Shown one piece after another: positions 1 through 40,474 of a stretch of 40,474 nucleotides of DNA. Source of the DNA: a virus. The notes under the pieces are model-generated. The model saw nothing but the letters and a program-made list of their open reading frames with translations. It had not been told where the DNA came from and ran no database searches. The stretch spans positions 1 through 40,474 of IMG/VR virus record IMGVR_UViG_3300013767_000073, one strand, 5' to 3'. Position numbers and translations under genes: made by a program. The number at the start of each line of letters is the position of its first letter. Positions within the stretch are counted from its first letter, which is position 1.

Positions 1-127
1 GACTCGGCTTCGTCGTCGGACTGAAGGTGTCTCCTTCCCTGCCTCGCGAGCGGTCGCTTGGCAGGGCTTCGTCGGGCCGGTGCATGGCGGTGCATCGGCC
101 CGATTTTCTTTTTCTTCCTGGTCTGCA
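1..127. repeat. Terminal direct repeat, copy 1. Identical to 40348..40474, so it marks the closure overlap of a circular genome
   Basis: Read directly: bases 1..127 (gactcggcttcgtcgtcggactgaagg...cttcctggtctgca) recur exactly as the last 127 bases. The first 24 nt are the 3' end of the CDS 39916..40371. Confidence 0.95.
74..116 (+). terminator. Rho-independent terminator after the 39916..40371 gene (also present at 40421..40463)
   Basis: Stem gggccg (74-79) pairs with cggccc (96-101). It is followed by gattttctttttctt. Confidence 0.55.
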
Positions 128-155
128 CGAGCGTGCCATTCTCTTTGGGGCTGGT

Positions 156-509
156 ATGGACAACCAACATCGCAAGATCAGCGGCTACCGCGCGCTGAGC
201 CAAGTCGAGATTGACCTGATGAACCGCATTAAGGCGAAGGGTGCCGAGCTGCTGCAGCTGCAGGCGGAGCTGGCCGGGCTACTCGGTACTGCTCATGCCG
301 AGAAGTGGAACGCCGCCCGGCGCTCGATGGAGGGCAAGGAATTCAATGGCGTCCCATACAACGAACACACGGGCGGCTCGGACGAGTGCCGCGAGTTCCG
401 GCGCTTCCAGGCGGCCGAGCCGCAGCGCTGGGCGAACATTGGCAAGACCGACATCGAGACCGGCGTCATGGCGCTGGTGCGTGCGGTCGCTCAGCCGGCG
501 CCGTTCTAA
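156..509 (+). CDS. Hypothetical phage protein, possibly of the Acb2/Tad1-hairpin-like family
   Basis: In-frame ATG at 156 within ORF 27..509. The upstream part of that ORF overlaps a terminator hairpin. N-terminal GYRALSQVEIDLMNRIK and C-terminal RWANIGKTDIETGVMALVRAVAQP resemble a widespread small phage family. Confidence 0.6.
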   Translation: MDNQHRKISGYRALSQVEIDLMNRIKAKGAELLQLQAELAGLLGTAHAEKWNAARRSMEGKEFNGVPYNEHTGGSDECREFRRFQAAEPQRWANIGKTDIETGVMALVRAVAQPAPF

Positions 510-511
510 GC

Positions 512-895
512 GTGCCGGCGCGGGCTGCATCGATCTGCCGCCACGCCGGCTGCGGCCGCCGTATCGAGCGGCCTGGCTACTGCGCTGCGCACCAGGCGGA
601 TGCGCGGCAGTGGGACAGCAACGCGAGGGCGAAGGCGCGGCAGAGTAAGCGGGCGCTGCCAACGAACAGCGCGGCATGGCGGCGTCTGCGCGAGCGTGTG
701 CTACGCACCAACCCGCTGTGCATGGAGTGCCAAAAGCAGCATCGCATCACGCCGGCAACAGTGGTTGACCACGCCGATGGCGATGCCATGAACAACGATC
801 CGAGCAACCTGCAGGGACTCTGCGCGCCCTGCCACTCGGCCAAGACGGCGAGGCAAGACGGTGGCTTCGGTAATCGAAGCCATGGAAAGGACTGA
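512..895 (+). CDS. HNH endonuclease (terminase-associated type)
   Basis: C-terminal part of ORF 305..895: CRHAGCGRRIERPGYCAAH ... CMECQKQHRITPATVVDHADGD ... NLQGLCAPCHSAKT (HNH/zinc motifs). It lies directly upstream of the terminase genes. No in-frame ATG is available, so GTG at 512 is the assumed start. Confidence 0.8.
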   Translation: MPARAASICRHAGCGRRIERPGYCAAHQADARQWDSNARAKARQSKRALPTNSAAWRRLRERVLRTNPLCMECQKQHRITPATVVDHADGDAMNNDPSNLQGLCAPCHSAKTARQDGGFGNRSHGKD

Positions 896-906
896 GGAGG
901 GTGGTC

Positions 907-1227
907 ATGGAGAGCATCACACTCGCATTGAGTGCTCGGCTGGCCTGGTGGTGGAAGCCGTGCATGTGGCTGCTTCGCTTGGTTGGTCGCTTTGGCTGGG
1001 TGCCGAGCAATGAGGTAGTTCTCTTCATCGCGCGGCGAGGAGTGCGTGTCCAGGTGGATCGCGGGCTGCGGCTTCGGCCGTTCCCGATGCGGTTTTGGCG
1101 ATCGTATGTTGGGTGGCGTCAGTACCTCGGCGTGTGGGCGTCGCTGCGTGCGGCGTGGCAGATCTCGACGTGCGCGCGTTCGATGTGGAGTAAGGGTCTC
1201 AAAATCGGCGCGCGTCCGACCAAATGA
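907..1227 (+). CDS. Hypothetical Trp/Arg-rich small protein
   Basis: ATG at 907 lies 7 nt after a strong AGGAGG (894-899). The ORF runs to 1227. No recognisable family. Confidence 0.4.
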   Translation: MESITLALSARLAWWWKPCMWLLRLVGRFGWVPSNEVVLFIARRGVRVQVDRGLRLRPFPMRFWRSYVGWRQYLGVWASLRAAWQISTCARSMWSKGLKIGARPTK

Positions 1228-1349
1228 TGCGCATTCTGCACATGTGAGTGAGCTAGGGGTGGGGGTGCCCAAAAGTCTGGGGCGACCCGGCTCCGATCCG
1301 TGCACTCCGTCATTTTTTTGTGCGCGCAGGTAATGGAGGGGGGGGTGCT

Positions 1350-1913
1350 ATGCCTCCCCGAATGGGTATGGGGAAACGTGGACCACAACCGACACCGAAT
1401 GTCCTGAAGCTGGTGCGGGGCAACCCGGGCAAGCGTCCGATCAACCTGGCCGACGGCGTCAACCCGCTGGTCGAAGTGCCGGACATTCCGAAGCACCTCA
1501 GCCGCGAGGCGCGCAAAGAATGGAAGCGCATCACGCCACTGCTGGTCGAGGAGGGGCTGATCGCCAAGATGGACCGCGCCATGCTGGCGCTGTACTGCCA
1601 GGCGTGGGGCCGCATGGCTGAGCTCGAGGCGGCGCTGAACGCCAAGATCGCGAGGCTTGTCGACAGGGGTGTCACGTATGAAGACGCCGTCGAGGACTGC
1701 TGCTATGACGTGACGCCGAAGGGCTTCCGGCAGCAGGCTGCGCTGGTCAACATGATCCGGCAGCAGGCCGATGCCGTGGCGCGGTACTCGGGCCACTTCG
1801 GCATGTCGCCGTCGCAGCGTGCGCGTATCACACCGTCGAGCAATCAGCCGCAGCTGCCGGGCATGGAAGAGCCTGCCGCTGCCGCGGCCGGATGGGGGCA
1901 ATTCCGGAAATGA
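1350..1913 (+). CDS. terS: Terminase small subunit, P27 family
   Basis: GKRGPQPTPNVLKLVRGNPGKRP ... REARKEWKRITPLL ... DRAMLALYCQAW is typical of P27-type TerS. ATG at 1350 follows ggaggggggg. Confidence 0.85.
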   Translation: MPPRMGMGKRGPQPTPNVLKLVRGNPGKRPINLADGVNPLVEVPDIPKHLSREARKEWKRITPLLVEEGLIAKMDRAMLALYCQAWGRMAELEAALNAKIARLVDRGVTYEDAVEDCCYDVTPKGFRQQAALVNMIRQQADAVARYSGHFGMSPSQRARITPSSNQPQLPGMEEPAAAAAGWGQFRK

Positions 1914-3592
1914 CATACGTCGACGTAGCCAACCAGTACGTCGCTGACGTCCTGGCTGGCCACGTCGTCGCATGCAAGTGGGTGCGGCTGGCCTGCGAGC
2001 GCCAGCAGCGCGACCTGGCCAGGGCAGAGCAGGGCGACCCTGCGTTCCCTTTCCGCTTCGACATCGAGGCGGCTGAGCGCATCTGCAGCTTCATCGAGCT
2101 GCTGCCGCACACCAAAGGTCGGTGGGCGCGAACGAAAGAACGCATCAAGCTGGAGCCGTGGCAGATCTTCATTCTGACCACGGTATTCGGCTGGCTGCGT
2201 ACCGAGGCTGATCTGCGCCGGTACCGTCGCGCATACGAGGAAGTCGCGCGAAAGAACGGTAAGTCGGCGAAGTCGTCGGGCATTGCCCTGTACCTGTTCG
2301 GTGCCGATAACGAGCCGGGCGCAGAGGTCTACAGCGCGGCGACCACGCGCGACCAGGCGCGCATCGTGTTCGATGACGCGCGCCGCATGGCGTTGCGTGA
2401 GCCGGAGATGTGCGAGGCGCTGGGCATCGAGGTGCTGCAGCACCAGCTGATCGTCGAGGAGGAGGCCTGCAAGTTCCTGCCGCTGTCGGCGGAAGGCAGC
2501 ACGCTGGACGGCCTAAACATTCACGGCGGCATCATCGACGAGCTGCATGCGCACAAAACGCGAGATGTGTTCGATGTGATCGACTCCGCGACCGGTGCGC
2601 GTGACCAGTCGCTGCTGTGGATGATCACCACGGCAGGTACCGACCGAACGGGCATCTGCTACGAGCAGCGCACGCACGTGACGAAGATCCTGGAGGGCGT
2701 GATCGAGGATGAGACCTTCTTCGGGATCATTTTCACGCTTGACGATGGCGATGACTGGTCTGATCCGGCTGTGTGGGGCAAGGCGAACCCGAATCTCGGT
2801 GTCTCGGTGCTGGTCGATGACATGGAGATGGCCTGCCGCAAGGCCATGTCGATGCCCAGCGCGGTGGCCAACTTCCTCACCAAGCGTCTGAACGTCTGGG
2901 TCAATGCCGATTCGGCCTGGATGGACATGCGCGCGTGGGACCGCTGCGAGAACAAAGAGCTGCGCCTGGAGGATCAGCGCGGCGAAGAGTGCTTCATCGG
3001 CCTGGATCTGGCCAGCAAGGTTGATATTGCTGCCGAGGCGCTGCTGTTCCCGCCGAGTGAGCGACATCAAAAATGGCGGCTGTTCGGAAGGTACTACCTG
3101 CCAGAGCGCGCGGTCGAGAACAGCACAAACAGCCAGTACGACGGTTGGCGCAGGCGTGGCCTGCTGACCGTGACGGATGGCGAGGTCACCGACTACGACG
3201 AGATCGAGGCGGACATCCTGGCTGACTGCTCGATGTTCGCGGTGGGCGAGGTGGCCTACGACCCATTCCAGGCGACGCAGCTGTCAGGCCACCTGGTGGC
3301 GCAGGGCGTACCGATGACCGAGATGCGGCCGACCGTGCTGAACTTCAGCGAGCCCATGAAGCAGCTCGAAGCACTGGTCCTCACGGGCCAGCTCGAGCAC
3401 AACGGCGACCCGGTCATGACCTGGATGATCAGCAACGTCGTGGCGCACCTCGACAAGAAGGACAACATCTACCCCAACAAGGAGCGCCCCGAGAACAAGA
3501 TCGACGGCCCCGTGGCCGCGATCATGGCGCTGGGGCGGGCAATCCCGACCCGGGAATCCGATGACATCGAACAAGGATTCGTAGCACTGTGA
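1910..3592 (+). CDS. terL: Terminase large subunit
   Basis: About 560 aa. ATGA overlap with the terS stop. Walker-like ARKNGKSAKSSG, IIDELHAH, and a C-terminal nuclease-like region. Position between TerS and portal fits. Confidence 0.9.
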   Translation: MTYVDVANQYVADVLAGHVVACKWVRLACERQQRDLARAEQGDPAFPFRFDIEAAERICSFIELLPHTKGRWARTKERIKLEPWQIFILTTVFGWLRTEADLRRYRRAYEEVARKNGKSAKSSGIALYLFGADNEPGAEVYSAATTRDQARIVFDDARRMALREPEMCEALGIEVLQHQLIVEEEACKFLPLSAEGSTLDGLNIHGGIIDELHAHKTRDVFDVIDSATGARDQSLLWMITTAGTDRTGICYEQRTHVTKILEGVIEDETFFGIIFTLDDGDDWSDPAVWGKANPNLGVSVLVDDMEMACRKAMSMPSAVANFLTKRLNVWVNADSAWMDMRAWDRCENKELRLEDQRGEECFIGLDLASKVDIAAEALLFPPSERHQKWRLFGRYYLPERAVENSTNSQYDGWRRRGLLTVTDGEVTDYDEIEADILADCSMFAVGEVAYDPFQATQLSGHLVAQGVPMTEMRPTVLNFSEPMKQLEALVLTGQLEHNGDPVMTWMISNVVAHLDKKDNIYPNKERPENKIDGPVAAIMALGRAIPTRESDDIEQGFVAL

Positions 3593-4866
3593 CCAATCCC
3601 AAGACATGGGCCGAGGCCTTCCCGCGTGCTGCAGCGGCGGCTGGCGGCGCCGGCGGTGCACCTGCGGTGCGTAACAGCGCGGCATGGATTCCTGCCGACA
3701 GCCAGACCTACCAGGACATTTCGTGGTGGGCACCGTCCTTTACCGGCCAGGTGGTGACCAAAGAGACCGCGATGCGCGTCTCAGCCGTCTACGCCTGCGT
3801 GCGGCTGATCTCTGGGTCGCTCGCGTCGATGCCGATCGAGGTGTACGAGCGAACAGCTGAAGGGCCGAGACTGATCGCCGATCATCCGCTCTGGTGGCTG
3901 CTAAACGAGGAGCCGACCGCGCGCTACACCGCGGCAACGGCCTCGGAGTACTCCACCAAATGCGTGCTGTTGCGGGGCGATGCCTTCCGGCAGATCAAGC
4001 GCAACCGCGCGGGCATCGTCACCGAGCTGGTGCCGCAAGACCCAGACATGACCGTCGTGGAGCGCCGCGGGGACCGCCTGGGCTACTACGTGCAGGACGG
4101 CGAAACGCGGTTCGGCCTCGACCAGGACGACATGCTCCACCTGCCGGGGTTCGGCTTCAACGGCTTGCGCAGCTTGTCTGTGATCCAGTGGGCGGCCAAG
4201 CAGTCGATTGGCATCGCCATGGCGGCCGAGGAGCATAGCGCGCGGTTCTTCAGCAACGGCGCCCAGCCGTCGTTTGTGCTGCAGGCGCCTGGGAAGATCA
4301 CGCCGGAGCAGCAGGACAGGCTGCGGCAGCAGTTTGCCGAGAAGGTGGCAGGCACGCATAACGCCTTCAAGCCGTTCGTGCTGACCGAGGGCGTCTCGGC
4401 CAAGGAAGTTTCGCTCTCCGCGCAGGACTCGCAGCTCATGGAGGCGCGCAAGTTCCAGGTGATCGATATCGCCCGGGCTTTTGGCGTGCCGCCATTCATG
4501 ATCGGCGAGATGGAAAAGACCAGCAGCTGGGGCTCTGGCGTTGCCGAGATGGCGCTGGGCTTCATGAAATACACGCTGCAGCCGTACATCACCCGCTTCG
4601 AGCAGGAGATGAACCGCAAGCTGTTCCGCACGGCCAAGTACTACCTCAAGTACGACGTGACGGGCCTGCTCCGCGGCGACGACAAGGCCCTGGCGGAATT
4701 CTTCCGGCAGGCCATCGGTGGATCTCAGGGGCCTGGATGGATGACCCGCAACGAGGTCCGCCGCAAGATGGATCTGCTGCCGAAGGAAGGTGGCGATGAA
4801 CTCTACGACCCCAACAAGGGAAACAACGATGCCAAATCATCGCAAGCTGCTGCAGCTGGCAATTGA
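3589..4866 (+). CDS. Portal protein, HK97 family
   Basis: 425 aa. GTGA overlap with terL. Sits between terminase and prohead protease. HK97-portal-like motifs (SVIQWAAKQSIG, FGVPPFMIGE). Confidence 0.85.
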   Translation: MTNPKTWAEAFPRAAAAAGGAGGAPAVRNSAAWIPADSQTYQDISWWAPSFTGQVVTKETAMRVSAVYACVRLISGSLASMPIEVYERTAEGPRLIADHPLWWLLNEEPTARYTAATASEYSTKCVLLRGDAFRQIKRNRAGIVTELVPQDPDMTVVERRGDRLGYYVQDGETRFGLDQDDMLHLPGFGFNGLRSLSVIQWAAKQSIGIAMAAEEHSARFFSNGAQPSFVLQAPGKITPEQQDRLRQQFAEKVAGTHNAFKPFVLTEGVSAKEVSLSAQDSQLMEARKFQVIDIARAFGVPPFMIGEMEKTSSWGSGVAEMALGFMKYTLQPYITRFEQEMNRKLFRTAKYYLKYDVTGLLRGDDKALAEFFRQAIGGSQGPGWMTRNEVRRKMDLLPKEGGDELYDPNKGNNDAKSSQAAAAGN

Positions 4867-5560
4867 GAACAGCAAGGCCTCTAAGGCATTCGAGGTGCGG
4901 GCCGAGAGCGGCGCCGACGAGGTGACGATCTTCCTGTACGACGTCATCGACCCCTACTGGGGTGTCGGCGCCGAGGCCTTCGCTAAGGCGCTGGCCGGCA
5001 TCACGGCCGGCACGATCCATCTGCGCGTGAACAGCCCTGGCGGCGACGTCTTCGAGGCGCGCGCCATGGTCGCAGCCATCGGCGCGCATAGCGCCCGCGT
5101 GATCGCGCATATCGACGGTCTCGCGGCCAGCGCCGCCACCTACGTGGCCATGGCGGCCGACGAGGTCCGCATCGCCGACGGGGCCTTCATGATGGTCCAC
5201 CAGGCGTGGACCTTCGCCATGGGCAATGCCGTCGACCTGCGCACGCAGGCGGACCTGCTCGACAAGGTCGACGCCTCGATCGTTGCGGACTATGCCCGCA
5301 AGACCGGCAAGGACGCCGAGCAGATTGGCCAGTGGATGGCCGACGAAACCTGGTTCACGGCAGCGGAAGCAGTCGAGAACGGCTTCGCGGACACCGTCGT
5401 GCAGAACGACAAGGGCGCCGGCGGCGGTGATGGCGCGCAGAACCGCTGGACCCTGTCGGCCTACCAGAAAGTCCCGCAGGCGCTGACCGCGCCGCCGGAA
5501 CCCGATCTCAGCAGCGCGGCGCGCACCCGCATGATCGCGCTGCTGGAACGCGTCGGTTAG
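4829..5560 (+). CDS. Prohead (head maturation) protease, ClpP/S49-like
   Basis: LRVNSPGGDVFEARAMVAAI ... GLAASAATYVAMAADEV ... FMMVHQAW matches the ClpP-type serine protease core. In-frame ATG at 4829. Confidence 0.85.
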   Translation: MPNHRKLLQLAIENSKASKAFEVRAESGADEVTIFLYDVIDPYWGVGAEAFAKALAGITAGTIHLRVNSPGGDVFEARAMVAAIGAHSARVIAHIDGLAASAATYVAMAADEVRIADGAFMMVHQAWTFAMGNAVDLRTQADLLDKVDASIVADYARKTGKDAEQIGQWMADETWFTAAEAVENGFADTVVQNDKGAGGGDGAQNRWTLSAYQKVPQALTAPPEPDLSSAARTRMIALLERVG

Positions 5561-5581
5561 CGCTCCCGCTGCCGATTAACG

Positions 5582-5604
5582 AGCCGCCTCCGGGCGGCTT
5601 TTTC
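5582..5604 (+). terminator. Stem-loop or attenuating terminator between protease and capsid genes
   Basis: agccgcc (5582-88), loop tccg, ggcggct (5593-99), then ttttcattt. Confidence 0.5.
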
Positions 5605-5637
5605 ATTTGCACCCTTCCTTGAGAGGAAATATCACCT

Positions 5638-6858
5638 ATGTCTCTGCAAGCCCTGCGGGAGCGCCGTAACTCCCTCGTTCAGCAAGCCAAGCACCTCAAC
5701 GCCGAGCACGGCGAAAAGTGGACCACGGAGATCCAGGCCAAGTACGATGCGCTGGTCACCGAGATTGGCGCCATCGACGACAACATCGCGCGCCAGCAGA
5801 GGCTGCTCGACCTGGAGGCCGATCGCGCCTTCGAGAACATGACGCAGCGGCCTGGCTCTCCGGCTGGTCAGGGCGATGATCCGAATGCCAAGAACCAGTA
5901 TTCGCGCTTCCTTCGCATCGGCATGCATGCCCTGACCGCCGAAGAGCACCAGGTCATCCGCAACACCATGTCAGTGGGCGGCGCCGGCAGCGAGGGCGGC
6001 TACACGGTCCAGACCGACGTCGCGAAAACTGTCGCCGAGGCCCTGAAGAAGTACGGCGGCATGCGACAGGTAGCGGAGGTCATCCAGACTGCGCAAGGGA
6101 ACACGATCAACTACCCGACCTCGGACGGTACGTCGGAAGAAGGGGAGATCATCGGCGAGAACTCGGCGGCGTCTAACCAGGATCCCTCCTTTGGCTTCAA
6201 GCCGCTTGGGGTGTACAAGTACAGCTCCAAGGTTATCGCCGTGCCACTCGAACTGCTGCAGGACTCAGCGATCGACGTTGAATCCTTCGTCAATGCACGA
6301 ATCGTGACGCGCCTGGGGCGGATCACGAACAAGCACTTCACGGTCGGTACGGGTGTCGGCCAGCCGACTGGCATCGTGACGGCCACCAGCGCCGGCCGTG
6401 TCGGTTCGGCCGGCCAGACGCTGAGCGTCACCTATGACGACCTGGTCGAGCTGCAGCATTCGGTCGATCCGGCCTACCGCGAGGCGGGGAACACCAGCTT
6501 CATGATGCACGACACTTCGGTCAAGGTCGTGCGCAAGCTGAAGGACGGCAATGGTCGTCCGCTGTGGGTGCCGGACTTCGATCAGGGCATCTCGCTGGGC
6601 ATGGGCGGCACGCTGGCCGGCTCCCCCGTCACGGTCAATCAGCACATGCCGGTGATGGCGGCCAATGCCTCGTCGATTCTGTTTGGCGACTACAGTCACT
6701 ACAAGATCCGCGACGTGATGGCGATCACGCTGTTCCGCTTCACCGACTCGGTCTACACGACCAAGGGGCAGGTCGGCTTCCTGGCCTGGATGCGCTCCGG
6801 CGGCAACTACGTCGACGTGGGTGGCGCGGTCAAGGCCTACCAGAACTCGGCCACCTGA
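5638..6858 (+). CDS. Major capsid protein, HK97 family
   Basis: 406 aa with a coiled N-terminal delta-like region. Lies directly after the protease. RBS gagagg upstream. Confidence 0.9.
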   Translation: MSLQALRERRNSLVQQAKHLNAEHGEKWTTEIQAKYDALVTEIGAIDDNIARQQRLLDLEADRAFENMTQRPGSPAGQGDDPNAKNQYSRFLRIGMHALTAEEHQVIRNTMSVGGAGSEGGYTVQTDVAKTVAEALKKYGGMRQVAEVIQTAQGNTINYPTSDGTSEEGEIIGENSAASNQDPSFGFKPLGVYKYSSKVIAVPLELLQDSAIDVESFVNARIVTRLGRITNKHFTVGTGVGQPTGIVTATSAGRVGSAGQTLSVTYDDLVELQHSVDPAYREAGNTSFMMHDTSVKVVRKLKDGNGRPLWVPDFDQGISLGMGGTLAGSPVTVNQHMPVMAANASSILFGDYSHYKIRDVMAITLFRFTDSVYTTKGQVGFLAWMRSGGNYVDVGGAVKAYQNSAT

Positions 6859-6925
6859 TCGCAGGTTGTCGGTCCCGGGCCGGCTACCTGCCGGCCTACA
6901 TCCCAACTCTCATAAGGAACCCAAC

Positions 6926-7189
6926 ATGCCGAAGATCGTGCGTGTGCTCTCGGAACTGCATCTGGAGGGCAAGAAGTACCAGCCGAACGCTGTCATCCAG
7001 CTCGACGACAAGCGCGCCAAGGCGCTGGAGGATGCTGGCTCCGTCGATTCCGACCCGGAGGCCGTCGCGTACTGCAAGGACAAGCTCGGCGCAGTCGTGG
7101 TGAAGCACGAGCTGGTCAAGTCGGCGGATGCCAACGATGAAGGTGGCGCGACCACCGGCGCCGGCAGCGACAAGACGCCCCAGGCGTAA
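6926..7189 (+). CDS. Hypothetical small head-module protein
   Basis: In-frame ATG at 6926 after aaggaa. 87 aa, between the capsid and connector genes. Confidence 0.55.
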   Translation: MPKIVRVLSELHLEGKKYQPNAVIQLDDKRAKALEDAGSVDSDPEAVAYCKDKLGAVVVKHELVKSADANDEGGATTGAGSDKTPQA

Positions 7190-7198
7190 GGGGGTGCC

Positions 7199-7873
7199 AT
7201 GGGTCTCCGGTGCACCCAGCGGCCTACCGAGGAGCCGGTCACGCTCGCCGAGGCCAAGCTGCATCTGCGCGTCGACTCCTCTGCGGAGGACGCGCTGATC
7301 ACCAGCCTGATCGCTGCTGCGCGCGCCGCGGCGGAGAACATCTGCCGCCGTGCCTTCATCACCCAGAAATGGGAACTCACACTGGACGGGTTCCCTCGGC
7401 AGAACTTCTTCGGGTCGCTGTCGGCGATCGCGCCGCTCGATTCCTTCATCCCCAACATCATGGCGGCGGAGCGCGCCTACATGGTGCGCTTCCGTGGGGG
7501 GAAGATCGAGCTGCCCAAGCCGGGCCTGCAGTCGGTCGACTACATCCGCTATCTGGATGAGGATGGCGTCGAGCAGACTCTGGCCGACAGCCAGTACATC
7601 GTCGACCCGTACTCGGAGCCTGGGGTGGTCACGCCAGCGCCTGGCACCTACTGGCCGACGACGCAGAACGTCATGAACAGCGTGCGGATCGGCTTCACCG
7701 CCGGCTATGGCGATGCCAGTGACGTGCCAGACGGCATCAAGGCCTGGATCAAGCTGCGTGTGGCCACGCTCTATGCCAACCGAGAGGAGGTCGCGGTGTT
7801 AAACCGCGGCAAGGTCGAGATGCTGCCCTATGTCGACAACCTCCTCGATGACTACCTGGTGGTGTACCTATGA
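7199..7873 (+). CDS. Head-tail connector protein (gp6-like / DNA-packaging QLRG type)
   Basis: TLAEAKLHLRVDSSAEDALITSLIAAARAAAE is the classic gp6-like N-terminal motif. Position fits. Confidence 0.75.
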   Translation: MGLRCTQRPTEEPVTLAEAKLHLRVDSSAEDALITSLIAAARAAAENICRRAFITQKWELTLDGFPRQNFFGSLSAIAPLDSFIPNIMAAERAYMVRFRGGKIELPKPGLQSVDYIRYLDEDGVEQTLADSQYIVDPYSEPGVVTPAPGTYWPTTQNVMNSVRIGFTAGYGDASDVPDGIKAWIKLRVATLYANREEVAVLNRGKVEMLPYVDNLLDDYLVVYL

Positions 7874-8205
7874 GCCTCCGTGCTGGTGATCTGAACCGGC
7901 GCATCACGATCCAGATGCGCCGGCCGGGAAGGAATGAGCTCGGCGAGGAGCTGGTGAGCTGGGTCGATCTGGCGGCGGACGTGCCGGCCGGCCTGCTGGT
8001 CCTCAGCGGCAAGGAGTATGCCGTGTCCAGCGGGGAGATCAGCCGCGCCCAGGTCAGCATGCGCGTCCGATGGCGCACCGACGTAACGGCAAAGATGCGT
8101 GTGCTGTACGCCGGTGGCATCTACAACATCGAGGCGGTGCTGCCGGATCTTGCCGGGCGCGAGTATGTCGACCTCGCATGCAGCATCGGAGCGAGCCATG
8201 GCTAA
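7870..8205 (+). CDS. Head closure / head-tail adaptor (SPP1 gp16-like)
   Basis: 111 aa. LNRRITIQ ... VPAGLLVLSGKEY ... YNIEAV motif pattern. ATGA overlap with the upstream gene. Confidence 0.75.
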   Translation: MSLRAGDLNRRITIQMRRPGRNELGEELVSWVDLAADVPAGLLVLSGKEYAVSSGEISRAQVSMRVRWRTDVTAKMRVLYAGGIYNIEAVLPDLAGREYVDLACSIGASHG

Positions 8206-8554
8206 TTCGGCGGAACTGATCGTAGCTAAGGCCCTGGCCGTCCTGGCGCCGGTCGACGTGTACCCGGACGAGGCCCCGGAGGGGGCTGCACGCCCCTTCG
8301 TTACCTACCAGTCTGTCGGCGGCCAATCGCCGAACATCCTGGACGGCGTCCTCAGCAACCAGAACGCGCGCATGCAGGTCACGGTCTGGGCCGATGACCG
8401 GCTGACCGCCATCAACCTGATGCAACGCATCATTGCCGAGCTGACCGGTCCGGCTATCACGGCGGTCACGATCGGCGCGCCCGTCAGCATCCGAGAGCAG
8501 GACACCAGGCTGAGAGGGTCGCGTCAGGACTTCAGCATCTGGTTTCTCCCGTAG
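8198..8554 (+). CDS. Tail completion / terminator-like protein (DUF3168-like)
   Basis: In-frame ATG at 8198 overlaps the upstream stop. Size and position fit, just before the major tail gene. Confidence 0.55.
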   Translation: MANSAELIVAKALAVLAPVDVYPDEAPEGAARPFVTYQSVGGQSPNILDGVLSNQNARMQVTVWADDRLTAINLMQRIIAELTGPAITAVTIGAPVSIREQDTRLRGSRQDFSIWFLP

Positions 8555-8599
8555 CGCCATCTGGCCGCCAAGCGGCTGCCGGCTGCACTTCCACCACCA

Positions 8600-8627
8600 G
8601 GCCCGCCGCGTGCGGGCCATTTTTTTG
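8600..8627 (+). terminator. Stem-loop with T-run upstream of the major tail gene
   Basis: ggcccgc (8600-06), loop cgcgt, gcgggcc (8612-18), then attttttt. Confidence 0.5.
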
Positions 8628-8637
8628 AGGAAACTTC

Positions 8638-9276
8638 ATGACTTCCACTGCAATTCCCGCGCAGGGCTCGACTCTGCAGATTGGCACGGGCACCGGCCCG
8701 GCCGTCAACATCACCGGCCTGGCGCTCGGCTTCCCGACCATCGTCAAGGCGGTCGGCCATCCCCTCAAGAACGGCGATATCGTCACCTTCACGGGGCTGA
8801 CCGGCAATACCGCGCTGAATGGCCTGAGCCTGGTCGCCAAGAACGCGACGGCCGATACCTTCGCCGTCGAGGCAGATACTACCGGCGGCGCGGCCTACAC
8901 GAACGGTGGCACGGCCACCCCGGTTGCCTGGACCAAGATCAGCAATCTGCTCACGTACAAGGGATTCGACGGCCAGGCCGCCGAGCTCGACGCCACCAAC
9001 CTGGACTCCGACGCCAAAGAGTTCAAATCGGGGCTGCAGGACTGGGGTCAGTTCACCGTCGATTACCACAAGGACTTCTCCGACCCGGGCCAGCAGGCGC
9101 TGGATGCGGCGAAGGCGGCGCGCGCAATCAAGCCCTTCAAGTTCACGCTGCCGAACGGCAAGACGCGCACGTTCAGCGCACTCGTGAAGAACTCGCCGAT
9201 CGAGGGTGGCGTGGACCAGCTGGTGAAGGCGGCCGGCGTGGCGCTGCGCATCTCCGGCAACGTGGTGGAGGCCTGA
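8638..9276 (+). CDS. Major tail (tube) protein
   Basis: 212 aa, immediately upstream of the frameshifting chaperone pair. Call based on position and size. Confidence 0.7.
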   Translation: MTSTAIPAQGSTLQIGTGTGPAVNITGLALGFPTIVKAVGHPLKNGDIVTFTGLTGNTALNGLSLVAKNATADTFAVEADTTGGAAYTNGGTATPVAWTKISNLLTYKGFDGQAAELDATNLDSDAKEFKSGLQDWGQFTVDYHKDFSDPGQQALDAAKAARAIKPFKFTLPNGKTRTFSALVKNSPIEGGVDQLVKAAGVALRISGNVVEA

Positions 9277-9279
9277 GAC

Positions 9280-9684
9280 ATGTCGATCCTGACCAAAGAC
9301 GCCATTCTGGGCGCCAGCGACCTCCCCTCCGAAGACGTGCCGGTACCGGAGTGGGGCGGCACGGTACGCATCGCGGTGATGTCCGGCCTGATGCGCGACC
9401 GCTTCATCGGCATGCAAGGCGCGGGCAATGTCCCGTATAGCGAATTCCTGGCCCGCATGCTGGTGGTCACCGCCGTTGATGAGGCCGACCAGCCGCTGTT
9501 TTCCGAGGCGGACGTCGAGGCGCTGCGTGGCAAGAACAAGCAGATCCTGGATCGCCTGGTGGAAGTCGCATTGCGCATCAATGGCATGGCGCCGGATGCC
9601 GTGGAGACGGCTGGAAAAAACTCCGACGCCGCCCCGAGCGGCGATTCTGGCTCCAGCTCTCCGTCGACATCGGTATCCCAGTAA
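9280..9684 (+). CDS. Tail assembly chaperone (gpG-like)
   Basis: 134 aa ORF between the major tail and tape measure genes. Contains a slippery heptamer near its 3' end. Confidence 0.75.
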   Translation: MSILTKDAILGASDLPSEDVPVPEWGGTVRIAVMSGLMRDRFIGMQGAGNVPYSEFLARMLVVTAVDEADQPLFSEADVEALRGKNKQILDRLVEVALRINGMAPDAVETAGKNSDAAPSGDSGSSSPSTSVSQ

Positions 9685-9986
9685 GGGAGCTTCAGGGGCG
9701 CGTCAGTAGCGCGGAGTTCGTCGAGTACATGGCCCTCTACCAGCTCGACGGGCGGGGGCCGCACTACGACGACCTCCGCGCCGGCGCGATCGCCTCGATG
9801 GTGGCGAACATCCACCGCAACCGGAAGGTGGCGCCGGCGCCGTTTGATGAGCTGGCATTCATCCCCTGGAATGAGCATCACCGGCTGGTTGCAGACCGCG
9901 CCGCCGAAGCGGCTGCCGCGATCGTGGCAGACCCGGAGGCGCATTCCCGGTTGTTGGATGCCATGTTGTTTCCGAGGAGGGAGTGA
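9280..9986 (+). CDS. Tail assembly chaperone G-T fusion product (-1 frameshift at 9615..9621)
   Basis: The -1 frame continues KKLRRRPERRFWLQLSVDIGIPVRELQGRVSSAEFVEYMALYQLDGRGPHY... (gpT/DUF4035-like). The frame moves from start mod 3 = 1 to mod 3 = 0. Confidence 0.6.
9615..9621 (+). promoter_or_regulatory. -1 programmed ribosomal frameshift slippery site A AAA AAC
   Basis: In the G frame the codons read gga aaa aac. The -1 frame is open from 9615 to the stop at 9984-9986. Confidence 0.65.
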
Positions 9987-10423
9987 TGGCGAAACCGTTC
10001 GCCGTCGAGAACGGCGCGTCGCTCACGGCGGCGCTGAATGCGCTTGACGACATCAGCAGCGAGTCGGTGCTGCGCCAGGCTGCGGTCGCTGGGGCGCGCG
10101 TGGTGCACGCAGAGGCAAGGCTGCGTGCACCCGTCGACCTGGGGATCTATGAGGGCAAGCAGGGGAAGCATCCCCCTGGCTTCCTCCGCGACCACCTCAT
10201 CATCGCCTACGACGATGAGGTGTCGGTACCGGGCCGCATCGCCTCGTACATCGTCACCTGGTCGAGGGAGGCCTTCTATGGGCGCTTCTGGGAATTCGGC
10301 ACATCGAAGATGGCAGCGCAGCCGTTCCTGCGCCCCGCATTCGACGCGCGGAAGACCAACGCGGCGGCAGCAGTCGACGAGGTGATCCAGGTCAAAGTGA
10401 GAGAGCTGAATAGTGGCAAATGA
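9986..10423 (+). CDS. HK97 gp10-family protein
   Basis: LRAPVDLG ... FYGRFWEFGTSKMAAQPFLRPAF matches the gp10-family signature. ATG at 9986 follows gaggaggg. Confidence 0.65.
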   Translation: MAKPFAVENGASLTAALNALDDISSESVLRQAAVAGARVVHAEARLRAPVDLGIYEGKQGKHPPGFLRDHLIIAYDDEVSVPGRIASYIVTWSREAFYGRFWEFGTSKMAAQPFLRPAFDARKTNAAAAVDEVIQVKVRELNSGK

Positions 10424-13301
10424 GACGGTAGTACGGGTCACGGCCGACGCCTCCGGCTATTCCGCCGAGCTGGAAAAGGCGAAACGCAGCGCGGCTGCCT
10501 TCATAGAGGCGCAAGAGGCGGCGGCGCGCCGCACGCAAGCCGCCCAGGCAGCCATTACTGAGGCCGCCAAGAATGGCGCCGACGCGAGCGCGCGGCAAAT
10601 CAATGCCTTCGTCACCCAGGCCTCGCGCATGGCGGAGACGGCTGGCAAGACGCGCTCGCAGCTGCTCGAGCATAAGGCGGCCCAGCTCGGCGTCACCGAC
10701 GCGGTCTCCGGCTTTATCGACAAGCTGCGCGCCGCCGAGGTGGAGTCCGGCAAGCTGAAAAAGGTCGGTGATGCCCTGGATGCCACGGGTATCTCGGCCA
10801 AGCAGACAGCCGCCGCCATGCGCATGGTGCCGGCGCAGATGACCGACATCGTCACGCAGCTGCAGGGCGGCGCGAATCCGATGACGGTCCTGATCCAGCA
10901 GGGCGGTCAGTTGAAGGATATGTTCGGTGGAATCGGCCCGGCTGCGCGGGCGATGGGCACCTACCTGGCGTCGCTGGTCAATCCGCTGAGCGTGGCGGCC
11001 GCAGCTGCCGCTGTCCTGGGCTACGCCATGAGCAAGGGCGCCGGCGAGTCGCGCGCCTACAGCGAGGCCCTGGTCATGACGGGCGGCCATGCCGGCAAGA
11101 CGGCGGACCAGCTGGCAGTCATGGCTGAGAATATCAGCCGCTCGATCGGCACCCAAGGCCAGGCGGCCGAGACGCTGATCAAGCTCGCGGGTACCGGCAA
11201 GGTGGCCGGTGACCAGATGCAGGGCATCGCGGTCGCGGCCGAGTCGATGCACAAGGCCACCGGCGCCGCGGTCGACGACACGATCGCCAAGTTTGTGGAG
11301 TTGGCCGATGAGCCGGTCAAGGCGTCGGTCAAGCTCAACGAGCAGTACCACTACCTGACACATGCGATCTACGAGCAGATCGCCGCCCTCGAGGAGGAGG
11401 GCAAGAAGGAGGAGGCCGCCGCGCTGGCTCAGAAGGCGCTGGCCGACAAGATGAAGGAGCGGGCCGACAAGGTCATTGCGAACCTCGGCTACATGGAGCG
11501 CGCCTGGAACGCGATCAAGGGTGCGGCCAGCTCGGCCTGGGATGCCATGCTCGGCCTCGGTCGCGCGGCGACGCTCGACGAGATCCGCGGCAAGATCAGC
11601 GCAACGCAGAAGCAGCTGGCCAGCCTCGAGAGCGGCGAAGGCTTCGGCAATAACGGCAACGGCGCCGCCTTCGGCGCCGGCGCGCGCGGCCGCGCTGCCC
11701 AGATGGCCAGGCTGCGCGACGAGCTACAGCAGTTGCAGGCGCAGGCCAAGCCGCTGGAGGATGCCGACCGGCAGCAGCAGGTCCAGGCGGAGAACCAGAA
11801 GAAGCAGGACACCATGGTCGCGGCGCAGTCGCGCCTGGATGCGCAGAAGCAGGCCACGCGCAGCCGCGCCGAGCAGCGCAAGGACGAGATCGACCAGCTC
11901 AAGCGGGATGCCGAAACCGTCGGCATGGCCGCCGACGAATATGCGCGCCGCGCCGCAGCTATCAACGAGAAGTACAAGGACCAGAAGGGTCCGAAGGCGA
12001 AGGCCTACCAGGATGACGCGGCGACGCGCTTTCTGCAGCAGCTGCGCGAGCAGGAGGCTGCCGACCGCGCTGCCCTCGATTCCAATACCAAGCTGACGCA
12101 GGCGCAGCGCCAGCAGGCCGAGTTCCTGCAGAAGATCTCGGACCTCAAGGGCAAGTCGATCCTGACGGCCGACCAGAAGAGCCTGCTGGCCAACCAGGAC
12201 GCGATCAAGACGCAGCTCCAGCAGAACGTCGAGACCGAGCGGGCGCTGAAGCTGAAGGAGGAGATCGCCAAGGTCGAGGAAAGGTCGCGCCAGATCAACG
12301 ATCACATGGCCGACATCCAGGCTAACCACCGCGAGAACTACGCACGGGAGCTGGATGCCTATGGCCGCGGTGCTGACGCGCAGAAGCAGGCCGAGGCCGT
12401 CAAGGCGCTCACGAAGGAATACGAGCGCATGCAGTGGCAGCTGGAGAAGGCCACCAAGCCGGAGGCGCGCGGATCGGATGAGTACCTGCAGGCCCAGCAG
12501 CGCATTCGCGATGGCCTGCAGCAGTCGCTGAAGGACTACAGCGACTACTACGCCGAGCTCAAGGCGAAGCAGACCGAGTGGACCAACGGCGCCACCGCTT
12601 CCATCGCCAACTATGTCGACGCTGCGCGCAACATGGCGGCGCAGACCGCCAATGCCGTAACCAGCATGGCGCAGGGCATGGAGAACGCGCTGACCAACTT
12701 CGTGACCAAGGGCAAGCTGGACTTCAAGTCGCTGGCCGACAGCATCATCGCCGAGATCGTGCGGATTCAAGCGCGGCAGGCCGTCGCAGGCCTGGTCGGC
12801 ATGCTCGGCAACATGTTCGGGGCCGGCCTATCCGGGGCGGGCGCCTTCGATGGTGCCAGCTCGGCCCTGGCTGGCTCGCAGACCGCTGCGGCGACGCCGC
12901 TGGCGGGTGACTACTTTGGCACTGCTGGATCGGTGTCCGGTGGCTATGCCAGCGGTCTGTTCGGCGTGGCCGGTGCGCGTGCGTCTGGCGGCCCAGTGGA
13001 CGGCGGCCAGACCTACCTGGTCGGCGAGCGAGGGCCAGAGTTGTTCGTACCCAATTCTTCGGGGGGAATCGTTCCAAATCATGCACTTGGCGGTAGCGAG
13101 ATCAACGTGAGCGTGTCGGTGGTCGAAGACTCGTCGAAGGCTGGCCAGGTCGACCAGCAGCGCAACGGACGCGGCCTAGACCTGACCGTTTTCGTCGAAA
13201 AGGTCAAGGCGGCGGTCGCTGCAGACATCACGGCCGGAGGCACCTCGATCGCGCAAGCGATGGAGCGTGGCTACGGCCTGAATCGAGTAGGGAGGCGGTA
13301 A
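10413..13301 (+). CDS. Tail tape measure protein
   Basis: 962 aa, highly alpha-helical and Ala/Gln/Glu-rich. Lies downstream of the G/GT chaperones. GTG start. Confidence 0.9.
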   Translation: MANETVVRVTADASGYSAELEKAKRSAAAFIEAQEAAARRTQAAQAAITEAAKNGADASARQINAFVTQASRMAETAGKTRSQLLEHKAAQLGVTDAVSGFIDKLRAAEVESGKLKKVGDALDATGISAKQTAAAMRMVPAQMTDIVTQLQGGANPMTVLIQQGGQLKDMFGGIGPAARAMGTYLASLVNPLSVAAAAAAVLGYAMSKGAGESRAYSEALVMTGGHAGKTADQLAVMAENISRSIGTQGQAAETLIKLAGTGKVAGDQMQGIAVAAESMHKATGAAVDDTIAKFVELADEPVKASVKLNEQYHYLTHAIYEQIAALEEEGKKEEAAALAQKALADKMKERADKVIANLGYMERAWNAIKGAASSAWDAMLGLGRAATLDEIRGKISATQKQLASLESGEGFGNNGNGAAFGAGARGRAAQMARLRDELQQLQAQAKPLEDADRQQQVQAENQKKQDTMVAAQSRLDAQKQATRSRAEQRKDEIDQLKRDAETVGMAADEYARRAAAINEKYKDQKGPKAKAYQDDAATRFLQQLREQEAADRAALDSNTKLTQAQRQQAEFLQKISDLKGKSILTADQKSLLANQDAIKTQLQQNVETERALKLKEEIAKVEERSRQINDHMADIQANHRENYARELDAYGRGADAQKQAEAVKALTKEYERMQWQLEKATKPEARGSDEYLQAQQRIRDGLQQSLKDYSDYYAELKAKQTEWTNGATASIANYVDAARNMAAQTANAVTSMAQGMENALTNFVTKGKLDFKSLADSIIAEIVRIQARQAVAGLVGMLGNMFGAGLSGAGAFDGASSALAGSQTAAATPLAGDYFGTAGSVSGGYASGLFGVAGARASGGPVDGGQTYLVGERGPELFVPNSSGGIVPNHALGGSEINVSVSVVEDSSKAGQVDQQRNGRGLDLTVFVEKVKAAVAADITAGGTSIAQAMERGYGLNRVGRR

Positions 13302-13792
13302 TGACAGTGCCAACATGGCCCATCCAGCTGCCGGCGCCGCTGGTCAGCGGCTACAGCTACAGCCAGAAAGCGGCGGTGGCGCGCACTGAGATGGACAGCG
13401 GCATCGCGCGCAACCGGCGCCGGTTCAGCCGCGCGCCGGCGCAGATCAACCTCAAGTGGCTGCTGACGGGGCCGGAGCTAGCGGTGTTCGAGTACTTCTG
13501 GCACGTCGAAGTGCTCGATGGCGCGGCCTGGTTCGAGACGATCGCCAGCAGCGGTACCGGTCCGCAGTCTCTGCGCGTGCGCTGTGTGTCGGACGGCTAC
13601 ACAGCGAATGCAGTGGACGGCCATTGGGAGGTCTCGATCCAGGCCGAGGCGCTGGAGATACCGAAAATCAATGCCGCTCAGTACACCGCCATGAAGCAGT
13701 TCGATGCGGATGACATCGCGCTGATCGATCGGCGCTTCTACCACTTCGTCAACGGCTACCTGCCTGGCGCAAGCACATCGGTCAACCCATGA
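13301..13792 (+). CDS. Minor tail protein (lambda gpM position)
   Basis: 163 aa. Start overlaps the tape measure stop. Call based on position. Confidence 0.55.
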   Translation: MTVPTWPIQLPAPLVSGYSYSQKAAVARTEMDSGIARNRRRFSRAPAQINLKWLLTGPELAVFEYFWHVEVLDGAAWFETIASSGTGPQSLRVRCVSDGYTANAVDGHWEVSIQAEALEIPKINAAQYTAMKQFDADDIALIDRRFYHFVNGYLPGASTSVNP

Positions 13793-14328
13793 CAACCATC
13801 AAACAGGCGCTGGCCGAGGCCTACGCCTCGGCGCCAGTCAGCGAGGTCATCATCGACACGCTCGAGATCCGGCATCCCTCGTTCTTCGACGATGCGGGAA
13901 ATCCGACCGCTATCCGCATCTGTCGCGACCGCGTCGACTTCGAGGCCTACCTGGAGGTCGGTGCACGGATGAATGCTGGCCAGCGCGTGACCTTCATCGC
14001 CGTGCCATTCGATTTCAAGCTGCCCGGGGCGGCAGAGGCCAGGGTGCCGCAGCTCGAGATCGGTATTGACAACATCGATCGCTCGATCACGGCAGCAGTC
14101 GAGCGGGCCTACCAGCAATCGGACCCGATCCAGGTGACATATCGCCCCTATTTGGCATCGGATCCGTCCTCCCCGCAGATGGACCCGCCCATCAATATGA
14201 TCCTGTCGCGCGTCACCGTCAGCGTGTTCAGGGTCACCGGCACGGCGACACTGAGCGACGTGCACAACTGGCCATTCCCTGGTCGCGTGTACAACCCGGC
14301 CGACTTCCCCGGGTTGCTGCGCCGATGA
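13789..14328 (+). CDS. Minor tail protein (DUF1833-like, lambda gpL position)
   Basis: LAEAYASAPVSEVIIDTLEIRHPSF resembles the DUF1833 N-terminus. 4-nt overlaps on both sides. Confidence 0.6.
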   Translation: MTTIKQALAEAYASAPVSEVIIDTLEIRHPSFFDDAGNPTAIRICRDRVDFEAYLEVGARMNAGQRVTFIAVPFDFKLPGAAEARVPQLEIGIDNIDRSITAAVERAYQQSDPIQVTYRPYLASDPSSPQMDPPINMILSRVTVSVFRVTGTATLSDVHNWPFPGRVYNPADFPGLLRR

Positions 14329-14741
14329 ACGCCGCCGAGATCAACTGCTATGTCGGGTTGCCCTATCTGGCTGGTGGGCGCGGGCCAGAGGCCTTCGACT
14401 GTTGGGGGCTGTTGGTCCACCTGCAGCGGGAACACTTCGGGCGGGAATTTCCAGACCTGCAGATGGGCGATGCGGCGGCATCGTTCGCCGCCTACGAACG
14501 CCGGCGAGCCTCCGGCGAGTGGGTAGTCATCCCGCGGCCGGCGCACGGCGCGCCGGCGCTCATGCGGGCCGGCATGCACCCGCACGTCGGCACCTGGTTG
14601 GCGGTCGACGGTGGCGGCGTGCTGCATGCCCAGGAGGGTGCTGGCGTCGTCTGGACGCCGGGAAGTCGTCTCAACCTAGCTGGCTATGGCCGCATCCACT
14701 ACTACGAGATCCATGCAGGCAACGCTGATTCAGATCACTGA
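14325..14741 (+). CDS. Tail-associated NlpC/P60-type peptidase (lambda gpK-like)
   Basis: FDCWGLLVHLQREHFG carries the catalytic Cys context, with a downstream His (HPHVGTW). Position fits. Confidence 0.65.
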   Translation: MNAAEINCYVGLPYLAGGRGPEAFDCWGLLVHLQREHFGREFPDLQMGDAAASFAAYERRRASGEWVVIPRPAHGAPALMRAGMHPHVGTWLAVDGGGVLHAQEGAGVVWTPGSRLNLAGYGRIHYYEIHAGNADSDH

Positions 14742-17700
14742 CCCCTTCCGTCCGCAGCTCGGGCGCCAGGTGACCGCGCTGCGCCGGCGCAACCGCATTA
14801 CCACGCTATTGCGCCGGCGCGGCCTGGCCACGGTGTCAGCGGCGGGTCGGATCCGGCTGTCGGCGCCGTTCTTCGTGCTGCTCAACGGCCAGCCGCTCCT
14901 GCAGCGGGAGTGGCGGCGCTGCATCGAGGATGGTGACACGCTGGCGATTGTGGCTGTGCCCAAGGGTGGCGGTGGCTCGAACCCCTTGCAGATCATCGCT
15001 ATGATCGCCGTGGTGGTGATCTCGATCTATGCGCCTTATATGGCGCCGGCAGCATGGGGGGCTGTCGGCGCCACTGGCGGCCTGACTGCTACCGGCGCAC
15101 TGATCTCGGCTGGCGTGATGATGGCTGGCAGCCTGTTGGTCAACGCCATCCTGCCGCCACCCAAGCCGAACCTTGGGCTTGGCCAGCAGGGATCGCAGGC
15201 CAGCCCGACCTATGGCATCAACGCGCAGGGCAACTCGGCGCGGCTGCTCGGCGCCATCCCGGTCCTGTATGGCCGGCACCGGGTCACGCCGGACTTCGCC
15301 TCGCAGCCGTACACCGAGTACATCGGCAACGAGCAGTATCTGTACCAGCTGTTCGTGGTGACGCAGGGGCAGGCTCAGATCGAGCAGGTGCTGATCGGCG
15401 AGTCGGACATCAGTGTCTACTCGGAGGTCCAGTACGAGATCATCCCACCCGGCGGCGCCGTGACGCTCTTCCCGGACAACGTCGAAACTAGCACCGCGGT
15501 GACTGGCCTCGAGCTCAAGGGGCCGAACGAGGGCGGTGACTATGTGGGGCCATTCATCGTCAACTCGGCGGGGTCGCAGGCCTCCTACATCGGGATCGAC
15601 ATCTCGCTGCCCAACGGTCTGTTCTACGCCAACAACAGTGGCGGCATGGACGGGCGAACGGTCAGCTTTGTCGCGGAAGCCCAGTGGATCCACGACGATG
15701 GCTCCCCCATCGGCAACTGGTGGGAGCTTGGGCGCGACACCATCACCATGGCCACGACGACGCCCCAGATGCGCTCCTATCGTTGGGCGACTGGCTTGGG
15801 GCGCGCGCAGGTGCGGTTGCGCCGCCTGAACGACAAGGATCTGGATTCGCGCGCCGGCAACACGCTGGTGTGGTCTGGTCTGCGCGGCTACTTGACGAGC
15901 AAGCGCGTCTACGGCGACGTGACCATGATCGCGACCCGGATCCGGGCCACGAACAACCTGAACAGCCAGACGGCGCGCCAGCTTGGCGTGATTGCAACGC
16001 GCAAGCTGCCGGTGTGGAACGGCTCGGCGTGGAGCGACCCGCAGCCGACACGCAATCCGGCCTGGGCCTTCGCGGACATCTTCCGCAACGCAGGCTACGG
16101 CCGAGGGCTGCCGGACTCCCGGCTCAATCTCGCGCACTTGCTCGAGCTCGCGGCGACGTGGAATGCGCGCGGCGATCGCTTCGACGGCATCTTCGACACG
16201 TCGGTGACGGTCTGGGACGCGGCCACCAGCGTGGCGCGGGTGGGGCGAGCGCTGCCGATGTACTACGCTGGCGTCATCGACATGATCCGTGACGCGCCGC
16301 AGTCGGTGCGCAAGGCGATGTTCACGCCGCAGAACATGGTCAAGGGCAGTTGGAGCGCGGACTATGTGCTGCACGACTACGACACGCCGGACTACGTGAT
16401 CATCGAGTATGTCGACGAGGCGACCTGGCAGGCGATGGAGGTGGAGTGTGCGCTCCATGGCAGCGCCAAGCTGAAGCCGGAGCGCGTGAAGCTGTTCGGA
16501 TGCGCAAATCGGGCGCAGGCCTGGCGGGAGGGCATGTACATGGCGGCAAGCCATCGCGATCGCCGCCGGTTCATTAGCTTCACGACCGAGTTGGACGGTC
16601 ATATCCCACAGTATGGCGACCTGGTCGCGGTCAGCCATGATGTGCCGGCCTGGGGCCGCTCGGGGGTGGTCATGGGGTATGACCCTGGCGCCGGCGTGCT
16701 GAGCCTGTCCGAGCCCATGGTCTTTGAGGTGGGGGCAAGCTACCAGATCGCGCTGCGCCGGCGCGATGGCAGCATGGATGGTCCCTATGCCGTCGCCTCC
16801 GGTGCCGTGGACACCGATGTGGTCCTGGTGGGGCTGACGGCGGCACAGCGCAGCGCGATCTACGTGTCCGATGGCGCCAGCGAGGAGCCGACGATCGTCG
16901 CCTTCGGGCAGGTGGATCGTGTGTCGCTGGATTGCCTGGTGGTGTCAGTCTCGCCAAAGAACGACCTGGAGGTGGAGGTCACGGTCGTCAATGCGGCGGA
17001 CAGCGTGCACAAGGCGGAGAATGACGGGTCTGTGCCGCCGCCGCCACGCCCCTCTGAGCTGCCCGGCAATAGCGAGGCGCCGGTGATCAGCTCGGTGAGT
17101 GTGCTGCCATCTTGGGGTGGGTGGGTATCCATCACGGCGACGGCGGCGCGCAATGCGCAGCGCTATGAGTTCCAGGTCAGTCGGGATGCCGGGGCGTCCT
17201 GGGTGTACCTGGGCGACTCGGCGACCCCGCAACTGGGGGCGCAGATTGCGCCAGGGGCGGTGCAGGTCCGGGTGCGGGCGATCGGGGCGGCGGCACCTGG
17301 GCCGTGGACCGTGTGGACGGGGACCATCACCGAGACTGCATATGTTCCCGGCCCTCCAACATTGGTGCTGCGCGCGCCGTTCGTCGGTAGGGTGGTGCAG
17401 ATCGATATCGCGGCGCAATCCTATGTGTCGTATTACGAGGTCGAGGTCTGGACGGGCGGTGTCAAGCGGCGCCAGTTCGCGATCCCTGGCTCCAGCTTCG
17501 AGTGGAGCTATGACGATGCAGTCAACTGGGGGGCGGTCTCGCCGTCGATCACCTTCATCGTGCGAGCAGTGAATAGCGCCAACCAGGCCTCCACTGACAC
17601 CTCGATCACCGTCAGCAATCCCCCTCCGCCGGCGGTGGATCACACCTATACGGAGTCGGACGATGGCTTCCACCTCACACCTAGGATCACGATTCGGCCT

Positions 17701-17898
17701 GGGCCGGACACGGACCTGGAGCGGTGCGACCTGCGCCTCGGGTCGACCTCTGGGCCGGTGATCTACAGCGGTATTGCACCGGTCGAGCTGGAGCTCATGG
17801 AGGCCAGTACGTATGTGCTGTTCCAGCGAGACGTGTGGGGCAGCCAGGGTCCCATCACGACGATCAACACGCCGTCGCCACCGAATCCAGGTAGTTGA
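14713..17898 (+). CDS. Host-specificity / central tail fibre protein (gpJ-like) with an N-terminal gpI-like segment
   Basis: About 1061 aa. The N-terminus has a LLNGQPL...DGDTLAIVAVPKGGGGSNP motif plus a hydrophobic Gly-rich stretch (gpI-like). This is followed by a gpJ-like body and FN3-like repeats near the C-terminus. Confidence 0.8.
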   Translation: MQATLIQITDPFRPQLGRQVTALRRRNRITTLLRRRGLATVSAAGRIRLSAPFFVLLNGQPLLQREWRRCIEDGDTLAIVAVPKGGGGSNPLQIIAMIAVVVISIYAPYMAPAAWGAVGATGGLTATGALISAGVMMAGSLLVNAILPPPKPNLGLGQQGSQASPTYGINAQGNSARLLGAIPVLYGRHRVTPDFASQPYTEYIGNEQYLYQLFVVTQGQAQIEQVLIGESDISVYSEVQYEIIPPGGAVTLFPDNVETSTAVTGLELKGPNEGGDYVGPFIVNSAGSQASYIGIDISLPNGLFYANNSGGMDGRTVSFVAEAQWIHDDGSPIGNWWELGRDTITMATTTPQMRSYRWATGLGRAQVRLRRLNDKDLDSRAGNTLVWSGLRGYLTSKRVYGDVTMIATRIRATNNLNSQTARQLGVIATRKLPVWNGSAWSDPQPTRNPAWAFADIFRNAGYGRGLPDSRLNLAHLLELAATWNARGDRFDGIFDTSVTVWDAATSVARVGRALPMYYAGVIDMIRDAPQSVRKAMFTPQNMVKGSWSADYVLHDYDTPDYVIIEYVDEATWQAMEVECALHGSAKLKPERVKLFGCANRAQAWREGMYMAASHRDRRRFISFTTELDGHIPQYGDLVAVSHDVPAWGRSGVVMGYDPGAGVLSLSEPMVFEVGASYQIALRRRDGSMDGPYAVASGAVDTDVVLVGLTAAQRSAIYVSDGASEEPTIVAFGQVDRVSLDCLVVSVSPKNDLEVEVTVVNAADSVHKAENDGSVPPPPRPSELPGNSEAPVISSVSVLPSWGGWVSITATAARNAQRYEFQVSRDAGASWVYLGDSATPQLGAQIAPGAVQVRVRAIGAAAPGPWTVWTGTITETAYVPGPPTLVLRAPFVGRVVQIDIAAQSYVSYYEVEVWTGGVKRRQFAIPGSSFEWSYDDAVNWGAVSPSITFIVRAVNSANQASTDTSITVSNPPPPAVDHTYTESDDGFHLTPRITIRPGPDTDLERCDLRLGSTSGPVIYSGIAPVELELMEASTYVLFQRDVWGSQGPITTINTPSPPNPGS

Positions 17899-17915
17899 GA
17901 CTTCCTGGCATGTTC

Positions 17916-17945
17916 GGCCGCCATTTGGCGGCCTTTTTCTTTTTT
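17916..17945 (+). terminator. Rho-independent terminator after the gpJ-like gene
   Basis: ggccgcc (17916-22), loop attt, ggcggcc (17927-33), then tttttctttttt. Confidence 0.65.
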
Positions 17946-17955
17946 GGGCTGAAAC

Positions 17956-20538
17956 ATGGAAACCACGAAGGACTATCTCGCGGCACTTGACCGCATCTAC
18001 GCGACTGGCATCAAGTACAAGGCCATCACGGAAGGGCCGGTCAGTGGCCCCGAGAGTGTGGTTCAAACGGCCAGAGGGCCGGTCAAGACGCTGGCGCGGA
18101 TTGTGAGCGAGGTGCCCAGCGCCCAGGCGGATCGGGCGAGTGCGGAGGTTGCTGCCGCGGCCGCCGTGGCGCAGGCTGGCAACGCCTCCGAGAGTGCAGC
18201 CGCAGCACAGGCTGCGAGGGCCGCTGCCGAGCTGGCGCGCGATGCGTCGTTTGCGCAGGGGAAAAAGTACGTGGACGAGCCGACTGGTCGCGCCAGCGTG
18301 GCCGACGGGGAGGCCTTCCTGGTACAGGGGGCAGGGGATATCGCGGCCTTTGAATATCGCCGAGTCAGCGCTAGCGCTTCCACGCTGATCGCGCTCTACC
18401 CAAGCGCTGGCTCGGTTCAGCAACTTCGCACCGATCTTGAGACACGAGTGACCCAGCAAGAGATCATGGATCCCACCATCGTTGGTGCCGAAACGGACCC
18501 TGATGGAAATGCCGTCACTCTCACGCACACTGACGGGACGAAGGAGATTCCGAAGGCTAAGCTTGGCACGGCCACGGCGACGAAGTTCTATCCCATCTCC
18601 ATCGAGGACGATGCCACGGACACCTATTCTGGGTCGGCTATCGGTTACGAGCGTGTCTTCACGGATCCGGCTGGCTTCATGTCTCTGGGTTTCCGGTCGG
18701 ACGGTGCGGTGGAGATTCCCAAGCTGATTACCCCAGGGCTGGGCGCGGCGTGGAACACCTTCGGCTTGGGCGATGCTGATTCCGTTGCGTTCGTCGGCGA
18801 CAGCTACACCGCAAGCCATTACACGGTCAAGGACAAGGCCTACATTTCGCGCCTGTCATCGCTCACCGGCTACCGTTGCCGCAACTTCGGCATCTCGGGG
18901 AATGACGCGCTCGACATGAACTACCGCATCATCACCGATGCGGTGTACCCGGACGGTGCGTACTTTTCGGCAATGCGGGCGCGCTTCGTCTGCATCCTGA
19001 GCTACACGAACGATACGGACTTCCGTGGGGCGGATCTGACGATGTACCAGCGCAACATTGAGCGCCTTGTCGAAACGGTGATCGCCAGCGGCGCCGAGCC
19101 TATCCTGTGCAGCGAGTTCCCCGCCACGACCACGACCTACGCGATCCTGCGCAACATCGCGGACCGCTACGGCATCCGGTTTGTCGATGTGGCGTCGCTG
19201 AACTACGAGTGGGGGAACCTGCAGCTTGGCCCCTTTTTCCAAGGCCACCCGGGCACGCGCACGAATGCGGTCTTCTGGTACAACCTGTACGAGACGTTCC
19301 GCGCGCTGCCGAAGCCGGATCGCGGCATCAAGATCTACCGACGTCGCGCCGGCTTCGCGGTGTCGGCCATCTCCGACCTGCTGTTCTCGTCGGTGGTGGA
19401 CAAGCAAGCACGATTCAAGGAGCTGACGGTTTCGCACTACCGGCTCACGGATACTCAGCTGCCGCGATATGACGAGTTGAACAGTGGTATCAGTTGGTCT
19501 TTCACCCTGGAGTCCGACGAGTACTCCAAGATCGAAAGCGGTGCGGGAGTGGCGATCAGCGACTATGCGCTGGTGGAGGTCACGCTGCCGGGCACTGCGC
19601 GGACGATCGACCAGGTGATGCTGACGCTCGGTCTTCCGTCCGGCGTGCAGGTGTATGTGCGTGACTACCAAGACGTGGCGTCGTCGCCCGTTGGCAAGTC
19701 GCAAGGGGCATCCCCGACGCAGCCGGACTACCTGTCGAAGTGGAACAAATCGCGTGGCGCGTGGCGCTCGCTCGGCCAGTACTCGGCGCCCATCACCATG
19801 GCCAAGGTCAACCTGCGGAACTCCATGCGGGGCGACCGGATGGAGTTGCTGCTGTACAAGAGCAGCGGGTTCAGCATCACCGCGTGCCAGGTCGGATACC
19901 AGGGGGCAGGAGGGAAGGAGCCCAACCTGCGCACCACGCCGCCGCGTCTTCTCGACACGCAGCTCTTGCCCGCCCCCACCGTTTCTGCAGCCGATCTGAC
20001 CGCCGCGTGGACTGTGACCGGCGCGCCGGCAACGCTGGTGCCGATCGACAACGTCAACTCCCCGCGCAATCCGGCGAACACGGCGTCGCCGGTGTCGGCT
20101 GTCTGCGTGCTCACGGCGACCGATATGATCGGGCGCAGCCTGACGCTGGCTACGCCTGGTCTTGCCGGCAAGCGCTATGCCGTGACTGTGTATGCGCGGT
20201 ACTTCCCGAAGGCGTTCGTGGATCGCTCCAACCCGCTGTATTCCAGCCTGGACTCCGCCCAGGTGATCGATCGCATCGCCAATCCCTCTTCGGCGCCGAT
20301 CGATGCGGACTCGCACGACTTTCGCACGCTGCGCATGGAGTACGCCTTCGCGGCGAGCATCGATCCAACGGTGGGGGGCGGGGAGTTGGATGAGTTTGCC
20401 TCGCTCTATTGGCGACCGGTCGTCTTCTATGTGGACATGCCGCCGGCACCGCTCGGGACTGGAGCGTTCAGCTTCCGGCTGTCGTGCCCGGACGGTGAGA
20501 TTCAAGTGGCAAAGGTACTGATTCAGGAGGTCAAGTAA
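17956..20538 (+). CDS. Tail fibre / tailspike with SGNH (GDSL) hydrolase-like domain
   Basis: 860 aa. Ala-rich fibre-like N-terminus. Contains VAFVGDSYTASHY ... NFGISGNDALD (blocks I and II of SGNH esterases). Confidence 0.7.
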   Translation: METTKDYLAALDRIYATGIKYKAITEGPVSGPESVVQTARGPVKTLARIVSEVPSAQADRASAEVAAAAAVAQAGNASESAAAAQAARAAAELARDASFAQGKKYVDEPTGRASVADGEAFLVQGAGDIAAFEYRRVSASASTLIALYPSAGSVQQLRTDLETRVTQQEIMDPTIVGAETDPDGNAVTLTHTDGTKEIPKAKLGTATATKFYPISIEDDATDTYSGSAIGYERVFTDPAGFMSLGFRSDGAVEIPKLITPGLGAAWNTFGLGDADSVAFVGDSYTASHYTVKDKAYISRLSSLTGYRCRNFGISGNDALDMNYRIITDAVYPDGAYFSAMRARFVCILSYTNDTDFRGADLTMYQRNIERLVETVIASGAEPILCSEFPATTTTYAILRNIADRYGIRFVDVASLNYEWGNLQLGPFFQGHPGTRTNAVFWYNLYETFRALPKPDRGIKIYRRRAGFAVSAISDLLFSSVVDKQARFKELTVSHYRLTDTQLPRYDELNSGISWSFTLESDEYSKIESGAGVAISDYALVEVTLPGTARTIDQVMLTLGLPSGVQVYVRDYQDVASSPVGKSQGASPTQPDYLSKWNKSRGAWRSLGQYSAPITMAKVNLRNSMRGDRMELLLYKSSGFSITACQVGYQGAGGKEPNLRTTPPRLLDTQLLPAPTVSAADLTAAWTVTGAPATLVPIDNVNSPRNPANTASPVSAVCVLTATDMIGRSLTLATPGLAGKRYAVTVYARYFPKAFVDRSNPLYSSLDSAQVIDRIANPSSAPIDADSHDFRTLRMEYAFAASIDPTVGGGELDEFASLYWRPVVFYVDMPPAPLGTGAFSFRLSCPDGEIQVAKVLIQEVK

Positions 20539-21359
20539 TGAGCATGGCAACCATCACGAAGCTGAAGAACGCTAATTTCTCGGGGCAGGGGCTGCCCAAC
20601 ATCAACCCGTTCGTCGCCCTTTCGGACGCGGAGTTTGCCTTCGACTTCCGCAATCGTTCGAATCGCCTGGCCGATCTCGCGGGCAAGCACACGCTGACCG
20701 CCTACCGGCAGGACATCGCAGGCGGCCAGACCCGGGTGGTGGACCCGACGATCGTGTTTGATGCCAACGGAGGTCTTGGCATCACGGTACAGCTCGGCTA
20801 CCTGCAAATCGACATGCCGGTGTGGACCATCCCGATCGATGGCAGCCGGCAGTTCTCGATCTTGGTGGTCGGCGGGTACAGCGGCATCCCTTTCCCCGCC
20901 GGGAAAATCGCTGGAGCCACGCCGGTCGCTGCATCACTGCTCGACTGCGGGACGGGGGTCGGTTCGAAGGGGCTGTCTCTGGAAGTCAATACCCAGTTGC
21001 ACCGCACTGGAGCGCGCGTCAAGAGCGGGGCGCTCAATCTCTTCAATGACCAGTCCCCGGACAGCCGGACTACCTTCCGTATTCTCACGTTCGACGGAAC
21101 GACCTGGACGCTCGATAACCGCACGCTCGGCACGATTATCACCAAGACGAATGCGGACTTGGGGATAACCGGCACTATCACGCCGGACACTGCTCACGTG
21201 GCGAACGTGGTGATGGGGCAATTCCACAGCACCTCAACACTGAACGGGCTTTACCCGCAGCTGAACCAGCTTGTCGTGTGGAACCGCGTCATGACGCAGG
21301 CGGAGAAAGATGATCAGTATGCGCGGTCCAAGGCGGTGCTTTCCAGCCTAGGAATCTAG
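20538..21359 (+). CDS. Tail-associated protein, possible LamG/concanavalin-like lectin domain
   Basis: TAATG overlap with the fibre gene. The C-terminal LVVWNRVMTQAEKDDQY resembles the end of LamG_3 domains. Confidence 0.45.
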   Translation: MSMATITKLKNANFSGQGLPNINPFVALSDAEFAFDFRNRSNRLADLAGKHTLTAYRQDIAGGQTRVVDPTIVFDANGGLGITVQLGYLQIDMPVWTIPIDGSRQFSILVVGGYSGIPFPAGKIAGATPVAASLLDCGTGVGSKGLSLEVNTQLHRTGARVKSGALNLFNDQSPDSRTTFRILTFDGTTWTLDNRTLGTIITKTNADLGITGTITPDTAHVANVVMGQFHSTSTLNGLYPQLNQLVVWNRVMTQAEKDDQYARSKAVLSSLGI

Positions 21360-21363
21360 TGGG

Positions 21364-21579
21364 CTACCACTGGTCATCAAGCCAAAGGCCGAACCGGCGA
21401 CCTTCAATCCACTGTGCGTGAAGGTTGCTATTCGAATGGTAAGGGTTGGCGGTTGGCGAATAGAACCGAGCATCAATGCCCCTTTCAAATGCATCCTGTT
21501 CAGCTGCGGATCTCTCCGCGGGAGGCTTTGAAGGGGCAACTAATGCGCCCGCTATGCGTTTGAGAAGGTCGCGCGACAC
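21364..21579 (-). CDS. Small Rmf/CrpP-like protein (moron, opposite strand)
   Basis: ERGIDARFYSPTANPYHSNSNLHAQWIEGRRFG fits the Rmf/CrpP pattern G..A..G...NPY......W..G. Convergent with the tail genes. Confidence 0.5.
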   Translation of the reverse strand: MSRDLLKRIAGALVAPSKPPAERSAAEQDAFERGIDARFYSPTANPYHSNSNLHAQWIEGRRFGLWLDDQW

Positions 21580-21770
21580 GGTATCCCCAAGTTCAGGCGC
21601 CTTTGGCGCTCACTATGTTGTCAATACATTTTAGTTTGGTTGTGAATGTATTTGCAACAAAACAAATGATTCCCCCACCCCCACAACCGTTTCCCGCGCT
21701 GCCCGGATAGGCAGCAGTCAATGTCCGACACGGCCCGCCTCGCGCGGGCTTATTCATTTTGGAGGTGAGC

Positions 21771-22412
21771 ATGAATCAAGATGTGTTCCGGCAGGCGGCC
21801 GGCATCAGCGAGGCGCTAGCCGCGCGCTGGTGGCCGCATGTCGATCGCGCGCTGTTCGAGTTTGGCATCGTGGCGCCGCACCGCGTCGCCGCCTGGATTG
21901 GCCAGGTGGGTCACGAATCGAAGGGCTTTACCACGTTGGTGGAATCCTTCGATTACGCGGTGGAGGCCTTGGTGCCGCAGTTCGGCAAGCGCATCACACC
22001 GGCGATAGCCGCGCAGCTCGGCCGCCAGCCTGGCGAGCGCATGGTGCCGCTGGACCGCCAGGCTCGCATCGCCTCGATCGTCTATGCCGGCCGCTACGGC
22101 AACGGGGGCGCCGGCAGCGGCGACGGCTGGCGGTACCGCGGCCATGGGCTCAAGCAGATCACGTTCTTCGACAACCACCGCGAGTGCGGGCACGCGCTGG
22201 GCGTCGACCTGGTCGCGCAGCCCGAGCTGCTGGCCAGCGACGATCGGCTGGCCGCGCGCTCGGCGGCGTGGTTCTGGTACGCCCGCGGCTGCAACCAGCT
22301 GGCGGACCTGGGTGACTTCGAGCAGCTCACACGGCGGATCAATGGCGGCGTCAATGGCCTGGAGGACCGGCGACGACGCTGGGATCTGTCCAAGCAATTC
22401 ATCCACGCATAA
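21771..22412 (+). CDS. Endolysin, glycoside hydrolase family 19 (chitinase-like)
   Basis: AAWIGQVGHESKGFTTLVESFDY ... GRYGNG ... YRGHGLKQITF are GH19-lysin motifs. ATG at 21771 follows ggagg. Confidence 0.8.
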   Translation: MNQDVFRQAAGISEALAARWWPHVDRALFEFGIVAPHRVAAWIGQVGHESKGFTTLVESFDYAVEALVPQFGKRITPAIAAQLGRQPGERMVPLDRQARIASIVYAGRYGNGGAGSGDGWRYRGHGLKQITFFDNHRECGHALGVDLVAQPELLASDDRLAARSAAWFWYARGCNQLADLGDFEQLTRRINGGVNGLEDRRRRWDLSKQFIHA

Positions 22413-22427
22413 CAAGGAACGGGTCGC

Positions 22428-22724
22428 ATGCAAAAAGAAGAGCAATCGCTGTACGTCCTGCTGGTCATGGGTGCCGTCATCGGTATCGGCAAGCTGCTGG
22501 TCAGCAACGATCCCATCACGCTACGGCTGATCCTGGGCCGTGCGCTGCTGGGCGCGGCCACATCGATGGTGGCCGGCGTCGGCCTGGCGCAGTTCCCGGA
22601 CCTGCCACCGATGGCGCTGTATGGAATCGGCTGCGCGCTGGGCATCGTCGGCTCTCAGTACCTGGAGCTGTGGCTCAAGCGCTGGATGAGCAAACAGGGG
22701 GGCGACCGTGGCAAAGCTACTTAA
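22428..22724 (+). CDS. Holin
   Basis: 98 aa with 2-3 hydrophobic helices and a charged C-terminus. Lies between the endolysin and spanins. Confidence 0.7.
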   Translation: MQKEEQSLYVLLVMGAVIGIGKLLVSNDPITLRLILGRALLGAATSMVAGVGLAQFPDLPPMALYGIGCALGIVGSQYLELWLKRWMSKQGGDRGKAT

Positions 22725-23124
22725 GGTGGTACTCGATGCATTCTCCGGCTGGGAGGGCTATGCCCTGCTGTTTGGGGTCGGGGTGGTCTTGGGTGGTGCG
22801 ATCGCGGGGCCGGGTGCCTGGCATTGGCAGGCCAACCGCTACGAGCGCCAGTTCGCCGAGCGCGACGCACAGCAGGCGCGCGAGCAGCTCGGCGTGGCGC
22901 AGCTGGCGCTGGCGGATCTGCAGAGCGCCAGCGCCTTGATCCACCAGAAGGCCGTCGAGTATGGCGGCATCCAATCCACCCTCGGTCTCCAGCTGGAGGC
23001 CATTCGCAAGGATCTGAAGAATGCGAGAGAGCCTTTGCCTGTGGGCTGTCGCCCTGATGATTTCCGCGTGCGCAAGCTCGCCGAAGCCGTCGGTGCGGCC
23101 CAGCAAGCCGCCGCCGCTCGATAG
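22708..23124 (+). CDS. Rz: i-spanin (Rz-like)
   Basis: N-terminal TM helix (YALLFGVGVVLGGAIAG), coiled periplasmic part. GTG start. Confidence 0.65.
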   Translation: MAKLLKVVLDAFSGWEGYALLFGVGVVLGGAIAGPGAWHWQANRYERQFAERDAQQAREQLGVAQLALADLQSASALIHQKAVEYGGIQSTLGLQLEAIRKDLKNAREPLPVGCRPDDFRVRKLAEAVGAAQQAAAAR

Positions 23125-23272
23125 CGCGCTGGCGGCGCCGTGTGTAGTGCCGGATGCGCCGACGGTCGCCGACTATGACGCCTGGCAGGACTGGGTCATG
23201 GGGCCGGTGCTCGGCGCGCTGGGCGATTGTGCGGCACGCCACCGCAAGACCGTGGAGGCCTGGCCGGGGTAG
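23021..23272 (+). CDS. Rz1: o-spanin lipoprotein (Rz1-like), overlapping type
   Basis: Starts inside Rz in another frame. Lipobox LMISAC, then a Pro-rich mature part. Confidence 0.65.
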   Translation: MRESLCLWAVALMISACASSPKPSVRPSKPPPLDSALAAPCVVPDAPTVADYDAWQDWVMGPVLGALGDCAARHRKTVEAWPG

Positions 23273-23299
23273 CGGTTAGGGCGCCATCACGTCCCGCTG

Positions 23300-23719
23300 T
23301 CAGGCGCAATGCTTGGGGTCGCGGATGGCGCCCACAATCACGTCCAGGCGGCTTTGCCAGGTGGAATAGTAGGTGTAGCCCTTCAGCTCGGCGCCCGTGC
23401 CCTTGGGGGTAATGTCCGCCAGCAAATAGACGCTGGAGTCGGACCTGCCCATGCCGAGTTGCGTAACCACGAGACGGGTGCCACTGGGGTCCATCGCGAC
23501 GTTCCCAATGGGCCGGCAGTCCATCTCATAGGCCGTGATCGCTTTGTACACCTCGGGCAGCGATTGATCGAGCTGCACCGTGGTGCGCAAGTTCTCGGGT
23601 TGGCGCATATCGCTGGCCGTGTAGTTGGTGAGCACAACGGCGCAGCCGGTCAGGCCGCCGAGGGCCAGCGCAGCGGCCAGGCCGTAGTGGGAAAGTCGCG
23701 CGAGCATGGGCATCCTCAT
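23300..23719 (-). CDS. Lipoprotein of unknown function (moron)
   Basis: MRMPMLARLSHYGLAAALALGGLTGC is a signal peptide plus lipobox. The upstream part of ORF 23300..24025 is rejected. Confidence 0.65.
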   Translation of the reverse strand: MRMPMLARLSHYGLAAALALGGLTGCAVVLTNYTASDMRQPENLRTTVQLDQSLPEVYKAITAYEMDCRPIGNVAMDPSGTRLVVTQLGMGRSDSSVYLLADITPKGTGAELKGYTYYSTWQSRLDVIVGAIRDPKHCA

Positions 23720-23780
23720 GGTGAGAGTAGAACCGCATTCTAAGTGGAGGATGCGGCTAGCGCCTTGCCTTTCTCCATTC

Positions 23781-23838
23781 CATAACATAACATTCATAAC
23801 ATAACGAAACGTAACGTTACGGAGAGAAAATGTTATGG
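23781..23838. promoter_or_regulatory. Repeat-rich kfrA promoter/operator region
   Basis: cataacataac at 23781-91 and 23795-805. 12-bp palindrome cgtaacgttacg at 23810-21. Inverted atgttatg overlaps the kfrA start. Confidence 0.5.
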
Positions 23839-24872
23839 CACGCGAAGCCAGCATCACGCAGGAACAGGTCAACGCCGCCGCCGACGCGCTGCGGGCGTCT
23901 GGCGCCAAGCCCACGGTGCGCGCGGTGCGCGAGCGCCTGGGCAACACGGGCTCGAATGCCACGGTCATGCGCCTGCTCGCGGTCTGGCAGGGCGGCCAAG
24001 TAAAACCCGCTGAGACGCCGATCACGCTGCCGGCGACACTGCAGCGCGCGCTGGTCGACTACGTGGGCCAGGCCGTGGCTGAAGGCAAGGCGGAACTGGC
24101 GGCGGATCTCGCTGAACTGCAGCAGGTCAACGCGGATCTGGCCAGCGAGAGCGAGCGCCAGGCAGCGGCGATCGAGTCCCTGGAGAGCGAGCGCGATGCG
24201 GTGCAGTCGGAGCGCGATGCGCTCGCCGGCCGCGTGCAGCAGCTCGAGGCCGACCAGGTCGTGCTGCGCGGCGAGGTCGAGCAGGAGCGGGCTGCGGCCG
24301 AGGGCGCGCGCACGGCCCTGGCCAAGGCCGAGCTGCGCCTGGAGGCGATGCCGCGGCTGGTCGAGGATCTCGCAGCCGTGCGGGTCGAGGTCGAGCGGGA
24401 GCGGTCGGGTCGGATTGCCGCCGAGCAGGCTGCCGCGGTGGCGAGCGCGCGCCTCGAGGCGGAGGCGGTCGCCCTGATGCGGGCCGAGAAGGCGCTGGAG
24501 GCCGTGCCGCAGCTGGAGGCGGCACTGTCGGCGGTGCGGGCCGAGCTGGAGGCCGAGCGCGCGAGCCGGGCCGCCGCCGAGCAAGCGGTCGCCGTCGCGC
24601 AGGCTGCGGTCGTGCACGTCGAGGGCGAGCTGGCCACGGTGCGCGCCGCCGGCGAGAAGGCGGAGGCCAAGGCGGAAAAGCTCCGCGGCGAACTCCAGGC
24701 CAAGGTCTATGAGCTGAGCGAGGCCGTGCACACGCAGCAGGCCGCCACCTACGAGGCCAACGCGAAGTGGTCGGCGGCGGAGTACCAGCTGCGGCACGCG
24801 CAGGAAGCGCTGGCGGCGGCCGAGCGGGCCGCGCCGGCGGAGAAGCCCGCCACGCCGGCTAAAAAGCGCTAG
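23835..24872 (+). CDS. kfrA: KfrA-like plasmid DNA-binding coiled-coil protein
   Basis: The N-terminus ITQEQVNAAADALRASGAKPTVRAVRERLGNTGSNATVMRLLAVW matches the KfrA_N domain. The remainder is a long Ala/Glu/Leu coiled coil. Confidence 0.75.
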   Translation: MAREASITQEQVNAAADALRASGAKPTVRAVRERLGNTGSNATVMRLLAVWQGGQVKPAETPITLPATLQRALVDYVGQAVAEGKAELAADLAELQQVNADLASESERQAAAIESLESERDAVQSERDALAGRVQQLEADQVVLRGEVEQERAAAEGARTALAKAELRLEAMPRLVEDLAAVRVEVERERSGRIAAEQAAAVASARLEAEAVALMRAEKALEAVPQLEAALSAVRAELEAERASRAAAEQAVAVAQAAVVHVEGELATVRAAGEKAEAKAEKLRGELQAKVYELSEAVHTQQAATYEANAKWSAAEYQLRHAQEALAAAERAAPAEKPATPAKKR

Positions 24873-24889
24873 GCTGGGAGGACGGCCCC

Positions 24890-25120
24890 ATGATCAGGAT
24901 CTCGACGTGTCCCACGCCCTGCGACTGTCTGAACGATTGCGGCGACGATCCGCGCCTGGGCGCGTGTCAGGTCACCAAGTGCGCCGCCGCGATTGCTCGG
25001 GAGGCGGGCCGGCGGGCCGCCGCCTGGCAGCGCTGCGAGGCGTGGCTGGCGACGCTGCCGGCGGAGGTGGACCGCGCCAGTGCCCGCCTGGGCTGGCACG
25101 CAGCGCTGCGTCGCCGGTGA
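24890..25120 (+). CDS. Hypothetical Cys-rich small protein
   Basis: 76 aa ORF, 18 nt after kfrA. CPTPCDCLNDCGDD...C..TKC. Confidence 0.4.
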   Translation: MIRISTCPTPCDCLNDCGDDPRLGACQVTKCAAAIAREAGRRAAAWQRCEAWLATLPAEVDRASARLGWHAALRRR

Positions 25121-25259
25121 TGGTTATGCCGTTTTGACATAACGATTATTATGCGCGTATATGGCGTATTGATCACATTACTGATGTGATCCGATGCCAA
25201 GTTCATCGTCGAGGCGATGGGCTTCCTGTTGGCGGTCCTGCCAGAGCTGATCAAGTTTG

Positions 25260-25997
25260 TCAAATTGGCAGTCGCTGCTGAGGGTCCTTTGCGAAGCGGA
25301 ATTCGAGGCCTACCACCTTGCGCCCTGCTCGCCTGGTATCCCACTCGATCAAAAGTCCGTTCTTCTCTTTCAGGTCGCGCAGCGCTGGCTCGATCACGCG
25401 CGTCCGCAGTTCCTTGAAGTTCTTTACATAGGCCTCTGGCACTTCCATGCTGTGCGTGAATTCCTCAATCGTCGGGCTATACCGCCCTGCTGCTTCCCAC
25501 GACTTTAGGCACTCGAACAGTCTCCAGGTGTAGACCGAACGGAAGTCGGCTGCCTGGCGCAACTTGTAGGAAAGAAACTCCCGGCGCAAGCCAAACAAGT
25601 GCGGCGCCACCGAGCTGGTCCACACTAGTTCGATCCAGCCCTCCCCTTTGTGGTACTTCCGATATTCGACCCACCGATACTTTGTGTCTTCCGGACCCTT
25701 CGGTGTCATTTCCACGGTGCGGATGTAGCGGTCAAAGATCCGTTCGGCTGCGGCTTCCATCTGCTCGTAAGCGCTGGTCATGTCCAGGCCAAAGGTCTCC
25801 GCATAGTCCTTGGCATGTAGGCGTGTACGCAGCGCTGACTTTGACAGCACCAAAGGCACTGAATCGCCCTGGGCTATGCAGCAAGAGATGACGCGCTTCT
25901 CCGGTAGCGACAGGCCGTGGGCTGCCCGAACAAGGGCGTTGCTCATGTTGACGTTCAGCTCGGCAATCGGCTGACCGGGTTTCGGTGGTTTCGACAT
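25260..25997 (-). CDS. repA: Iteron-type plasmid replication initiator (Rep_3 family)
   Basis: NMSNALVRAAHGLSLPEKRVISCCIA ... FLSYKLRQAADFRSVYTWRLFECLKSW ... GRKVVGLEFRF is typical of Rep_3 winged-helix initiators. Iterons lie upstream. Confidence 0.85.
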   Translation of the reverse strand: MSKPPKPGQPIAELNVNMSNALVRAAHGLSLPEKRVISCCIAQGDSVPLVLSKSALRTRLHAKDYAETFGLDMTSAYEQMEAAAERIFDRYIRTVEMTPKGPEDTKYRWVEYRKYHKGEGWIELVWTSSVAPHLFGLRREFLSYKLRQAADFRSVYTWRLFECLKSWEAAGRYSPTIEEFTHSMEVPEAYVKNFKELRTRVIEPALRDLKEKNGLLIEWDTRRAGRKVVGLEFRFAKDPQQRLPI

Positions 25998-26003
25998 ATG
26001 TCG

Positions 26004-26022
26004 TATTGGGGCAAGGACCGGG
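26004..26022. promoter_or_regulatory. Inverted iteron copy abutting the repA start (autorepression operator)
   Basis: tattggggcaaggaccggg is the exact reverse complement of iterons 3 and 4. A partial second copy, tattggggc, lies at 26024-32. Confidence 0.65.
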
Positions 26023-26133
26023 TTATTGGGGCGTCGTCGGATGGTATGCCATAAATGGCGTCATCCAAAGTAGCGAGTAGTTCATTCTGTTGCAGCCTTC
26101 TGTGGACAACTAAGCAATGTGCCGACTGGCCGA

Positions 26134-26216
26134 CCCGGTCTTTGCCCCATTAGCCCGGTCTTTGCCCCATTGGAACCCGGTCCTTGCCCCAATAGAGCCC
26201 GGTCCTTGCCCCAATA
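26134..26216. repeat. oriV iterons: four direct repeats spaced 20-22 bp
   Basis: cccggtctttgccccatt at 26134 and 26154. cccggtccttgccccaata at 26176 and 26198. Confidence 0.85.
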
Positions 26217-26256
26217 GAAGCCCGCAAAGCCTTATCTGGCGCGGCTTTTCGGTGGG

Positions 26257-26297
26257 CTAAAACGAAGTAAAACGGGGTTAAAACGTATATAAAAACC
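26257..26297. other. AT-rich candidate DNA-unwinding element of oriV
   Basis: taaaacg at 26258, 26268 and 26279 (10-11 bp phasing), then tatataaaaa. Confidence 0.55.
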
Positions 26298-26304
26298 GGG
26301 GGGA

Positions 26305-26313
26305 TGTGGATAA
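26305..26313 (-). promoter_or_regulatory. DnaA box (perfect TTATCCACA on the minus strand)
   Basis: tgtggataa at 26305-13. Weaker matches: tgtggacaa at 26101-09 and tgtggacag at 26361-69. Confidence 0.65.
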
Positions 26314-26486
26314 CCCGCCTGTGGTCCGCAAGGCAGTGGACATCCCGCTGTGCGGGACCGTGTGGACAGCAGCGGACAGCCTGAACGGCTGCCCTCTTCC
26401 TGACCACACTTGCCCACAGCAGCTGTTGGTATGCAAGCGACCGGCACGACTAAGATTAGAAAAAGATCAAGGGACCAAGCCCTACC

Positions 26487-27521
26487 TTAGGTCGGCTCGT
26501 CCAGCTCGAGCTGGTGCTTCATGCTGGCTACGTAGGCCTCACGCTTGGCGGCGTCGTCAAAGGTCATGTCAAGGGTCACGCGGCCGTTGTCCCATTCCTT
26601 GAGCGTGCCCACCGCCTGGCCATCGCGCATGATCTTGTACTGGCGGGACGTGTTGCGCCGGGCCTTGGCGCCCTCCTCCGCTTTCTTGCGGATGGCTTCC
26701 ACCTTCTTGAAGGAAAGCTCCTCCTCAACAATTCGCTTGGCCAATTCTGTGGTTCTCGCCTCACCGGCCGCCTTGTTAAGCAGTGTCAGCTCATAGCCGA
26801 TGTTGTAGCCGAACGCTTCGGGCGTTTCGATGATGACGTCTAGCACTGACTGTGGCAGACCGGTGAGCGCCAGCATCTTGTTGATCTTGGACTTGCTCTC
26901 TCCGACGATTGGGATGAGGTCCTCTTCGGTGCGGGCAATGCCGGCATCGAGGAGTTGGCGATAGGAGAAGGCAACGTCGAGGAACGTCTCTTGCTCGCGC
27001 TCGTTGTTGAGCGTATGCGCGAGTCGGTAGAAGTCGATGGGCGATAGTCCGTCCAGCACCCAGCAGGACATCTCCGGGCGTCCAAGGTGCAACGTGGCCC
27101 GCTTCCGATAGTGTCCGTCGATCAGTTGGTAGCGCCCAGGCTGCTTGGGGTGCGGTGCGACGAAGGCTGGCACCAGTTGCCCATCGGCTTTGATCGAGTT
27201 GGCACGAGCCTTGATCTTTTCCTCGTTATAGAACTTGCGGCTATTGAGCGGGTTGTCATCAATCAGGTCGATCTGGATGGAGGCCTGGCGGCGCGTGGCC
27301 TTCCCTTCCTTCACCAATGTTTCTACGTAGAAACCAGCCTCCCCTTCCCGTTCTTGGCTCGATTCCGGGTCGGATTGATGCGGCTGCAGGAGGCTATCGC
27401 GGCCGTCCATGGCAGTGGCCACATTGTCGAACCGACTCAGGGTAGCGCTGCGCATCTGTTGGTCCCGTGCCTCGCCGTCCTGGAGGGCGCTAAGGAAATT
27501 TTTCTTGGCCTTAGTCGCCAT
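26487..27521 (-). CDS. parB: ParB-family partition protein
   Basis: IDLIDDNPLNSRKFY ... IKADGQLVPAFVAPHPKQPGRYQLIDGHYRKRA is the ParB N-terminal domain. Lies directly downstream of parA. Confidence 0.85.
   Translation of the reverse strand: MATKAKKNFLSALQDGEARDQQMRSATLSRFDNVATAMDGRDSLLQPHQSDPESSQEREGEAGFYVETLVKEGKATRRQASIQIDLIDDNPLNSRKFYNEEKIKARANSIKADGQLVPAFVAPHPKQPGRYQLIDGHYRKRATLHLGRPEMSCWVLDGLSPIDFYRLAHTLNNEREQETFLDVAFSYRQLLDAGIARTEEDLIPIVGESKSKINKMLALTGLPQSVLDVIIETPEAFGYNIGYELTLLNKAAGEARTTELAKRIVEEELSFKKVEAIRKKAEEGAKARRNTSRQYKIMRDGQAVGTLKEWDNGRVTLDMTFDDAAKREAYVASMKHQLELDEPT
27319..27334. promoter_or_regulatory. parS-like palindrome inside parB
   Basis: gtttctacgtagaaac, a perfect 16-bp palindrome. 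Confidence 0.55.
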
Positions 27522-27523
27522 GT

Positions 27524-28180
27524 TTAGGCTCCAATGATTTCAAGGACTTCATCGACAAGGGCGTTCACTTCCTTCTTTGCCTCGCGAGCGCTTGAACTCA
27601 TGGCCACGACAGGCATGCCGGTTGCCTCGGCCTCCGGATAAGCAGCGCGATCCCCCAGGCTGCTAGCGCACAGCGGGAACTCCTCGTCTTGCCCAAGGGC
27701 TTCAAAGACGTTCTTGCTGATCGTTCGATTCTTCGTTTGGTTCGCGATGGTTCTTACCTGTAGGGTCGCGTTCTGTACCTGTGCTCGCCTGGCCAGATTC
27801 TTCGCTTCCTTCACGGCCCAGAAGTTGCCGGCTGACCCGACTACGGGGATCAGGCCTAGGTCGGAGACCAGCAGCGCGACGGATGGCGCGGCAGACTGGA
27901 TTGCTGGAGGGCAGTCGATAACGATGAAGTCGTAGTCGTCAACGAACTTCCGGATCTCCCTGTCAGGGTGAGGATGAACAGCGAGTGGGAAGACGGTCGC
28001 GGGGAATGGGTTGCTTTCTGTGGCTGCCCCTACTGAGAGGGCGGCAGTTCCCTGCCCGTCGAGATCGACCAGGGCAACTTTGTGGCCACGGTGTCCAAGT
28101 GCCCCTGCGAGGCACAAAGACACAGTGGTCTTTCCTGCGCCGCCCTTCTGATTGAAAACGGTAACGATCTTTGCAGTCAT
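27524..28180 (-). CDS. parA: ParA partition ATPase
   Basis: IVTVFNQKGGAGKTTVSLCLAGAL is the deviant Walker A. Also VALVDLDGQG and IVIDCPP. Confidence 0.9.
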   Translation of the reverse strand: MTAKIVTVFNQKGGAGKTTVSLCLAGALGHRGHKVALVDLDGQGTAALSVGAATESNPFPATVFPLAVHPHPDREIRKFVDDYDFIVIDCPPAIQSAAPSVALLVSDLGLIPVVGSAGNFWAVKEAKNLARRAQVQNATLQVRTIANQTKNRTISKNVFEALGQDEEFPLCASSLGDRAAYPEAEATGMPVVAMSSSAREAKKEVNALVDEVLEIIGA

Positions 28181-28204
28181 GTTGTTGATGCTCCCGTTGG
28201 CCGA

Positions 28205-28222
28205 GGTTTCTACGTAGAAACC
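28205..28222. promoter_or_regulatory. parS-like / operator palindrome in the parA leader
   Basis: ggtttctacgtagaaacc, a perfect 18-bp palindrome 25 nt upstream of the parA ATG. Confidence 0.6.
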
Positions 28223-28265
28223 TACGCGGCATGCGGCGAATGATATAGAGGAAAAATAAAAATAA

Positions 28266-28293
28266 GAAGAAATAAAAACGGGCCGAAGCCCGT
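28266..28293 (-). terminator. Rho-independent terminator ending the DGR transcription unit
   Basis: Minus strand: acgggc-ttcg-gcccgt followed by tttttatttcttc. Confidence 0.7.
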
Positions 28294-28299
28294 CCTGTT

Positions 28300-28315
28300 G
28301 TTTCTACGTAGAAAC
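28300..28315. promoter_or_regulatory. Third copy of the parS-like palindrome
   Basis: gtttctacgtagaaac at 28300-15. Confidence 0.55.
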
Positions 28316-28321
28316 TTCGCG

Positions 28322-28585
28322 TCAGCCAGACGCCAGCCTAGTGCGCCAGCTGCTGTATGGGAGGCCGATGGCGATGTGATAGCGGTGGCGCGCTTCGGCA
28401 CTGCTATCCAGTTCGCTGCGGGATTTGATCTTGCAGGCGGAGCGGAGCACGGAAGCGGCACGCTCCGCATCCTCTAGATCGGAAAAGTCCTTCCAATCGA
28501 TGGGGAAGCGCTCGGCGAGGAAGTGGCGAAAGTCGGCGTTGCTGCAAAGGATTCCGGCGGTGCGGGCGAGGGCGTGGCTGCTCAT
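28322..28585 (-). CDS. Hypothetical 87-aa protein co-transcribed downstream of the RT
   Basis: Starts 12 nt after the RT stop and ends just before the terminator. No recognised family. Confidence 0.6.
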   Translation of the reverse strand: MSSHALARTAGILCSNADFRHFLAERFPIDWKDFSDLEDAERAASVLRSACKIKSRSELDSSAEARHRYHIAIGLPYSSWRTRLASG

Positions 28586-28596
28586 GGCTATATGTC

Positions 28597-29841
28597 CTAG
28601 AAGAGCACCATCTGGCGCGGGGTGATGGCAGGAGCGGGCTCGGTATTGGCGGCTTTGGGTATAGGCTCGGTGGCCAGTCGCCGGTATATCTTGGTGAGGC
28701 TCGAGTCCACGGTGTGGCCGCGGCGGCGAGCAATGTTGGCGAGCTGCGCCTGGTCATGGTGGCTTCCTGTGGCTTGGCGCAGTAGCCCGAGGTAGCTGTT
28801 GGCGCTGGTGAAGACCTCGGCAGCCGGCATTCGCTCGAGGCGGTGTGCTGCCGCCTGGACTGTTCGCCGGCGCGTGGTGCGCACCCATGGTCTGATTACT
28901 TGGCCAACGAAGTCGACGCCGCGCGCAACCGGCTGCAGGATGGTCTTGGCCGGATTCAACTGTGCACCGAGCCGTCGTGGTAGGAATGCCGTGATGTCTT
29001 TCAGTGCGGCGTTCAACCACTGGGGCGATTCATGTAGCAGCACGAAATCGTCGACGTAGCGGATGTAGTGCCGGCACCTGATTTTGTGCTTCACGTGCTG
29101 ATCCAGCGTGTCCAGGTGGACATTGGCAAAGAACTGGCTGCTCAGATTCCCGATCGGTAGGCCTCGATGAGCCGGCTGATTCAGAAGGCTCTTGTGCGCG
29201 GGCACACGCGCCATCAGCTCGCGTGGGCTGTGGAACTGGGCGCCGGGGCGAGGGTCGTGCATTAGCACTACGTCGACCAGCCACATCCACCAGGGCTCCG
29301 TCACGCGCGCGGCCAGCTGCTCGCGTAGGACGTTCTTGTCGATGCTGACGAAGAAGTTCGCCAGATCGCATTTCAGGTAGAAGGCTGGCCTTGCCCAATT
29401 CTGGGTGATGCTGCGGATCTTTGCCTCGAGGCGCTGGGCTGCGTACAGCGTGCCGCGGCCTGGGATGCATGCGCAGCTGTCGGCGACGAATGCAGCGTGG
29501 AAGCGTGACGCGATGCGGTTGTACAGCAGGTGATGGACCACCCGATCGCGGAAGTCGGCTGCCCAGACCTCGCGCACCTTAGGCCGGGTGACGACGAAGC
29601 AGATTGAGCGGCCCGGCCGATAGCAGCCGTCGACCAGATCACGGTGCAGCTGTGTCAGGTTGCGCTCGAGCCGCTGCTCGAAGCGAAGGGCGCTGTGTGT
29701 GCCGCGTTTGTGTCGACGGCAGTCGAAGTAAGCCGCGACGAGTTCCTCGAAAGAAAAGTCAGCATGGGCCGGTACGGCTTGATCTGCGGACGGCGCGCGC
29801 GCGGTACTCGTTACCCTTGTGGTTGTAGTTCTGATTGCCAT
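28597..29841 (-). CDS. DGR reverse transcriptase
   Basis: LPIGNLSSQFFANVHL (the DGR-specific [ILV]GxxxSQ motif) and RYVDDFVLL (YxDD). The only in-frame canonical start near the conserved N-terminus is the ATG at 29841, inside the TR. Confidence 0.9.
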   Translation of the reverse strand: MAIRTTTTRVTSTARAPSADQAVPAHADFSFEELVAAYFDCRRHKRGTHSALRFEQRLERNLTQLHRDLVDGCYRPGRSICFVVTRPKVREVWAADFRDRVVHHLLYNRIASRFHAAFVADSCACIPGRGTLYAAQRLEAKIRSITQNWARPAFYLKCDLANFFVSIDKNVLREQLAARVTEPWWMWLVDVVLMHDPRPGAQFHSPRELMARVPAHKSLLNQPAHRGLPIGNLSSQFFANVHLDTLDQHVKHKIRCRHYIRYVDDFVLLHESPQWLNAALKDITAFLPRRLGAQLNPAKTILQPVARGVDFVGQVIRPWVRTTRRRTVQAAAHRLERMPAAEVFTSANSYLGLLRQATGSHHDQAQLANIARRRGHTVDSSLTKIYRRLATEPIPKAANTEPAPAITPRQMVLF

Positions 29842-29890
29842 TGCCGAAGTTCTGGATCCAGGCGTTGTTGGAGTTCTCCGCGTGCTGCGT
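29781..29890 (-). repeat. DGR template repeat (TR)
   Basis: Aligns to both VRs. On the coding strand it reads ...AEN SNN AWI QNF GNG NQN YNH KGN EYR ARA VRR, with 9 Asn codons (7 AAC, 2 AAT). GC-only stretch at the 3' end. Confidence 0.9.
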
Positions 29891-30061
29891 CGAGTCGTGC
29901 TATCCACGTCGCCTCGCCGAAGGCTTGCGCCGATCGGCGGGGAAACTGCGCTGGACCAGACCCGGGCGAACCCGGCGGTATCCTCATTGCGCCTGTCGGT
30001 GGCCACGCATGGCCAGCGGCACGACCAGATAAAGATCGCACGGGCCTGATCGCCTTGACGA

Positions 30062-30418
30062 TCAGGCAGCAGGCGACGATGCGGAGTGCTTGCGCCAACC
30101 ATGGCCTTGTTTGCTTACGCTGCTGGTGAGTTGGATTGCCTGGGCGTACTGCTTAGTCGAAATGAACTGCATATCGCGCGAGAGGCGGAGCAGCAGTTCG
30201 ACCACTTGCACGCGCTCGAGCAAATCGCTGATGTGCGGCACCTTGTCCCGCGCCACGTTGGCCCGGAAGATCAGCACGACGATGGCCAGGGCCTCGTCGC
30301 GGATCCGGCCGCCGAGCGATAGCTTGAAATCGCGCGGCATGTTGCGGGTCAGGGCCGTCACGTCACGAAACAGGTCGTACGCGACTTTGTAGATGGCCAG
30401 GTCAGTATGAAGCGCCAT
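30062..30418 (-). CDS. avd: Accessory variability determinant (Avd, four-helix-bundle protein)
   Basis: 118 aa. LAIYKVAYDLFRDVTALTRNMPRDFKLSLGGRIRDEAL is typical of the Avd / 23S-IVS four-helix-bundle family. Lies between the target gene and TR. Confidence 0.85.
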   Translation of the reverse strand: MALHTDLAIYKVAYDLFRDVTALTRNMPRDFKLSLGGRIRDEALAIVVLIFRANVARDKVPHISDLLERVQVVELLLRLSRDMQFISTKQYAQAIQLTSSVSKQGHGWRKHSASSPAA

Positions 30419-30434
30419 GCTGAAAAAAATCGTG

Positions 30435-30450
30435 GGCCGCTTACGCGGCC
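30435..30450 (-). promoter_or_regulatory. GC hairpin downstream of VR1 (DGR target-recognition hairpin / terminator)
   Basis: ggccgc-ttac-gcggcc. On the minus strand it is followed by cacgattttttt. Confidence 0.6.
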
Positions 30451-30471
30451 GAATTGAGAAGGACTAAATGA

Positions 30472-30963
30472 CTAAATGGGAGATCTGCGGACGGCGCGCG
30501 CGCGGGACTCGTGACCCTTGTGGCTGCAGACCTGAATGCCATTGCCGAAGTCCTGGACCCAGGCGCTGAGGGAGTACTCCGCGCGCTGCTCGTTGGACCA
30601 ATACCAGGTGCGCTCGAATTCTTCGGGAAGATTGGCGTAGAGCAGCGCCTGCTCTCGCCGAGTTGGCAGCTCGCCGCCGATCGATGCGGCCCAGTCCTTA
30701 GCTGCACTCCATTCCATCTTGCCGGGGTCGGCTGGAAGCAGGACCAGGTGGCAGTCAGGGGCGCCGTCCTTGCTCAGTAGGATGCCGGCATAGCGCTCAC
30801 CTTCGGCGAGGATAGGGCGAATCCCCTGGGCGATGTGGTTTTTGATCACGACGGGATGCTTTTCGATCAGGCTGGCCAGCCAGGCCTTCATGACCGATTG
30901 CGCGGGAATGGTGACCTTGGCCTCTCCGACTTGGAAGGTCACGTTCTCAGCAACTTGCGACAT
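30472..30963 (-). CDS. DGR target protein 1 (DUF1566 / C-type-lectin-fold-like)
   Basis: 163 aa. MEWSAAKDWAASIGGELPTRREQALLY ... YWSNEQRAEYSLSAWVQDFGNGIQVCSHKGHESRARAVRR. VR at the 3' end. Confidence 0.85.
   Translation of the reverse strand: MSQVAENVTFQVGEAKVTIPAQSVMKAWLASLIEKHPVVIKNHIAQGIRPILAEGERYAGILLSKDGAPDCHLVLLPADPGKMEWSAAKDWAASIGGELPTRREQALLYANLPEEFERTWYWSNEQRAEYSLSAWVQDFGNGIQVCSHKGHESRARAVRRSPI
30482..30589 (-). repeat. Variable repeat 1 (VR1)
   Basis: 108-bp alignment to TR 29781-29888 with 14 mismatches. Every mismatch is at a TR plus-strand T (an A on the coding strand). Confidence 0.9.
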
Positions 30964-30998
30964 AGGGTGTGCTCCTGAAATGGTGAAAAATCGCGCGG

Positions 30999-31016
30999 GG
31001 GCCGCTGACGCGGCCC
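30999..31016 (-). promoter_or_regulatory. GC hairpin downstream of VR2
   Basis: gggccgc-tgac-gcggccc. Same core as the VR1 hairpin. Confidence 0.6.
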
Positions 31017-31035
31017 TAATAGATAAAGGGGTGAA

Positions 31036-31692
31036 TTACTGAATCACCAGCATGCTGCGGACGGCGCGCGCGCGGTACTCGAGACCCTTGTGGTAGTAGT
31101 CCTGATCGCCACCGCCGAAGTCCTGGACCCAGGCGTCGTGGGAGTACTCCGCGTGCCGCGTGGAAGTCCAGTAGTAGCCCTCCGCGAAGGCCTCCGCGGC
31201 ACCGGTCTGGAAGATCTCGGCAGCCGTCTGGGCGGGGAAGTCCTCGGTGTATGGGTATCCGACCGGCACGCTGCTGGGGTTATCACCGTCGCGATAGCTT
31301 GCGTAGTTCCCCTCGGTGGGCTTCAGGTTGCGATAGACGAGCTCCTGCTCGTCGCGGGCCGGCAGGTACCAGTCGTGGAAGCCGTTAAGCTGCAGGCCGA
31401 GTGCCCACATGGCGATGTCGCTGCCTGCGCCGGCCATGGCCTTGGTGTTGGCGCGGCCGTCGAAATAGCTCATCGCACCGTCTACGCTTAGCATCGACGA
31501 GTTCCAGATTGTGGGCTCGTGCTCGCCACCGTCTTTCGGTGCGACGACCAGCACGTGGATGCCATCGTCCTTGCGGACCTGGCCGGCGTAGAAGCCGCCG
31601 CCGAGCGGCTGGCCGATCTGCAGCGCAGCGGCTGCGGCCTGGGTGATAGCGCTATGGATGACTTGCATTTCGACTGCGGTGATGGCGGTCAT
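31036..31692 (-). CDS. DGR target protein 2 (DUF1566 / C-type-lectin-fold-like)
   Basis: 218 aa. GGGFYAGQV...HVLVVAPKD ... DWYLPARDEQELVY ... YYWTSTRHAEYSHDAWVQDFGGGDQDYYHKGLEYRARAVR. VR at the 3' end. Confidence 0.85.
   Translation of the reverse strand: MTAITAVEMQVIHSAITQAAAAALQIGQPLGGGFYAGQVRKDDGIHVLVVAPKDGGEHEPTIWNSSMLSVDGAMSYFDGRANTKAMAGAGSDIAMWALGLQLNGFHDWYLPARDEQELVYRNLKPTEGNYASYRDGDNPSSVPVGYPYTEDFPAQTAAEIFQTGAAEAFAEGYYWTSTRHAEYSHDAWVQDFGGGDQDYYHKGLEYRARAVRSMLVIQ
31055..31161 (-). repeat. Variable repeat 2 (VR2)
   Basis: 107-bp alignment to TR 29784-29890 with 13 mismatches, all at TR plus-strand T. Confidence 0.9.
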
Positions 31693-32069
31693 AGTTGCTC
31701 CTGGGTGGGGATGGCCGCAAAGAAGGCGGCGGGCGCTGCGGTGGGAAGCTGGTGCGCGAGATTGCGCTCCAGCTGACGGCGGAAGGCGATGGCCTTCTTC
31801 AGGCCAGCGTCGCGCTTCACGGGGTCGACACTAGCCGCGCGTTCGCGGGCCAGACGAATGGCGAAATCGATGCTGTCGCCGGCGGCGACGCGCTGGCCGC
31901 TCTCGATATGCGATACGGCATACAGAGGGCTGTACGGGCCGGTATTGACCATGGCATGGACCGCGCAGGAATCCACGGGCATCCCGGGGATGTCGATGAT
32001 GTCGCCGATCACCTCTTCCAGCCAGGCTGTGCCGCCGGCGCGGTCGCCGCATGTGATATGGAACCTCAT
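31689..32069 (-). CDS. Hypothetical protein, translationally coupled to DGR target 2
   Basis: In-frame ATG at 32069 (MRFHITCGD...). ATGA overlaps at both ends. Confidence 0.6.
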   Translation of the reverse strand: MRFHITCGDRAGGTAWLEEVIGDIIDIPGMPVDSCAVHAMVNTGPYSPLYAVSHIESGQRVAAGDSIDFAIRLARERAASVDPVKRDAGLKKAIAFRRQLERNLAHQLPTAAPAAFFAAIPTQEQL

Positions 32070-32539
32070 GACTGCCCCTCGCTGAGGGCACGCAGCGACG
32101 CATTCTCTTGCTCGAGTTGTCCGATTCGCTGCGACTGGTCCTCGCGGCTGCCGCGTAGCAGTGCACGCATGGCCTGCTCGGCGATGAGTTGGTGAGGGGC
32201 CTGGCGGGCGTGAAGCATGGCCGCGTAATTGGCGATGTCCGCTGGATCGCCCTTGGTGACGGCATGCCCGAGTAGCATGGCCAGTCGCTCCAGAGAGCAC
32301 TCGAGCGGATTGTCCCAGCCGCTGCGGCCGCGGGCTCGGCATTCCCGTAGCTTCGCCTTCATCGCTTCGGCTAACTGGTCGACGGCGAGATTATCGATAT
32401 GCGGGGCTGGCGGAGGCGTGACCTTCTTGCGCGAGGTCGCGGCGAGCCGCTGGGCGCCTTCTTCGCCGATGCGGGTGCCGATCGTGCCGAGAATAGGCGC
32501 GATCGGACTGTGGTGGGTGTGCTTGCGGTGGTAGCTCAT
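32066..32539 (-). CDS. Hypothetical protein (shares a motif with the upstream gene)
   Basis: ATG at 32539 (MSYHRKH...). ATGA overlaps. Motif DPADIANYAAMLHAR. Confidence 0.6.
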   Translation of the reverse strand: MSYHRKHTHHSPIAPILGTIGTRIGEEGAQRLAATSRKKVTPPPAPHIDNLAVDQLAEAMKAKLRECRARGRSGWDNPLECSLERLAMLLGHAVTKGDPADIANYAAMLHARQAPHQLIAEQAMRALLRGSREDQSQRIGQLEQENASLRALSEGQS

Positions 32540-33060
32540 GCGCGAGCCTCGCATTCGCCGAAGCGGCGCAGGAGGGCGGCATCTTCTTCGCTGGCCGGTT
32601 GAGCCTCCACATCGTCAGAGCCGGGCACGGCGACGCCGACAAACGTCACCTGTTCACCGTGGGTCCAGACGGGCGTCAGCGTAATGGTCTCGCCGACGTG
32701 CAGCGTGTGCTCTTCGGGTGTGTATCCATACCATTCGCCGTCCTGCCAGTAGCCGTAGGGTTCGGATGGAGTGGGGGAGGCCGCCGAGGCCTCCAGCTGG
32801 GCTGTCTCCATCCTGATGCGGTCGAGCAGGGGGCGAAGCGCGAGGCGGGCGAGGCTGTCGTCATCGATGCCGCGCTCATGCAGTAGCATGGCGTACACAC
32901 CGACATCAATCGGGCTGCGGCGACCGAGGCTGTCGACCAGGGCGAGCGCAAGGTCATTGTTCGAGAGCGTGGTCGGGTCTGGTGTCATCACGTGAAGGCG
33001 GGCGGCAACGGCCAGGGAGAACTGGTGCGTCTTGCCGGGTGAGCGAATGGTCTGCGTCAT
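32536..33060 (-). CDS. Hypothetical protein
   Basis: 174 aa. ATGA overlaps. Motif SPIDVGVYAMLLHER. Confidence 0.6.
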   Translation of the reverse strand: MTQTIRSPGKTHQFSLAVAARLHVMTPDPTTLSNNDLALALVDSLGRRSPIDVGVYAMLLHERGIDDDSLARLALRPLLDRIRMETAQLEASAASPTPSEPYGYWQDGEWYGYTPEEHTLHVGETITLTPVWTHGEQVTFVGVAVPGSDDVEAQPASEEDAALLRRFGECEARA

Positions 33061-33497
33061 GCTCGTTTCTCCAACGGGTGGGGCGCCGGCTTTGCGCCGT
33101 GTGCGGTCATGGCTGCAACGGCGATGTCGCGCGCGGCGGCGAGGGAGCGGACCGAGGCGGTATTGATCGCCTCGTGGATCTGCACGGAGACCGCGCGAAG
33201 CGATAGCTTCTCGAACTGATAGGCGACGACCTGGCCGCTTTGCTGCCAGCGCTCATAGATCGTGTCGAGCGTGCGCTGCGCTGATTGGAACTGCCGGTCG
33301 AAGTCGCTCACGCGCTGGAGAGCCATGGCCTGGCGGGCGATGGTGAGCATGCGGGCGACCCGGTTGAAGGACTTGGGTGAGGGGTCAAGAAACAGGTCGG
33401 CCAGGCTGTCGTAGAGCTCAAGCTGTAGGCTGGCTTTGTCCTGTGCGATGGTCGGGGTCGCGCCGCGGCGGATTTGGTGAAAGTGCCGTGTGCTCAT
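33057..33497 (-). CDS. Hypothetical protein
   Basis: 146 aa. 4-nt overlaps on both sides. Confidence 0.6.
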   Translation of the reverse strand: MSTRHFHQIRRGATPTIAQDKASLQLELYDSLADLFLDPSPKSFNRVARMLTIARQAMALQRVSDFDRQFQSAQRTLDTIYERWQQSGQVVAYQFEKLSLRAVSVQIHEAINTASVRSLAAARDIAVAAMTAHGAKPAPHPLEKRA

Positions 33498-34036
33498 GCC
33501 AGGGCCTCGCAGAATTCCTCCTCGCCCACGATGGCGTCGACCTCGTCGAACGCGTGGAACAGGTGCGCCGTGACGTGCAGCTCGCGGTCGAACTCTTGCA
33601 GCTTGATGCCTGGGTCCGGGCCAAAGTTAGGGGTGGCTGCATTGACCAGGTGGAGCAGGCGGCCGCCATGCTCGCGTACCAGAGTGGCCTCGGCCTCTGT
33701 GCACACATCGGGAATGATGACTGGGACGCATTGCGCAGCGGCTTCGCGCAGGGCGTCACGCGTCGGGTCTATCAGGGTGTCGGCGCCGACGGCAGCGCGG
33801 ATCCATGTCCAGCGCAGGGAATGCAGCAGCTGCGCTGGCGATTTCTTGAGCTGGGGGACCGGCGTGTGGAAAAGGTCTGTGCGGAAATGATCATCGGCGA
33901 GATGAAAGCCGGCCTGCAGCATGCGGCGCAGGGGCCTATCGAAGCTGACGATCGTGAAGCGGTGATCGCTGGAGGCGAGATAGTCGGCGATGGCGTCCTG
34001 CCCGGCGCCCGGGCGGCCGGTGATTCCGATCAACAT
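33494..34036 (-). CDS. dNMP-kinase-like protein with degenerate P-loop
   Basis: MLIGITGRPGAGQDAIADYL resembles phage deoxynucleotide monophosphate kinases (..GLTGR.GSGKDT..), but has Q and A in place of the Walker-A K and T. Confidence 0.5.
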   Translation of the reverse strand: MLIGITGRPGAGQDAIADYLASSDHRFTIVSFDRPLRRMLQAGFHLADDHFRTDLFHTPVPQLKKSPAQLLHSLRWTWIRAAVGADTLIDPTRDALREAAAQCVPVIIPDVCTEAEATLVREHGGRLLHLVNAATPNFGPDPGIKLQEFDRELHVTAHLFHAFDEVDAIVGEEEFCEALA

Positions 34037-34048
34037 GGTGAATCTCCT

Positions 34049-34234
34049 TCAGTCGAGGTCGTTGGCCTGCCGGCGCTTGTGGTCGATCACGCTGGGATCG
34101 TGTGGGCGCGGGGAAGCCTTGCGGGCCGTCTGCAGCCGTGCCTTGATCGAGGCGATCAGCTCCAGGCGGGTCTTCTTGTGGCGGATCGCCTCCTCTGGGC
34201 GGCCGCTGCCCTTGATGCGGACGAACTCCGCCAT
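34049..34234 (-). CDS. Hypothetical small basic protein
   Basis: In-frame ATG at 34234 (MAEFVRIKGSGRPEE...). The upstream part of ORF 34049..34459 looks non-coding. Confidence 0.4.
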   Translation of the reverse strand: MAEFVRIKGSGRPEEAIRHKKTRLELIASIKARLQTARKASPRPHDPSVIDHKRRQANDLD

Positions 34235-34272
34235 CAGGGCAGCGTTAGAGAAGGGGCGCGCCGCCACGGTAG

Positions 34273-34401
34273 TTAGGTCCGGCGGGCGATGGAGCTGGCA
34301 GCGGCCTCGTCCAGATCGCTTTCCACCGCGAGGGTGTGGGCGAGGCCGATGATCATCAGGGCGGTGAGATAGGCGAGGGCGCCTCGGTATTTCTTCGGCA
34401 T
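34273..34401 (-). CDS. Possible 42-aa membrane peptide, first gene of the leftward operon
   Basis: Hand-translated: MPKKYRGALAYLTALMIIGLAHTLAVESDLDEAAASSIARRT. GGAG lies 7 nt upstream. Below the ORF-track size cut-off. Confidence 0.3.
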   Translation of the reverse strand: MPKKYRGALAYLTALMIIGLAHTLAVESDLDEAAASSIARRT

Positions 34402-34439
34402 TGCGCGTCTCCATGCTGGGTAACACGCGCATGTTAGAA

Positions 34440-34473
34440 GTGATTCTAATAAACGTCAAAGGGTGATTCTAAT
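34440..34473. promoter_or_regulatory. Direct repeats in the divergent regulatory region
   Basis: gtgattctaat at 34440-50 and 34463-73, in an AT-rich 285-bp intergenic region. Confidence 0.4.
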
Positions 34474-34686
34474 GGTGCGGGCCGGGTCACCCCACTAGAG
34501 TGGTGTAAAAGTATCTAACGAGGCATATCTGTGAGCCTCACTTTGTCGTGAAAGTGAGACGTTCTGCTAAGTGGGAATTCTGCTTAGGTCACAAATACCA
34601 TGAGCCCATGTCTACACATTTTGTGTTGTATGTAAGTAACGAAATGTGATGCGCGCGATACCTGTTTCTCGTTACCGTCGCGCCCT

Positions 34687-35058
34687 ATGGACGACAACAA
34701 GACAATTCCCTGGGGCCGGATTGCGACGCATCTGCAGCGGGCTGGTCATACGCAGATGTGGCTGGCCGGCCAGCTAAATGTCGCGTCCAACGTGGTGACG
34801 AACTGGAAGCGACGGGGCGGCGCGCCGATGGGGCGGGCCCGCGAGTTGGCGGACGCCTTCGGTATCTCGGTAGGGCAGCTGCTCGAGCATCAAGAGGTGC
34901 GTGAGCGCATGAGTAAGGCTGGCCTGCGCCTGGTCGACCGGATCAGGGAGATGGATCAGCGCGGCCTGCTGACGAAGCAGGCCGAGGCAGCCGCGATGGC
35001 CTTTCTGGATCTCGTGGAGAGTGCCGGAGCTGTCGCGGCAGGAAGAGGGCGGAAATAG
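34687..35058 (+). CDS. XRE-family HTH transcriptional regulator
   Basis: TQMWLAGQLNVASNVVTNWKRRGGAPMGRARELADAFGISVGQLL is a Cro/CI-type HTH. Divergent from the leftward operon. Confidence 0.7.
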   Translation: MDDNKTIPWGRIATHLQRAGHTQMWLAGQLNVASNVVTNWKRRGGAPMGRARELADAFGISVGQLLEHQEVRERMSKAGLRLVDRIREMDQRGLLTKQAEAAAMAFLDLVESAGAVAAGRGRK

Positions 35059-35079
35059 CCTCCGTATGGGGCTATTTCC
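35051..35079. terminator. 10-bp-stem hairpin between the convergent regulator and cI genes
   Basis: ggaaatagcc (35051-60) pairs with ggctatttcc (35070-79). No strong T-run on either side. Confidence 0.4.
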
Positions 35080-35082
35080 GCT

Positions 35083-35892
35083 TTACAGCGGGCGGCCTGA
35101 GAATACGACGATGCCGCAGAAGTGGTGGTCTGGCTCGACTTGTGTGAATCGGTATGGCCAGGCCGGGTTGATTGCCTCAAGGAACAGCTGGTCCTCGATC
35201 TTGGTGAGCCTCTTGAAGGTCGCCTCATTGCCGTTGCGGGCCACGATGACGAACTTGCCCGGTACTGCCTCAAGGTCCGGATTGACGAATAGCAAGGTGT
35301 CCTCGGGGAAGGAGTAGCGCGATTCTGGCGTGCCGGTCATCGACATCCCCTTTACCCGCAATACGTACCCTCGAGGGCCCAGGTCATAGGGGCAGTAATG
35401 CCGATTGACCCCTTCTTCCGACACGAAATTGTCACTGATTGTTGTCCACATCCCCGCTTGCACCCATGAAATCTCGGGGTATTGGCGTGCCCTTATGTCT
35501 GGCCCTGCCTCGAAGTTGTCCCCCGCTGAAGGCTGATTGTAAGCCGACGCTACAGAAGCGTTTCTCCCCTCCAGCGGAGGGGAAGTGTCATCGACGGGGG
35601 TGTTTGCTACTGAGAGTAGGCTGCCGGCCAGCCGCGGGCTGATCTCAGATGGGCGGGCGCCTATCGCCGCACAGATCGCCACCAGCGCTTTGAGATTCAA
35701 GGGGATGATGCCGCGTAGGTATTGCCCTACGGCACTTTGCTTTCCTAGCTTTGACACGGATCCCAGCCATTCCTGGGTAGGTCGCTCCCCTTTCTCTGCG
35801 CATCGATCCTGGTATGCCTTCCATGCAGTGGTGAGCCGGGCTGCATCGGCTTGTTCCTCAGCGCTCAGGGCGCGTTTGCGTACGGTTGCCAT
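35083..35892 (-). CDS. cI: CI-like repressor (HTH + S24 LexA-type autopeptidase)
   Basis: N-terminal HTH (QSAVGQYLRGIIPLN). C-terminal VKGMSMTGT (Ser) and EATFKRL (Lys). Ala-Gly in the linker. Confidence 0.85.
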   Translation of the reverse strand: MATVRKRALSAEEQADAARLTTAWKAYQDRCAEKGERPTQEWLGSVSKLGKQSAVGQYLRGIIPLNLKALVAICAAIGARPSEISPRLAGSLLSVANTPVDDTSPPLEGRNASVASAYNQPSAGDNFEAGPDIRARQYPEISWVQAGMWTTISDNFVSEEGVNRHYCPYDLGPRGYVLRVKGMSMTGTPESRYSFPEDTLLFVNPDLEAVPGKFVIVARNGNEATFKRLTKIEDQLFLEAINPAWPYRFTQVEPDHHFCGIVVFSGRPL

Positions 35893-35960
35893 ACGGGAAT
35901 TTTAGTAGAGTTGCTACTGATTTAGGCTCCTTCAAAAGAAGAAGGGGTCTCATCCTTTTG

Positions 35961-35989
35961 TTGACCAAAAGAATTAGTGCTTCTAATAT
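35961..35989 (+). promoter_or_regulatory. Candidate rightward early promoter (PR-like)
   Basis: TTGACC (35961-66), 17-nt spacer, TAATAT (35984-89). A dyad cttttg-ttgac-caaaag overlaps the -35. Using it would leave a near-leaderless cro transcript. Confidence 0.45.
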
Positions 35990-35998
35990 TTGGGGCCT

Positions 35999-36322
35999 AT
36001 GAGCCTCCAAACCTATCTCGCCGATTCCGGCATCACGCAGGCAGCGTTCGCTGCCCAGCTCGGAGTGACCCAGTCAATGGTGGGGCAGTGGATGCGGGGC
36101 GTGGTCGTGCCGCCTCCAAGCCGTTGCGTGGAGATCGAGCTGCTCACCGATGGGCGAGTCAGCCGCATTGATCTTCGTCCAGCTGATTGGGCGCGCATCT
36201 GGCCAGAGCTCTATTGGCTTCGCGCTTGGCAAGAGTGGGGGCGCCAGCAACCGACGATGCGGGCCGCAGTGCGTGGCTTTGAGCGACATGGCGCGCGATG
36301 GCTCTTCGGTCGTGAGACGTGA
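35999..36322 (+). CDS. cro: Cro-like / YdaS-type HTH protein
   Basis: LQTYLADSGITQAAFAAQLGVTQSMVGQWMRG. Divergent from cI. Confidence 0.7.
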   Translation: MSLQTYLADSGITQAAFAAQLGVTQSMVGQWMRGVVVPPPSRCVEIELLTDGRVSRIDLRPADWARIWPELYWLRAWQEWGRQQPTMRAAVRGFERHGARWLFGRET

Positions 36323-36453
36323 GCCGCCGCAGGAGTTTCGGTTTGGGTTGAAACATGTTTTCTCCCTAAGCGCGCGGTCAAGGCGCCGCGCTACGAATGA
36401 AGCTTAATGGCTGTGCGCTGTAGACAACACGGTCAAGTAACGAGGGGTTTACC

Positions 36454-36975
36454 GTGACTTACGAATATTCCGACATCGATCAGCACGAAGCGCTGTACAA
36501 CCTGGCGCGCCGCTATCCCGGCGGGATCGATGCGCTTGCGCATGCTATGGGTCGCCGACTCGATAAGCAGGTGTCGCCGAATGTTCTGCGGAACAAGCTG
36601 CGTCCCGGGATCGATACCCACTTCCTCAACGCTGAAGAGTTCTCTTTGGTTGTCGAGCTGTGCGAAGAAGCGGGCGTGCAGGGGGCGAAAGTTCCCGTCC
36701 AGGCGCTGTGCTGGCGCCATGGCCTGGTCGCGGTCGAGCCGCCGCCTCCGACGGTCACGATCAGGGATGTGATCGTGAAACTGGGCAGCGTATCGAAGGA
36801 GTTCGCTGAGCTGGTGACCGAGGTCACGGCCGACGCTGCCGATGGGGTGATCTGCATGGCCGAGCGGGAGCGAATCCACAAGGAGGCGTTGGGGCTTGTG
36901 CAGGCTGTAATGGCGCTGACCATGGCGGCTGATGCGGTAGCGGTCACGGCTGCGCGGCGGGACGGGGACCAATGA
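36454..36975 (+). CDS. CII-like phage regulatory protein (CP76-type)
   Basis: GIDALAHAMGRRLDKQVSPNVLRNKLRPG ... EEFSLVVELCEEAG. Position after cro. GTG start after gagggg. Confidence 0.5.
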   Translation: MTYEYSDIDQHEALYNLARRYPGGIDALAHAMGRRLDKQVSPNVLRNKLRPGIDTHFLNAEEFSLVVELCEEAGVQGAKVPVQALCWRHGLVAVEPPPPTVTIRDVIVKLGSVSKEFAELVTEVTADAADGVICMAERERIHKEALGLVQAVMALTMAADAVAVTAARRDGDQ

Positions 36976-37328
36976 TCGGCGGTGCAGCTCCTGCTATGCC
37001 CGCTGGTGCGGTGGCCGTAGCGCACGTTTCGGTGCGTAGGCGGCGAGTGCCTCCCCGTCATAGACCGCTGAGTGCTGCTGAGCAGGATGACCTCTACGAC
37101 CGAATCACAAAGCGGATCGGGCGCGGGGGTCCCCCGTTTGGGGTTTTTGTCCTCAAGCAGGGACGAGGTCGGATCTTCAAGCTGCTCAGCAACAAGCATC
37201 ATGACTATGCGAAGCAGCTTGGGCGTGAGGAGTATCAGAGGCACATGATCTCCACCTATGACGCCCGAGTGAGCTTTGCGGATGTCTGGGCTGATCTGTG
37301 TGCCTTTGGGCGATCGGCGGCGGCATGA
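36972..37328 (+). CDS. Hypothetical protein
   Basis: 118 aa. ATGA overlap with the upstream gene. Confidence 0.5.
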   Translation: MIGGAAPAMPAGAVAVAHVSVRRRRVPPRHRPLSAAEQDDLYDRITKRIGRGGPPFGVFVLKQGRGRIFKLLSNKHHDYAKQLGREEYQRHMISTYDARVSFADVWADLCAFGRSAAA

Positions 37329-37738
37329 AGTTGGAGATCCGCTTCGAGCGGGACATGCCCTGCTGCAAGTCGACGCGCGTGGCGATCGGTGCGACATGCC
37401 GGCACGGGATGCAGTTGTGCTGCGCCTGGCATTACGCCGAGCGCGTGGCCGAGGCGAAAGGGCGACGAGGCCTGGACGCCTTTGCGCAGCACCTGCTCGG
37501 GTTCTGGTCGCTGGCGGATGCGTTTTGGGTCTTCGCGGCCGCAGGGCAGATGTCCACGCTGGCCGAGATCTGCAAAGAGCGGTGGCTGGCGCTTCCGGAT
37601 GGCGAGGCGCGTGCAGCCTACCGGGCCGAGGTTGTGGCGGCCACGCTCGCCTATCGCGCGGAGGTGGGGGCGCTCAACCCACCAGCCTTCGTTGCAACCT
37701 TCGATGTTCTCTGTGAGGCCGCCAGCGCGCGGCCATGA
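37325..37738 (+). CDS. Hypothetical Cys-rich protein
   Basis: ATG at 37325 overlaps the upstream stop. CCKS...C.HG..LCC.WH. Confidence 0.5.
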   Translation: MKLEIRFERDMPCCKSTRVAIGATCRHGMQLCCAWHYAERVAEAKGRRGLDAFAQHLLGFWSLADAFWVFAAAGQMSTLAEICKERWLALPDGEARAAYRAEVVAATLAYRAEVGALNPPAFVATFDVLCEAASARP

Positions 37739-37742
37739 GCTT

Positions 37743-37919
37743 ATGGATATTCCAATCCAATCGATCGAATCGCTCCGCAAGGCGGGGCGGGAGGCCGCTG
37801 AGGGCGGTGAGGCGCGGGACGCCAATCCGTTCCCGCGGTATGGCAGACACTACCGCCAATGGGAGCATGGCCATGTCTGGGCTGTGATCGCGATGGGTGA
37901 CAACGTGGAGGGCAACTGA
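37743..37919 (+). CDS. Small Rmf/CrpP-like protein
   Basis: In-frame ATG at 37743. AGREAAEGGEARDANPFPRYGRHYRQWEHG. Confidence 0.5.
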   Translation: MDIPIQSIESLRKAGREAAEGGEARDANPFPRYGRHYRQWEHGHVWAVIAMGDNVEGN

Positions 37920-39091
37920 TGGCGTCGACGATTCGTATCAGCGCCGCAGAGTTCGATGCCCTTGATGGTGAGAGCGATGAGCTGTTCCGTCTGTACATCG
38001 GCGCGCTGCGGCAGCGCATGGACTTCGCGACAGGTGTTGTGGGTCGTCGCCCGCGCCTGTCATACCAGGCGCTCAAGGAGTGGACTGAGCGGGCTGCACG
38101 TCCTGGTGTGAAGTACCTCGCGCACGACAAGTCCAAGCTGCAGCGCATGCTCGCGCGGCTGCAGGCCATCGGTCTCCTGCGCCGAATGGGTCGTGTTGGA
38201 GACCTGGTCTTTGCCTGCCCCCTCGCCGAACGGGATAGCGTTGGCCCAGAACAGGCCGATACGAAGTCGATACATCGCCGACGACCCGCAAAGCCTAGGC
38301 GTATCAATGGTTCGCGGGACTTGTCCACACAGGGCGAAAACAAGGAAGCCGCTACACACCCGGAGTCCGGTAAAACCAATACCCCTCCCAACCCTCCCCG
38401 CGATGCTGAGGCTGGTGGCTCCGGCGGGTCTACTCATCCAGCCCCCCACGCCTGCGGCGCGGGGGGTGAACAGGACCCCCAACACCATCAGCCCGCCGGT
38501 GTCATTGCCTTCGGCTCGTCGGACCCGGATGTGATGCTCGGTGAGCGGGATGTAGATCCACCCCCCCACGCCGCTGGCGTGGGGGGAGACCAGGGCCCCC
38601 AACACCCTCGCGCAACAGCGCAGCGGCTCTCAGAGGAACGCCACGAGAACGCGAAGAGCGGTGGGGATGGGCCTCCGGCCCGGCTTGCAGACGAGGGGTC
38701 GGGTGAGGTCGCGTGGGGGGAACATCAGGCGTGGCCGGTGCGCATGACGGACGAGGATCGGGCCTATCTTGTGCGAAAACAGCGCGAGGTAGGCGAGCCG
38801 ATGTTCCAGCGTGTTTTGGACGAACTGCGAGGCGCTATGGCAGCCGTTCCTGGTGGCATCCAAGACCCCTGGGCGTACCTCCACACATTGTTGCGGAATG
38901 CGAAAGAGAAGGGCGCCGCTTGGGAGACCGTCTATGCCGAGAAGGTTGCGCTAGCGCGGCAGAAAGTTGCGCGGACGATGGCGCAGCAGAGGGCGGAAGA
39001 TGAGGCGTTCGCTGCGACGCTCTCTGCCGCGCCTGGATACCCAGGGTCTGACAAGTTGCGCCAGATGGTGTGTGGCGGAGGCCGCCGATGA
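37919..39091 (+). CDS. Putative phage replication initiation protein (O-like: winged-helix N-terminus, low-complexity linker, helical C-terminus)
   Basis: Position in the early-right operon. The N-terminal region ends ...LQRMLARLQAIGLLRRMGRVGDLVF. The linker is encoded by dyad repeats. The C-terminus contains DPWAYLHTLLRNAKEKG. Confidence 0.4.
   Translation: MASTIRISAAEFDALDGESDELFRLYIGALRQRMDFATGVVGRRPRLSYQALKEWTERAARPGVKYLAHDKSKLQRMLARLQAIGLLRRMGRVGDLVFACPLAERDSVGPEQADTKSIHRRRPAKPRRINGSRDLSTQGENKEAATHPESGKTNTPPNPPRDAEAGGSGGSTHPAPHACGAGGEQDPQHHQPAGVIAFGSSDPDVMLGERDVDPPPHAAGVGGDQGPQHPRATAQRLSEERHENAKSGGDGPPARLADEGSGEVAWGEHQAWPVRMTDEDRAYLVRKQREVGEPMFQRVLDELRGAMAAVPGGIQDPWAYLHTLLRNAKEKGAAWETVYAEKVALARQKVARTMAQQRAEDEAFAATLSAAPGYPGSDKLRQMVCGGGRR
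38436..38486. repeat. 51-bp repeat A inside the O-like gene (contains a GC dyad)
   Basis: atccagccccccacgcctgcggcgcggggggtgaacaggacccccaacacc. Confidence 0.7.
38556..38606. repeat. 51-bp repeat B (43/51 identical to A, 120 bp apart)
   Basis: atccacccccccacgccgctggcgtggggggagaccagggcccccaacacc. Includes a perfect dyad: cccccacgcc-gct-ggcgtggggg. Confidence 0.7.
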
Positions 39092-39402
39092 GTTCGCAAG
39101 ATCTGAGCCCGGAGGCTGCCTACGCCGAGGCCGTTGAGCAGCTCCAGCGGCGTGCGACAGGGCAGGATGCCTGGTCGTCGCGTGCCGCGTTCTGGACGGC
39201 GGTGCGATACGGTGTTGGTGAGATCCGGCCGGGCACTTGGGCCGCGGCGGCGGATCGTTGGACGCGGCTGTGGGACATCGCGCGGCATGAACACTTGTCG
39301 CCGATCCCCGGTATTCCTGAGTCGGAAAACCTGCCGGCAACGGCCCCAGCAGCTGAGCGCGGCATCGCAGCGGCCAGGGCCATCGTCGGCAAACGGAGGT
39401 AA
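39088..39402 (+). CDS. Hypothetical protein
   Basis: ATG at 39088 in ATGA overlap with the O-like gene stop. Confidence 0.5.
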   Translation: MSSQDLSPEAAYAEAVEQLQRRATGQDAWSSRAAFWTAVRYGVGEIRPGTWAAAADRWTRLWDIARHEHLSPIPGIPESENLPATAPAAERGIAAARAIVGKRR

Positions 39403-39404
39403 GC

Positions 39405-39800
39405 ATGGTCGGCGTTGATTCTCATGAATGGGTGCGGGCGAGGCTCAATTCCTGGGCGGCGTGGCTACACAAGGGCAACGGCGGTCGCGGGTATGGCGAG
39501 AGCTGCCTCACGATCGACGAGGCGCGCACGGTGCCAGTGCGACCGTTTGTGGCCACGTTCGAGGACGAGTGCGAGCGCACGAACAAGGCGGTTCTCAAGC
39601 TGCCCGTGGACATGCGCAAGGTGGCCATGGGCTTCTACGTCGACCAGTTGCCGGCCCGACAGGTTGCGGCGCGGCTTAAGGTCAGCGAGCGGCAGGCCTA
39701 TCACATGCGAAAGACATTGCACGTGATGGTCAAATATTGCCTTGAGAATCAGGACGTTATTAGACCACCCTTTCACCTGCTGTTGAAATCCGTGCAGTGA
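39405..39800 (+). CDS. Putative late-gene antiterminator (Q-like)
   Basis: LNSWAAWL...GYGESC ... NKAVLKLPVDMRKVAMGFYV...PARQVAARLKVSERQAYHMRKTL. Last gene of the early-right operon, followed by a terminator. Confidence 0.45.
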   Translation: MVGVDSHEWVRARLNSWAAWLHKGNGGRGYGESCLTIDEARTVPVRPFVATFEDECERTNKAVLKLPVDMRKVAMGFYVDQLPARQVAARLKVSERQAYHMRKTLHVMVKYCLENQDVIRPPFHLLLKSVQ

Positions 39801-39852
39801 ACCAGTACATTTCCGCTACGCTGTGCGCTCGGTGCGTGCAGTGAGAATGAAG

Positions 39853-39883
39853 CCCGGCCCGGTCCATCCGCGCCGGGTTTTTT
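39853..39883 (+). terminator. Rho-independent terminator downstream of the Q-like gene
   Basis: cccggc (39853-58) pairs with gccggg (39872-77), followed by tttttt. Confidence 0.6.
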
Positions 39884-39915
39884 CATTTCAGCGCAGTCTC
39901 GGCGAGGGGTGTGCG

Positions 39916-40371
39916 ATGGGTCTGATCGGCAGGTTTATCGGATGGTGGCGCGGGCGCGCCGCGAGCGCGGCAACTGTGAAAGGCGGTCGTGTCTCGCCTC
40001 AGATGCCGCCGCGGCGAATGCCGACGCGGAATGTTCCGCCGCGTCCGAATCCTCGATCGCCGGCGTTGGCGGCGTTCGCTGCAGCGCCTCGGCCGTCGCG
40101 TGTTGCGCGTGAGCTGGTGGAACGCGATCGGCGCGAGGCCTTGGCACGCGAGTGGCGCCAGCAGGTGGCGGCGCCGGCCTCGAGCGAGGGGATGTCGATG
40201 CTGCCGGCGGCGATGCTGCTCGCCGCGGAGAGCGGTGAGGGCGTCGCGGCTGACGAGGGGTCGTTCGGGTTGCGTGGTGTGTGTGGTGGTGGCTCGTTTG
40301 ATGGTGGCGGCGCATCGGGCAGCTGGGATGGTGGCGGGTCAAGCGGCGACTCGGCTTCGTCGTCGGACTGA
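39916..40371 (+). CDS. Hypothetical protein with Pro/Arg-rich centre and Gly/Ser-rich tail
   Basis: In-frame ATG at 39916 (MGLIGRFIGWW...) lies after the terminator. The C-terminus lies in the terminal repeat. Confidence 0.5.
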   Translation: MGLIGRFIGWWRGRAASAATVKGGRVSPQMPPRRMPTRNVPPRPNPRSPALAAFAAAPRPSRVARELVERDRREALAREWRQQVAAPASSEGMSMLPAAMLLAAESGEGVAADEGSFGLRGVCGGGSFDGGGASGSWDGGGSSGDSASSSD

Positions 40372-40474
40372 AGGTGTCTCCTTCCCTGCCTCGCGAGCGG
40401 TCGCTTGGCAGGGCTTCGTCGGGCCGGTGCATGGCGGTGCATCGGCCCGATTTTCTTTTTCTTCCTGGTCTGCA
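40348..40474. repeat. Terminal direct repeat, copy 2
   Basis: Exact copy of 1..127. Confidence 0.95.

Follow-up and report, generated by a model that had tools for sequence, protein, structure and literature searches.

In the virus genome IMGVR_UViG_3300013767_000073, the predicted plasmid cassette is bordered on one side by the lysis genes and on the other by the end of the early-left operon. The window, i.e., the whole stretch of 40,474 nucleotides analysed here, formed a complete circular contig whose ends overlap by 127 bp, with 40,347 bp of unique sequence; a cos phage in its replicative or ligated form would be expected to assemble as a circle too. Coding density was 93%, with the 489-bp oriV as the largest gap. 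The GC content was 64% for the genome, 57% for the rep-par cassette and 74% for the kfrA gene. The following features were located in and around the cassette:

23835..24872, (+), KfrA-like DNA-binding coiled-coil protein, 345 aa (Pfam KfrA_N, E=6e-19)
24890..25120, (+), small Cys-rich ORF, 76 aa, gene also called on an identical Logan contig
25132..25159, (-), dif-like XerC/XerD site TACGCGCATAA-TAATCG-TTATGTCAAAA, matching published dif arms
25260..25997, (-), Rep_3-family initiator, 245 aa (Pfam Rep3_N 1e-30, Rep3_C 7e-14)
26005..26021, (-), one inverted iteron, an exact opposite-strand match, 8 bp 5' of the rep ATG
26101..26109, (-), DnaA-box-like TTGTCCACA, 1 mismatch
26135..26215, (+), four tandem iterons CCGGTCYTTGCCCCAWT, spacing 20-22 bp, oriV core
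26236..26300, (.), local A+T-rich stretch adjoining the iterons, candidate DNA-unwinding element (GC 48% vs 64% in the genome)
26305..26313, (-), exact consensus DnaA box TTATCCACA, the window's only exact match
26487..27521, (-), ParB, 344 aa, with ParB_N and HTH_ParB, chromosomal/KorB-type (Pfam)
27319..27334, (.), candidate parS copy 3, within parB (encodes GFYVET)
27524..28180, (-), ParA, 218 aa, small ParF-like Walker ATPase with KGGAGKT motif (Pfam AAA_31/CbiA)
28206..28221, (.), candidate parS copy 1, 26 bp upstream of the parA start
28275..28296, (-), intrinsic-terminator-like hairpin and T-run, between the early-left operon and parA
28300..28315, (.), candidate parS copy 2
28322..28585, (-), conserved 87-aa ORF, the final early-left operon gene in par-type relatives

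All elements listed in an earlier note on this DNA were present where it had placed them. The protein that it called KfrA-like carries the KfrA_N domain and also gave weak matches to SMC coiled coils, while its gene was 72-75% identical at the nucleotide level to "DNA-binding protein" genes of Cupriavidus megaplasmids. We regard the product as a likely accessory DNA-binding coiled-coil protein. The Cys-rich ORF beside it had no family match in Pfam, and no family match was found for the 87-aa ORF.

The window encodes an HK97/lambda-like siphovirus, and the note's reading of it as a temperate siphovirus is borne out. Virion, packaging, lysis and immunity gene sets were all present (Pfam), including a lambda-type tail tube, G/T chaperone, tape measure and gpJ, and no sheath or baseplate genes were found among its ORFs (Pfam). 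No frameshifts or truncations were seen in the packaging, head, tail and lysis genes. The CI/Cro immunity switch named in the note was recovered by Pfam, together with a CII-like regulator:

34687..35058, (+), 123-aa HTH regulator adjoining cI (PHROG repressor/regulator matches)
35083..35892, (-), CI repressor with S24 (LexA-like) autocleavage domain (Peptidase_S24 4e-16)
35990..36322, (+), Cro-like HTH protein (YdaS/HTH_3/P22_Cro matches)
36454..36975, (+), CII-like regulator (Phage_CP76 2e-20)

Replication origin and partition locus

The Rep_3 initiator matched the PHROG "replication initiation protein" phrog_4402 (9e-56), and its relatives in the PDB were RepA of pPS10 (2e-20) and RepE of F (1e-10). 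The iteron CCGGTCYTTGCCCCAWT had five matches in the window, against 0.32 expected by chance, and none lay outside the oriV region. The two DnaA boxes flank the iteron array. The Rep_3 initiator with an iteron oriV described in the earlier note was thus supported by both Rep_3 domains, the five iterons and the DnaA boxes. How iteron plasmids such as F (RepE), pPS10 (RepA) and R6K (pi) replicate is well established, and the window has, like them, a WH1+WH2 initiator, iterons in tandem accompanied by DnaA boxes and an A+T-rich flank, and an inverted repeat at the rep promoter. Unlike theirs, its replicon forms part of a phage genome, and only four origin iterons, and no separate incompatibility iteron cluster, were seen; sequence identity between its Rep and the solved Rep_3 proteins is low (E 1e-10 to 2e-20). 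Because of the homology and the architecture shared with known iteron replicons, we infer that Rep_3 monomers would bind the four tandem iterons and, jointly with host DnaA on the boxes at either side, melt the neighbouring A+T-rich stretch, which would then act as the unwinding element. The inverted iteron at the rep start, a putative rep operator, would mediate autorepression of Rep, and the same arrangement precedes rep in a homologue on an R. insidiosa plasmid. Copy number would be capped by iteron "handcuffing". Rep_3 is the sole recognised replication protein encoded, and it might also, or only, serve lytic replication.

The ParA/ParB pair and the candidate centromere palindromes of the earlier note were confirmed by Pfam domains and by comparison with plasmids. 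ParB scored 95 bits against TIGR00180 (cut-off 58.45 bits, NCBIfam), and its PDB relatives were ParB, Spo0J, Noc and KorB. ParA matched phrog_164 (2e-36) and NF041546 (153 bits), with TP228 ParF as its PDB relative. The 16-bp palindrome GTTTCTACGTAGAAAC occurred in exactly three copies, against 0.02 expected, and no further copies were found in the window even with 3 mismatches allowed. The palindrome recurs exactly, and at the same positions, in three Ralstonia/Burkholderia plasmids whose par genes are approximately 65-67% identical in nucleotides. In these plasmids, R. solanacearum pHA4-1 and p71.9 and B. multivorans p2_2010Ycf503, ParA was 56-69% and ParB 53-64% identical to ours in amino acids (68-69% for Ralstonia plasmid ParA, 63-64% for ParB of the R. 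solanacearum plasmids) and the par genes stood in the same order. Two to three copies of the identical 16-bp parS lie upstream of parA, and pHA4-1 has an equivalent of the intragenic copy 3 in its parB. Unlike the window, the three are plasmids of 72-144 kb with other replication proteins and no phage genes in the regions examined; conjugative-transfer genes adjoin par in at least one of them, p2_2010Ycf503. ParB would bind the three GTTTCTACGTAGAAAC sites and the ParF-like ParA ATPase would segregate the copies, while autoregulation of the operon is a probable further role of the two parA-leader sites.

The hairpin may insulate parA from the early-left operon, and this terminator, together with separate upstream regions with presumed promoters, would allow independent expression of the cassette. 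No sigma-70-like promoters were found in the plasmid block by a consensus scan, which is ill-suited to a 64%-GC betaproteobacterium.

Relatives and known phage-plasmids

A syntenic relative in a finished genome was Cupriavidus oxalaticus X32 plasmid unnamed3 (NZ_CP038638.1; L007), a circular replicon of 37,950 bp, separate from the other replicons of the complete genome. Its gene order follows that of the window, i.e., lysis genes, kfrA, rep, parB, parA, early-left genes, cI, cro, cII, a homologue (353 aa) of the window's 390-aa protein, HNH and terminase. Identities to the window were 67% for CI, 70% for CII, 58% for the 123-aa HTH regulator, 84% for the holin, 71% for the endolysin and 40% for TerL. 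It carries a dif-like site downstream of rep, and no integrase is annotated. On the other hand, its tail is of the contractile Mu-like type, including a sheath and a baseplate, and its RepA shows no homology with the Rep of the window. Its ParA and ParB are only 25-26% identical to ours and of a different size class, and its kfrA appears truncated. Par genes were found in the same slot in IMG/VR contigs L113 and L117 and in Logan contig L124. The L124 locus ends within parB, and L113 and L117 also have kfrA at the corresponding position. The 87-aa ORF adjoins parA in L007, L113, L117 and L124, at 50-58% amino acid identity.

A different set of cousins was found in prophages of the C. necator N-1 chromosome, C. 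necator H850 and C. numazuensis, which share the early-right block around the 390-aa protein (49-72% identical); the N-1 prophage also has an S24 CI, and that of H850 a CII. These prophages have an AlpA-type excisionase and lack ParA and Rep, and their terminases are of the lambda Nu1/gpA type, unlike that of the window. The contigs that hold them measure 147 kb, 408 kb and 3.9 Mb, whereas all five par-type elements occupy contigs of 36-42 kb. Relatives on the shared regulatory backbone had either par/rep or the AlpA excisionase, never both. Judged from these comparisons, the rep-par cassette is an exchangeable module, standing where relatives carry integration genes: sister phages on the same backbone have a RepA_C initiator and a different ParAB, while more distant cousins have an excisionase and occur integrated in chromosomes.

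The phage-plasmid lifestyle is already known, yet under-described in this bacterial group. With Burkholderia phage KS14 (Kisquattuordecimvirus), an experimentally demonstrated case, lysogens yielded the prophage DNA in plasmid form (Lynch et al. 2010, PMC3091744). Its gp37 is a Rep_3 homologue with 58% amino acid identity over 97% of the protein, and its origin has the layout seen here, with 20-22-bp tandem iterons and a common half-site TATTGGGGCAA, so that the iterons of the two are half-identical. KS14 also has a ParA (29% identical), lacks a tyrosine integrase and has a host within Burkholderiaceae, like the window. Unlike the window, it is a 32-kb P2-like myovirus, and it encodes a Gin/Cin-like serine invertase (PMC3091744). 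In its rep/par region no HTH-type ParB is annotated and no dif-like site was found, and the segment of KS14 that was compared, with its portal, terminase, scaffold and capsid genes, had no match to the window's virion genes. In Pfeifer et al. 2021 (PMC7969092), KS14 falls, along with Cupriavidus elements, into the "VP882 community", a grouping that is loose and uncurated. The members of this community, as well as P1 and N15, are temperate tailed phages that carry genes for plasmid replication and partition and lack an integrase, like the window. However, P1 has its own Cre/lox dimer resolution and a separate lytic replicon, and N15 is linear with a protelomerase, neither of which holds for the window.

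Probable lysogeny as a plasmid and the dif-like site

We estimate a probability of about 0.8 that the window corresponds to the entire genome of a temperate HK97/lambda-like siphovirus, with Cupriavidus as the most likely host, which would lysogenise as an autonomous circular plasmid, i.e., a phage-plasmid. The circular plasmid prophage suggested in the earlier note receives strong comparative support from the KS14 rep/oriV, the plasmid par locus, the circular relative in X32, the split between par/rep and AlpA, and the self-closing contig without a protelomerase. The low-copy state would follow from iteron control and active partition. In lysogens CI would repress the divergent early operons, as the CI/Cro/CII layout suggests, and SOS-induced autocleavage of CI would lead to lytic growth and HNH/terminase packaging.

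The absence of an integrase, recombinase, transposase or protelomerase, claimed earlier from the ORFs, held in profile searches and in six-frame tblastn. Recombinase, transposase, excisionase and protelomerase families had no Pfam match in the 59 called ORFs or in 25 alternative-frame ORFs (>=130 aa, unassigned regions, E<=1), none in PHROGs for 21 ORFs (plasmid block and ORFs without a Pfam family) and none in NCBIfam for 10 of these. With three Burkholderiales integrases as queries, tblastn returned nothing below E=0.1; an integrase or resolvase was likewise absent from the Pfam, PHROGs, NCBIfam and tblastn results. The coding density of 93% leaves no coding space for a recombinase. One might still suppose that an unrecognised recombinase is hidden among the approximately 15 ORFs without a family match, above all in the conserved 390-aa protein, whose N-terminal domain is weakly like winged-helix folds, and that rep/par are relics or serve transient episomal phases only. 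We find this very improbable, since the 390-aa protein is also present in the cousins with AlpA excisionase and occupies the usual position of a replication gene, the other family-less ORFs are all <=273 aa, neither att-like repeats nor tRNA genes were found in the window, and purifying selection evidently acts on rep, par, iterons and parS, all of them intact.

The dif-like XerCD site next to rep is new here. It was the window's sole match to published dif arms, and none of 100 shuffles matched; 18 of 18 inner-arm positions agreed, where 0.005 matches were expected. The site was 24/28 identical to dif of C. necator H16 chromosome 2 (sequence from Carnoy & Roten, Table S1), with 10/11 in each arm and with identity at the three central bases beside the XerC arm, as against only 16-19/28 for the remaining published dif sites compared. 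Similar sites occupy the same slot in L007 and L113, where Rep is non-homologous to the window's.

Dif- or cer-type sites borne on plasmids are a common device for dimer resolution. The present site probably resolves dimers as well, with host XerCD acting next to rep, which would explain a phage without a recombinase of its own. The site was missed by the earlier note, and by supplying dimer resolution it would close the one gap in what was there called a full maintenance block.

A minor alternative, integration, also arises from the dif-like site. IMEX elements, among them CTX-phi and VGJ-phi, integrate and excise by host Xer at dif, and the virus could have a dual lifestyle, normally as a plasmid but also integrating at host dif through XerCD, in which case rep/par would be only part of the story. 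The close resemblance to the chromosome 2 site and the retention of the slot in two relatives with non-homologous Rep speak for this. We nevertheless hold it unlikely, since a full replication and partition system makes integration needless, the finished genome of X32 has the syntenic relative as a free plasmid, no par-type relative was found on a chromosome-sized contig, and such sites on plasmids commonly serve dimer resolution; we know of no tailed-phage IMEX that has been described. The site is near enough to host dif for occasional Xer-mediated co-integration.

Distinctly unlikely, too, is that the window does not represent a working phage-plasmid, being either a plasmid with a captured defective prophage or a phage that uses Rep_3/ParAB for lytic or carrier-state replication only, with no stable lysogens. 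The functions of the virion genes are predicted ones, and Rep_3 is the sole recognised initiator of the genome, both of which would fit. However, the virion and lysis genes are undamaged in a densely coding genome, CI/Cro/CII are intact with a CI that is SOS-cleavable, and active partition with conserved centromeres has, to our knowledge, no role in lytic growth. KS14, with its homologous replicon, yields both plaques and stable plasmid lysogens (PMC3091744).

Genome, virion genes and immunity switch

In an end-to-end comparison, window bases 1-127 proved to be an exact direct repeat of bases 40348-40474, leaving a unique length of 40,347 bases with a GC content of 64%. Since 127 is the largest k-mer of SPAdes-type assemblers, the contig was regarded as a closed circular assembly path, and the repeat is probably the k-mer overlap on that path and not a biological terminal repeat. 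An ORF at 39823-40371 crosses it. The source is a JGI metagenome, the 390-aa protein described below being recorded there on a contig of 40,474 bp. All four proteins of the plasmid block (23781-28320), together with the RT of the retroelement described below, were found by tblastn to be identical on a 10.8-kb Logan fragment (SRR8611926). Outside the window, its rep variant was found on one Logan contig only, from SRR8611926.

Pfam searches on all called ORFs gave a complete HK97/lambda-like siphovirus gene set. The packaging and head genes were an HNH endonuclease, TerS, TerL, portal, ClpP-type protease, HK97 capsid and connectors, and the tail genes were a lambda-type tail tube, G/T chaperone, a 962-aa tape measure, DUF1833, NlpC/P60 and gpJ, with a fibre gene carrying a GDSL domain. 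The lysis genes included a GH19 endolysin and a holin, while spanin-like ORFs were recognized by position alone, without a family match. None of the called ORFs matched sheath or baseplate families in Pfam. The immunity region shows the customary divergent arrangement of CI (S24 peptidase), Cro and CII, and the genome is thus, as the earlier note had proposed, that of a temperate siphovirus with a CI/Cro switch. Profile scans were run on concatenated pseudo-proteins, and domain coordinates were then mapped to ORFs. Several genes outside the plasmid block are considered individually here:

27-509, plus strand: Acb2/Tad1 hairpin-domain protein (Pfam E=1e-16)
305-895 and 1320-3592, plus strand: HNH endonuclease directly upstream of TerS/TerL
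17956-20538, plus strand: GDSL lipase/acylhydrolase-domain protein, 860 aa, in tail-fibre position
33494-34036, minus strand: P-loop protein of the early-left operon (PHROG 'deoxynucleoside monophosphate kinase', 4e-13)
37919-39091, plus strand: 390-aa protein, always after cII

An HNH gene directly before TerS/TerL is the arrangement for cos cleavage in HK97-like phages. As the HNH ORF shares DNA, in a different frame, with the 3' portion of the Acb2-like ORF, its actual start is probably downstream of 305. The Acb2/Tad1-like gene, which immediately precedes the HNH and terminase genes and has a homologue at the equivalent place in a C. numazuensis prophage, is a candidate anti-CBASS/anti-Thoeris cyclic-nucleotide sponge. 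The GDSL protein may act as a surface-polysaccharide deacetylase for host recognition.

The 390-aa protein occupies the position where lambda O/P would be. Its homologues (31-72% identity) were all from Cupriavidus, both prophages and phage-plasmids, and it gave no Pfam, PHROG-function, NCBIfam or PDB sequence match. The AlphaFold model (mean pLDDT 65) consists of a confident N-terminal domain (residues 1-105), a disordered linker of ~150 residues and a helical C-terminal domain, the two terminal domains reaching 80-90. Foldseek returned nothing below E=0.9 for this model, the best weak matches being winged-helix proteins. Judged by position, the protein is a candidate for a lytic replication or regulatory function.

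Replication origin and partition locus

The first half of the plasmid block contains the following features, with the iteron array flanked by the two DnaA boxes:

23835-24872: KfrA_N protein (Pfam 6e-19)
25260-25997, minus strand: Rep_3 initiator with Rep3_N and Rep3_C (two winged-helix domains), both above Pfam cut-offs
26005-26021: one inverted iteron CCGGTCYTTGCCCCAWT, 8 bp from the rep start
26101-26109: DnaA box with one mismatch
26135-26215: four tandem iterons CCGGTCYTTGCCCCAWT upstream of rep, spacing 20-22 bp
26305-26313: exact DnaA box, the sole exact one in the window

The earlier note had named a KfrA-like protein, a Rep_3 initiator with an iteron oriV, and a ParA/ParB pair with candidate centromere palindromes, and all of these were found to be present. 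In the KfrA-like protein the KfrA_N domain is followed by a long, coiled-coil-like tail, Ala/Glu-rich and heptad-like, which gives weak SMC matches. The initiator, with its WH1 and WH2 domains, matched a PHROG replication-initiator family (9e-56) and has pPS10 RepA and F RepE as solved relatives in the PDB, the RepE alignment spanning residues 17-236. The five iteron copies are the only ones in the window, against a chance expectation of 0.32, and are predicted to be Rep binding sites. Between the DnaA boxes lies a stretch of 48% GC, compared to 64% for the genome, which is a candidate unwinding element.

The Rep protein shares 58% identity with gp37 from Burkholderia phage KS14 and from close relatives of that phage, and 60% with the Rep of a Ralstonia insidiosa plasmid. 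The layout of their replicons agrees with that of the window, tandem iterons of 20-22 bp being accompanied by an inverted one where rep starts. The KS14 iteron TATTGGGGCAAAACCCCGG and the window's TATTGGGGCAAGGACCGGG have the first half in common, which is the pattern expected of co-diverging initiator-iteron pairs. KS14 is a plasmid prophage, as its DNA was recovered from lysogens by plasmid miniprep (Lynch et al., PMC3091744). However, the KS14-like phages (Peduoviridae) have a P2-type myovirus structure, whereas that of the window is of the HK97/lambda siphovirus type, and Rep and ParA alone match between KS14 and the window. The linear plasmid prophages of the N15 type differ as well, having a protelomerase and telomere, while the window is circular and showed no protelomerase family match. 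Scanning with the Rep protein revealed no close copy in IMG/VR, in GTDB genomes (only a 49% relative from Variovorax) or in JGI metagenomes (only a 51% relative on a 3-kb contig).

The base composition of the block is uneven. The kfrA gene together with a 76-aa ORF (23835-25120) has 74% GC, and the rep-oriV-parBA cassette (25121-28321) 57%. A cassette of 57% GC between kfrA at 74% and a genome at 64% fits a recently exchanged module, and the sharp GC boundaries suggest an import of the cassette independent of that of kfrA.

Both partition proteins, encoded on the minus strand, were assigned by Pfam, NCBIfam and PDB relatives, ParA as a Walker ATPase and ParB as a ParB_N/HTH protein. ParB carries ParB_N and HTH domains and scored above the cut-off for TIGR00180, and ParA (AAA_31/CbiA, ParF-like PDB relatives) has a deviant Walker-A motif, NQKGGAGKTT, at residues 11-20. 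The architecture is mixed, combining a small Ib-like ParA (218 aa, without HTH) with a large HTH ParB (344 aa). The centromere candidates lie upstream of parA, and the mixed Ia/Ib architecture was also seen in plasmid homologues.

The putative parS, GTTTCTACGTAGAAAC, is a perfect 16-bp palindrome with two copies in the parA leader and one inside parB; no further copy was found in the window even at three mismatches (0.02 expected). The parAB DNA is ~65-67% identical to that of Ralstonia solanacearum pHA4-1, p71.9, and a Burkholderia multivorans plasmid, corresponding to amino acid identities of 56-69% for ParA and 53-64% for ParB. All three plasmids have GTTTCTACGTAGAAAC unchanged in the parA leader, two or three times, and pHA4-1 has an additional one inside parB at the place equivalent to that in the window. 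Exact retention of a 16-mer, when a third of the surrounding DNA has changed, is the hallmark of a site to which a protein binds. From this conservation we predict that GTTTCTACGTAGAAAC is the centromere, and probably an operator as well. A terminator-like hairpin (28296-28275, minus strand), flanked on each side by parS, separates parA from the last early-left gene. The sigma-70 consensus scan of the plasmid block, which gave no promoter, was regarded as uninformative at the GC content of the window. Nothing relevant to the parS sequence was found in the literature, and exact matches to it in IMG/VR were mostly single and at chance level. At least 10 dispersed exact copies were noticed on a 115-kb contig, IMGVR_UViG_3300007775_000001, which may represent a large element that is under the control of, or segregated by, a related protein of the ParB/KorB type.

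Recombinase searches, the dif-like site and relatives

Integrases, resolvases, large serine recombinases, DDE transposases, excisionases and protelomerases were absent from the 59 called ORFs according to Pfam. The same families were likewise not found at E<=1 among 25 alternative-frame ORFs (>=130 aa) from regions where no gene was called with confidence, nor in PHROGs (21 ORFs, i.e., the plasmid block and ORFs without a Pfam family), nor in NCBIfam (10 of those 21). Six-frame tblastn with three Burkholderiales tyrosine integrases as queries, which alone covered alternative-frame ORFs inside verified structural genes, gave nothing below E=0.1. Called genes take up 93% of the sequence, the widest gap being the 489-bp origin region, and no tRNA genes were found in the window. 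The earlier note had seen no recombinase and had proposed HMM searches as a check; with every search empty over a complete genome, its observation holds at profile sensitivity.

One candidate site for recombination was found within the plasmid block:

25132-25159, minus strand: dif-like site TACGCGCATAA-TAATCG-TTATGTCAAAA, between a small ORF (24890-25120) and the rep 3' end

Dimer resolution is needed by low-copy plasmids, and with no recombinase encoded this function is missing from the window, for which the dif-like site is a candidate. It consists of two 11-bp arms fitting the XerC/XerD consensus and a 6-bp spacer. Published dif sites for comparison were taken from PMC2731167. Their arms, used as a pattern, matched once in the window and in none of 100 shuffled sequences. 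The site agrees with six published dif sites at 18/18 inner-arm positions, while sites reaching even 16/18 occurred at 0.005 per shuffled genome. The best agreement was with the chromosome-2 dif of C. necator H16 (Carnoy & Roten Table S1), 24 of 28 positions (arms 10/11 and 10/11, centre 4/6) with identical XerC-proximal central bases, compared to 16-19/28 for the other published sites. Weaker dif-like sites (17/18 and 16/18) occur in the same slot, from kfrA to the rep 3' end, in two relatives, the Cupriavidus oxalaticus X32 'plasmid unnamed3' and the 38.8-kb IMG/VR contig L113, and are kept there despite a Rep unrelated to that of the window. Judging from the sequence, the site is a probable dimer-resolution site for host XerCD.

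The X32 plasmid, found by a PLSDB DNA search, is a 37,950-bp circular replicon from a complete genome. Its gene order agrees with that of the window: holin/endolysin, a kfrA remnant, repA, parB, parA, early-left genes and a 123-aa regulator, and thereafter S24 CI, Cro, CII, a 353-aa homologue of the 390-aa protein, HNH and terminase. Unlike the window, it encodes a contractile tail and a RepA without relation to the Rep of the window, and ParA and ParB are just 25-26% identical.

Amino acid identity of X32 plasmid proteins to those of the window
Holin: 84%
Endolysin: 71%
CII: 70%
CI: 67%
123-aa regulator: 58%
TerL: 40%

Further relatives carry other contents in the slot of the cassette. L113 has kfrA, parB, a large parA and a RepA_C initiator; a second IMG/VR contig, L117 (36.4 kb), has kfrA, parB and a large parA, with no rep identified; and L124, a Logan contig of 42.4 kb, has parA with the end of parB, the locus ending short of kfrA/rep. 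An Acyl_transf_3 gene, likely an O-antigen acetylase moron, lies between the lysis genes and kfrA of L117 (11455-12576), so the slot takes cargo too. The par-type elements (5/5) were all on phage-sized contigs, and none was found on chromosome-sized ones. Cousins on large contigs with the same early-right module lack ParA/Rep, and their early-left operon contains an AlpA-type excisionase; they are those of C. necator N-1 (3.9 Mb), C. necator H850 (147 kb) and C. numazuensis (408 kb). With one regulatory backbone common to both types, par/rep and xis appear as mutually exclusive alternatives. A more distant structural relative from Pusillimonas T7-7 (capsid 55% identical) has a tyrosine integrase beside the lysis genes; listed in PLSDB as a 41-kb 'plasmid', it was rejected as a par/rep relative, being an integrase-bearing phage. 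In a gpJ relative, L127, the region following the lysis genes was uninformative.

Lysogeny and a diversity-generating retroelement

All the traits of a phage-plasmid that a sequence can reveal were found in the window, i.e., a complete set of phage genes, an initiator with its origin, a partition system and no integrase, which points to a plasmid prophage as the most likely state. Indirect signs of extrachromosomal maintenance are the circular contig, the free circular plasmid of similar gene order in X32 and the homologous replicon of KS14. The following steps are modelled on the F, pPS10 and R6K replicons and on type I partition systems. In the lysogen, CI would silence the early operons, and rep and parAB would each be driven by an autoregulated leader. 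DnaA and iteron-bound Rep monomers would together fire oriV, and Rep at the inverted iteron, combined with handcuffing, would keep the copy number low. The copies would be segregated by ParB on parS and by ParA, and dimers resolved by host XerCD. SOS cleavage of CI would induce lytic growth, with replication through either Rep_3 or the 390-aa protein.

The dif-like site also allows another reading, in which the lineage handed all site-specific recombination to host XerCD, both dimer resolution and a reversible, Xer-mediated co-integration at host dif as in IMEX. If true, this would be a Caudoviricetes IMEX, switchable between plasmid and integrated state. The 24/28 match to a host dif with its identical XerC-side central bases speaks for this, but we consider it unlikely in view of the complete rep/par system, the existence of a relative as a free plasmid and the absence of par-type relatives from chromosomal contigs. 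It is quite unlikely, too, that the phage is defective or that the replicon serves lytic growth only, since every module is intact, the partition locus is under selection and KS14 provides a precedent. Integration by an unrecognised recombinase is very improbable, as little coding room is left for one and no signal supports it.

Read as a plasmid prophage, the element belongs to a kind already known, since KS14 and Cupriavidus elements were listed by Pfeifer et al. (2021, PMC7969092) in a loose 'VP882 community'. What is new lies in the detail: a siphovirus with a Rep_3/ParABS cassette and without a close rep copy in the three collections scanned, evidence of cassette swapping on a common Cupriavidus backbone, and a conserved dif-like site. 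Phage-plasmids are a recognised class, unevenly sampled, and beyond enterobacteria comprise mostly loose, uncurated groups. The window and its relatives form a set of Cupriavidus temperate phages with a single regulatory backbone and a swappable lysogeny module, for which three alternatives were seen: an excisionase (integrative), RepA_C with a large ParA, and Rep_3 with a small ParA. The set is a clean natural system for the study of how exchange of a cassette alters phage lifestyle and plasmid incompatibility. From the conserved dif-like site, dimer resolution in these phage-plasmids would seem to depend on host Xer, which is testable and bears on the stability of such elements.

Next to the plasmid block, a complete diversity-generating retroelement was observed at 28597-31692 on the minus strand:

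28597-29841: RT (RVT_1)
~29784-29893: template repeat (TR)
29888-30078: Rfam RT-15 RNA (180 bits)
30062-30418: bAvd
30472-30963 and 31036-31692: Lcl_C (C-type-lectin-fold) target proteins
30485-30594 and 31055-31164: variable repeats (VR), at the C-termini of the two small Lcl_C proteins

The TR/VR differences were seen in the alignment to fall mainly at TR adenines, as judged without a per-position tally. The targets lie within the early-left operon and not among the tail genes, and the retroelement is ~67% identical at the nucleotide level to those of Burkholderia phages Magia and vB_PL1. Both the retroelement and the candidate anti-CBASS sponge would be carried on a likely multi-copy episome.

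Follow-up and report, generated by a model that had tools for sequence, protein, structure and literature searches.

In phage BPP-1, the DGR target gene mtd lies directly after the tail-fibre gene in the late operon. Of the category 'd' DUF1566 targets of Wu et al. (2018, PMC5758913), the Legionella type, about half are short, single-domain proteins; the same paper describes LdtA as a surface lipoprotein. For the Burkholderia phage Magia the authors noted a DGR with 'relatively short' targets and assumed a role of these targets in host range; the placement of the DGR and its implications are not discussed in that paper (PMC7883833). DGRs have also been proposed, in general terms, to act in prokaryotic immunity (PMC10053308). 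In contrast to BPP-1, the cassette analyzed here is situated in an early operon, and the locus suggests a phage mutator under repressor control that rewrites two small, signal-less lectin-fold proteins and no tail fibre.

The window, that is the whole stretch of 40,474 nt that was analyzed, was compared with itself. Its first 127 nt are identical to its last 127 nt and it is thus complete and circular. The element is a complete circular phage-plasmid of 40 kb, lambdoid and of siphovirus type with a tail lacking a sheath, and its host is probably Cupriavidus. Family searches of the window agreed with the preliminary description in that the tail and fibre genes end at 21359 on the plus strand. 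The DGR was likewise confirmed to lie outside the tail module on the opposite strand, and VRs were absent from the tail genes. Gene annotation also bore out that lysis, kfrA, repA and parAB modules intervene, as GH19 endolysin, holin, KfrA, Rep3-type RepA, ParB and ParA are all encoded between the tail genes and the DGR. The coordinates of the features are summarized in Table 1.

Table 1. Features of the phage-plasmid discussed in the text (window coordinates)
Feature	Position	Strand	Remarks
Tape measure gene	10413..13301	+	tail module
J-like tail gene	14686..17898	+	tail module
Genes of 860-aa and 273-aa proteins	after J-like gene; tail genes end 21359	+	
16-bp perfect palindromes GTTTCTACGTAGAAAC	28206, 28300; third 27319		first two flank terminator upstream of parA
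Intrinsic-terminator-like hairpin and T-run	28265..28296	-	end of unit; hairpin 28296..28275
87-aa ORF	28322..28585	-	phrog_5358, phrog_19763; last gene of ancestral early-left operon
DGR RT	28597..29841	-	RVT_1, phrog_1423
TR	29784-29893	-	matches VR1 and VR2
RT-15 RNA (Rfam RF03018)	29888..30078	-	multi-stem structured; between avd and TR, abuts TR 5' end
avd	30062..30418	-	bAvd four-helix-bundle accessory protein; Pfam bAvd, phrog_3206
GC hairpin GGCCGC-GTAA-GCGGCC, then T-run	30435..30450	-	downstream of VR1
Target 1 (T1), 163 aa	30472..30963	-	small Lcl_C-like protein
VR1	30485-30594	-	in Target 1
GC hairpin GGGCCGC-GTCA-GCGGCCC	30999..31016	-	downstream of VR2; read from sequence
Target 2 (T2), 218 aa	31036..31692	-	single Lcl_C/DUF1566 C-type-lectin-like domain
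VR2	31055-31164	-	in Target 2
Gene E	31689..32069	-	phrog_33997; ATGA overlap with T2 start
Gene D	32066..32539	-	phrog_8298
Gene C	32536..33060	-	
Gene B	33057..33497	-	without Pfam match
Gene A	33494..34036	-	dNMP-kinase-like P-loop protein, Walker A GAGQD; phrog_139, 2.2e-13
Second operon gene, 61-aa basic protein	34049..34234	-	homologues in L001 (59%) and L003 (53%)
First operon ORF, 42 aa, hydrophobic	34273..34401	-	41-aa gene at same position in L001
PL-like sigma-70 promoter TTGACG-17-TAACAT	34431..34459	-	consensus match, putative
Operator-like motifs over PL-like promoter	34434..34473	.	palindrome TTAGAAGTGATTCTAA (34434-34449); GTGATTCTAAT at 34440 and 34463
123-aa HTH regulator	34687..35058	+	divergent from leftward operon
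CI-like repressor, S24 peptidase domain	35083..35892	-	Pfam Peptidase_S24, 5.7e-17
PR-like promoter	35961..35989	+	upstream of Cro-like gene; third motif copy GTGCTTCTAAT, 35977-35987

The DGR is canonical and consists of RT, bAvd, RT-15 RNA, TR, two VRs and a GC hairpin after each VR. Pfam and PHROG matches and the adenine bias of the mismatches corroborated the earlier assignment of RT, avd, TR and the two VRs. The RT matches RVT_1 and phrog_1423 (1.6e-115), is 30% identical to BPP-1 Brt and carries the motifs IGNLSSQ (DGR-type IGxxxSQ) and YVDD. For avd, the Pfam bAvd score was 43.5 bits (cut-off 40) and phrog_3206 matched at 2.6e-31. Mismatches to the TR fall on TR adenines at 13 of 14 positions in VR2 and at 15 of 19 in VR1. 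The window contained no third VR or other copy of the TR. The DGR of the element is probably active. A start codon of the RT downstream of the TR was not found, and the nearest in-frame ATG is at 29841, within the TR. We infer that the RT starts there; the conserved RT N-terminus begins near 29757 and the TR extends into the reading frame. The RT-15 RNA, absent from the preliminary description, was detected at full length with 179.6 bits (gathering score 82), and it was present in 8/8 relatives by cmscan and in 158/160 loci by nhmmer. The hairpins following the two VRs are nearly identical, and that after VR1 could act in cis for the DGR, terminate part of the transcription, or do both.

All five ATGA overlaps previously described were recovered (33494-97, 33057-60, 32536-39, 32066-69 and 31689-92) and leave no room for internal promoters. 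The six-gene chain is real, but it does not head the operon as had been thought, because the 42-aa and 61-aa ORFs precede it. Apart from the PL-like promoter, the minus strand showed no promoter-like site between 28000 and 36500. The DGR is embedded in this leftward operon, and its transcription must start in the control region beside the HTH regulator. Post-target hairpins with T-runs could end transcription, and the PL-like promoter is thus not assured to drive avd and RT as well. The 11-mer operator-like motif (one mismatch allowed) occurs three times in the window against 0.11 expected, always on the two divergent promoters. A related palindrome, ATTAGAA..TTCTAAT, is found in both control regions of the relative L001. 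These consensus and motif matches point to probable repressor operators in the control region of the early-left operon. The CI-like repressor is 67% identical to that of L001. The 123-aa regulator (58% identical to its L001 homologue) gave weak matches to the phrog_4 and phrog_8 repressors and NCBIfam RstR, and is similar at its N-terminus to the HTH portion of CI proteins from related loci.

The preliminary description considered the function of the operon unknown. It is the lambdoid early-left operon, and a DGR-less relative keeps the flanking genes including the 87-aa ORF. Synteny is shared with the DGR-less plasmid NZ_CP038638, where CI/Cro/CII are followed by the leftward operon and then parAB, with homologues of the 61-aa gene, gene A, gene D and the 87-aa ORF. 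The latter shares 58% identity with the gene that directly precedes parA in DGR-less L001; being the last gene before parA there, it was ruled out as a part of the DGR. Gene A has homologues in L001, L003 and five other loci, and the gene D domain is common to L001, L003 and three others; both lie downstream of the RT in some of these. Gene B homologues were detected upstream of the targets in about eight related loci. Gene C showed no family match and no homologue among the related loci, and gene E is kept only in the closest relative L003 (61%), also there directly upstream of the T2 homologue. Expression together with early or maintenance genes had been suggested. The early placement held, but a maintenance unit did not, since the terminator (a terminator-like minus-strand hairpin was indeed found before parA, as described earlier) and the par palindromes separate the operon from parAB. 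With three perfect copies where 0.02 would be expected, the palindromes probably serve as centromere or operator sites of the par system.

We compared the cassette with 160 related loci from phages and prophages. These contain, in this order, a repressor, early genes, one to four small DUF1566 targets (two or three in most), avd and RT, and then an integrase. Among loci with at least 3 kb of flank, a downstream integrase or recombinase was found in 41/50 viral and 57/70 genome loci; CI, CII or Cro lay upstream in 30/56 viral and 41/67 genome loci. ORFs were mostly co-oriented with the RT (782 versus 127). Large same-strand neighbours were DNA-metabolism genes, and J-like tail and tape-measure genes appeared only beyond the integrase on the other strand. 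Homologous operons adjacent to tail-fibre genes, which the preliminary description named as counter-evidence, were looked for in all 160 loci, and the cassette was never next to such genes. The preliminary description had asked whether the coupled genes travel with DGRs; genes A-E do not and are mosaic early-operon cargo. The architecture of the cassette does not change over at least 206 species-level genomes. The DGR is part of a large and distinct DGR lineage found in temperate phages of Beta- and Gammaproteobacteria, with a fixed position between immunity region and integrase; in the element, parAB fills the integrase slot. Two near-identical loci (L009 and L010) share the same TR and differ at 14 VR positions, 14/14 at TR adenines, which indicates that the lineage is active. 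The isolated phages Haboob and Magia have the layout of the related loci, and the Magia annotation places a terminator upstream of the proximal target. In Medea1 and Aurca01, which have neither avd nor RT, the DUF1566 pair is kept in the same early position.

T2 matched Pfam Lcl_C (the current name of DUF1566) with 40.2 bits (cut-off 34.9). Its AF2 model had a pLDDT of 89.8, with the first 11 residues below 50, and the best PDB match was the Legionella Lcl C-terminal domain (8q4e). The model thus predicts an Lcl_C/C-type-lectin-like fold. T1 matched Lcl_C below the Pfam cut-off, and three small proteins of the myophage Magia share 45-49% identity with it. N-termini were screened by a crude rule for hydrophobicity and lipobox rather than by a trained predictor, and neither T1 nor T2 has a signal-like one, in line with the earlier proposal that neither has a signal peptide. 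The T2 sequence lacks Cys. The target homologues are Cys-poor and, as a family, without conserved cysteines, and none of the 164 has a lipobox or a segment of signal-like or transmembrane type. For T1, T2 and genes B-E, no ligand, partner or defence-related homology was found.

With a probability of roughly 60%, we favour the reading that the DGR is expressed early and that T1 and T2 are soluble early intracellular binders and not tail parts. Upon infection or induction, the repressor would leave the operators common to the leftward and rightward promoters. Transcription would start at about 34430, cross the two small ORFs, genes A-E, T2, T1, avd, the RT-15/TR RNA, RT and the 87-aa gene in a single transcript, and stop at the terminator near 28270. 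Adenines of the TR would be miscopied by RT and Avd and the final ~110 nt of T1 and T2 thereby rewritten, so that each genome would reach the next cell with its own binder variant. The targets, single-domain lectin-fold proteins made early within the cell, would recognize with their variable face something that differs between hosts or competitors. Candidate ligands are defence proteins of the host, for a role in counter-defence, or, for a role in exclusion, proteins of rival phages. Since about 160 related phages and prophages are built alike, the targets probably do something other than receptor switching. The occurrence of related T1-type targets with siphovirus and myovirus tails, the lack of export signals and of conserved cysteines and the RT-less orphans lean towards non-virion proteins, but early-encoded targets may also be assembled onto virions later.

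Small detachable receptor-binding adaptors on the tail tip or fibres (e.g. on the 860-aa and 273-aa proteins), switching tropism as in BPP-1, would be an unlikely alternative role. BPP-1 Mtd is itself annotated as a separate protein attached to the fibres, but T1 and T2 have no similarity to Mtd. In other phages the same Lcl_C/DUF1566-like fold ends long tail-fibre, collagen-repeat and S74-chaperone proteins, whereas T2 is almost wholly one lectin-fold domain. The distance of only ~7-10 kb between tail-fibre end and cassette on the circular map, in the element and its relatives, and the host-range role assumed for Magia (PMC7883833) would fit adaptors. The target genes, however, are encoded on the strand opposite the late operon, their translation is coupled to that of early genes, and they adjoin tail genes in 0/160 loci. 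Close target relatives also span unrelated tails, namely the sipho-type element, myo-type Magia and the Mu-like element L070.

The integrase-proximal end of lambdoid prophages is the classical site of accessory and exclusion genes, and the cassette is located at this end. Low-level expression from the plasmid-prophage could provide the lysogen with a hypervariable defence or superinfection-exclusion repertoire against phages and mobile elements, in agreement with orphan targets persisting without an RT and with the general immunity proposal (PMC10053308). We regard this as improbable, because T2 has no promoter of its own in the element (ATGA overlap) and the operator motifs on the sole upstream promoter predict silence in the prophage state. 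The only matches to PADLOC models were generic ones of the RT, and a cytoplasmic binder alone would lack an obvious effector. Even less credible is mere tolerance of a selfish passenger DGR in the dispensable integrase-proximal part of the early operon, with targets of no specific benefit to the phage. The mosaic neighbours, genes A-E not travelling with the DGR, the close relative of the phage-plasmid that does without it and the loss of the RT in some phages would be compatible with this. Yet RT-less phages retain the targets, the scaffold outside the VR is strongly conserved (58% mean identity and many invariant residues in 36 homologues), the VRs keep open reading frames and adenine-restricted variation, and the architecture is constant throughout the lineage.

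The favoured reading, an early intracellular binder, can be set against the known systems. The element shares with BPP-1 an RT with the same DGR motifs, Avd, adenine mutagenesis between TR and VR, and a lectin-fold target whose gene holds the VR at its 3' end; in both, a hairpin comes after the GC-rich end of the VR. The cI-to-int early operon of BPP-1 is without TR, avd and RT, and its annotated 'VR2' lies in bbp36. T1 and T2 differ from Mtd in having no oligomerisation or docking domains, and the BPP-1 RNA (Rfam Phage_DGR) is 3' of the TR whereas the RT-15 RNA is 5' of it. Legionella-type targets likewise carry the VR in a DUF1566/Lcl_C-type lectin fold but differ in genomic context from those in the phage early operon, and in contrast to LdtA, 0/164 targets of the lineage have a lipobox or signal-like N-terminus. 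Like the lambdoid PL operon, the leftward operon neighbours a CI-type repressor of the same orientation, leads to the integration module (here partition), is a mosaic of recombination, methylase and small uncharacterised genes, and has operator-like motifs common to leftward and rightward promoters. The classical lambdoid models are not known to carry a DGR. Burkholderia phage Magia and Pseudomonas phages Haboob, phPA-G and Cruim01 belong to the same RT lineage (RT 62-66% identical) and share Avd, RT-15 RNA and two or three small lectin-fold targets with the element. Their cassette lies between immunity repressor and integrase, among recombination and methylase genes. These phages integrate, with a downstream integrase and excisionase, whereas the element is a plasmid-prophage with parAB, Rep3 and KfrA.

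The window carries a real and canonical DGR. The motifs IGNLSSQFFAN and RYVDDF of its RT align with the IGxxxSQ and YxDD motifs of Brt, the RT of BPP-1 (30% identity, E 7e-39), and the protein matches RVT_1 as well as the DGR RT family phrog_1423 (1.6e-115). The avd gene, which adjoins TR, was recognized as Pfam bAvd with 43.5 bits (cut-off 40) and also as phrog_3206. VR1 and VR2 end the ORFs of two target proteins, T1 (163 aa) and T2 (218 aa). Over 110 aligned nt, 13 of the 14 mismatches between TR and VR2 and 15 of the 19 between TR and VR1 are located at TR adenines, the remainder at the 5' edge. A GC-rich, IMH-like end, ...CGCGCGCGCGCCGTCCGCAG, is common to TR and the VRs, which then diverge. 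Downstream (3') of both VRs, near-identical GC hairpins with a 6-7 bp stem and a 4-nt loop form a putative DGR element. No start codon for the RT is present between TR and the conserved N-terminus; the nearest in-frame ATG (29841) lies inside TR, and TR overlaps the RT reading frame. When TR was compared with the entire window at low stringency, no third VR emerged, and the tail genes are therefore not DGR targets.

Features of the window, ordered by position
Feature	Position	Strand	Remark
Identical ends	1-127 and 40348-40474		127 nt
Terminase, portal, capsid, connector, major tail protein, chaperone, tape measure, minor tail proteins, J-like central fibre		plus	
Two further large proteins past the J-like fibre	end 21359	plus	
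GH19 endolysin, holin, spanin-like gene, then KfrA, Rep3-type RepA, ParB, ParA			after the tail genes
kfrA region	24001-25000		
22-bp tandem repeat	26134-26224		
Palindrome GTTTCTACGTAGAAAC	27319-27334, 28206-28221, 28300-28315		16 bp
Terminator-like hairpin	28296..28275		
87-aa ORF	28322..28585	minus	
RT	28597..29841	minus	
TR	29784-29893		
RT-15 RNA	29888..30078	minus	
avd	30062..30418	minus	
T1	30472..30963	minus	
VR1	30485-30594		
T2	31036..31692	minus	
VR2	31055-31164		
Gene E	31689..32069	minus	
Gene D	32066..32539	minus	
Gene C	32536..33060	minus	
Gene B	33057..33497	minus	
Gene A	33494..34036	minus	
61-aa protein	34049-34234	minus	
42-aa peptide	34273-34401	minus	
Sigma-70-like promoter (predicted)	34459..34431	minus	only such site on the minus strand, 28000-36500
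S24 CI, Cro-like, CII genes	35083-36975		
Matching rightward promoter (predicted)	35961..35989	plus	in front of Cro-like gene

The element itself is a phage-plasmid. Its identical ends mean that the window is a complete closed circle of ~40.35 kb (about 40,347 bp), which holds a complete structural and lysis gene set together with replication and partition genes; no integrase or recombinase homologue was found in the window. The tail is of the siphovirus type, and a sheath gene was not found among the structural genes. As the preliminary description had stated, the tail genes end at 21359 and the DGR lies outside the tail module, on the opposite strand and with lysis, kfrA, rep and par genes in between. 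The nearest sequenced replicon is NZ_CP038638, a 37,950-bp circular plasmid of Cupriavidus oxalaticus that lacks a DGR and is likewise a phage-plasmid. Megablast of the DGR region and of the structural half against a phage collection gave short matches only and no close sequenced phage. Since T2 homologues of 57-67% identity are carried in named Cupriavidus and Ralstonia genomes and the nearest replicon is a Cupriavidus plasmid, the host is probably Cupriavidus.

Three repeat or composition features were seen in the replication and partition region. Just upstream of the Rep3-type repA gene a 22-bp unit occurs in 4.2 tandem copies, probably the origin iterons. The kfrA region has a G+C content of 0.735 compared with about 0.64, and a strong AT skew. 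The perfect palindrome GTTTCTACGTAGAAAC is present in three copies where 0.02 would be expected. One copy falls within parB and the other two on either side of the terminator that precedes parA; they are probably a partition centromere or par operator.

A leftward operon lies beside the CI repressor gene, is co-oriented with it and runs to parA, and the same synteny was found in the Cupriavidus plasmid and in integrative relatives. The plasmid has the same backbone as the window, with an S24 CI-type repressor (67% identical), a Cro-like gene, CII and a divergent 123-aa HTH gene (58%). Its own leftward run of small genes stops just before parA and includes homologues of the 61-aa gene, gene A (dNMP-kinase-like), gene D and the 87-aa ORF. 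Judged from this gene order, the DGR cassette sits within a conserved lambdoid early-left operon. The operon had been described as of unknown function; this holds for genes B-E, the genes between gene A and T2, but by its gene order the operon itself is of the lambdoid early-left type. For genes B-E and the 87-aa ORF, Pfam, NCBIfam and PADLOC gave nothing informative and PHROGs returned unknown-function families only. As the DGR-less plasmid keeps the 87-aa ORF, this ORF is the ancestral last gene of the operon, and its candidacy as a DGR accessory gene was rejected for the same reason.

Control signals of the operon were predicted in both directions. Allowing one mismatch, the 11-mer GTGATTCTAAT is found three times in the window (0.11 expected); the leftward promoter carries two of the copies and the rightward promoter the third. 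One copy forms the palindrome TTAGAAGTGATTCTAA, and ATTAGAA..TTCTAAT palindromes occur in both control regions of the Cupriavidus plasmid. From these motifs we infer an OL/OR-like arrangement, which would make this an early operon under repression; its expression is likely to be early and controlled by the repressor. The preliminary description had proposed early or maintenance expression. Only the early part of this proposal is retained, as the terminator and the three GTTTCTACGTAGAAAC copies separate the operon from parAB; co-transcription with parAB was rejected on the same ground. A terminator-like hairpin lies at the proposed end of the unit.

All five ATGA overlaps reported for the chain from gene A to T2 are present exactly at their assigned positions. 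The 42-aa and 61-aa ORFs precede this six-gene chain, which had been described as beginning at the control region. The operon opens with the 42-aa hydrophobic peptide, followed by the 61-aa basic protein. The latter is kept at the operon start in the plasmid and in L003, an integrative prophage and the closest relative among the matches listed (RT 81% identical). In the place of the 42-aa peptide, the plasmid has an annotated 41-aa gene and L003 a 45-aa hydrophobic ORF, their equivalence being one of position. The opening position would fit an N-like antiterminator, which could matter because terminator-like hairpins follow each target.

A check had been proposed of whether the coupled genes travel with DGRs. 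Among the loci examined, homologues of gene A were found in seven, sometimes downstream of the RT, and those of gene B in about eight; the gene D domain was present in five loci on either side of the RT, gene E in L003 only and gene C in no locus. A DGR-linked module of genes A-E was therefore rejected, as they do not co-occur with the DGR, and by their distribution these genes are mosaic early-operon cargo. Gene A reads GAGQD where its closest homologue, in L003, has the usual Walker A sequence GAGKD. With the catalytic lysine replaced, the product may be inactive or repurposed.

We asked how the cassette is placed in related loci. With the RT as query, relatives were detected in viral contigs (at least 374) and in species-representative genomes (at least 206), mostly from Burkholderiales, Rhodocyclales/Nitrosomonadales and Pseudomonas; T2 as query gave no match on viral contigs, single-protein patterns being too specific. 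The best 80 of the at least 374 viral and the best 80 of the at least 206 genome loci were surveyed by ORF calling and clustering, and cluster representatives were annotated with PHROGs and Pfam. A recurrent order was observed: CII and Cro on the opposite strand, CI, early genes, one to four small targets (two or three being the norm), avd and RT, followed by methylase, HNH and unknown genes, with excisionase and integrase last. Among the early genes are RecE, exonuclease, ParB-like nuclease, DUF2303 and DNA polymerase; one lineage also has a Mu-type transposase there. Upstream of the cassette, clusters of CI, CII or Cro were found in 30/56 viral and 41/67 genome loci. Among loci with at least 3 kb of flank, an integrase or recombinase is located downstream in 41/50 viral and 57/70 genome loci, and in the genome loci it starts at a median of 2.6 kb past the RT. 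Between -6 and +3 kb, 86% of the ORFs are co-oriented with the RT.

Genes for J-like tail and tape-measure proteins were seen solely past the integrase, 7-9 kb off and on the opposite strand. A limited set of tail and head markers matched 3/80 genome loci, never nearer than 8.9 kb. In agreement with the placement proposed before, none of the 160 loci has the cassette beside tail-fibre genes. Isolated phages follow the same arrangement: in the Pseudomonas phage Haboob the cassette has the CI repressor on one side and Bet, nuclease and methylase genes on the other, and in the Burkholderia phage Magia it lies between a C2-like repressor and the integrase. The order in L003 is 61-aa gene, A, B, further genes, E, T2, T1, avd, RT and integrase, and in the window element parAB occupies the integrase position. 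Placement in the early operon is the rule for the lineage and not peculiar to this element. Short DUF1566 targets are described in surveys, which touch only briefly on viral targets of a non-structural kind (PMC5758913, PMC8144416). The announcement of Magia records a DGR and short targets and is silent on position (PMC7883833); in the literature on DGRs in connection with early operons, lambdoid phages, superinfection exclusion, anti-defence and phage-plasmids, of which our coverage is incomplete, so that the absence weighs little, we found no discussion of an early-operon placement, and this announcement alone mentions such a DGR.

The lineage also shares an RNA element. Rfam RT-15 (RF03018) was detected at full length (179.6 bits) between the avd stop and the 5' end of TR; this structured RNA is added here to the preliminary account of the cassette. 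With cmscan, RT-15 was found in 8/8 relatives (L002, L003, L009, L012, L060, L070, L083 and L084), and with nhmmer in 158/160 loci, always ~120 nt ahead of the conserved RT N-terminus. The order in the lineage is avd, RT-15, TR, RT, and a separate spacer RNA 3' of TR was not found in it. In BPP-1, in contrast, an RNA of the RT-10 motif, now RF03022, lies 3' of TR; the window contains no RF03022 match. Weinberg et al. listed RT-1 through RT-19, all located near RT genes, as orphans, with RT-10 alone tied to the BPP-1 DGR (PMC5737381). The orphan motif RT-15 can now be given a concrete role in genomes: it is the RNA element of this DGR lineage. This separate lineage might prime cDNA differently from BPP-1.

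Evidence for retrohoming comes from two related viral contigs, L009 and L010, and not from the window contig. Their TRs are identical and they are near-identical outside the VR. In one VR (L009 9207-9313, L010 366-472), all 14 differences are at TR adenines (14/14), with adenine making up 35 of the 107 TR bases. These differences point to a lineage that is active in nature.

The targets combine a variable end with a conserved scaffold. The AF2 model of T2 is a single compact domain (pLDDT 89.8), whose best PDB match is the C-terminal domain of Legionella Lcl, with C-type lectins next. Consistent with an Lcl_C (former DUF1566) match, the VR forms the 3' end of the target ORF in a C-type-lectin-like fold. 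A profile of T2 homologues searched against PDB sequences gave a marginal match to the Lcl domain only; the fold search was clearer. Among 36 T2 homologues the mean identity is 58%; many residues of the scaffold are invariant, and most of the variation falls within the VR. Outside the VR, half of the 164 lineage targets lack cysteine. Phage D3, a classical lambdoid phage of Pseudomonas, encodes a stand-alone protein, Q9MBK5 (186 aa), that has the T2 fold (BFVD, E 1.3e-6).

Do these proteins act at the tail tip or inside the cell? In other phages the T2-type fold forms the end of long fibre proteins. In a crude screen, no lipobox was found in any of the 164 lineage targets (0/164); a marginally hydrophobic stretch at the N-terminus was seen in two and a TM-like internal segment in one, and by sequence essentially none looks exported. 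In the same screen T1 and T2 contain no lipobox, signal-like stretch or transmembrane segment; the lack of a signal peptide had been noted before. Three T1-type proteins (45-49% identity) are encoded by Magia, a myophage (PMC7883833). In the Pseudomonas phages Medea1 (L085 6244-7552) and Aurca01 (L167 4992-6300), the early operon keeps a pair of small genes of the DUF1566 type whose 3' ends are VR-like, placed after ERF, exonuclease and SSB genes and before methylases, and neither avd nor RT is present there. We lean against a specific tail-docking role in view of the missing export signals, the T1-type proteins across tail types and these RT-less orphan pairs; a non-virion role is the favoured candidate. 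The full reading, a separate DGR lineage with RT-15 5' of TR and TR overlapping the RT frame that diversifies intracellular early rather than virion proteins, is put forward tentatively, at a probability of roughly 0.3. The best T1 homologue is Magia gene 46 (L083 7903-8367, 49% identical), which is annotated as hypothetical and is probably a third DGR target that was not flagged by its authors.

Phage DGRs are taught and annotated as tropism switches. The widespread lineage described here departs from this pattern, with a consistent placement in the early operon and one to four small, signal-less targets of lectin fold. Should the targets work within the cell, the reach of targeted hypermutation would include counter-defence or conflict between phages. 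The phage would then encode binders in the cytoplasm as an antibody-like repertoire, directed at rival phages or at variable defence proteins of the host. Cultured members exist, so the question is testable: Magia, Haboob, phPA-G and the pair Cruim01/Aurca01, which share a host and, as the RT is present in Cruim01, form a natural with/without-RT pair.

Known systems are arranged differently. The Legionella target LdtA is a surface lipoprotein, whereas the targets of this lineage have no lipobox in the crude screen. T1 and T2 show no significant similarity to Mtd, the target protein of BPP-1, and the target as modelled for T2 is a single small domain. In BPP-1, mtd directly follows the tail-fibre gene, and as a control, the BPP-1 operon from cI to int was found to be without TR, avd and RT. 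The BPP-1 cassette ends the late tail operon, whereas in the window and its 160 relatives the cassette is separated from the tail genes and not co-oriented with them.

Follow-up and report, generated by a model that had tools for sequence, protein, structure and literature searches.

The question raised by this locus was whether positions 28,597 to 31,692 of a 40,474 nt viral sequence (IMGVR_UViG_3300013767_000073; this whole stretch of DNA is referred to as the window) encode a complete diversity-generating retroelement (DGR) with two diversified target genes, as an earlier note made from the sequence alone had proposed, and what kind of DGR it would be. Each defining component was tested for and found, and we consider the element to be a genuine, apparently intact DGR of the avd-TR-RT type with a probability of roughly 0.9; this figure applies to the whole reading, namely a complete DGR of this type, carried by a temperate phage-plasmid, with two lectin-like targets and the homing mechanism proposed below. 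The DGR features present were adenine-only differences between the template repeat (TR) and the VRs, Avd, a GC-rich unmutated 3′-end of the TR and lectin-fold targets. The order on the minus strand of target 2, target 1, avd, TR and reverse transcriptase (RT) was as previously described (Table 1) and is the modal layout among 160 related loci. The DGR is ordinary in kind, being a member of a common lineage that has been recognised before; its less ordinary point is a conserved structured RNA, RT-15, which is located before the TR and not after it.

Table 1. Features of the DGR locus, with positions counted from the first nucleotide of the window.
Feature	Position	Strand	Details
DGR reverse transcriptase, 414 aa	28597..29841	-	Pfam RVT_1, 2.4e-15; BPP-1 bRT is the best PDB match
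TR, template repeat	29781..29890	-	Repeat search and mismatch recount
IMH-like 3′ segment of TR	29781..29804	-	19-nt A-free GC-rich run (29786-29804) plus AGATC
RT-15 RNA, Rfam RF03018	29888..30078	-	179.6 bits, gathering score 82, E 7e-45
AUCUG of RT-15, candidate primer strand	30026..30030	-	Near-invariant, single-stranded; complementary to CAGAU at the TR 3′ boundary
avd, accessory variability determinant, 118 aa	30062..30418	-	Pfam bAvd PF22296
GC-rich hairpin, 6-bp stem, loop GTAA, then T7	30435..30450	-	dG -13.6; 31 nt past VR1 end
Target gene 1, 163 aa	30472..30963	-	Short N-terminal beta-hairpin/helix, linker, C-type-lectin-like domain
VR1, 3′-end of target 1	30482..30589	-	108 nt vs TR, 14 mismatches, all at TR adenines
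GC-rich hairpin, 7-bp stem, loop GTCA, then T-run	30999..31016	-	dG -16.8; 38 nt past VR2 end
Target gene 2, 218 aa	31036..31692	-	Essentially one Lcl_C/DUF1566 C-type-lectin-like domain
VR2, 3′-end of target 2	31055..31161	-	107 nt vs TR, 13 mismatches, all at TR adenines

A repeat search revealed a three-copy repeat in the window (29784-29893, 30485-30594 and 31055-31164; 83% and 87% identity), and the TR aligned to the 3′-ends of two tandem genes as had been claimed. Pairwise alignment of the TR (29781-29888) with VR1 (30482-30589) showed that all 14 mismatches were at A, with 32 A present in this block of the TR (hypergeometric P = 3.4e-9), and alignment of the TR (29784-29890) with VR2 (31055-31161) placed 13 of 13 mismatches at A (P = 1.9e-8); the combined P for both VRs was ~6e-17. 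The recount therefore returned the mismatch numbers given in the earlier note, with 27/27 at adenines on the coding strand of the TR and none elsewhere in the blocks. Scoring over wider blocks, which take in one further A>G immediately beyond the VR1 block, gave 16 A>G, seven A>T and five A>C. There were no non-A mismatches across the ~75 non-A positions of each VR; these began right outside the blocks, at 29889 and 29891-29893 for VR1 and at 29891 and then from 29894 onward for VR2, and the flanks were fully diverged. Both VRs ended 10-19 nt short of the stop codons of their targets. BLAST and an A-masked regular expression of the TR found no VR copies in the whole window besides VR1 and VR2. 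Across the 160 related loci, 3994 of 4148 TR/VR differences (96%) were adenine-specific.

The IMH-like segment of the TR was common to both VRs and was not mutagenised. A family profile of 275 VRs revealed the adenines of this zone to be changed in 0-11% of VRs, and those further upstream in 35-75%. The codons upstream of the A-free stretch contain 31 TR adenines, from which a coding capacity of about 10^18.7 DNA variants and 10^18.3 protein variants was computed for the TR. The nine Asn codons reported in the target frame of the TR (seven AAC and two AAT) were confirmed, as was the AWVQDFG....HKG.E.RARAVR scaffold at both target C-termini. VR1 and VR2 carried the identical substitution at 6/6 co-mutated sites, compared to a family mean of 43%, so the two VRs may not be fully independent records of homing; they differed at 15 further A sites. 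The absence of any non-A mismatch in the VR blocks, together with the finding that the two targets could be aligned over their last 62 aa only (45% identity), argues for recent homing.

The RT can be assigned to the DGR clade from its sequence. Both motifs that had been claimed were found in the translation, IGNLSSQ (within RGLPIGNLSSQ) fitting the DGR signature [I/V]GxxxSQ and YVDD fitting the YxDD catalytic site. The best PDB match was the BPP-1 DGR RT (8ub7_A, E 3.6e-33), which was ahead of the other PDB matches by 24 orders of magnitude; the E-value for a group II intron RT was 3.9e-9. It could be argued that the RT comes from a retron, a group II intron or a defence system and that the repeats beside it are merely paralogous gene ends, as the top NCBIfam matches were group II intron, retron and Drt models and some GenBank relatives carry a 'retron-type' label. 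However, these NCBIfam matches were all far below cut-offs, in a collection without any DGR RT model that this RT reaches, and such an origin is extremely improbable given the PDB result, the IGxxxSQ motif, the adjoining avd gene, the adenine-only mismatch pattern and an Rfam scan that found RT-15 alone and no intron or retron RNA family. The most probable start codon of the RT is the ATG at 29841-29839, within the TR, and an independent gene call on an identical Logan contig also gave an RT of 414 aa. An in-frame start within the TR was present in 131/152 relatives and was the sole possible start in several. A 501-aa ORF (28597-30102) was rejected as the RT, this being a mechanical reading only because its frame runs through the TR and the structured RNA. 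An 87-aa ORF after the RT was likewise rejected as an extra accessory gene, as it was present in one of the 160 relatives.

Avd (30062-30418) had the length given in the earlier note (118 aa) and scored 43.5 bits against Pfam bAvd PF22296 (cut-off 40) and 52.8 bits against NCBIfam DivGenRetAVD, the latter under its cut-off of 80. Neither Avd nor target 2 had a significant match in a PDB sequence search. Both targets were modelled as Lcl_C/DUF1566 C-type-lectin-like folds, in agreement with the CLec/DUF1566-type ends proposed for them. Target 2 matched Pfam PF07603 (Lcl_C) with 40.2 bits (cut-off 34.9), and its AF2 model (pLDDT 91.4) had as its top Foldseek PDB match the C-terminal domain of Legionella Lcl (8q4e_A; E 4e-4, target-normalised TM 0.66); its nearest homologues were Cupriavidus DUF1566 proteins with 66% identity. 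Target 1 scored 23.6 bits against Lcl_C, under the same cut-off of 34.9, and its homologues carry PF07603; the top Foldseek match of its AF2 model (pLDDT 88.5) was again 8q4e_A (E 7.6e-5, target-normalised TM 0.67), after which came many C-type lectins with a probability of 1.0. No signal peptide or lipobox was evident in either target when read by eye. Both targets lie in the early operon, and no tail gene was targeted.

A GC-rich hairpin or cruciform with a 4-nt GRNA loop, located shortly past the VR, has been described as the DGR target signal (Guo 2011). The GTAA and GTCA loops of the hairpins following VR1 and VR2 do not fit this consensus. The hairpin at 30435-30450 is 17 nt before the ATG of avd and is terminator-like, and that at 30999-31016 looks like an intrinsic terminator as well as like a target hairpin of DGRs. 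A role of such hairpins as a conserved target signal is not supported in the family, where strong hairpins are missing after most VRs.

Analysis of the 171-nt spacer between avd and the TR revealed it to be taken up by RT-15, which matched over the full length of the Rfam model (positions 1-192 of 192). The hairpin at its 5′ side overlaps the stop codon of avd, and the RNA forms a three-hairpin junction closed by a helix (30019-30024/29895-29900) that ends 1-4 nt before the TR. RT-15 was found in 13/13 related loci scanned and showed covariation, 25 of its 34 pairs having compensatory changes; 96.9% of cells were paired compared to 88.9% in shuffles (0/500 as high) and ≤52% in slid controls. 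A comparison of coordinates in the window and in four related loci (L005, L020, L036 and L061) showed RT-15 to end either where the TR starts or at most a few nucleotides from there, and across the family there is a tight spacing of a few nucleotides from its 3′ closing helix to the TR/VR homology boundary. This orphan Rfam family is thus firmly tied to a DGR lineage. No mention of RT-15 or RF03018 was found in the literature searched. The earlier note mentioned neither this RNA nor the RT start codon in the TR, nor that the carrier is a phage-plasmid. An Rfam scan for the BPP-1-type RNA (RF03022) gave no match in the window at E ≤ 1, BPP-1 itself serving as positive control with 104.7 bits. 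A BPP-1-like spacer RNA after the TR was also rejected by RNAalifold, which gave 0-4 pairs on 60 relatives; conservation after the TR shows codon periodicity.

By analogy, RT-15 would be this lineage's equivalent of the BPP-1 spacer RNA, acting as an RNP scaffold and a cDNA stop and possibly as a primer. We hypothesise from the sequences that AUCUG of RT-15 pairs as primer with CAGAU of the template, for which one clean compensatory change speaks. The four proximal pairs were intact in 133/147 loci, and the remaining 14/147 lose at least one of them, uncompensated. The compensatory AUCCG/CGGAU change was present in L152, L081, L200 and L253; the last two were added by a scan for the AUCCG pattern and probably belong to the same subclade as the first two. 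A scan for ACCUG added one partly compensated case (L524) and scans for AUUUG and GUCUG added no compensated case; the matches of such pattern scans are mostly chance. L161, which is in the family set, carries an uncompensated change. The base before AUCUG and that after CAGAU were uncorrelated as a sixth pair.

We tentatively suggest, while regarding it as somewhat short of an even bet, that in this lineage the cis RNA organising cDNA synthesis lies 5′ of the template, in a retron-like, circularly permuted version of the BPP-1 RNP topology with the RT starting in its own template. In this reading, the AUCUG:CAGAU pairing would bring a primer nucleotide up against the first G to be copied, and the cDNA would end at the closing helix of RT-15, 1-4 nt before the TR. 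It is unlikely, and a little less probable than this, that RT-15 stands outside the DGR machinery as a cis-regulatory 5′ leader or attenuator of the RT that merely neighbours the TR. Its position within the 5′ UTR of the RT mRNA would fit such a role, and the proposed AUCUG:CAGAU pairing is short, with the uncompensated losses described above, including that in L161. The constant distance between the closing helix and the TR/VR homology boundary across the family speaks for a link with the template instead, as does the overlap of the 5′ hairpin with the 3′-end of avd, a segment that in BPP-1 is the essential upstream RNA. Additionally, there is no other structured RNA downstream of the TR, and the clean compensatory change backs the pairing.

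We infer that the DGR is active at the present day, the ORFs of the RT, Avd and both targets being intact. All four proteins were singletons in a collection of 15 billion proteins, and the only other contig with these proteins was the Logan contig, which an exact look-up showed to be 100% identical to the window; these data therefore carry no evidence on activity from independent VR variants. A fossil DGR, in which the adenine-only differences reflect past retrohoming by a now non-functional element, would be in keeping with this lack of population variants among the singletons and the one identical contig, and the substitutions shared at 6/6 co-mutated sites could go back to an old event with later duplication or gene conversion. 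Against this are the intact ORFs with YVDD and IGNLSSQ, an RT-15 that is still full length at 179.6 bits, VRs free of non-A mismatches between fully diverged flanks and the 15 further A sites at which VR1 and VR2 differ, and we regard a fossil as improbable.

From its gene content, the carrier of the DGR is a circular ~40.3-kb temperate siphovirus-like phage-plasmid, a terminal overlap of 127 nt pointing to a circular assembly. The window encodes TerS/TerL, portal, major capsid protein, tape measure, J-like tail protein, holin and endolysin, the plasmid genes for a Rep3/RepM-like initiator, ParA, ParB and KfrA_N, and CI-like and CII-like regulators; no integrase was found among the ~40 ORFs scanned, which covered part of the small ORFs. 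The leftward early operon contains the DGR. Cupriavidus, or a relative of it within the Burkholderiaceae, is the probable host.

In the mechanism that we propose, an RNA extending from the 3′-end of avd through RT-15 and the TR to the start of the RT gene would be bound by RT-Avd. The TR would then be reverse-transcribed with misincorporation opposite adenines. The cDNA would replace the homologous 3′-ends (VR1 and VR2) of the two tandem DUF1566-type genes, such that ~20 codons at the ligand-binding faces are recoded and the A-free 3′ segment and scaffold codons are kept. The locus adds one more DGR to a lineage with DUF1566-type targets that already has many members in phages and prophages, and it changes nothing in principle. 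The structured accessory RNA is upstream of the template here and downstream in BPP-1, the sole mechanistically solved DGR, and the RT-15 DGR would allow the generality of the BPP-1 cis-priming architecture to be tested concretely and cheaply. This complete phage genome has just two diversified genes, both of which lie in the early operon and encode small lectin-fold proteins and not tail proteins.

The prototype DGR of BPP-1 (mtd-avd-TR-brt) has the same order of target, avd, TR and RT, and shares Avd, adenine-specific differences, a VR at the 3′-end of a lectin-fold target and a GC-rich unmutated 3′ segment. In BPP-1 the TR directly follows avd (gap 0), and between the TR and brt is a 144-nt structured spacer, RF03022 Phage_DGR (formerly RT-10). 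In the window, a 171-nt structured RNA of another family (RF03018) comes ahead of the TR, the RT ORF has its start codon within the TR, the sequence after the TR is without structure and RF03022 is absent. BPP-1 diversifies a single DGR target, the tail-fibre protein Mtd, which is of the Mtd lectin class and has its gene in the tail module, compared to two small targets of the DUF1566 class from the early operon here.

In retrons, the a1/a2 repeats form a duplex that brings the primer to the template end. If the AUCUG:CAGAU pairing is real, the topology here would by analogy resemble that of msr-msd, with a primer-bearing structured RNA 5′ of the template and a far 5′ segment pairing with sequence just 3′ of the template. 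The two are unrelated in sequence and family; the RT here is of the DGR clade and its product would be a homing cDNA and not msDNA.

The layout corresponds to architecture B (avd-TR-RT) of Wu et al. 2018 (PMC5758913), who found two-target cassettes in 13% of DGRs and about half of CLec2, or category 'd' (DUF1566), targets to be short and to consist of DUF1566 alone. The Legionella pneumophila DGR and category 'd' also have VRs in DUF1566/Lcl_C-type lectin domains, and the Legionella Lcl C-terminal domain is the best structural match for both targets described here. Legionella LdtA, however, is a surface lipoprotein whose gene is carried by an integrative conjugative element, and the targets here are in a phage-plasmid.

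Hundreds of relatives of this DGR were found in Burkholderiales and Pseudomonas prophages; VRs were found in nearly all of them, with 1-4 per relative and most often two. Related annotated DGRs are present in phages Magia, vB_PL1 and others, the DGR of Burkholderia phage Magia (NC_070954) having already been annotated (PMC7883833). This is the closest annotated relative, with 67% nucleotide identity over RT-avd-target, and Pseudomonas phage LPPA56 and Burkholderia phages vB_PL1 and vB_E192a were grouped with it as near systems. Magia is an integrating myophage that encodes an integrase, whereas the window is siphovirus-like with Rep3, ParAB and KfrA at that position, and the flanking genes are not in common. 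The cassette and its orientation are nevertheless as here, RT-15 is present, and in both phages the DGR is located at the distal end of the early-left operon, adjoining the lysogeny module.

The window contained a direct repeat in three copies (29784-29893, 30485-30594 and 31055-31164), representing the template repeat (TR) and the variable repeats VR1 and VR2 at the 3′-ends of targets 1 and 2. Ungapped alignment of these copies on the minus (coding) strand showed that, within the aligned blocks, they differed only at TR adenines, and the first non-adenine mismatches lay directly beyond the edges of the VR1 and VR2 blocks. The TR block held 32 adenines, and the chance of all mismatches falling on adenine was 3.4e-9 for VR1 and 1.9e-8 for VR2. 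No further TR copy was found in the whole 40 kb, and none of the window's tail genes carried a VR. Our per-base recount agreed with the 14 and 13 mismatches, all 27 at TR adenines, counted in the earlier note. The remaining numbers in its description were also accurate on re-checking: the TR had nine asparagine codons in the target frame (7 AAC and 2 AAT), both target translations ended in AWVQDFG....HKG.E.RARAVR, the reverse transcriptase (RT) contained IGNLSSQ (read as RGLPIGNLSSQ) and YVDD, and the 118-aa Avd passed the Pfam bAvd model (43.5 bits vs 40), matching the NCBIfam Avd model under its cut-off. From the intact parts and clean VRs we infer that this diversity-generating retroelement (DGR) is active. 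VR1 and VR2 carried the same base at all six co-mutated TR adenines (29875, 29869, 29857, 29851, 29830 and 29812), which hints at a shared history or at shared or convergent selection; across the family, co-mutated sites agreed 43% on average, with full agreement in 3/165 VR pairs.

Coordinates of the DGR and of other features in the window
Feature	Position	Strand	Remark
160-aa ORF	27-509	+	Acb2/Tad1 hairpin domain, Pfam PF24729, 62.5 bits vs cut-off 27
860-aa protein after J-like tail gene	17956-20538	+	GDSL/SGNH lipase-esterase domain, Pfam 33.3 bits vs 32.9
KfrA_N	23835-24872	+	
Rep3/RepM-like initiator	25260-25997	-	
ParB	26487-27521	-	
ParA	27524-28180	-	
RT	28597-29841	-	
TR	29781-29890	-	
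RT-15 RNA	29888-30078	-	Rfam RF03018
avd	30062-30418	-	
Hairpin 3′ of VR1	30435-30450	-	GC, T-run after
Target 1	30472-30963	-	
Hairpin 3′ of VR2	30999-31016	-	GC, T-run after
Target 2	31036-31692	-	
TR vs VR1	TR 29781-29888 vs 30482-30589	-	14/108 positions differ, all at TR adenines
TR vs VR2	TR 29784-29890 vs 31055-31161	-	13/107 positions differ, all at TR adenines

The RT matched Pfam RVT_1, and its best PDB sequence match by far was 8ub7_A (E 3.6e-33), a 328-aa reverse transcriptase in a nine-entry series, followed by a group II intron maturase (E 3.9e-9). We take 8ub7_A to be bRT from the cryo-EM study of the prototype DGR of Bordetella phage BPP-1 (mtd-avd-TR-brt), because 328 aa fits the 987-nt BPP-1 brt gene. 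No NCBIfam model was reached by the RT, the group II intron, retron and Drt models falling far under their cut-offs. Target 2 (218 aa) scored above the Pfam Lcl_C/DUF1566 threshold and target 1 (163 aa) matched below it; similarity between the two was limited to the last 62 residues (45% identity). AlphaFold models of target 2 (pLDDT 91.4, 45 homologues) and target 1 (pLDDT 88.5, 42 homologues) shared the same top solved structure, the Legionella Lcl C-terminal domain (8q4e_A; target-normalised TM ~0.66; E-values 4e-4 and 7.6e-5, respectively); for target 1, dozens of C-type lectin domains ranked next, at probability 1.0. Among predicted viral structures, target 2 matched standalone DUF1566 phage proteins and also resembled the C-termini of tail-fibre, S74-peptidase and collagen-repeat proteins.

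The RT search yielded 374 contigs from viruses and 206 from genomes, the nearest relatives being from Cupriavidus (75-79% identity) and further ones from Janthinobacterium, Paraburkholderia, Massilia and Pseudomonas, among others. Our own TR/VR finder, applied to 160 fetched loci with the window counted in, revealed two VRs in 95 loci, three in 29, one in 24, four in 4 and none in 7; two more loci had too little upstream sequence to be scored. The family TR/VR mismatches (n = 4148) were at TR adenines in 96.3% of cases, and N-terminal homologues of the two target types recurred in 69 and 96 loci. Flanking genes did not recur among related loci, and the DGR cassette therefore moves as a module. 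DUF1566 targets (CLec2, category d; half of them short), two-target cassettes (13%) and the avd-TR-RT architecture were described by Wu et al. 2018 (PMC5758913), and a DGR was reported in the genome announcement of Burkholderia phage Magia (PMC7883833); the window DGR is therefore a further case of an already known type. Some related loci showed peculiarities of their own. The VRs of L059 (IMGVR_UViG_3300025621_001498; 3553-3657 and 4254-4358) had 2 and 5 mismatches to the TR, mostly non-A, which may reflect a recent VR reset or an inactive element. On one Burkholderiaceae MAG contig (CBIHRA010000002.1), this DGR type was present twice (L100 and L101), 62 kb apart. Two VRs of L150 were identical at 14/14 co-mutated sites, which suggests a recent target duplication.

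The first 127 nt of the window were repeated exactly and in direct orientation at its end (40348-40474), and the assembly is therefore circular (~40,347 bp) and the genome complete. It encoded TerS, TerL, portal, major capsid, tape measure and J-like tail proteins, a GH19 endolysin and a holin, together with CI-like and CII-like regulators. The 860-aa GDSL protein, which is not among the DGR targets, is a probable tail fibre or spike bearing a deacetylase-type domain, and the 160-aa ORF is a candidate anti-CBASS/anti-Thoeris signal sponge. The DGR shared its strand with the leftward early genes, and the structural genes were on the other. The earlier note had placed the DGR locus correctly and overlooked its setting: directly downstream lay a plasmid module (23835-28180), and no integrase was found among the window ORFs scanned, so that a phage-plasmid is the best reading of the genome. 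Phages Magia and LPPA56, in contrast, encoded an integrase at the position matching this module.

Within the DGR, the earlier note had recognised the parts correctly but missed a structured RNA and the start of the RT within the TR. The mechanical RT ORF (28597-30102, 501 aa) read through the TR. Past the ATG at 30102, the sole in-frame ATG before the conserved RT N-terminus was at 29841, within the TR; no in-frame GTG or TTG was seen after it when the sequence was read by eye, and a separate gene call on an identical contig gave an RT of 414 aa. An in-frame RT start within the TR was present in 131/152 related loci. In several of these (L020, L024, L027-L029, L032, L041, L036, L010 and L011) the RT frame opened only 33-84 nt upstream, and a start within the TR is therefore the sole possibility. 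The annotated Magia RT CDS (L001; 4955-6238) began upstream of the TR and overlapped the RT-15 RNA (6141-6323); the true start probably lies further downstream than the one deposited, as with the 501-aa ORF of the window. The hairpins 3′ of the VRs, of which that of VR1 is 17 nt ahead of the avd ATG, look like DGR target hairpins and also like intrinsic terminators. Their loops were not GRNA, and such hairpins were not a family trait. If they terminate transcription, expression of avd-TR-RT would require read-through or antitermination.

The 171-nt interval from the avd stop to the TR corresponded to the Rfam family "RT-15 RNA", matched over its full length with 179.6 bits (gathering score 82). 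Its first hairpin overlapped the avd stop codon, and its three-hairpin junction was closed by a helix (30019-30024 paired with 29895-29900) that stopped 1-4 nt short of TR/VR homology. In a covariation alignment of 60 relatives (<85% identity), 25/34 predicted pairs showed compensatory changes, and 96.9% of cells were paired compared with 88.9% after shuffling (0/500 as high) and at most 52% with slid partners. RT-15 was present in 13/13 related loci scanned, including Magia and LPPA56, and where coordinates were compared its 3′-end was at the TR start or a few nucleotides away. The region 3′ of the TR showed codon-periodic conservation and no consensus RNA structure (0-4 pairs, energy ~0). 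No mention of RT-15 was found in the literature searched.

Just 5′ of the closing helix was a near-invariant, single-stranded AAUCUG (30026-30031), whose AUCUG is complementary to the near-invariant CAGAU at the TR end (29782-29786), immediately past a 19-nt A-free GC run. We tentatively propose, with a probability of roughly 0.35, that RT-15 supplies a primer strand 5′ of the template, AUCUG pairing with CAGAU and cDNA beginning at the G 5′ of CAGAU. The four pairs nearest this putative start were intact in 133/147 loci. Two related loci (L152 and L081) carried AUCCG in the RNA and CGGAU at the TR end, a double compensating change that a targeted scan also found in L200 and L253; the four loci probably belong to a single subclade, and their shared change is therefore equivalent to about a single evolutionary event. 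Compensation was only partial in L524 (ACCUG with CAUGU) and absent in L161 (ACCUG with CAGCU). Among 275 family VRs, adenines at least 25 nt upstream of the CAGAU site were altered in 35-75%, and the CAGAU adenines in 2% and 11%, which fits a cDNA start at this G by analogy with BPP-1 G117. The simpler reading, that RT-15 is merely a leader for RT expression, would suit an RNA lying ahead of an RT start, and the paired AUCCG/CGGAU change speaks against it; we consider it somewhat less likely than the pairing model.

In BPP-1 the avd-TR gap is 0 and the TR is followed by 144 nt before brt. An Rfam scan placed RF03022 "Phage_DGR" in this TR-brt gap; it appears to be the family named RT-10, and assigned to this same gap, by Weinberg et al. 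2017, who only speculated on the DGR membership of other RT motifs, and an Rfam search of the window gave no RF03022 match. According to the BPP-1 cryo-EM study, the spacer gives the primer strand (Sp47-56 base-paired to TR118-127, with priming from A56 at G117) and the Avd-binding and RT-binding stem-loops, and forms a stop duplex with the avd 3′ segment. The same study found a putative Avd-binding stem-loop just 3′ of the TR in 207/278 Avd-type DGRs; the lineage of the window would be among those outside this number. The structured RNA is 3′ of the TR in BPP-1, whereas in the window RT-15 is 5′ of the TR and the RT most likely starts inside it. If the proposed pairing is true, primer placement would be reversed relative to BPP-1 and would have the topology of retron msr-msd RNA, with the primer strand 5′ of the template.
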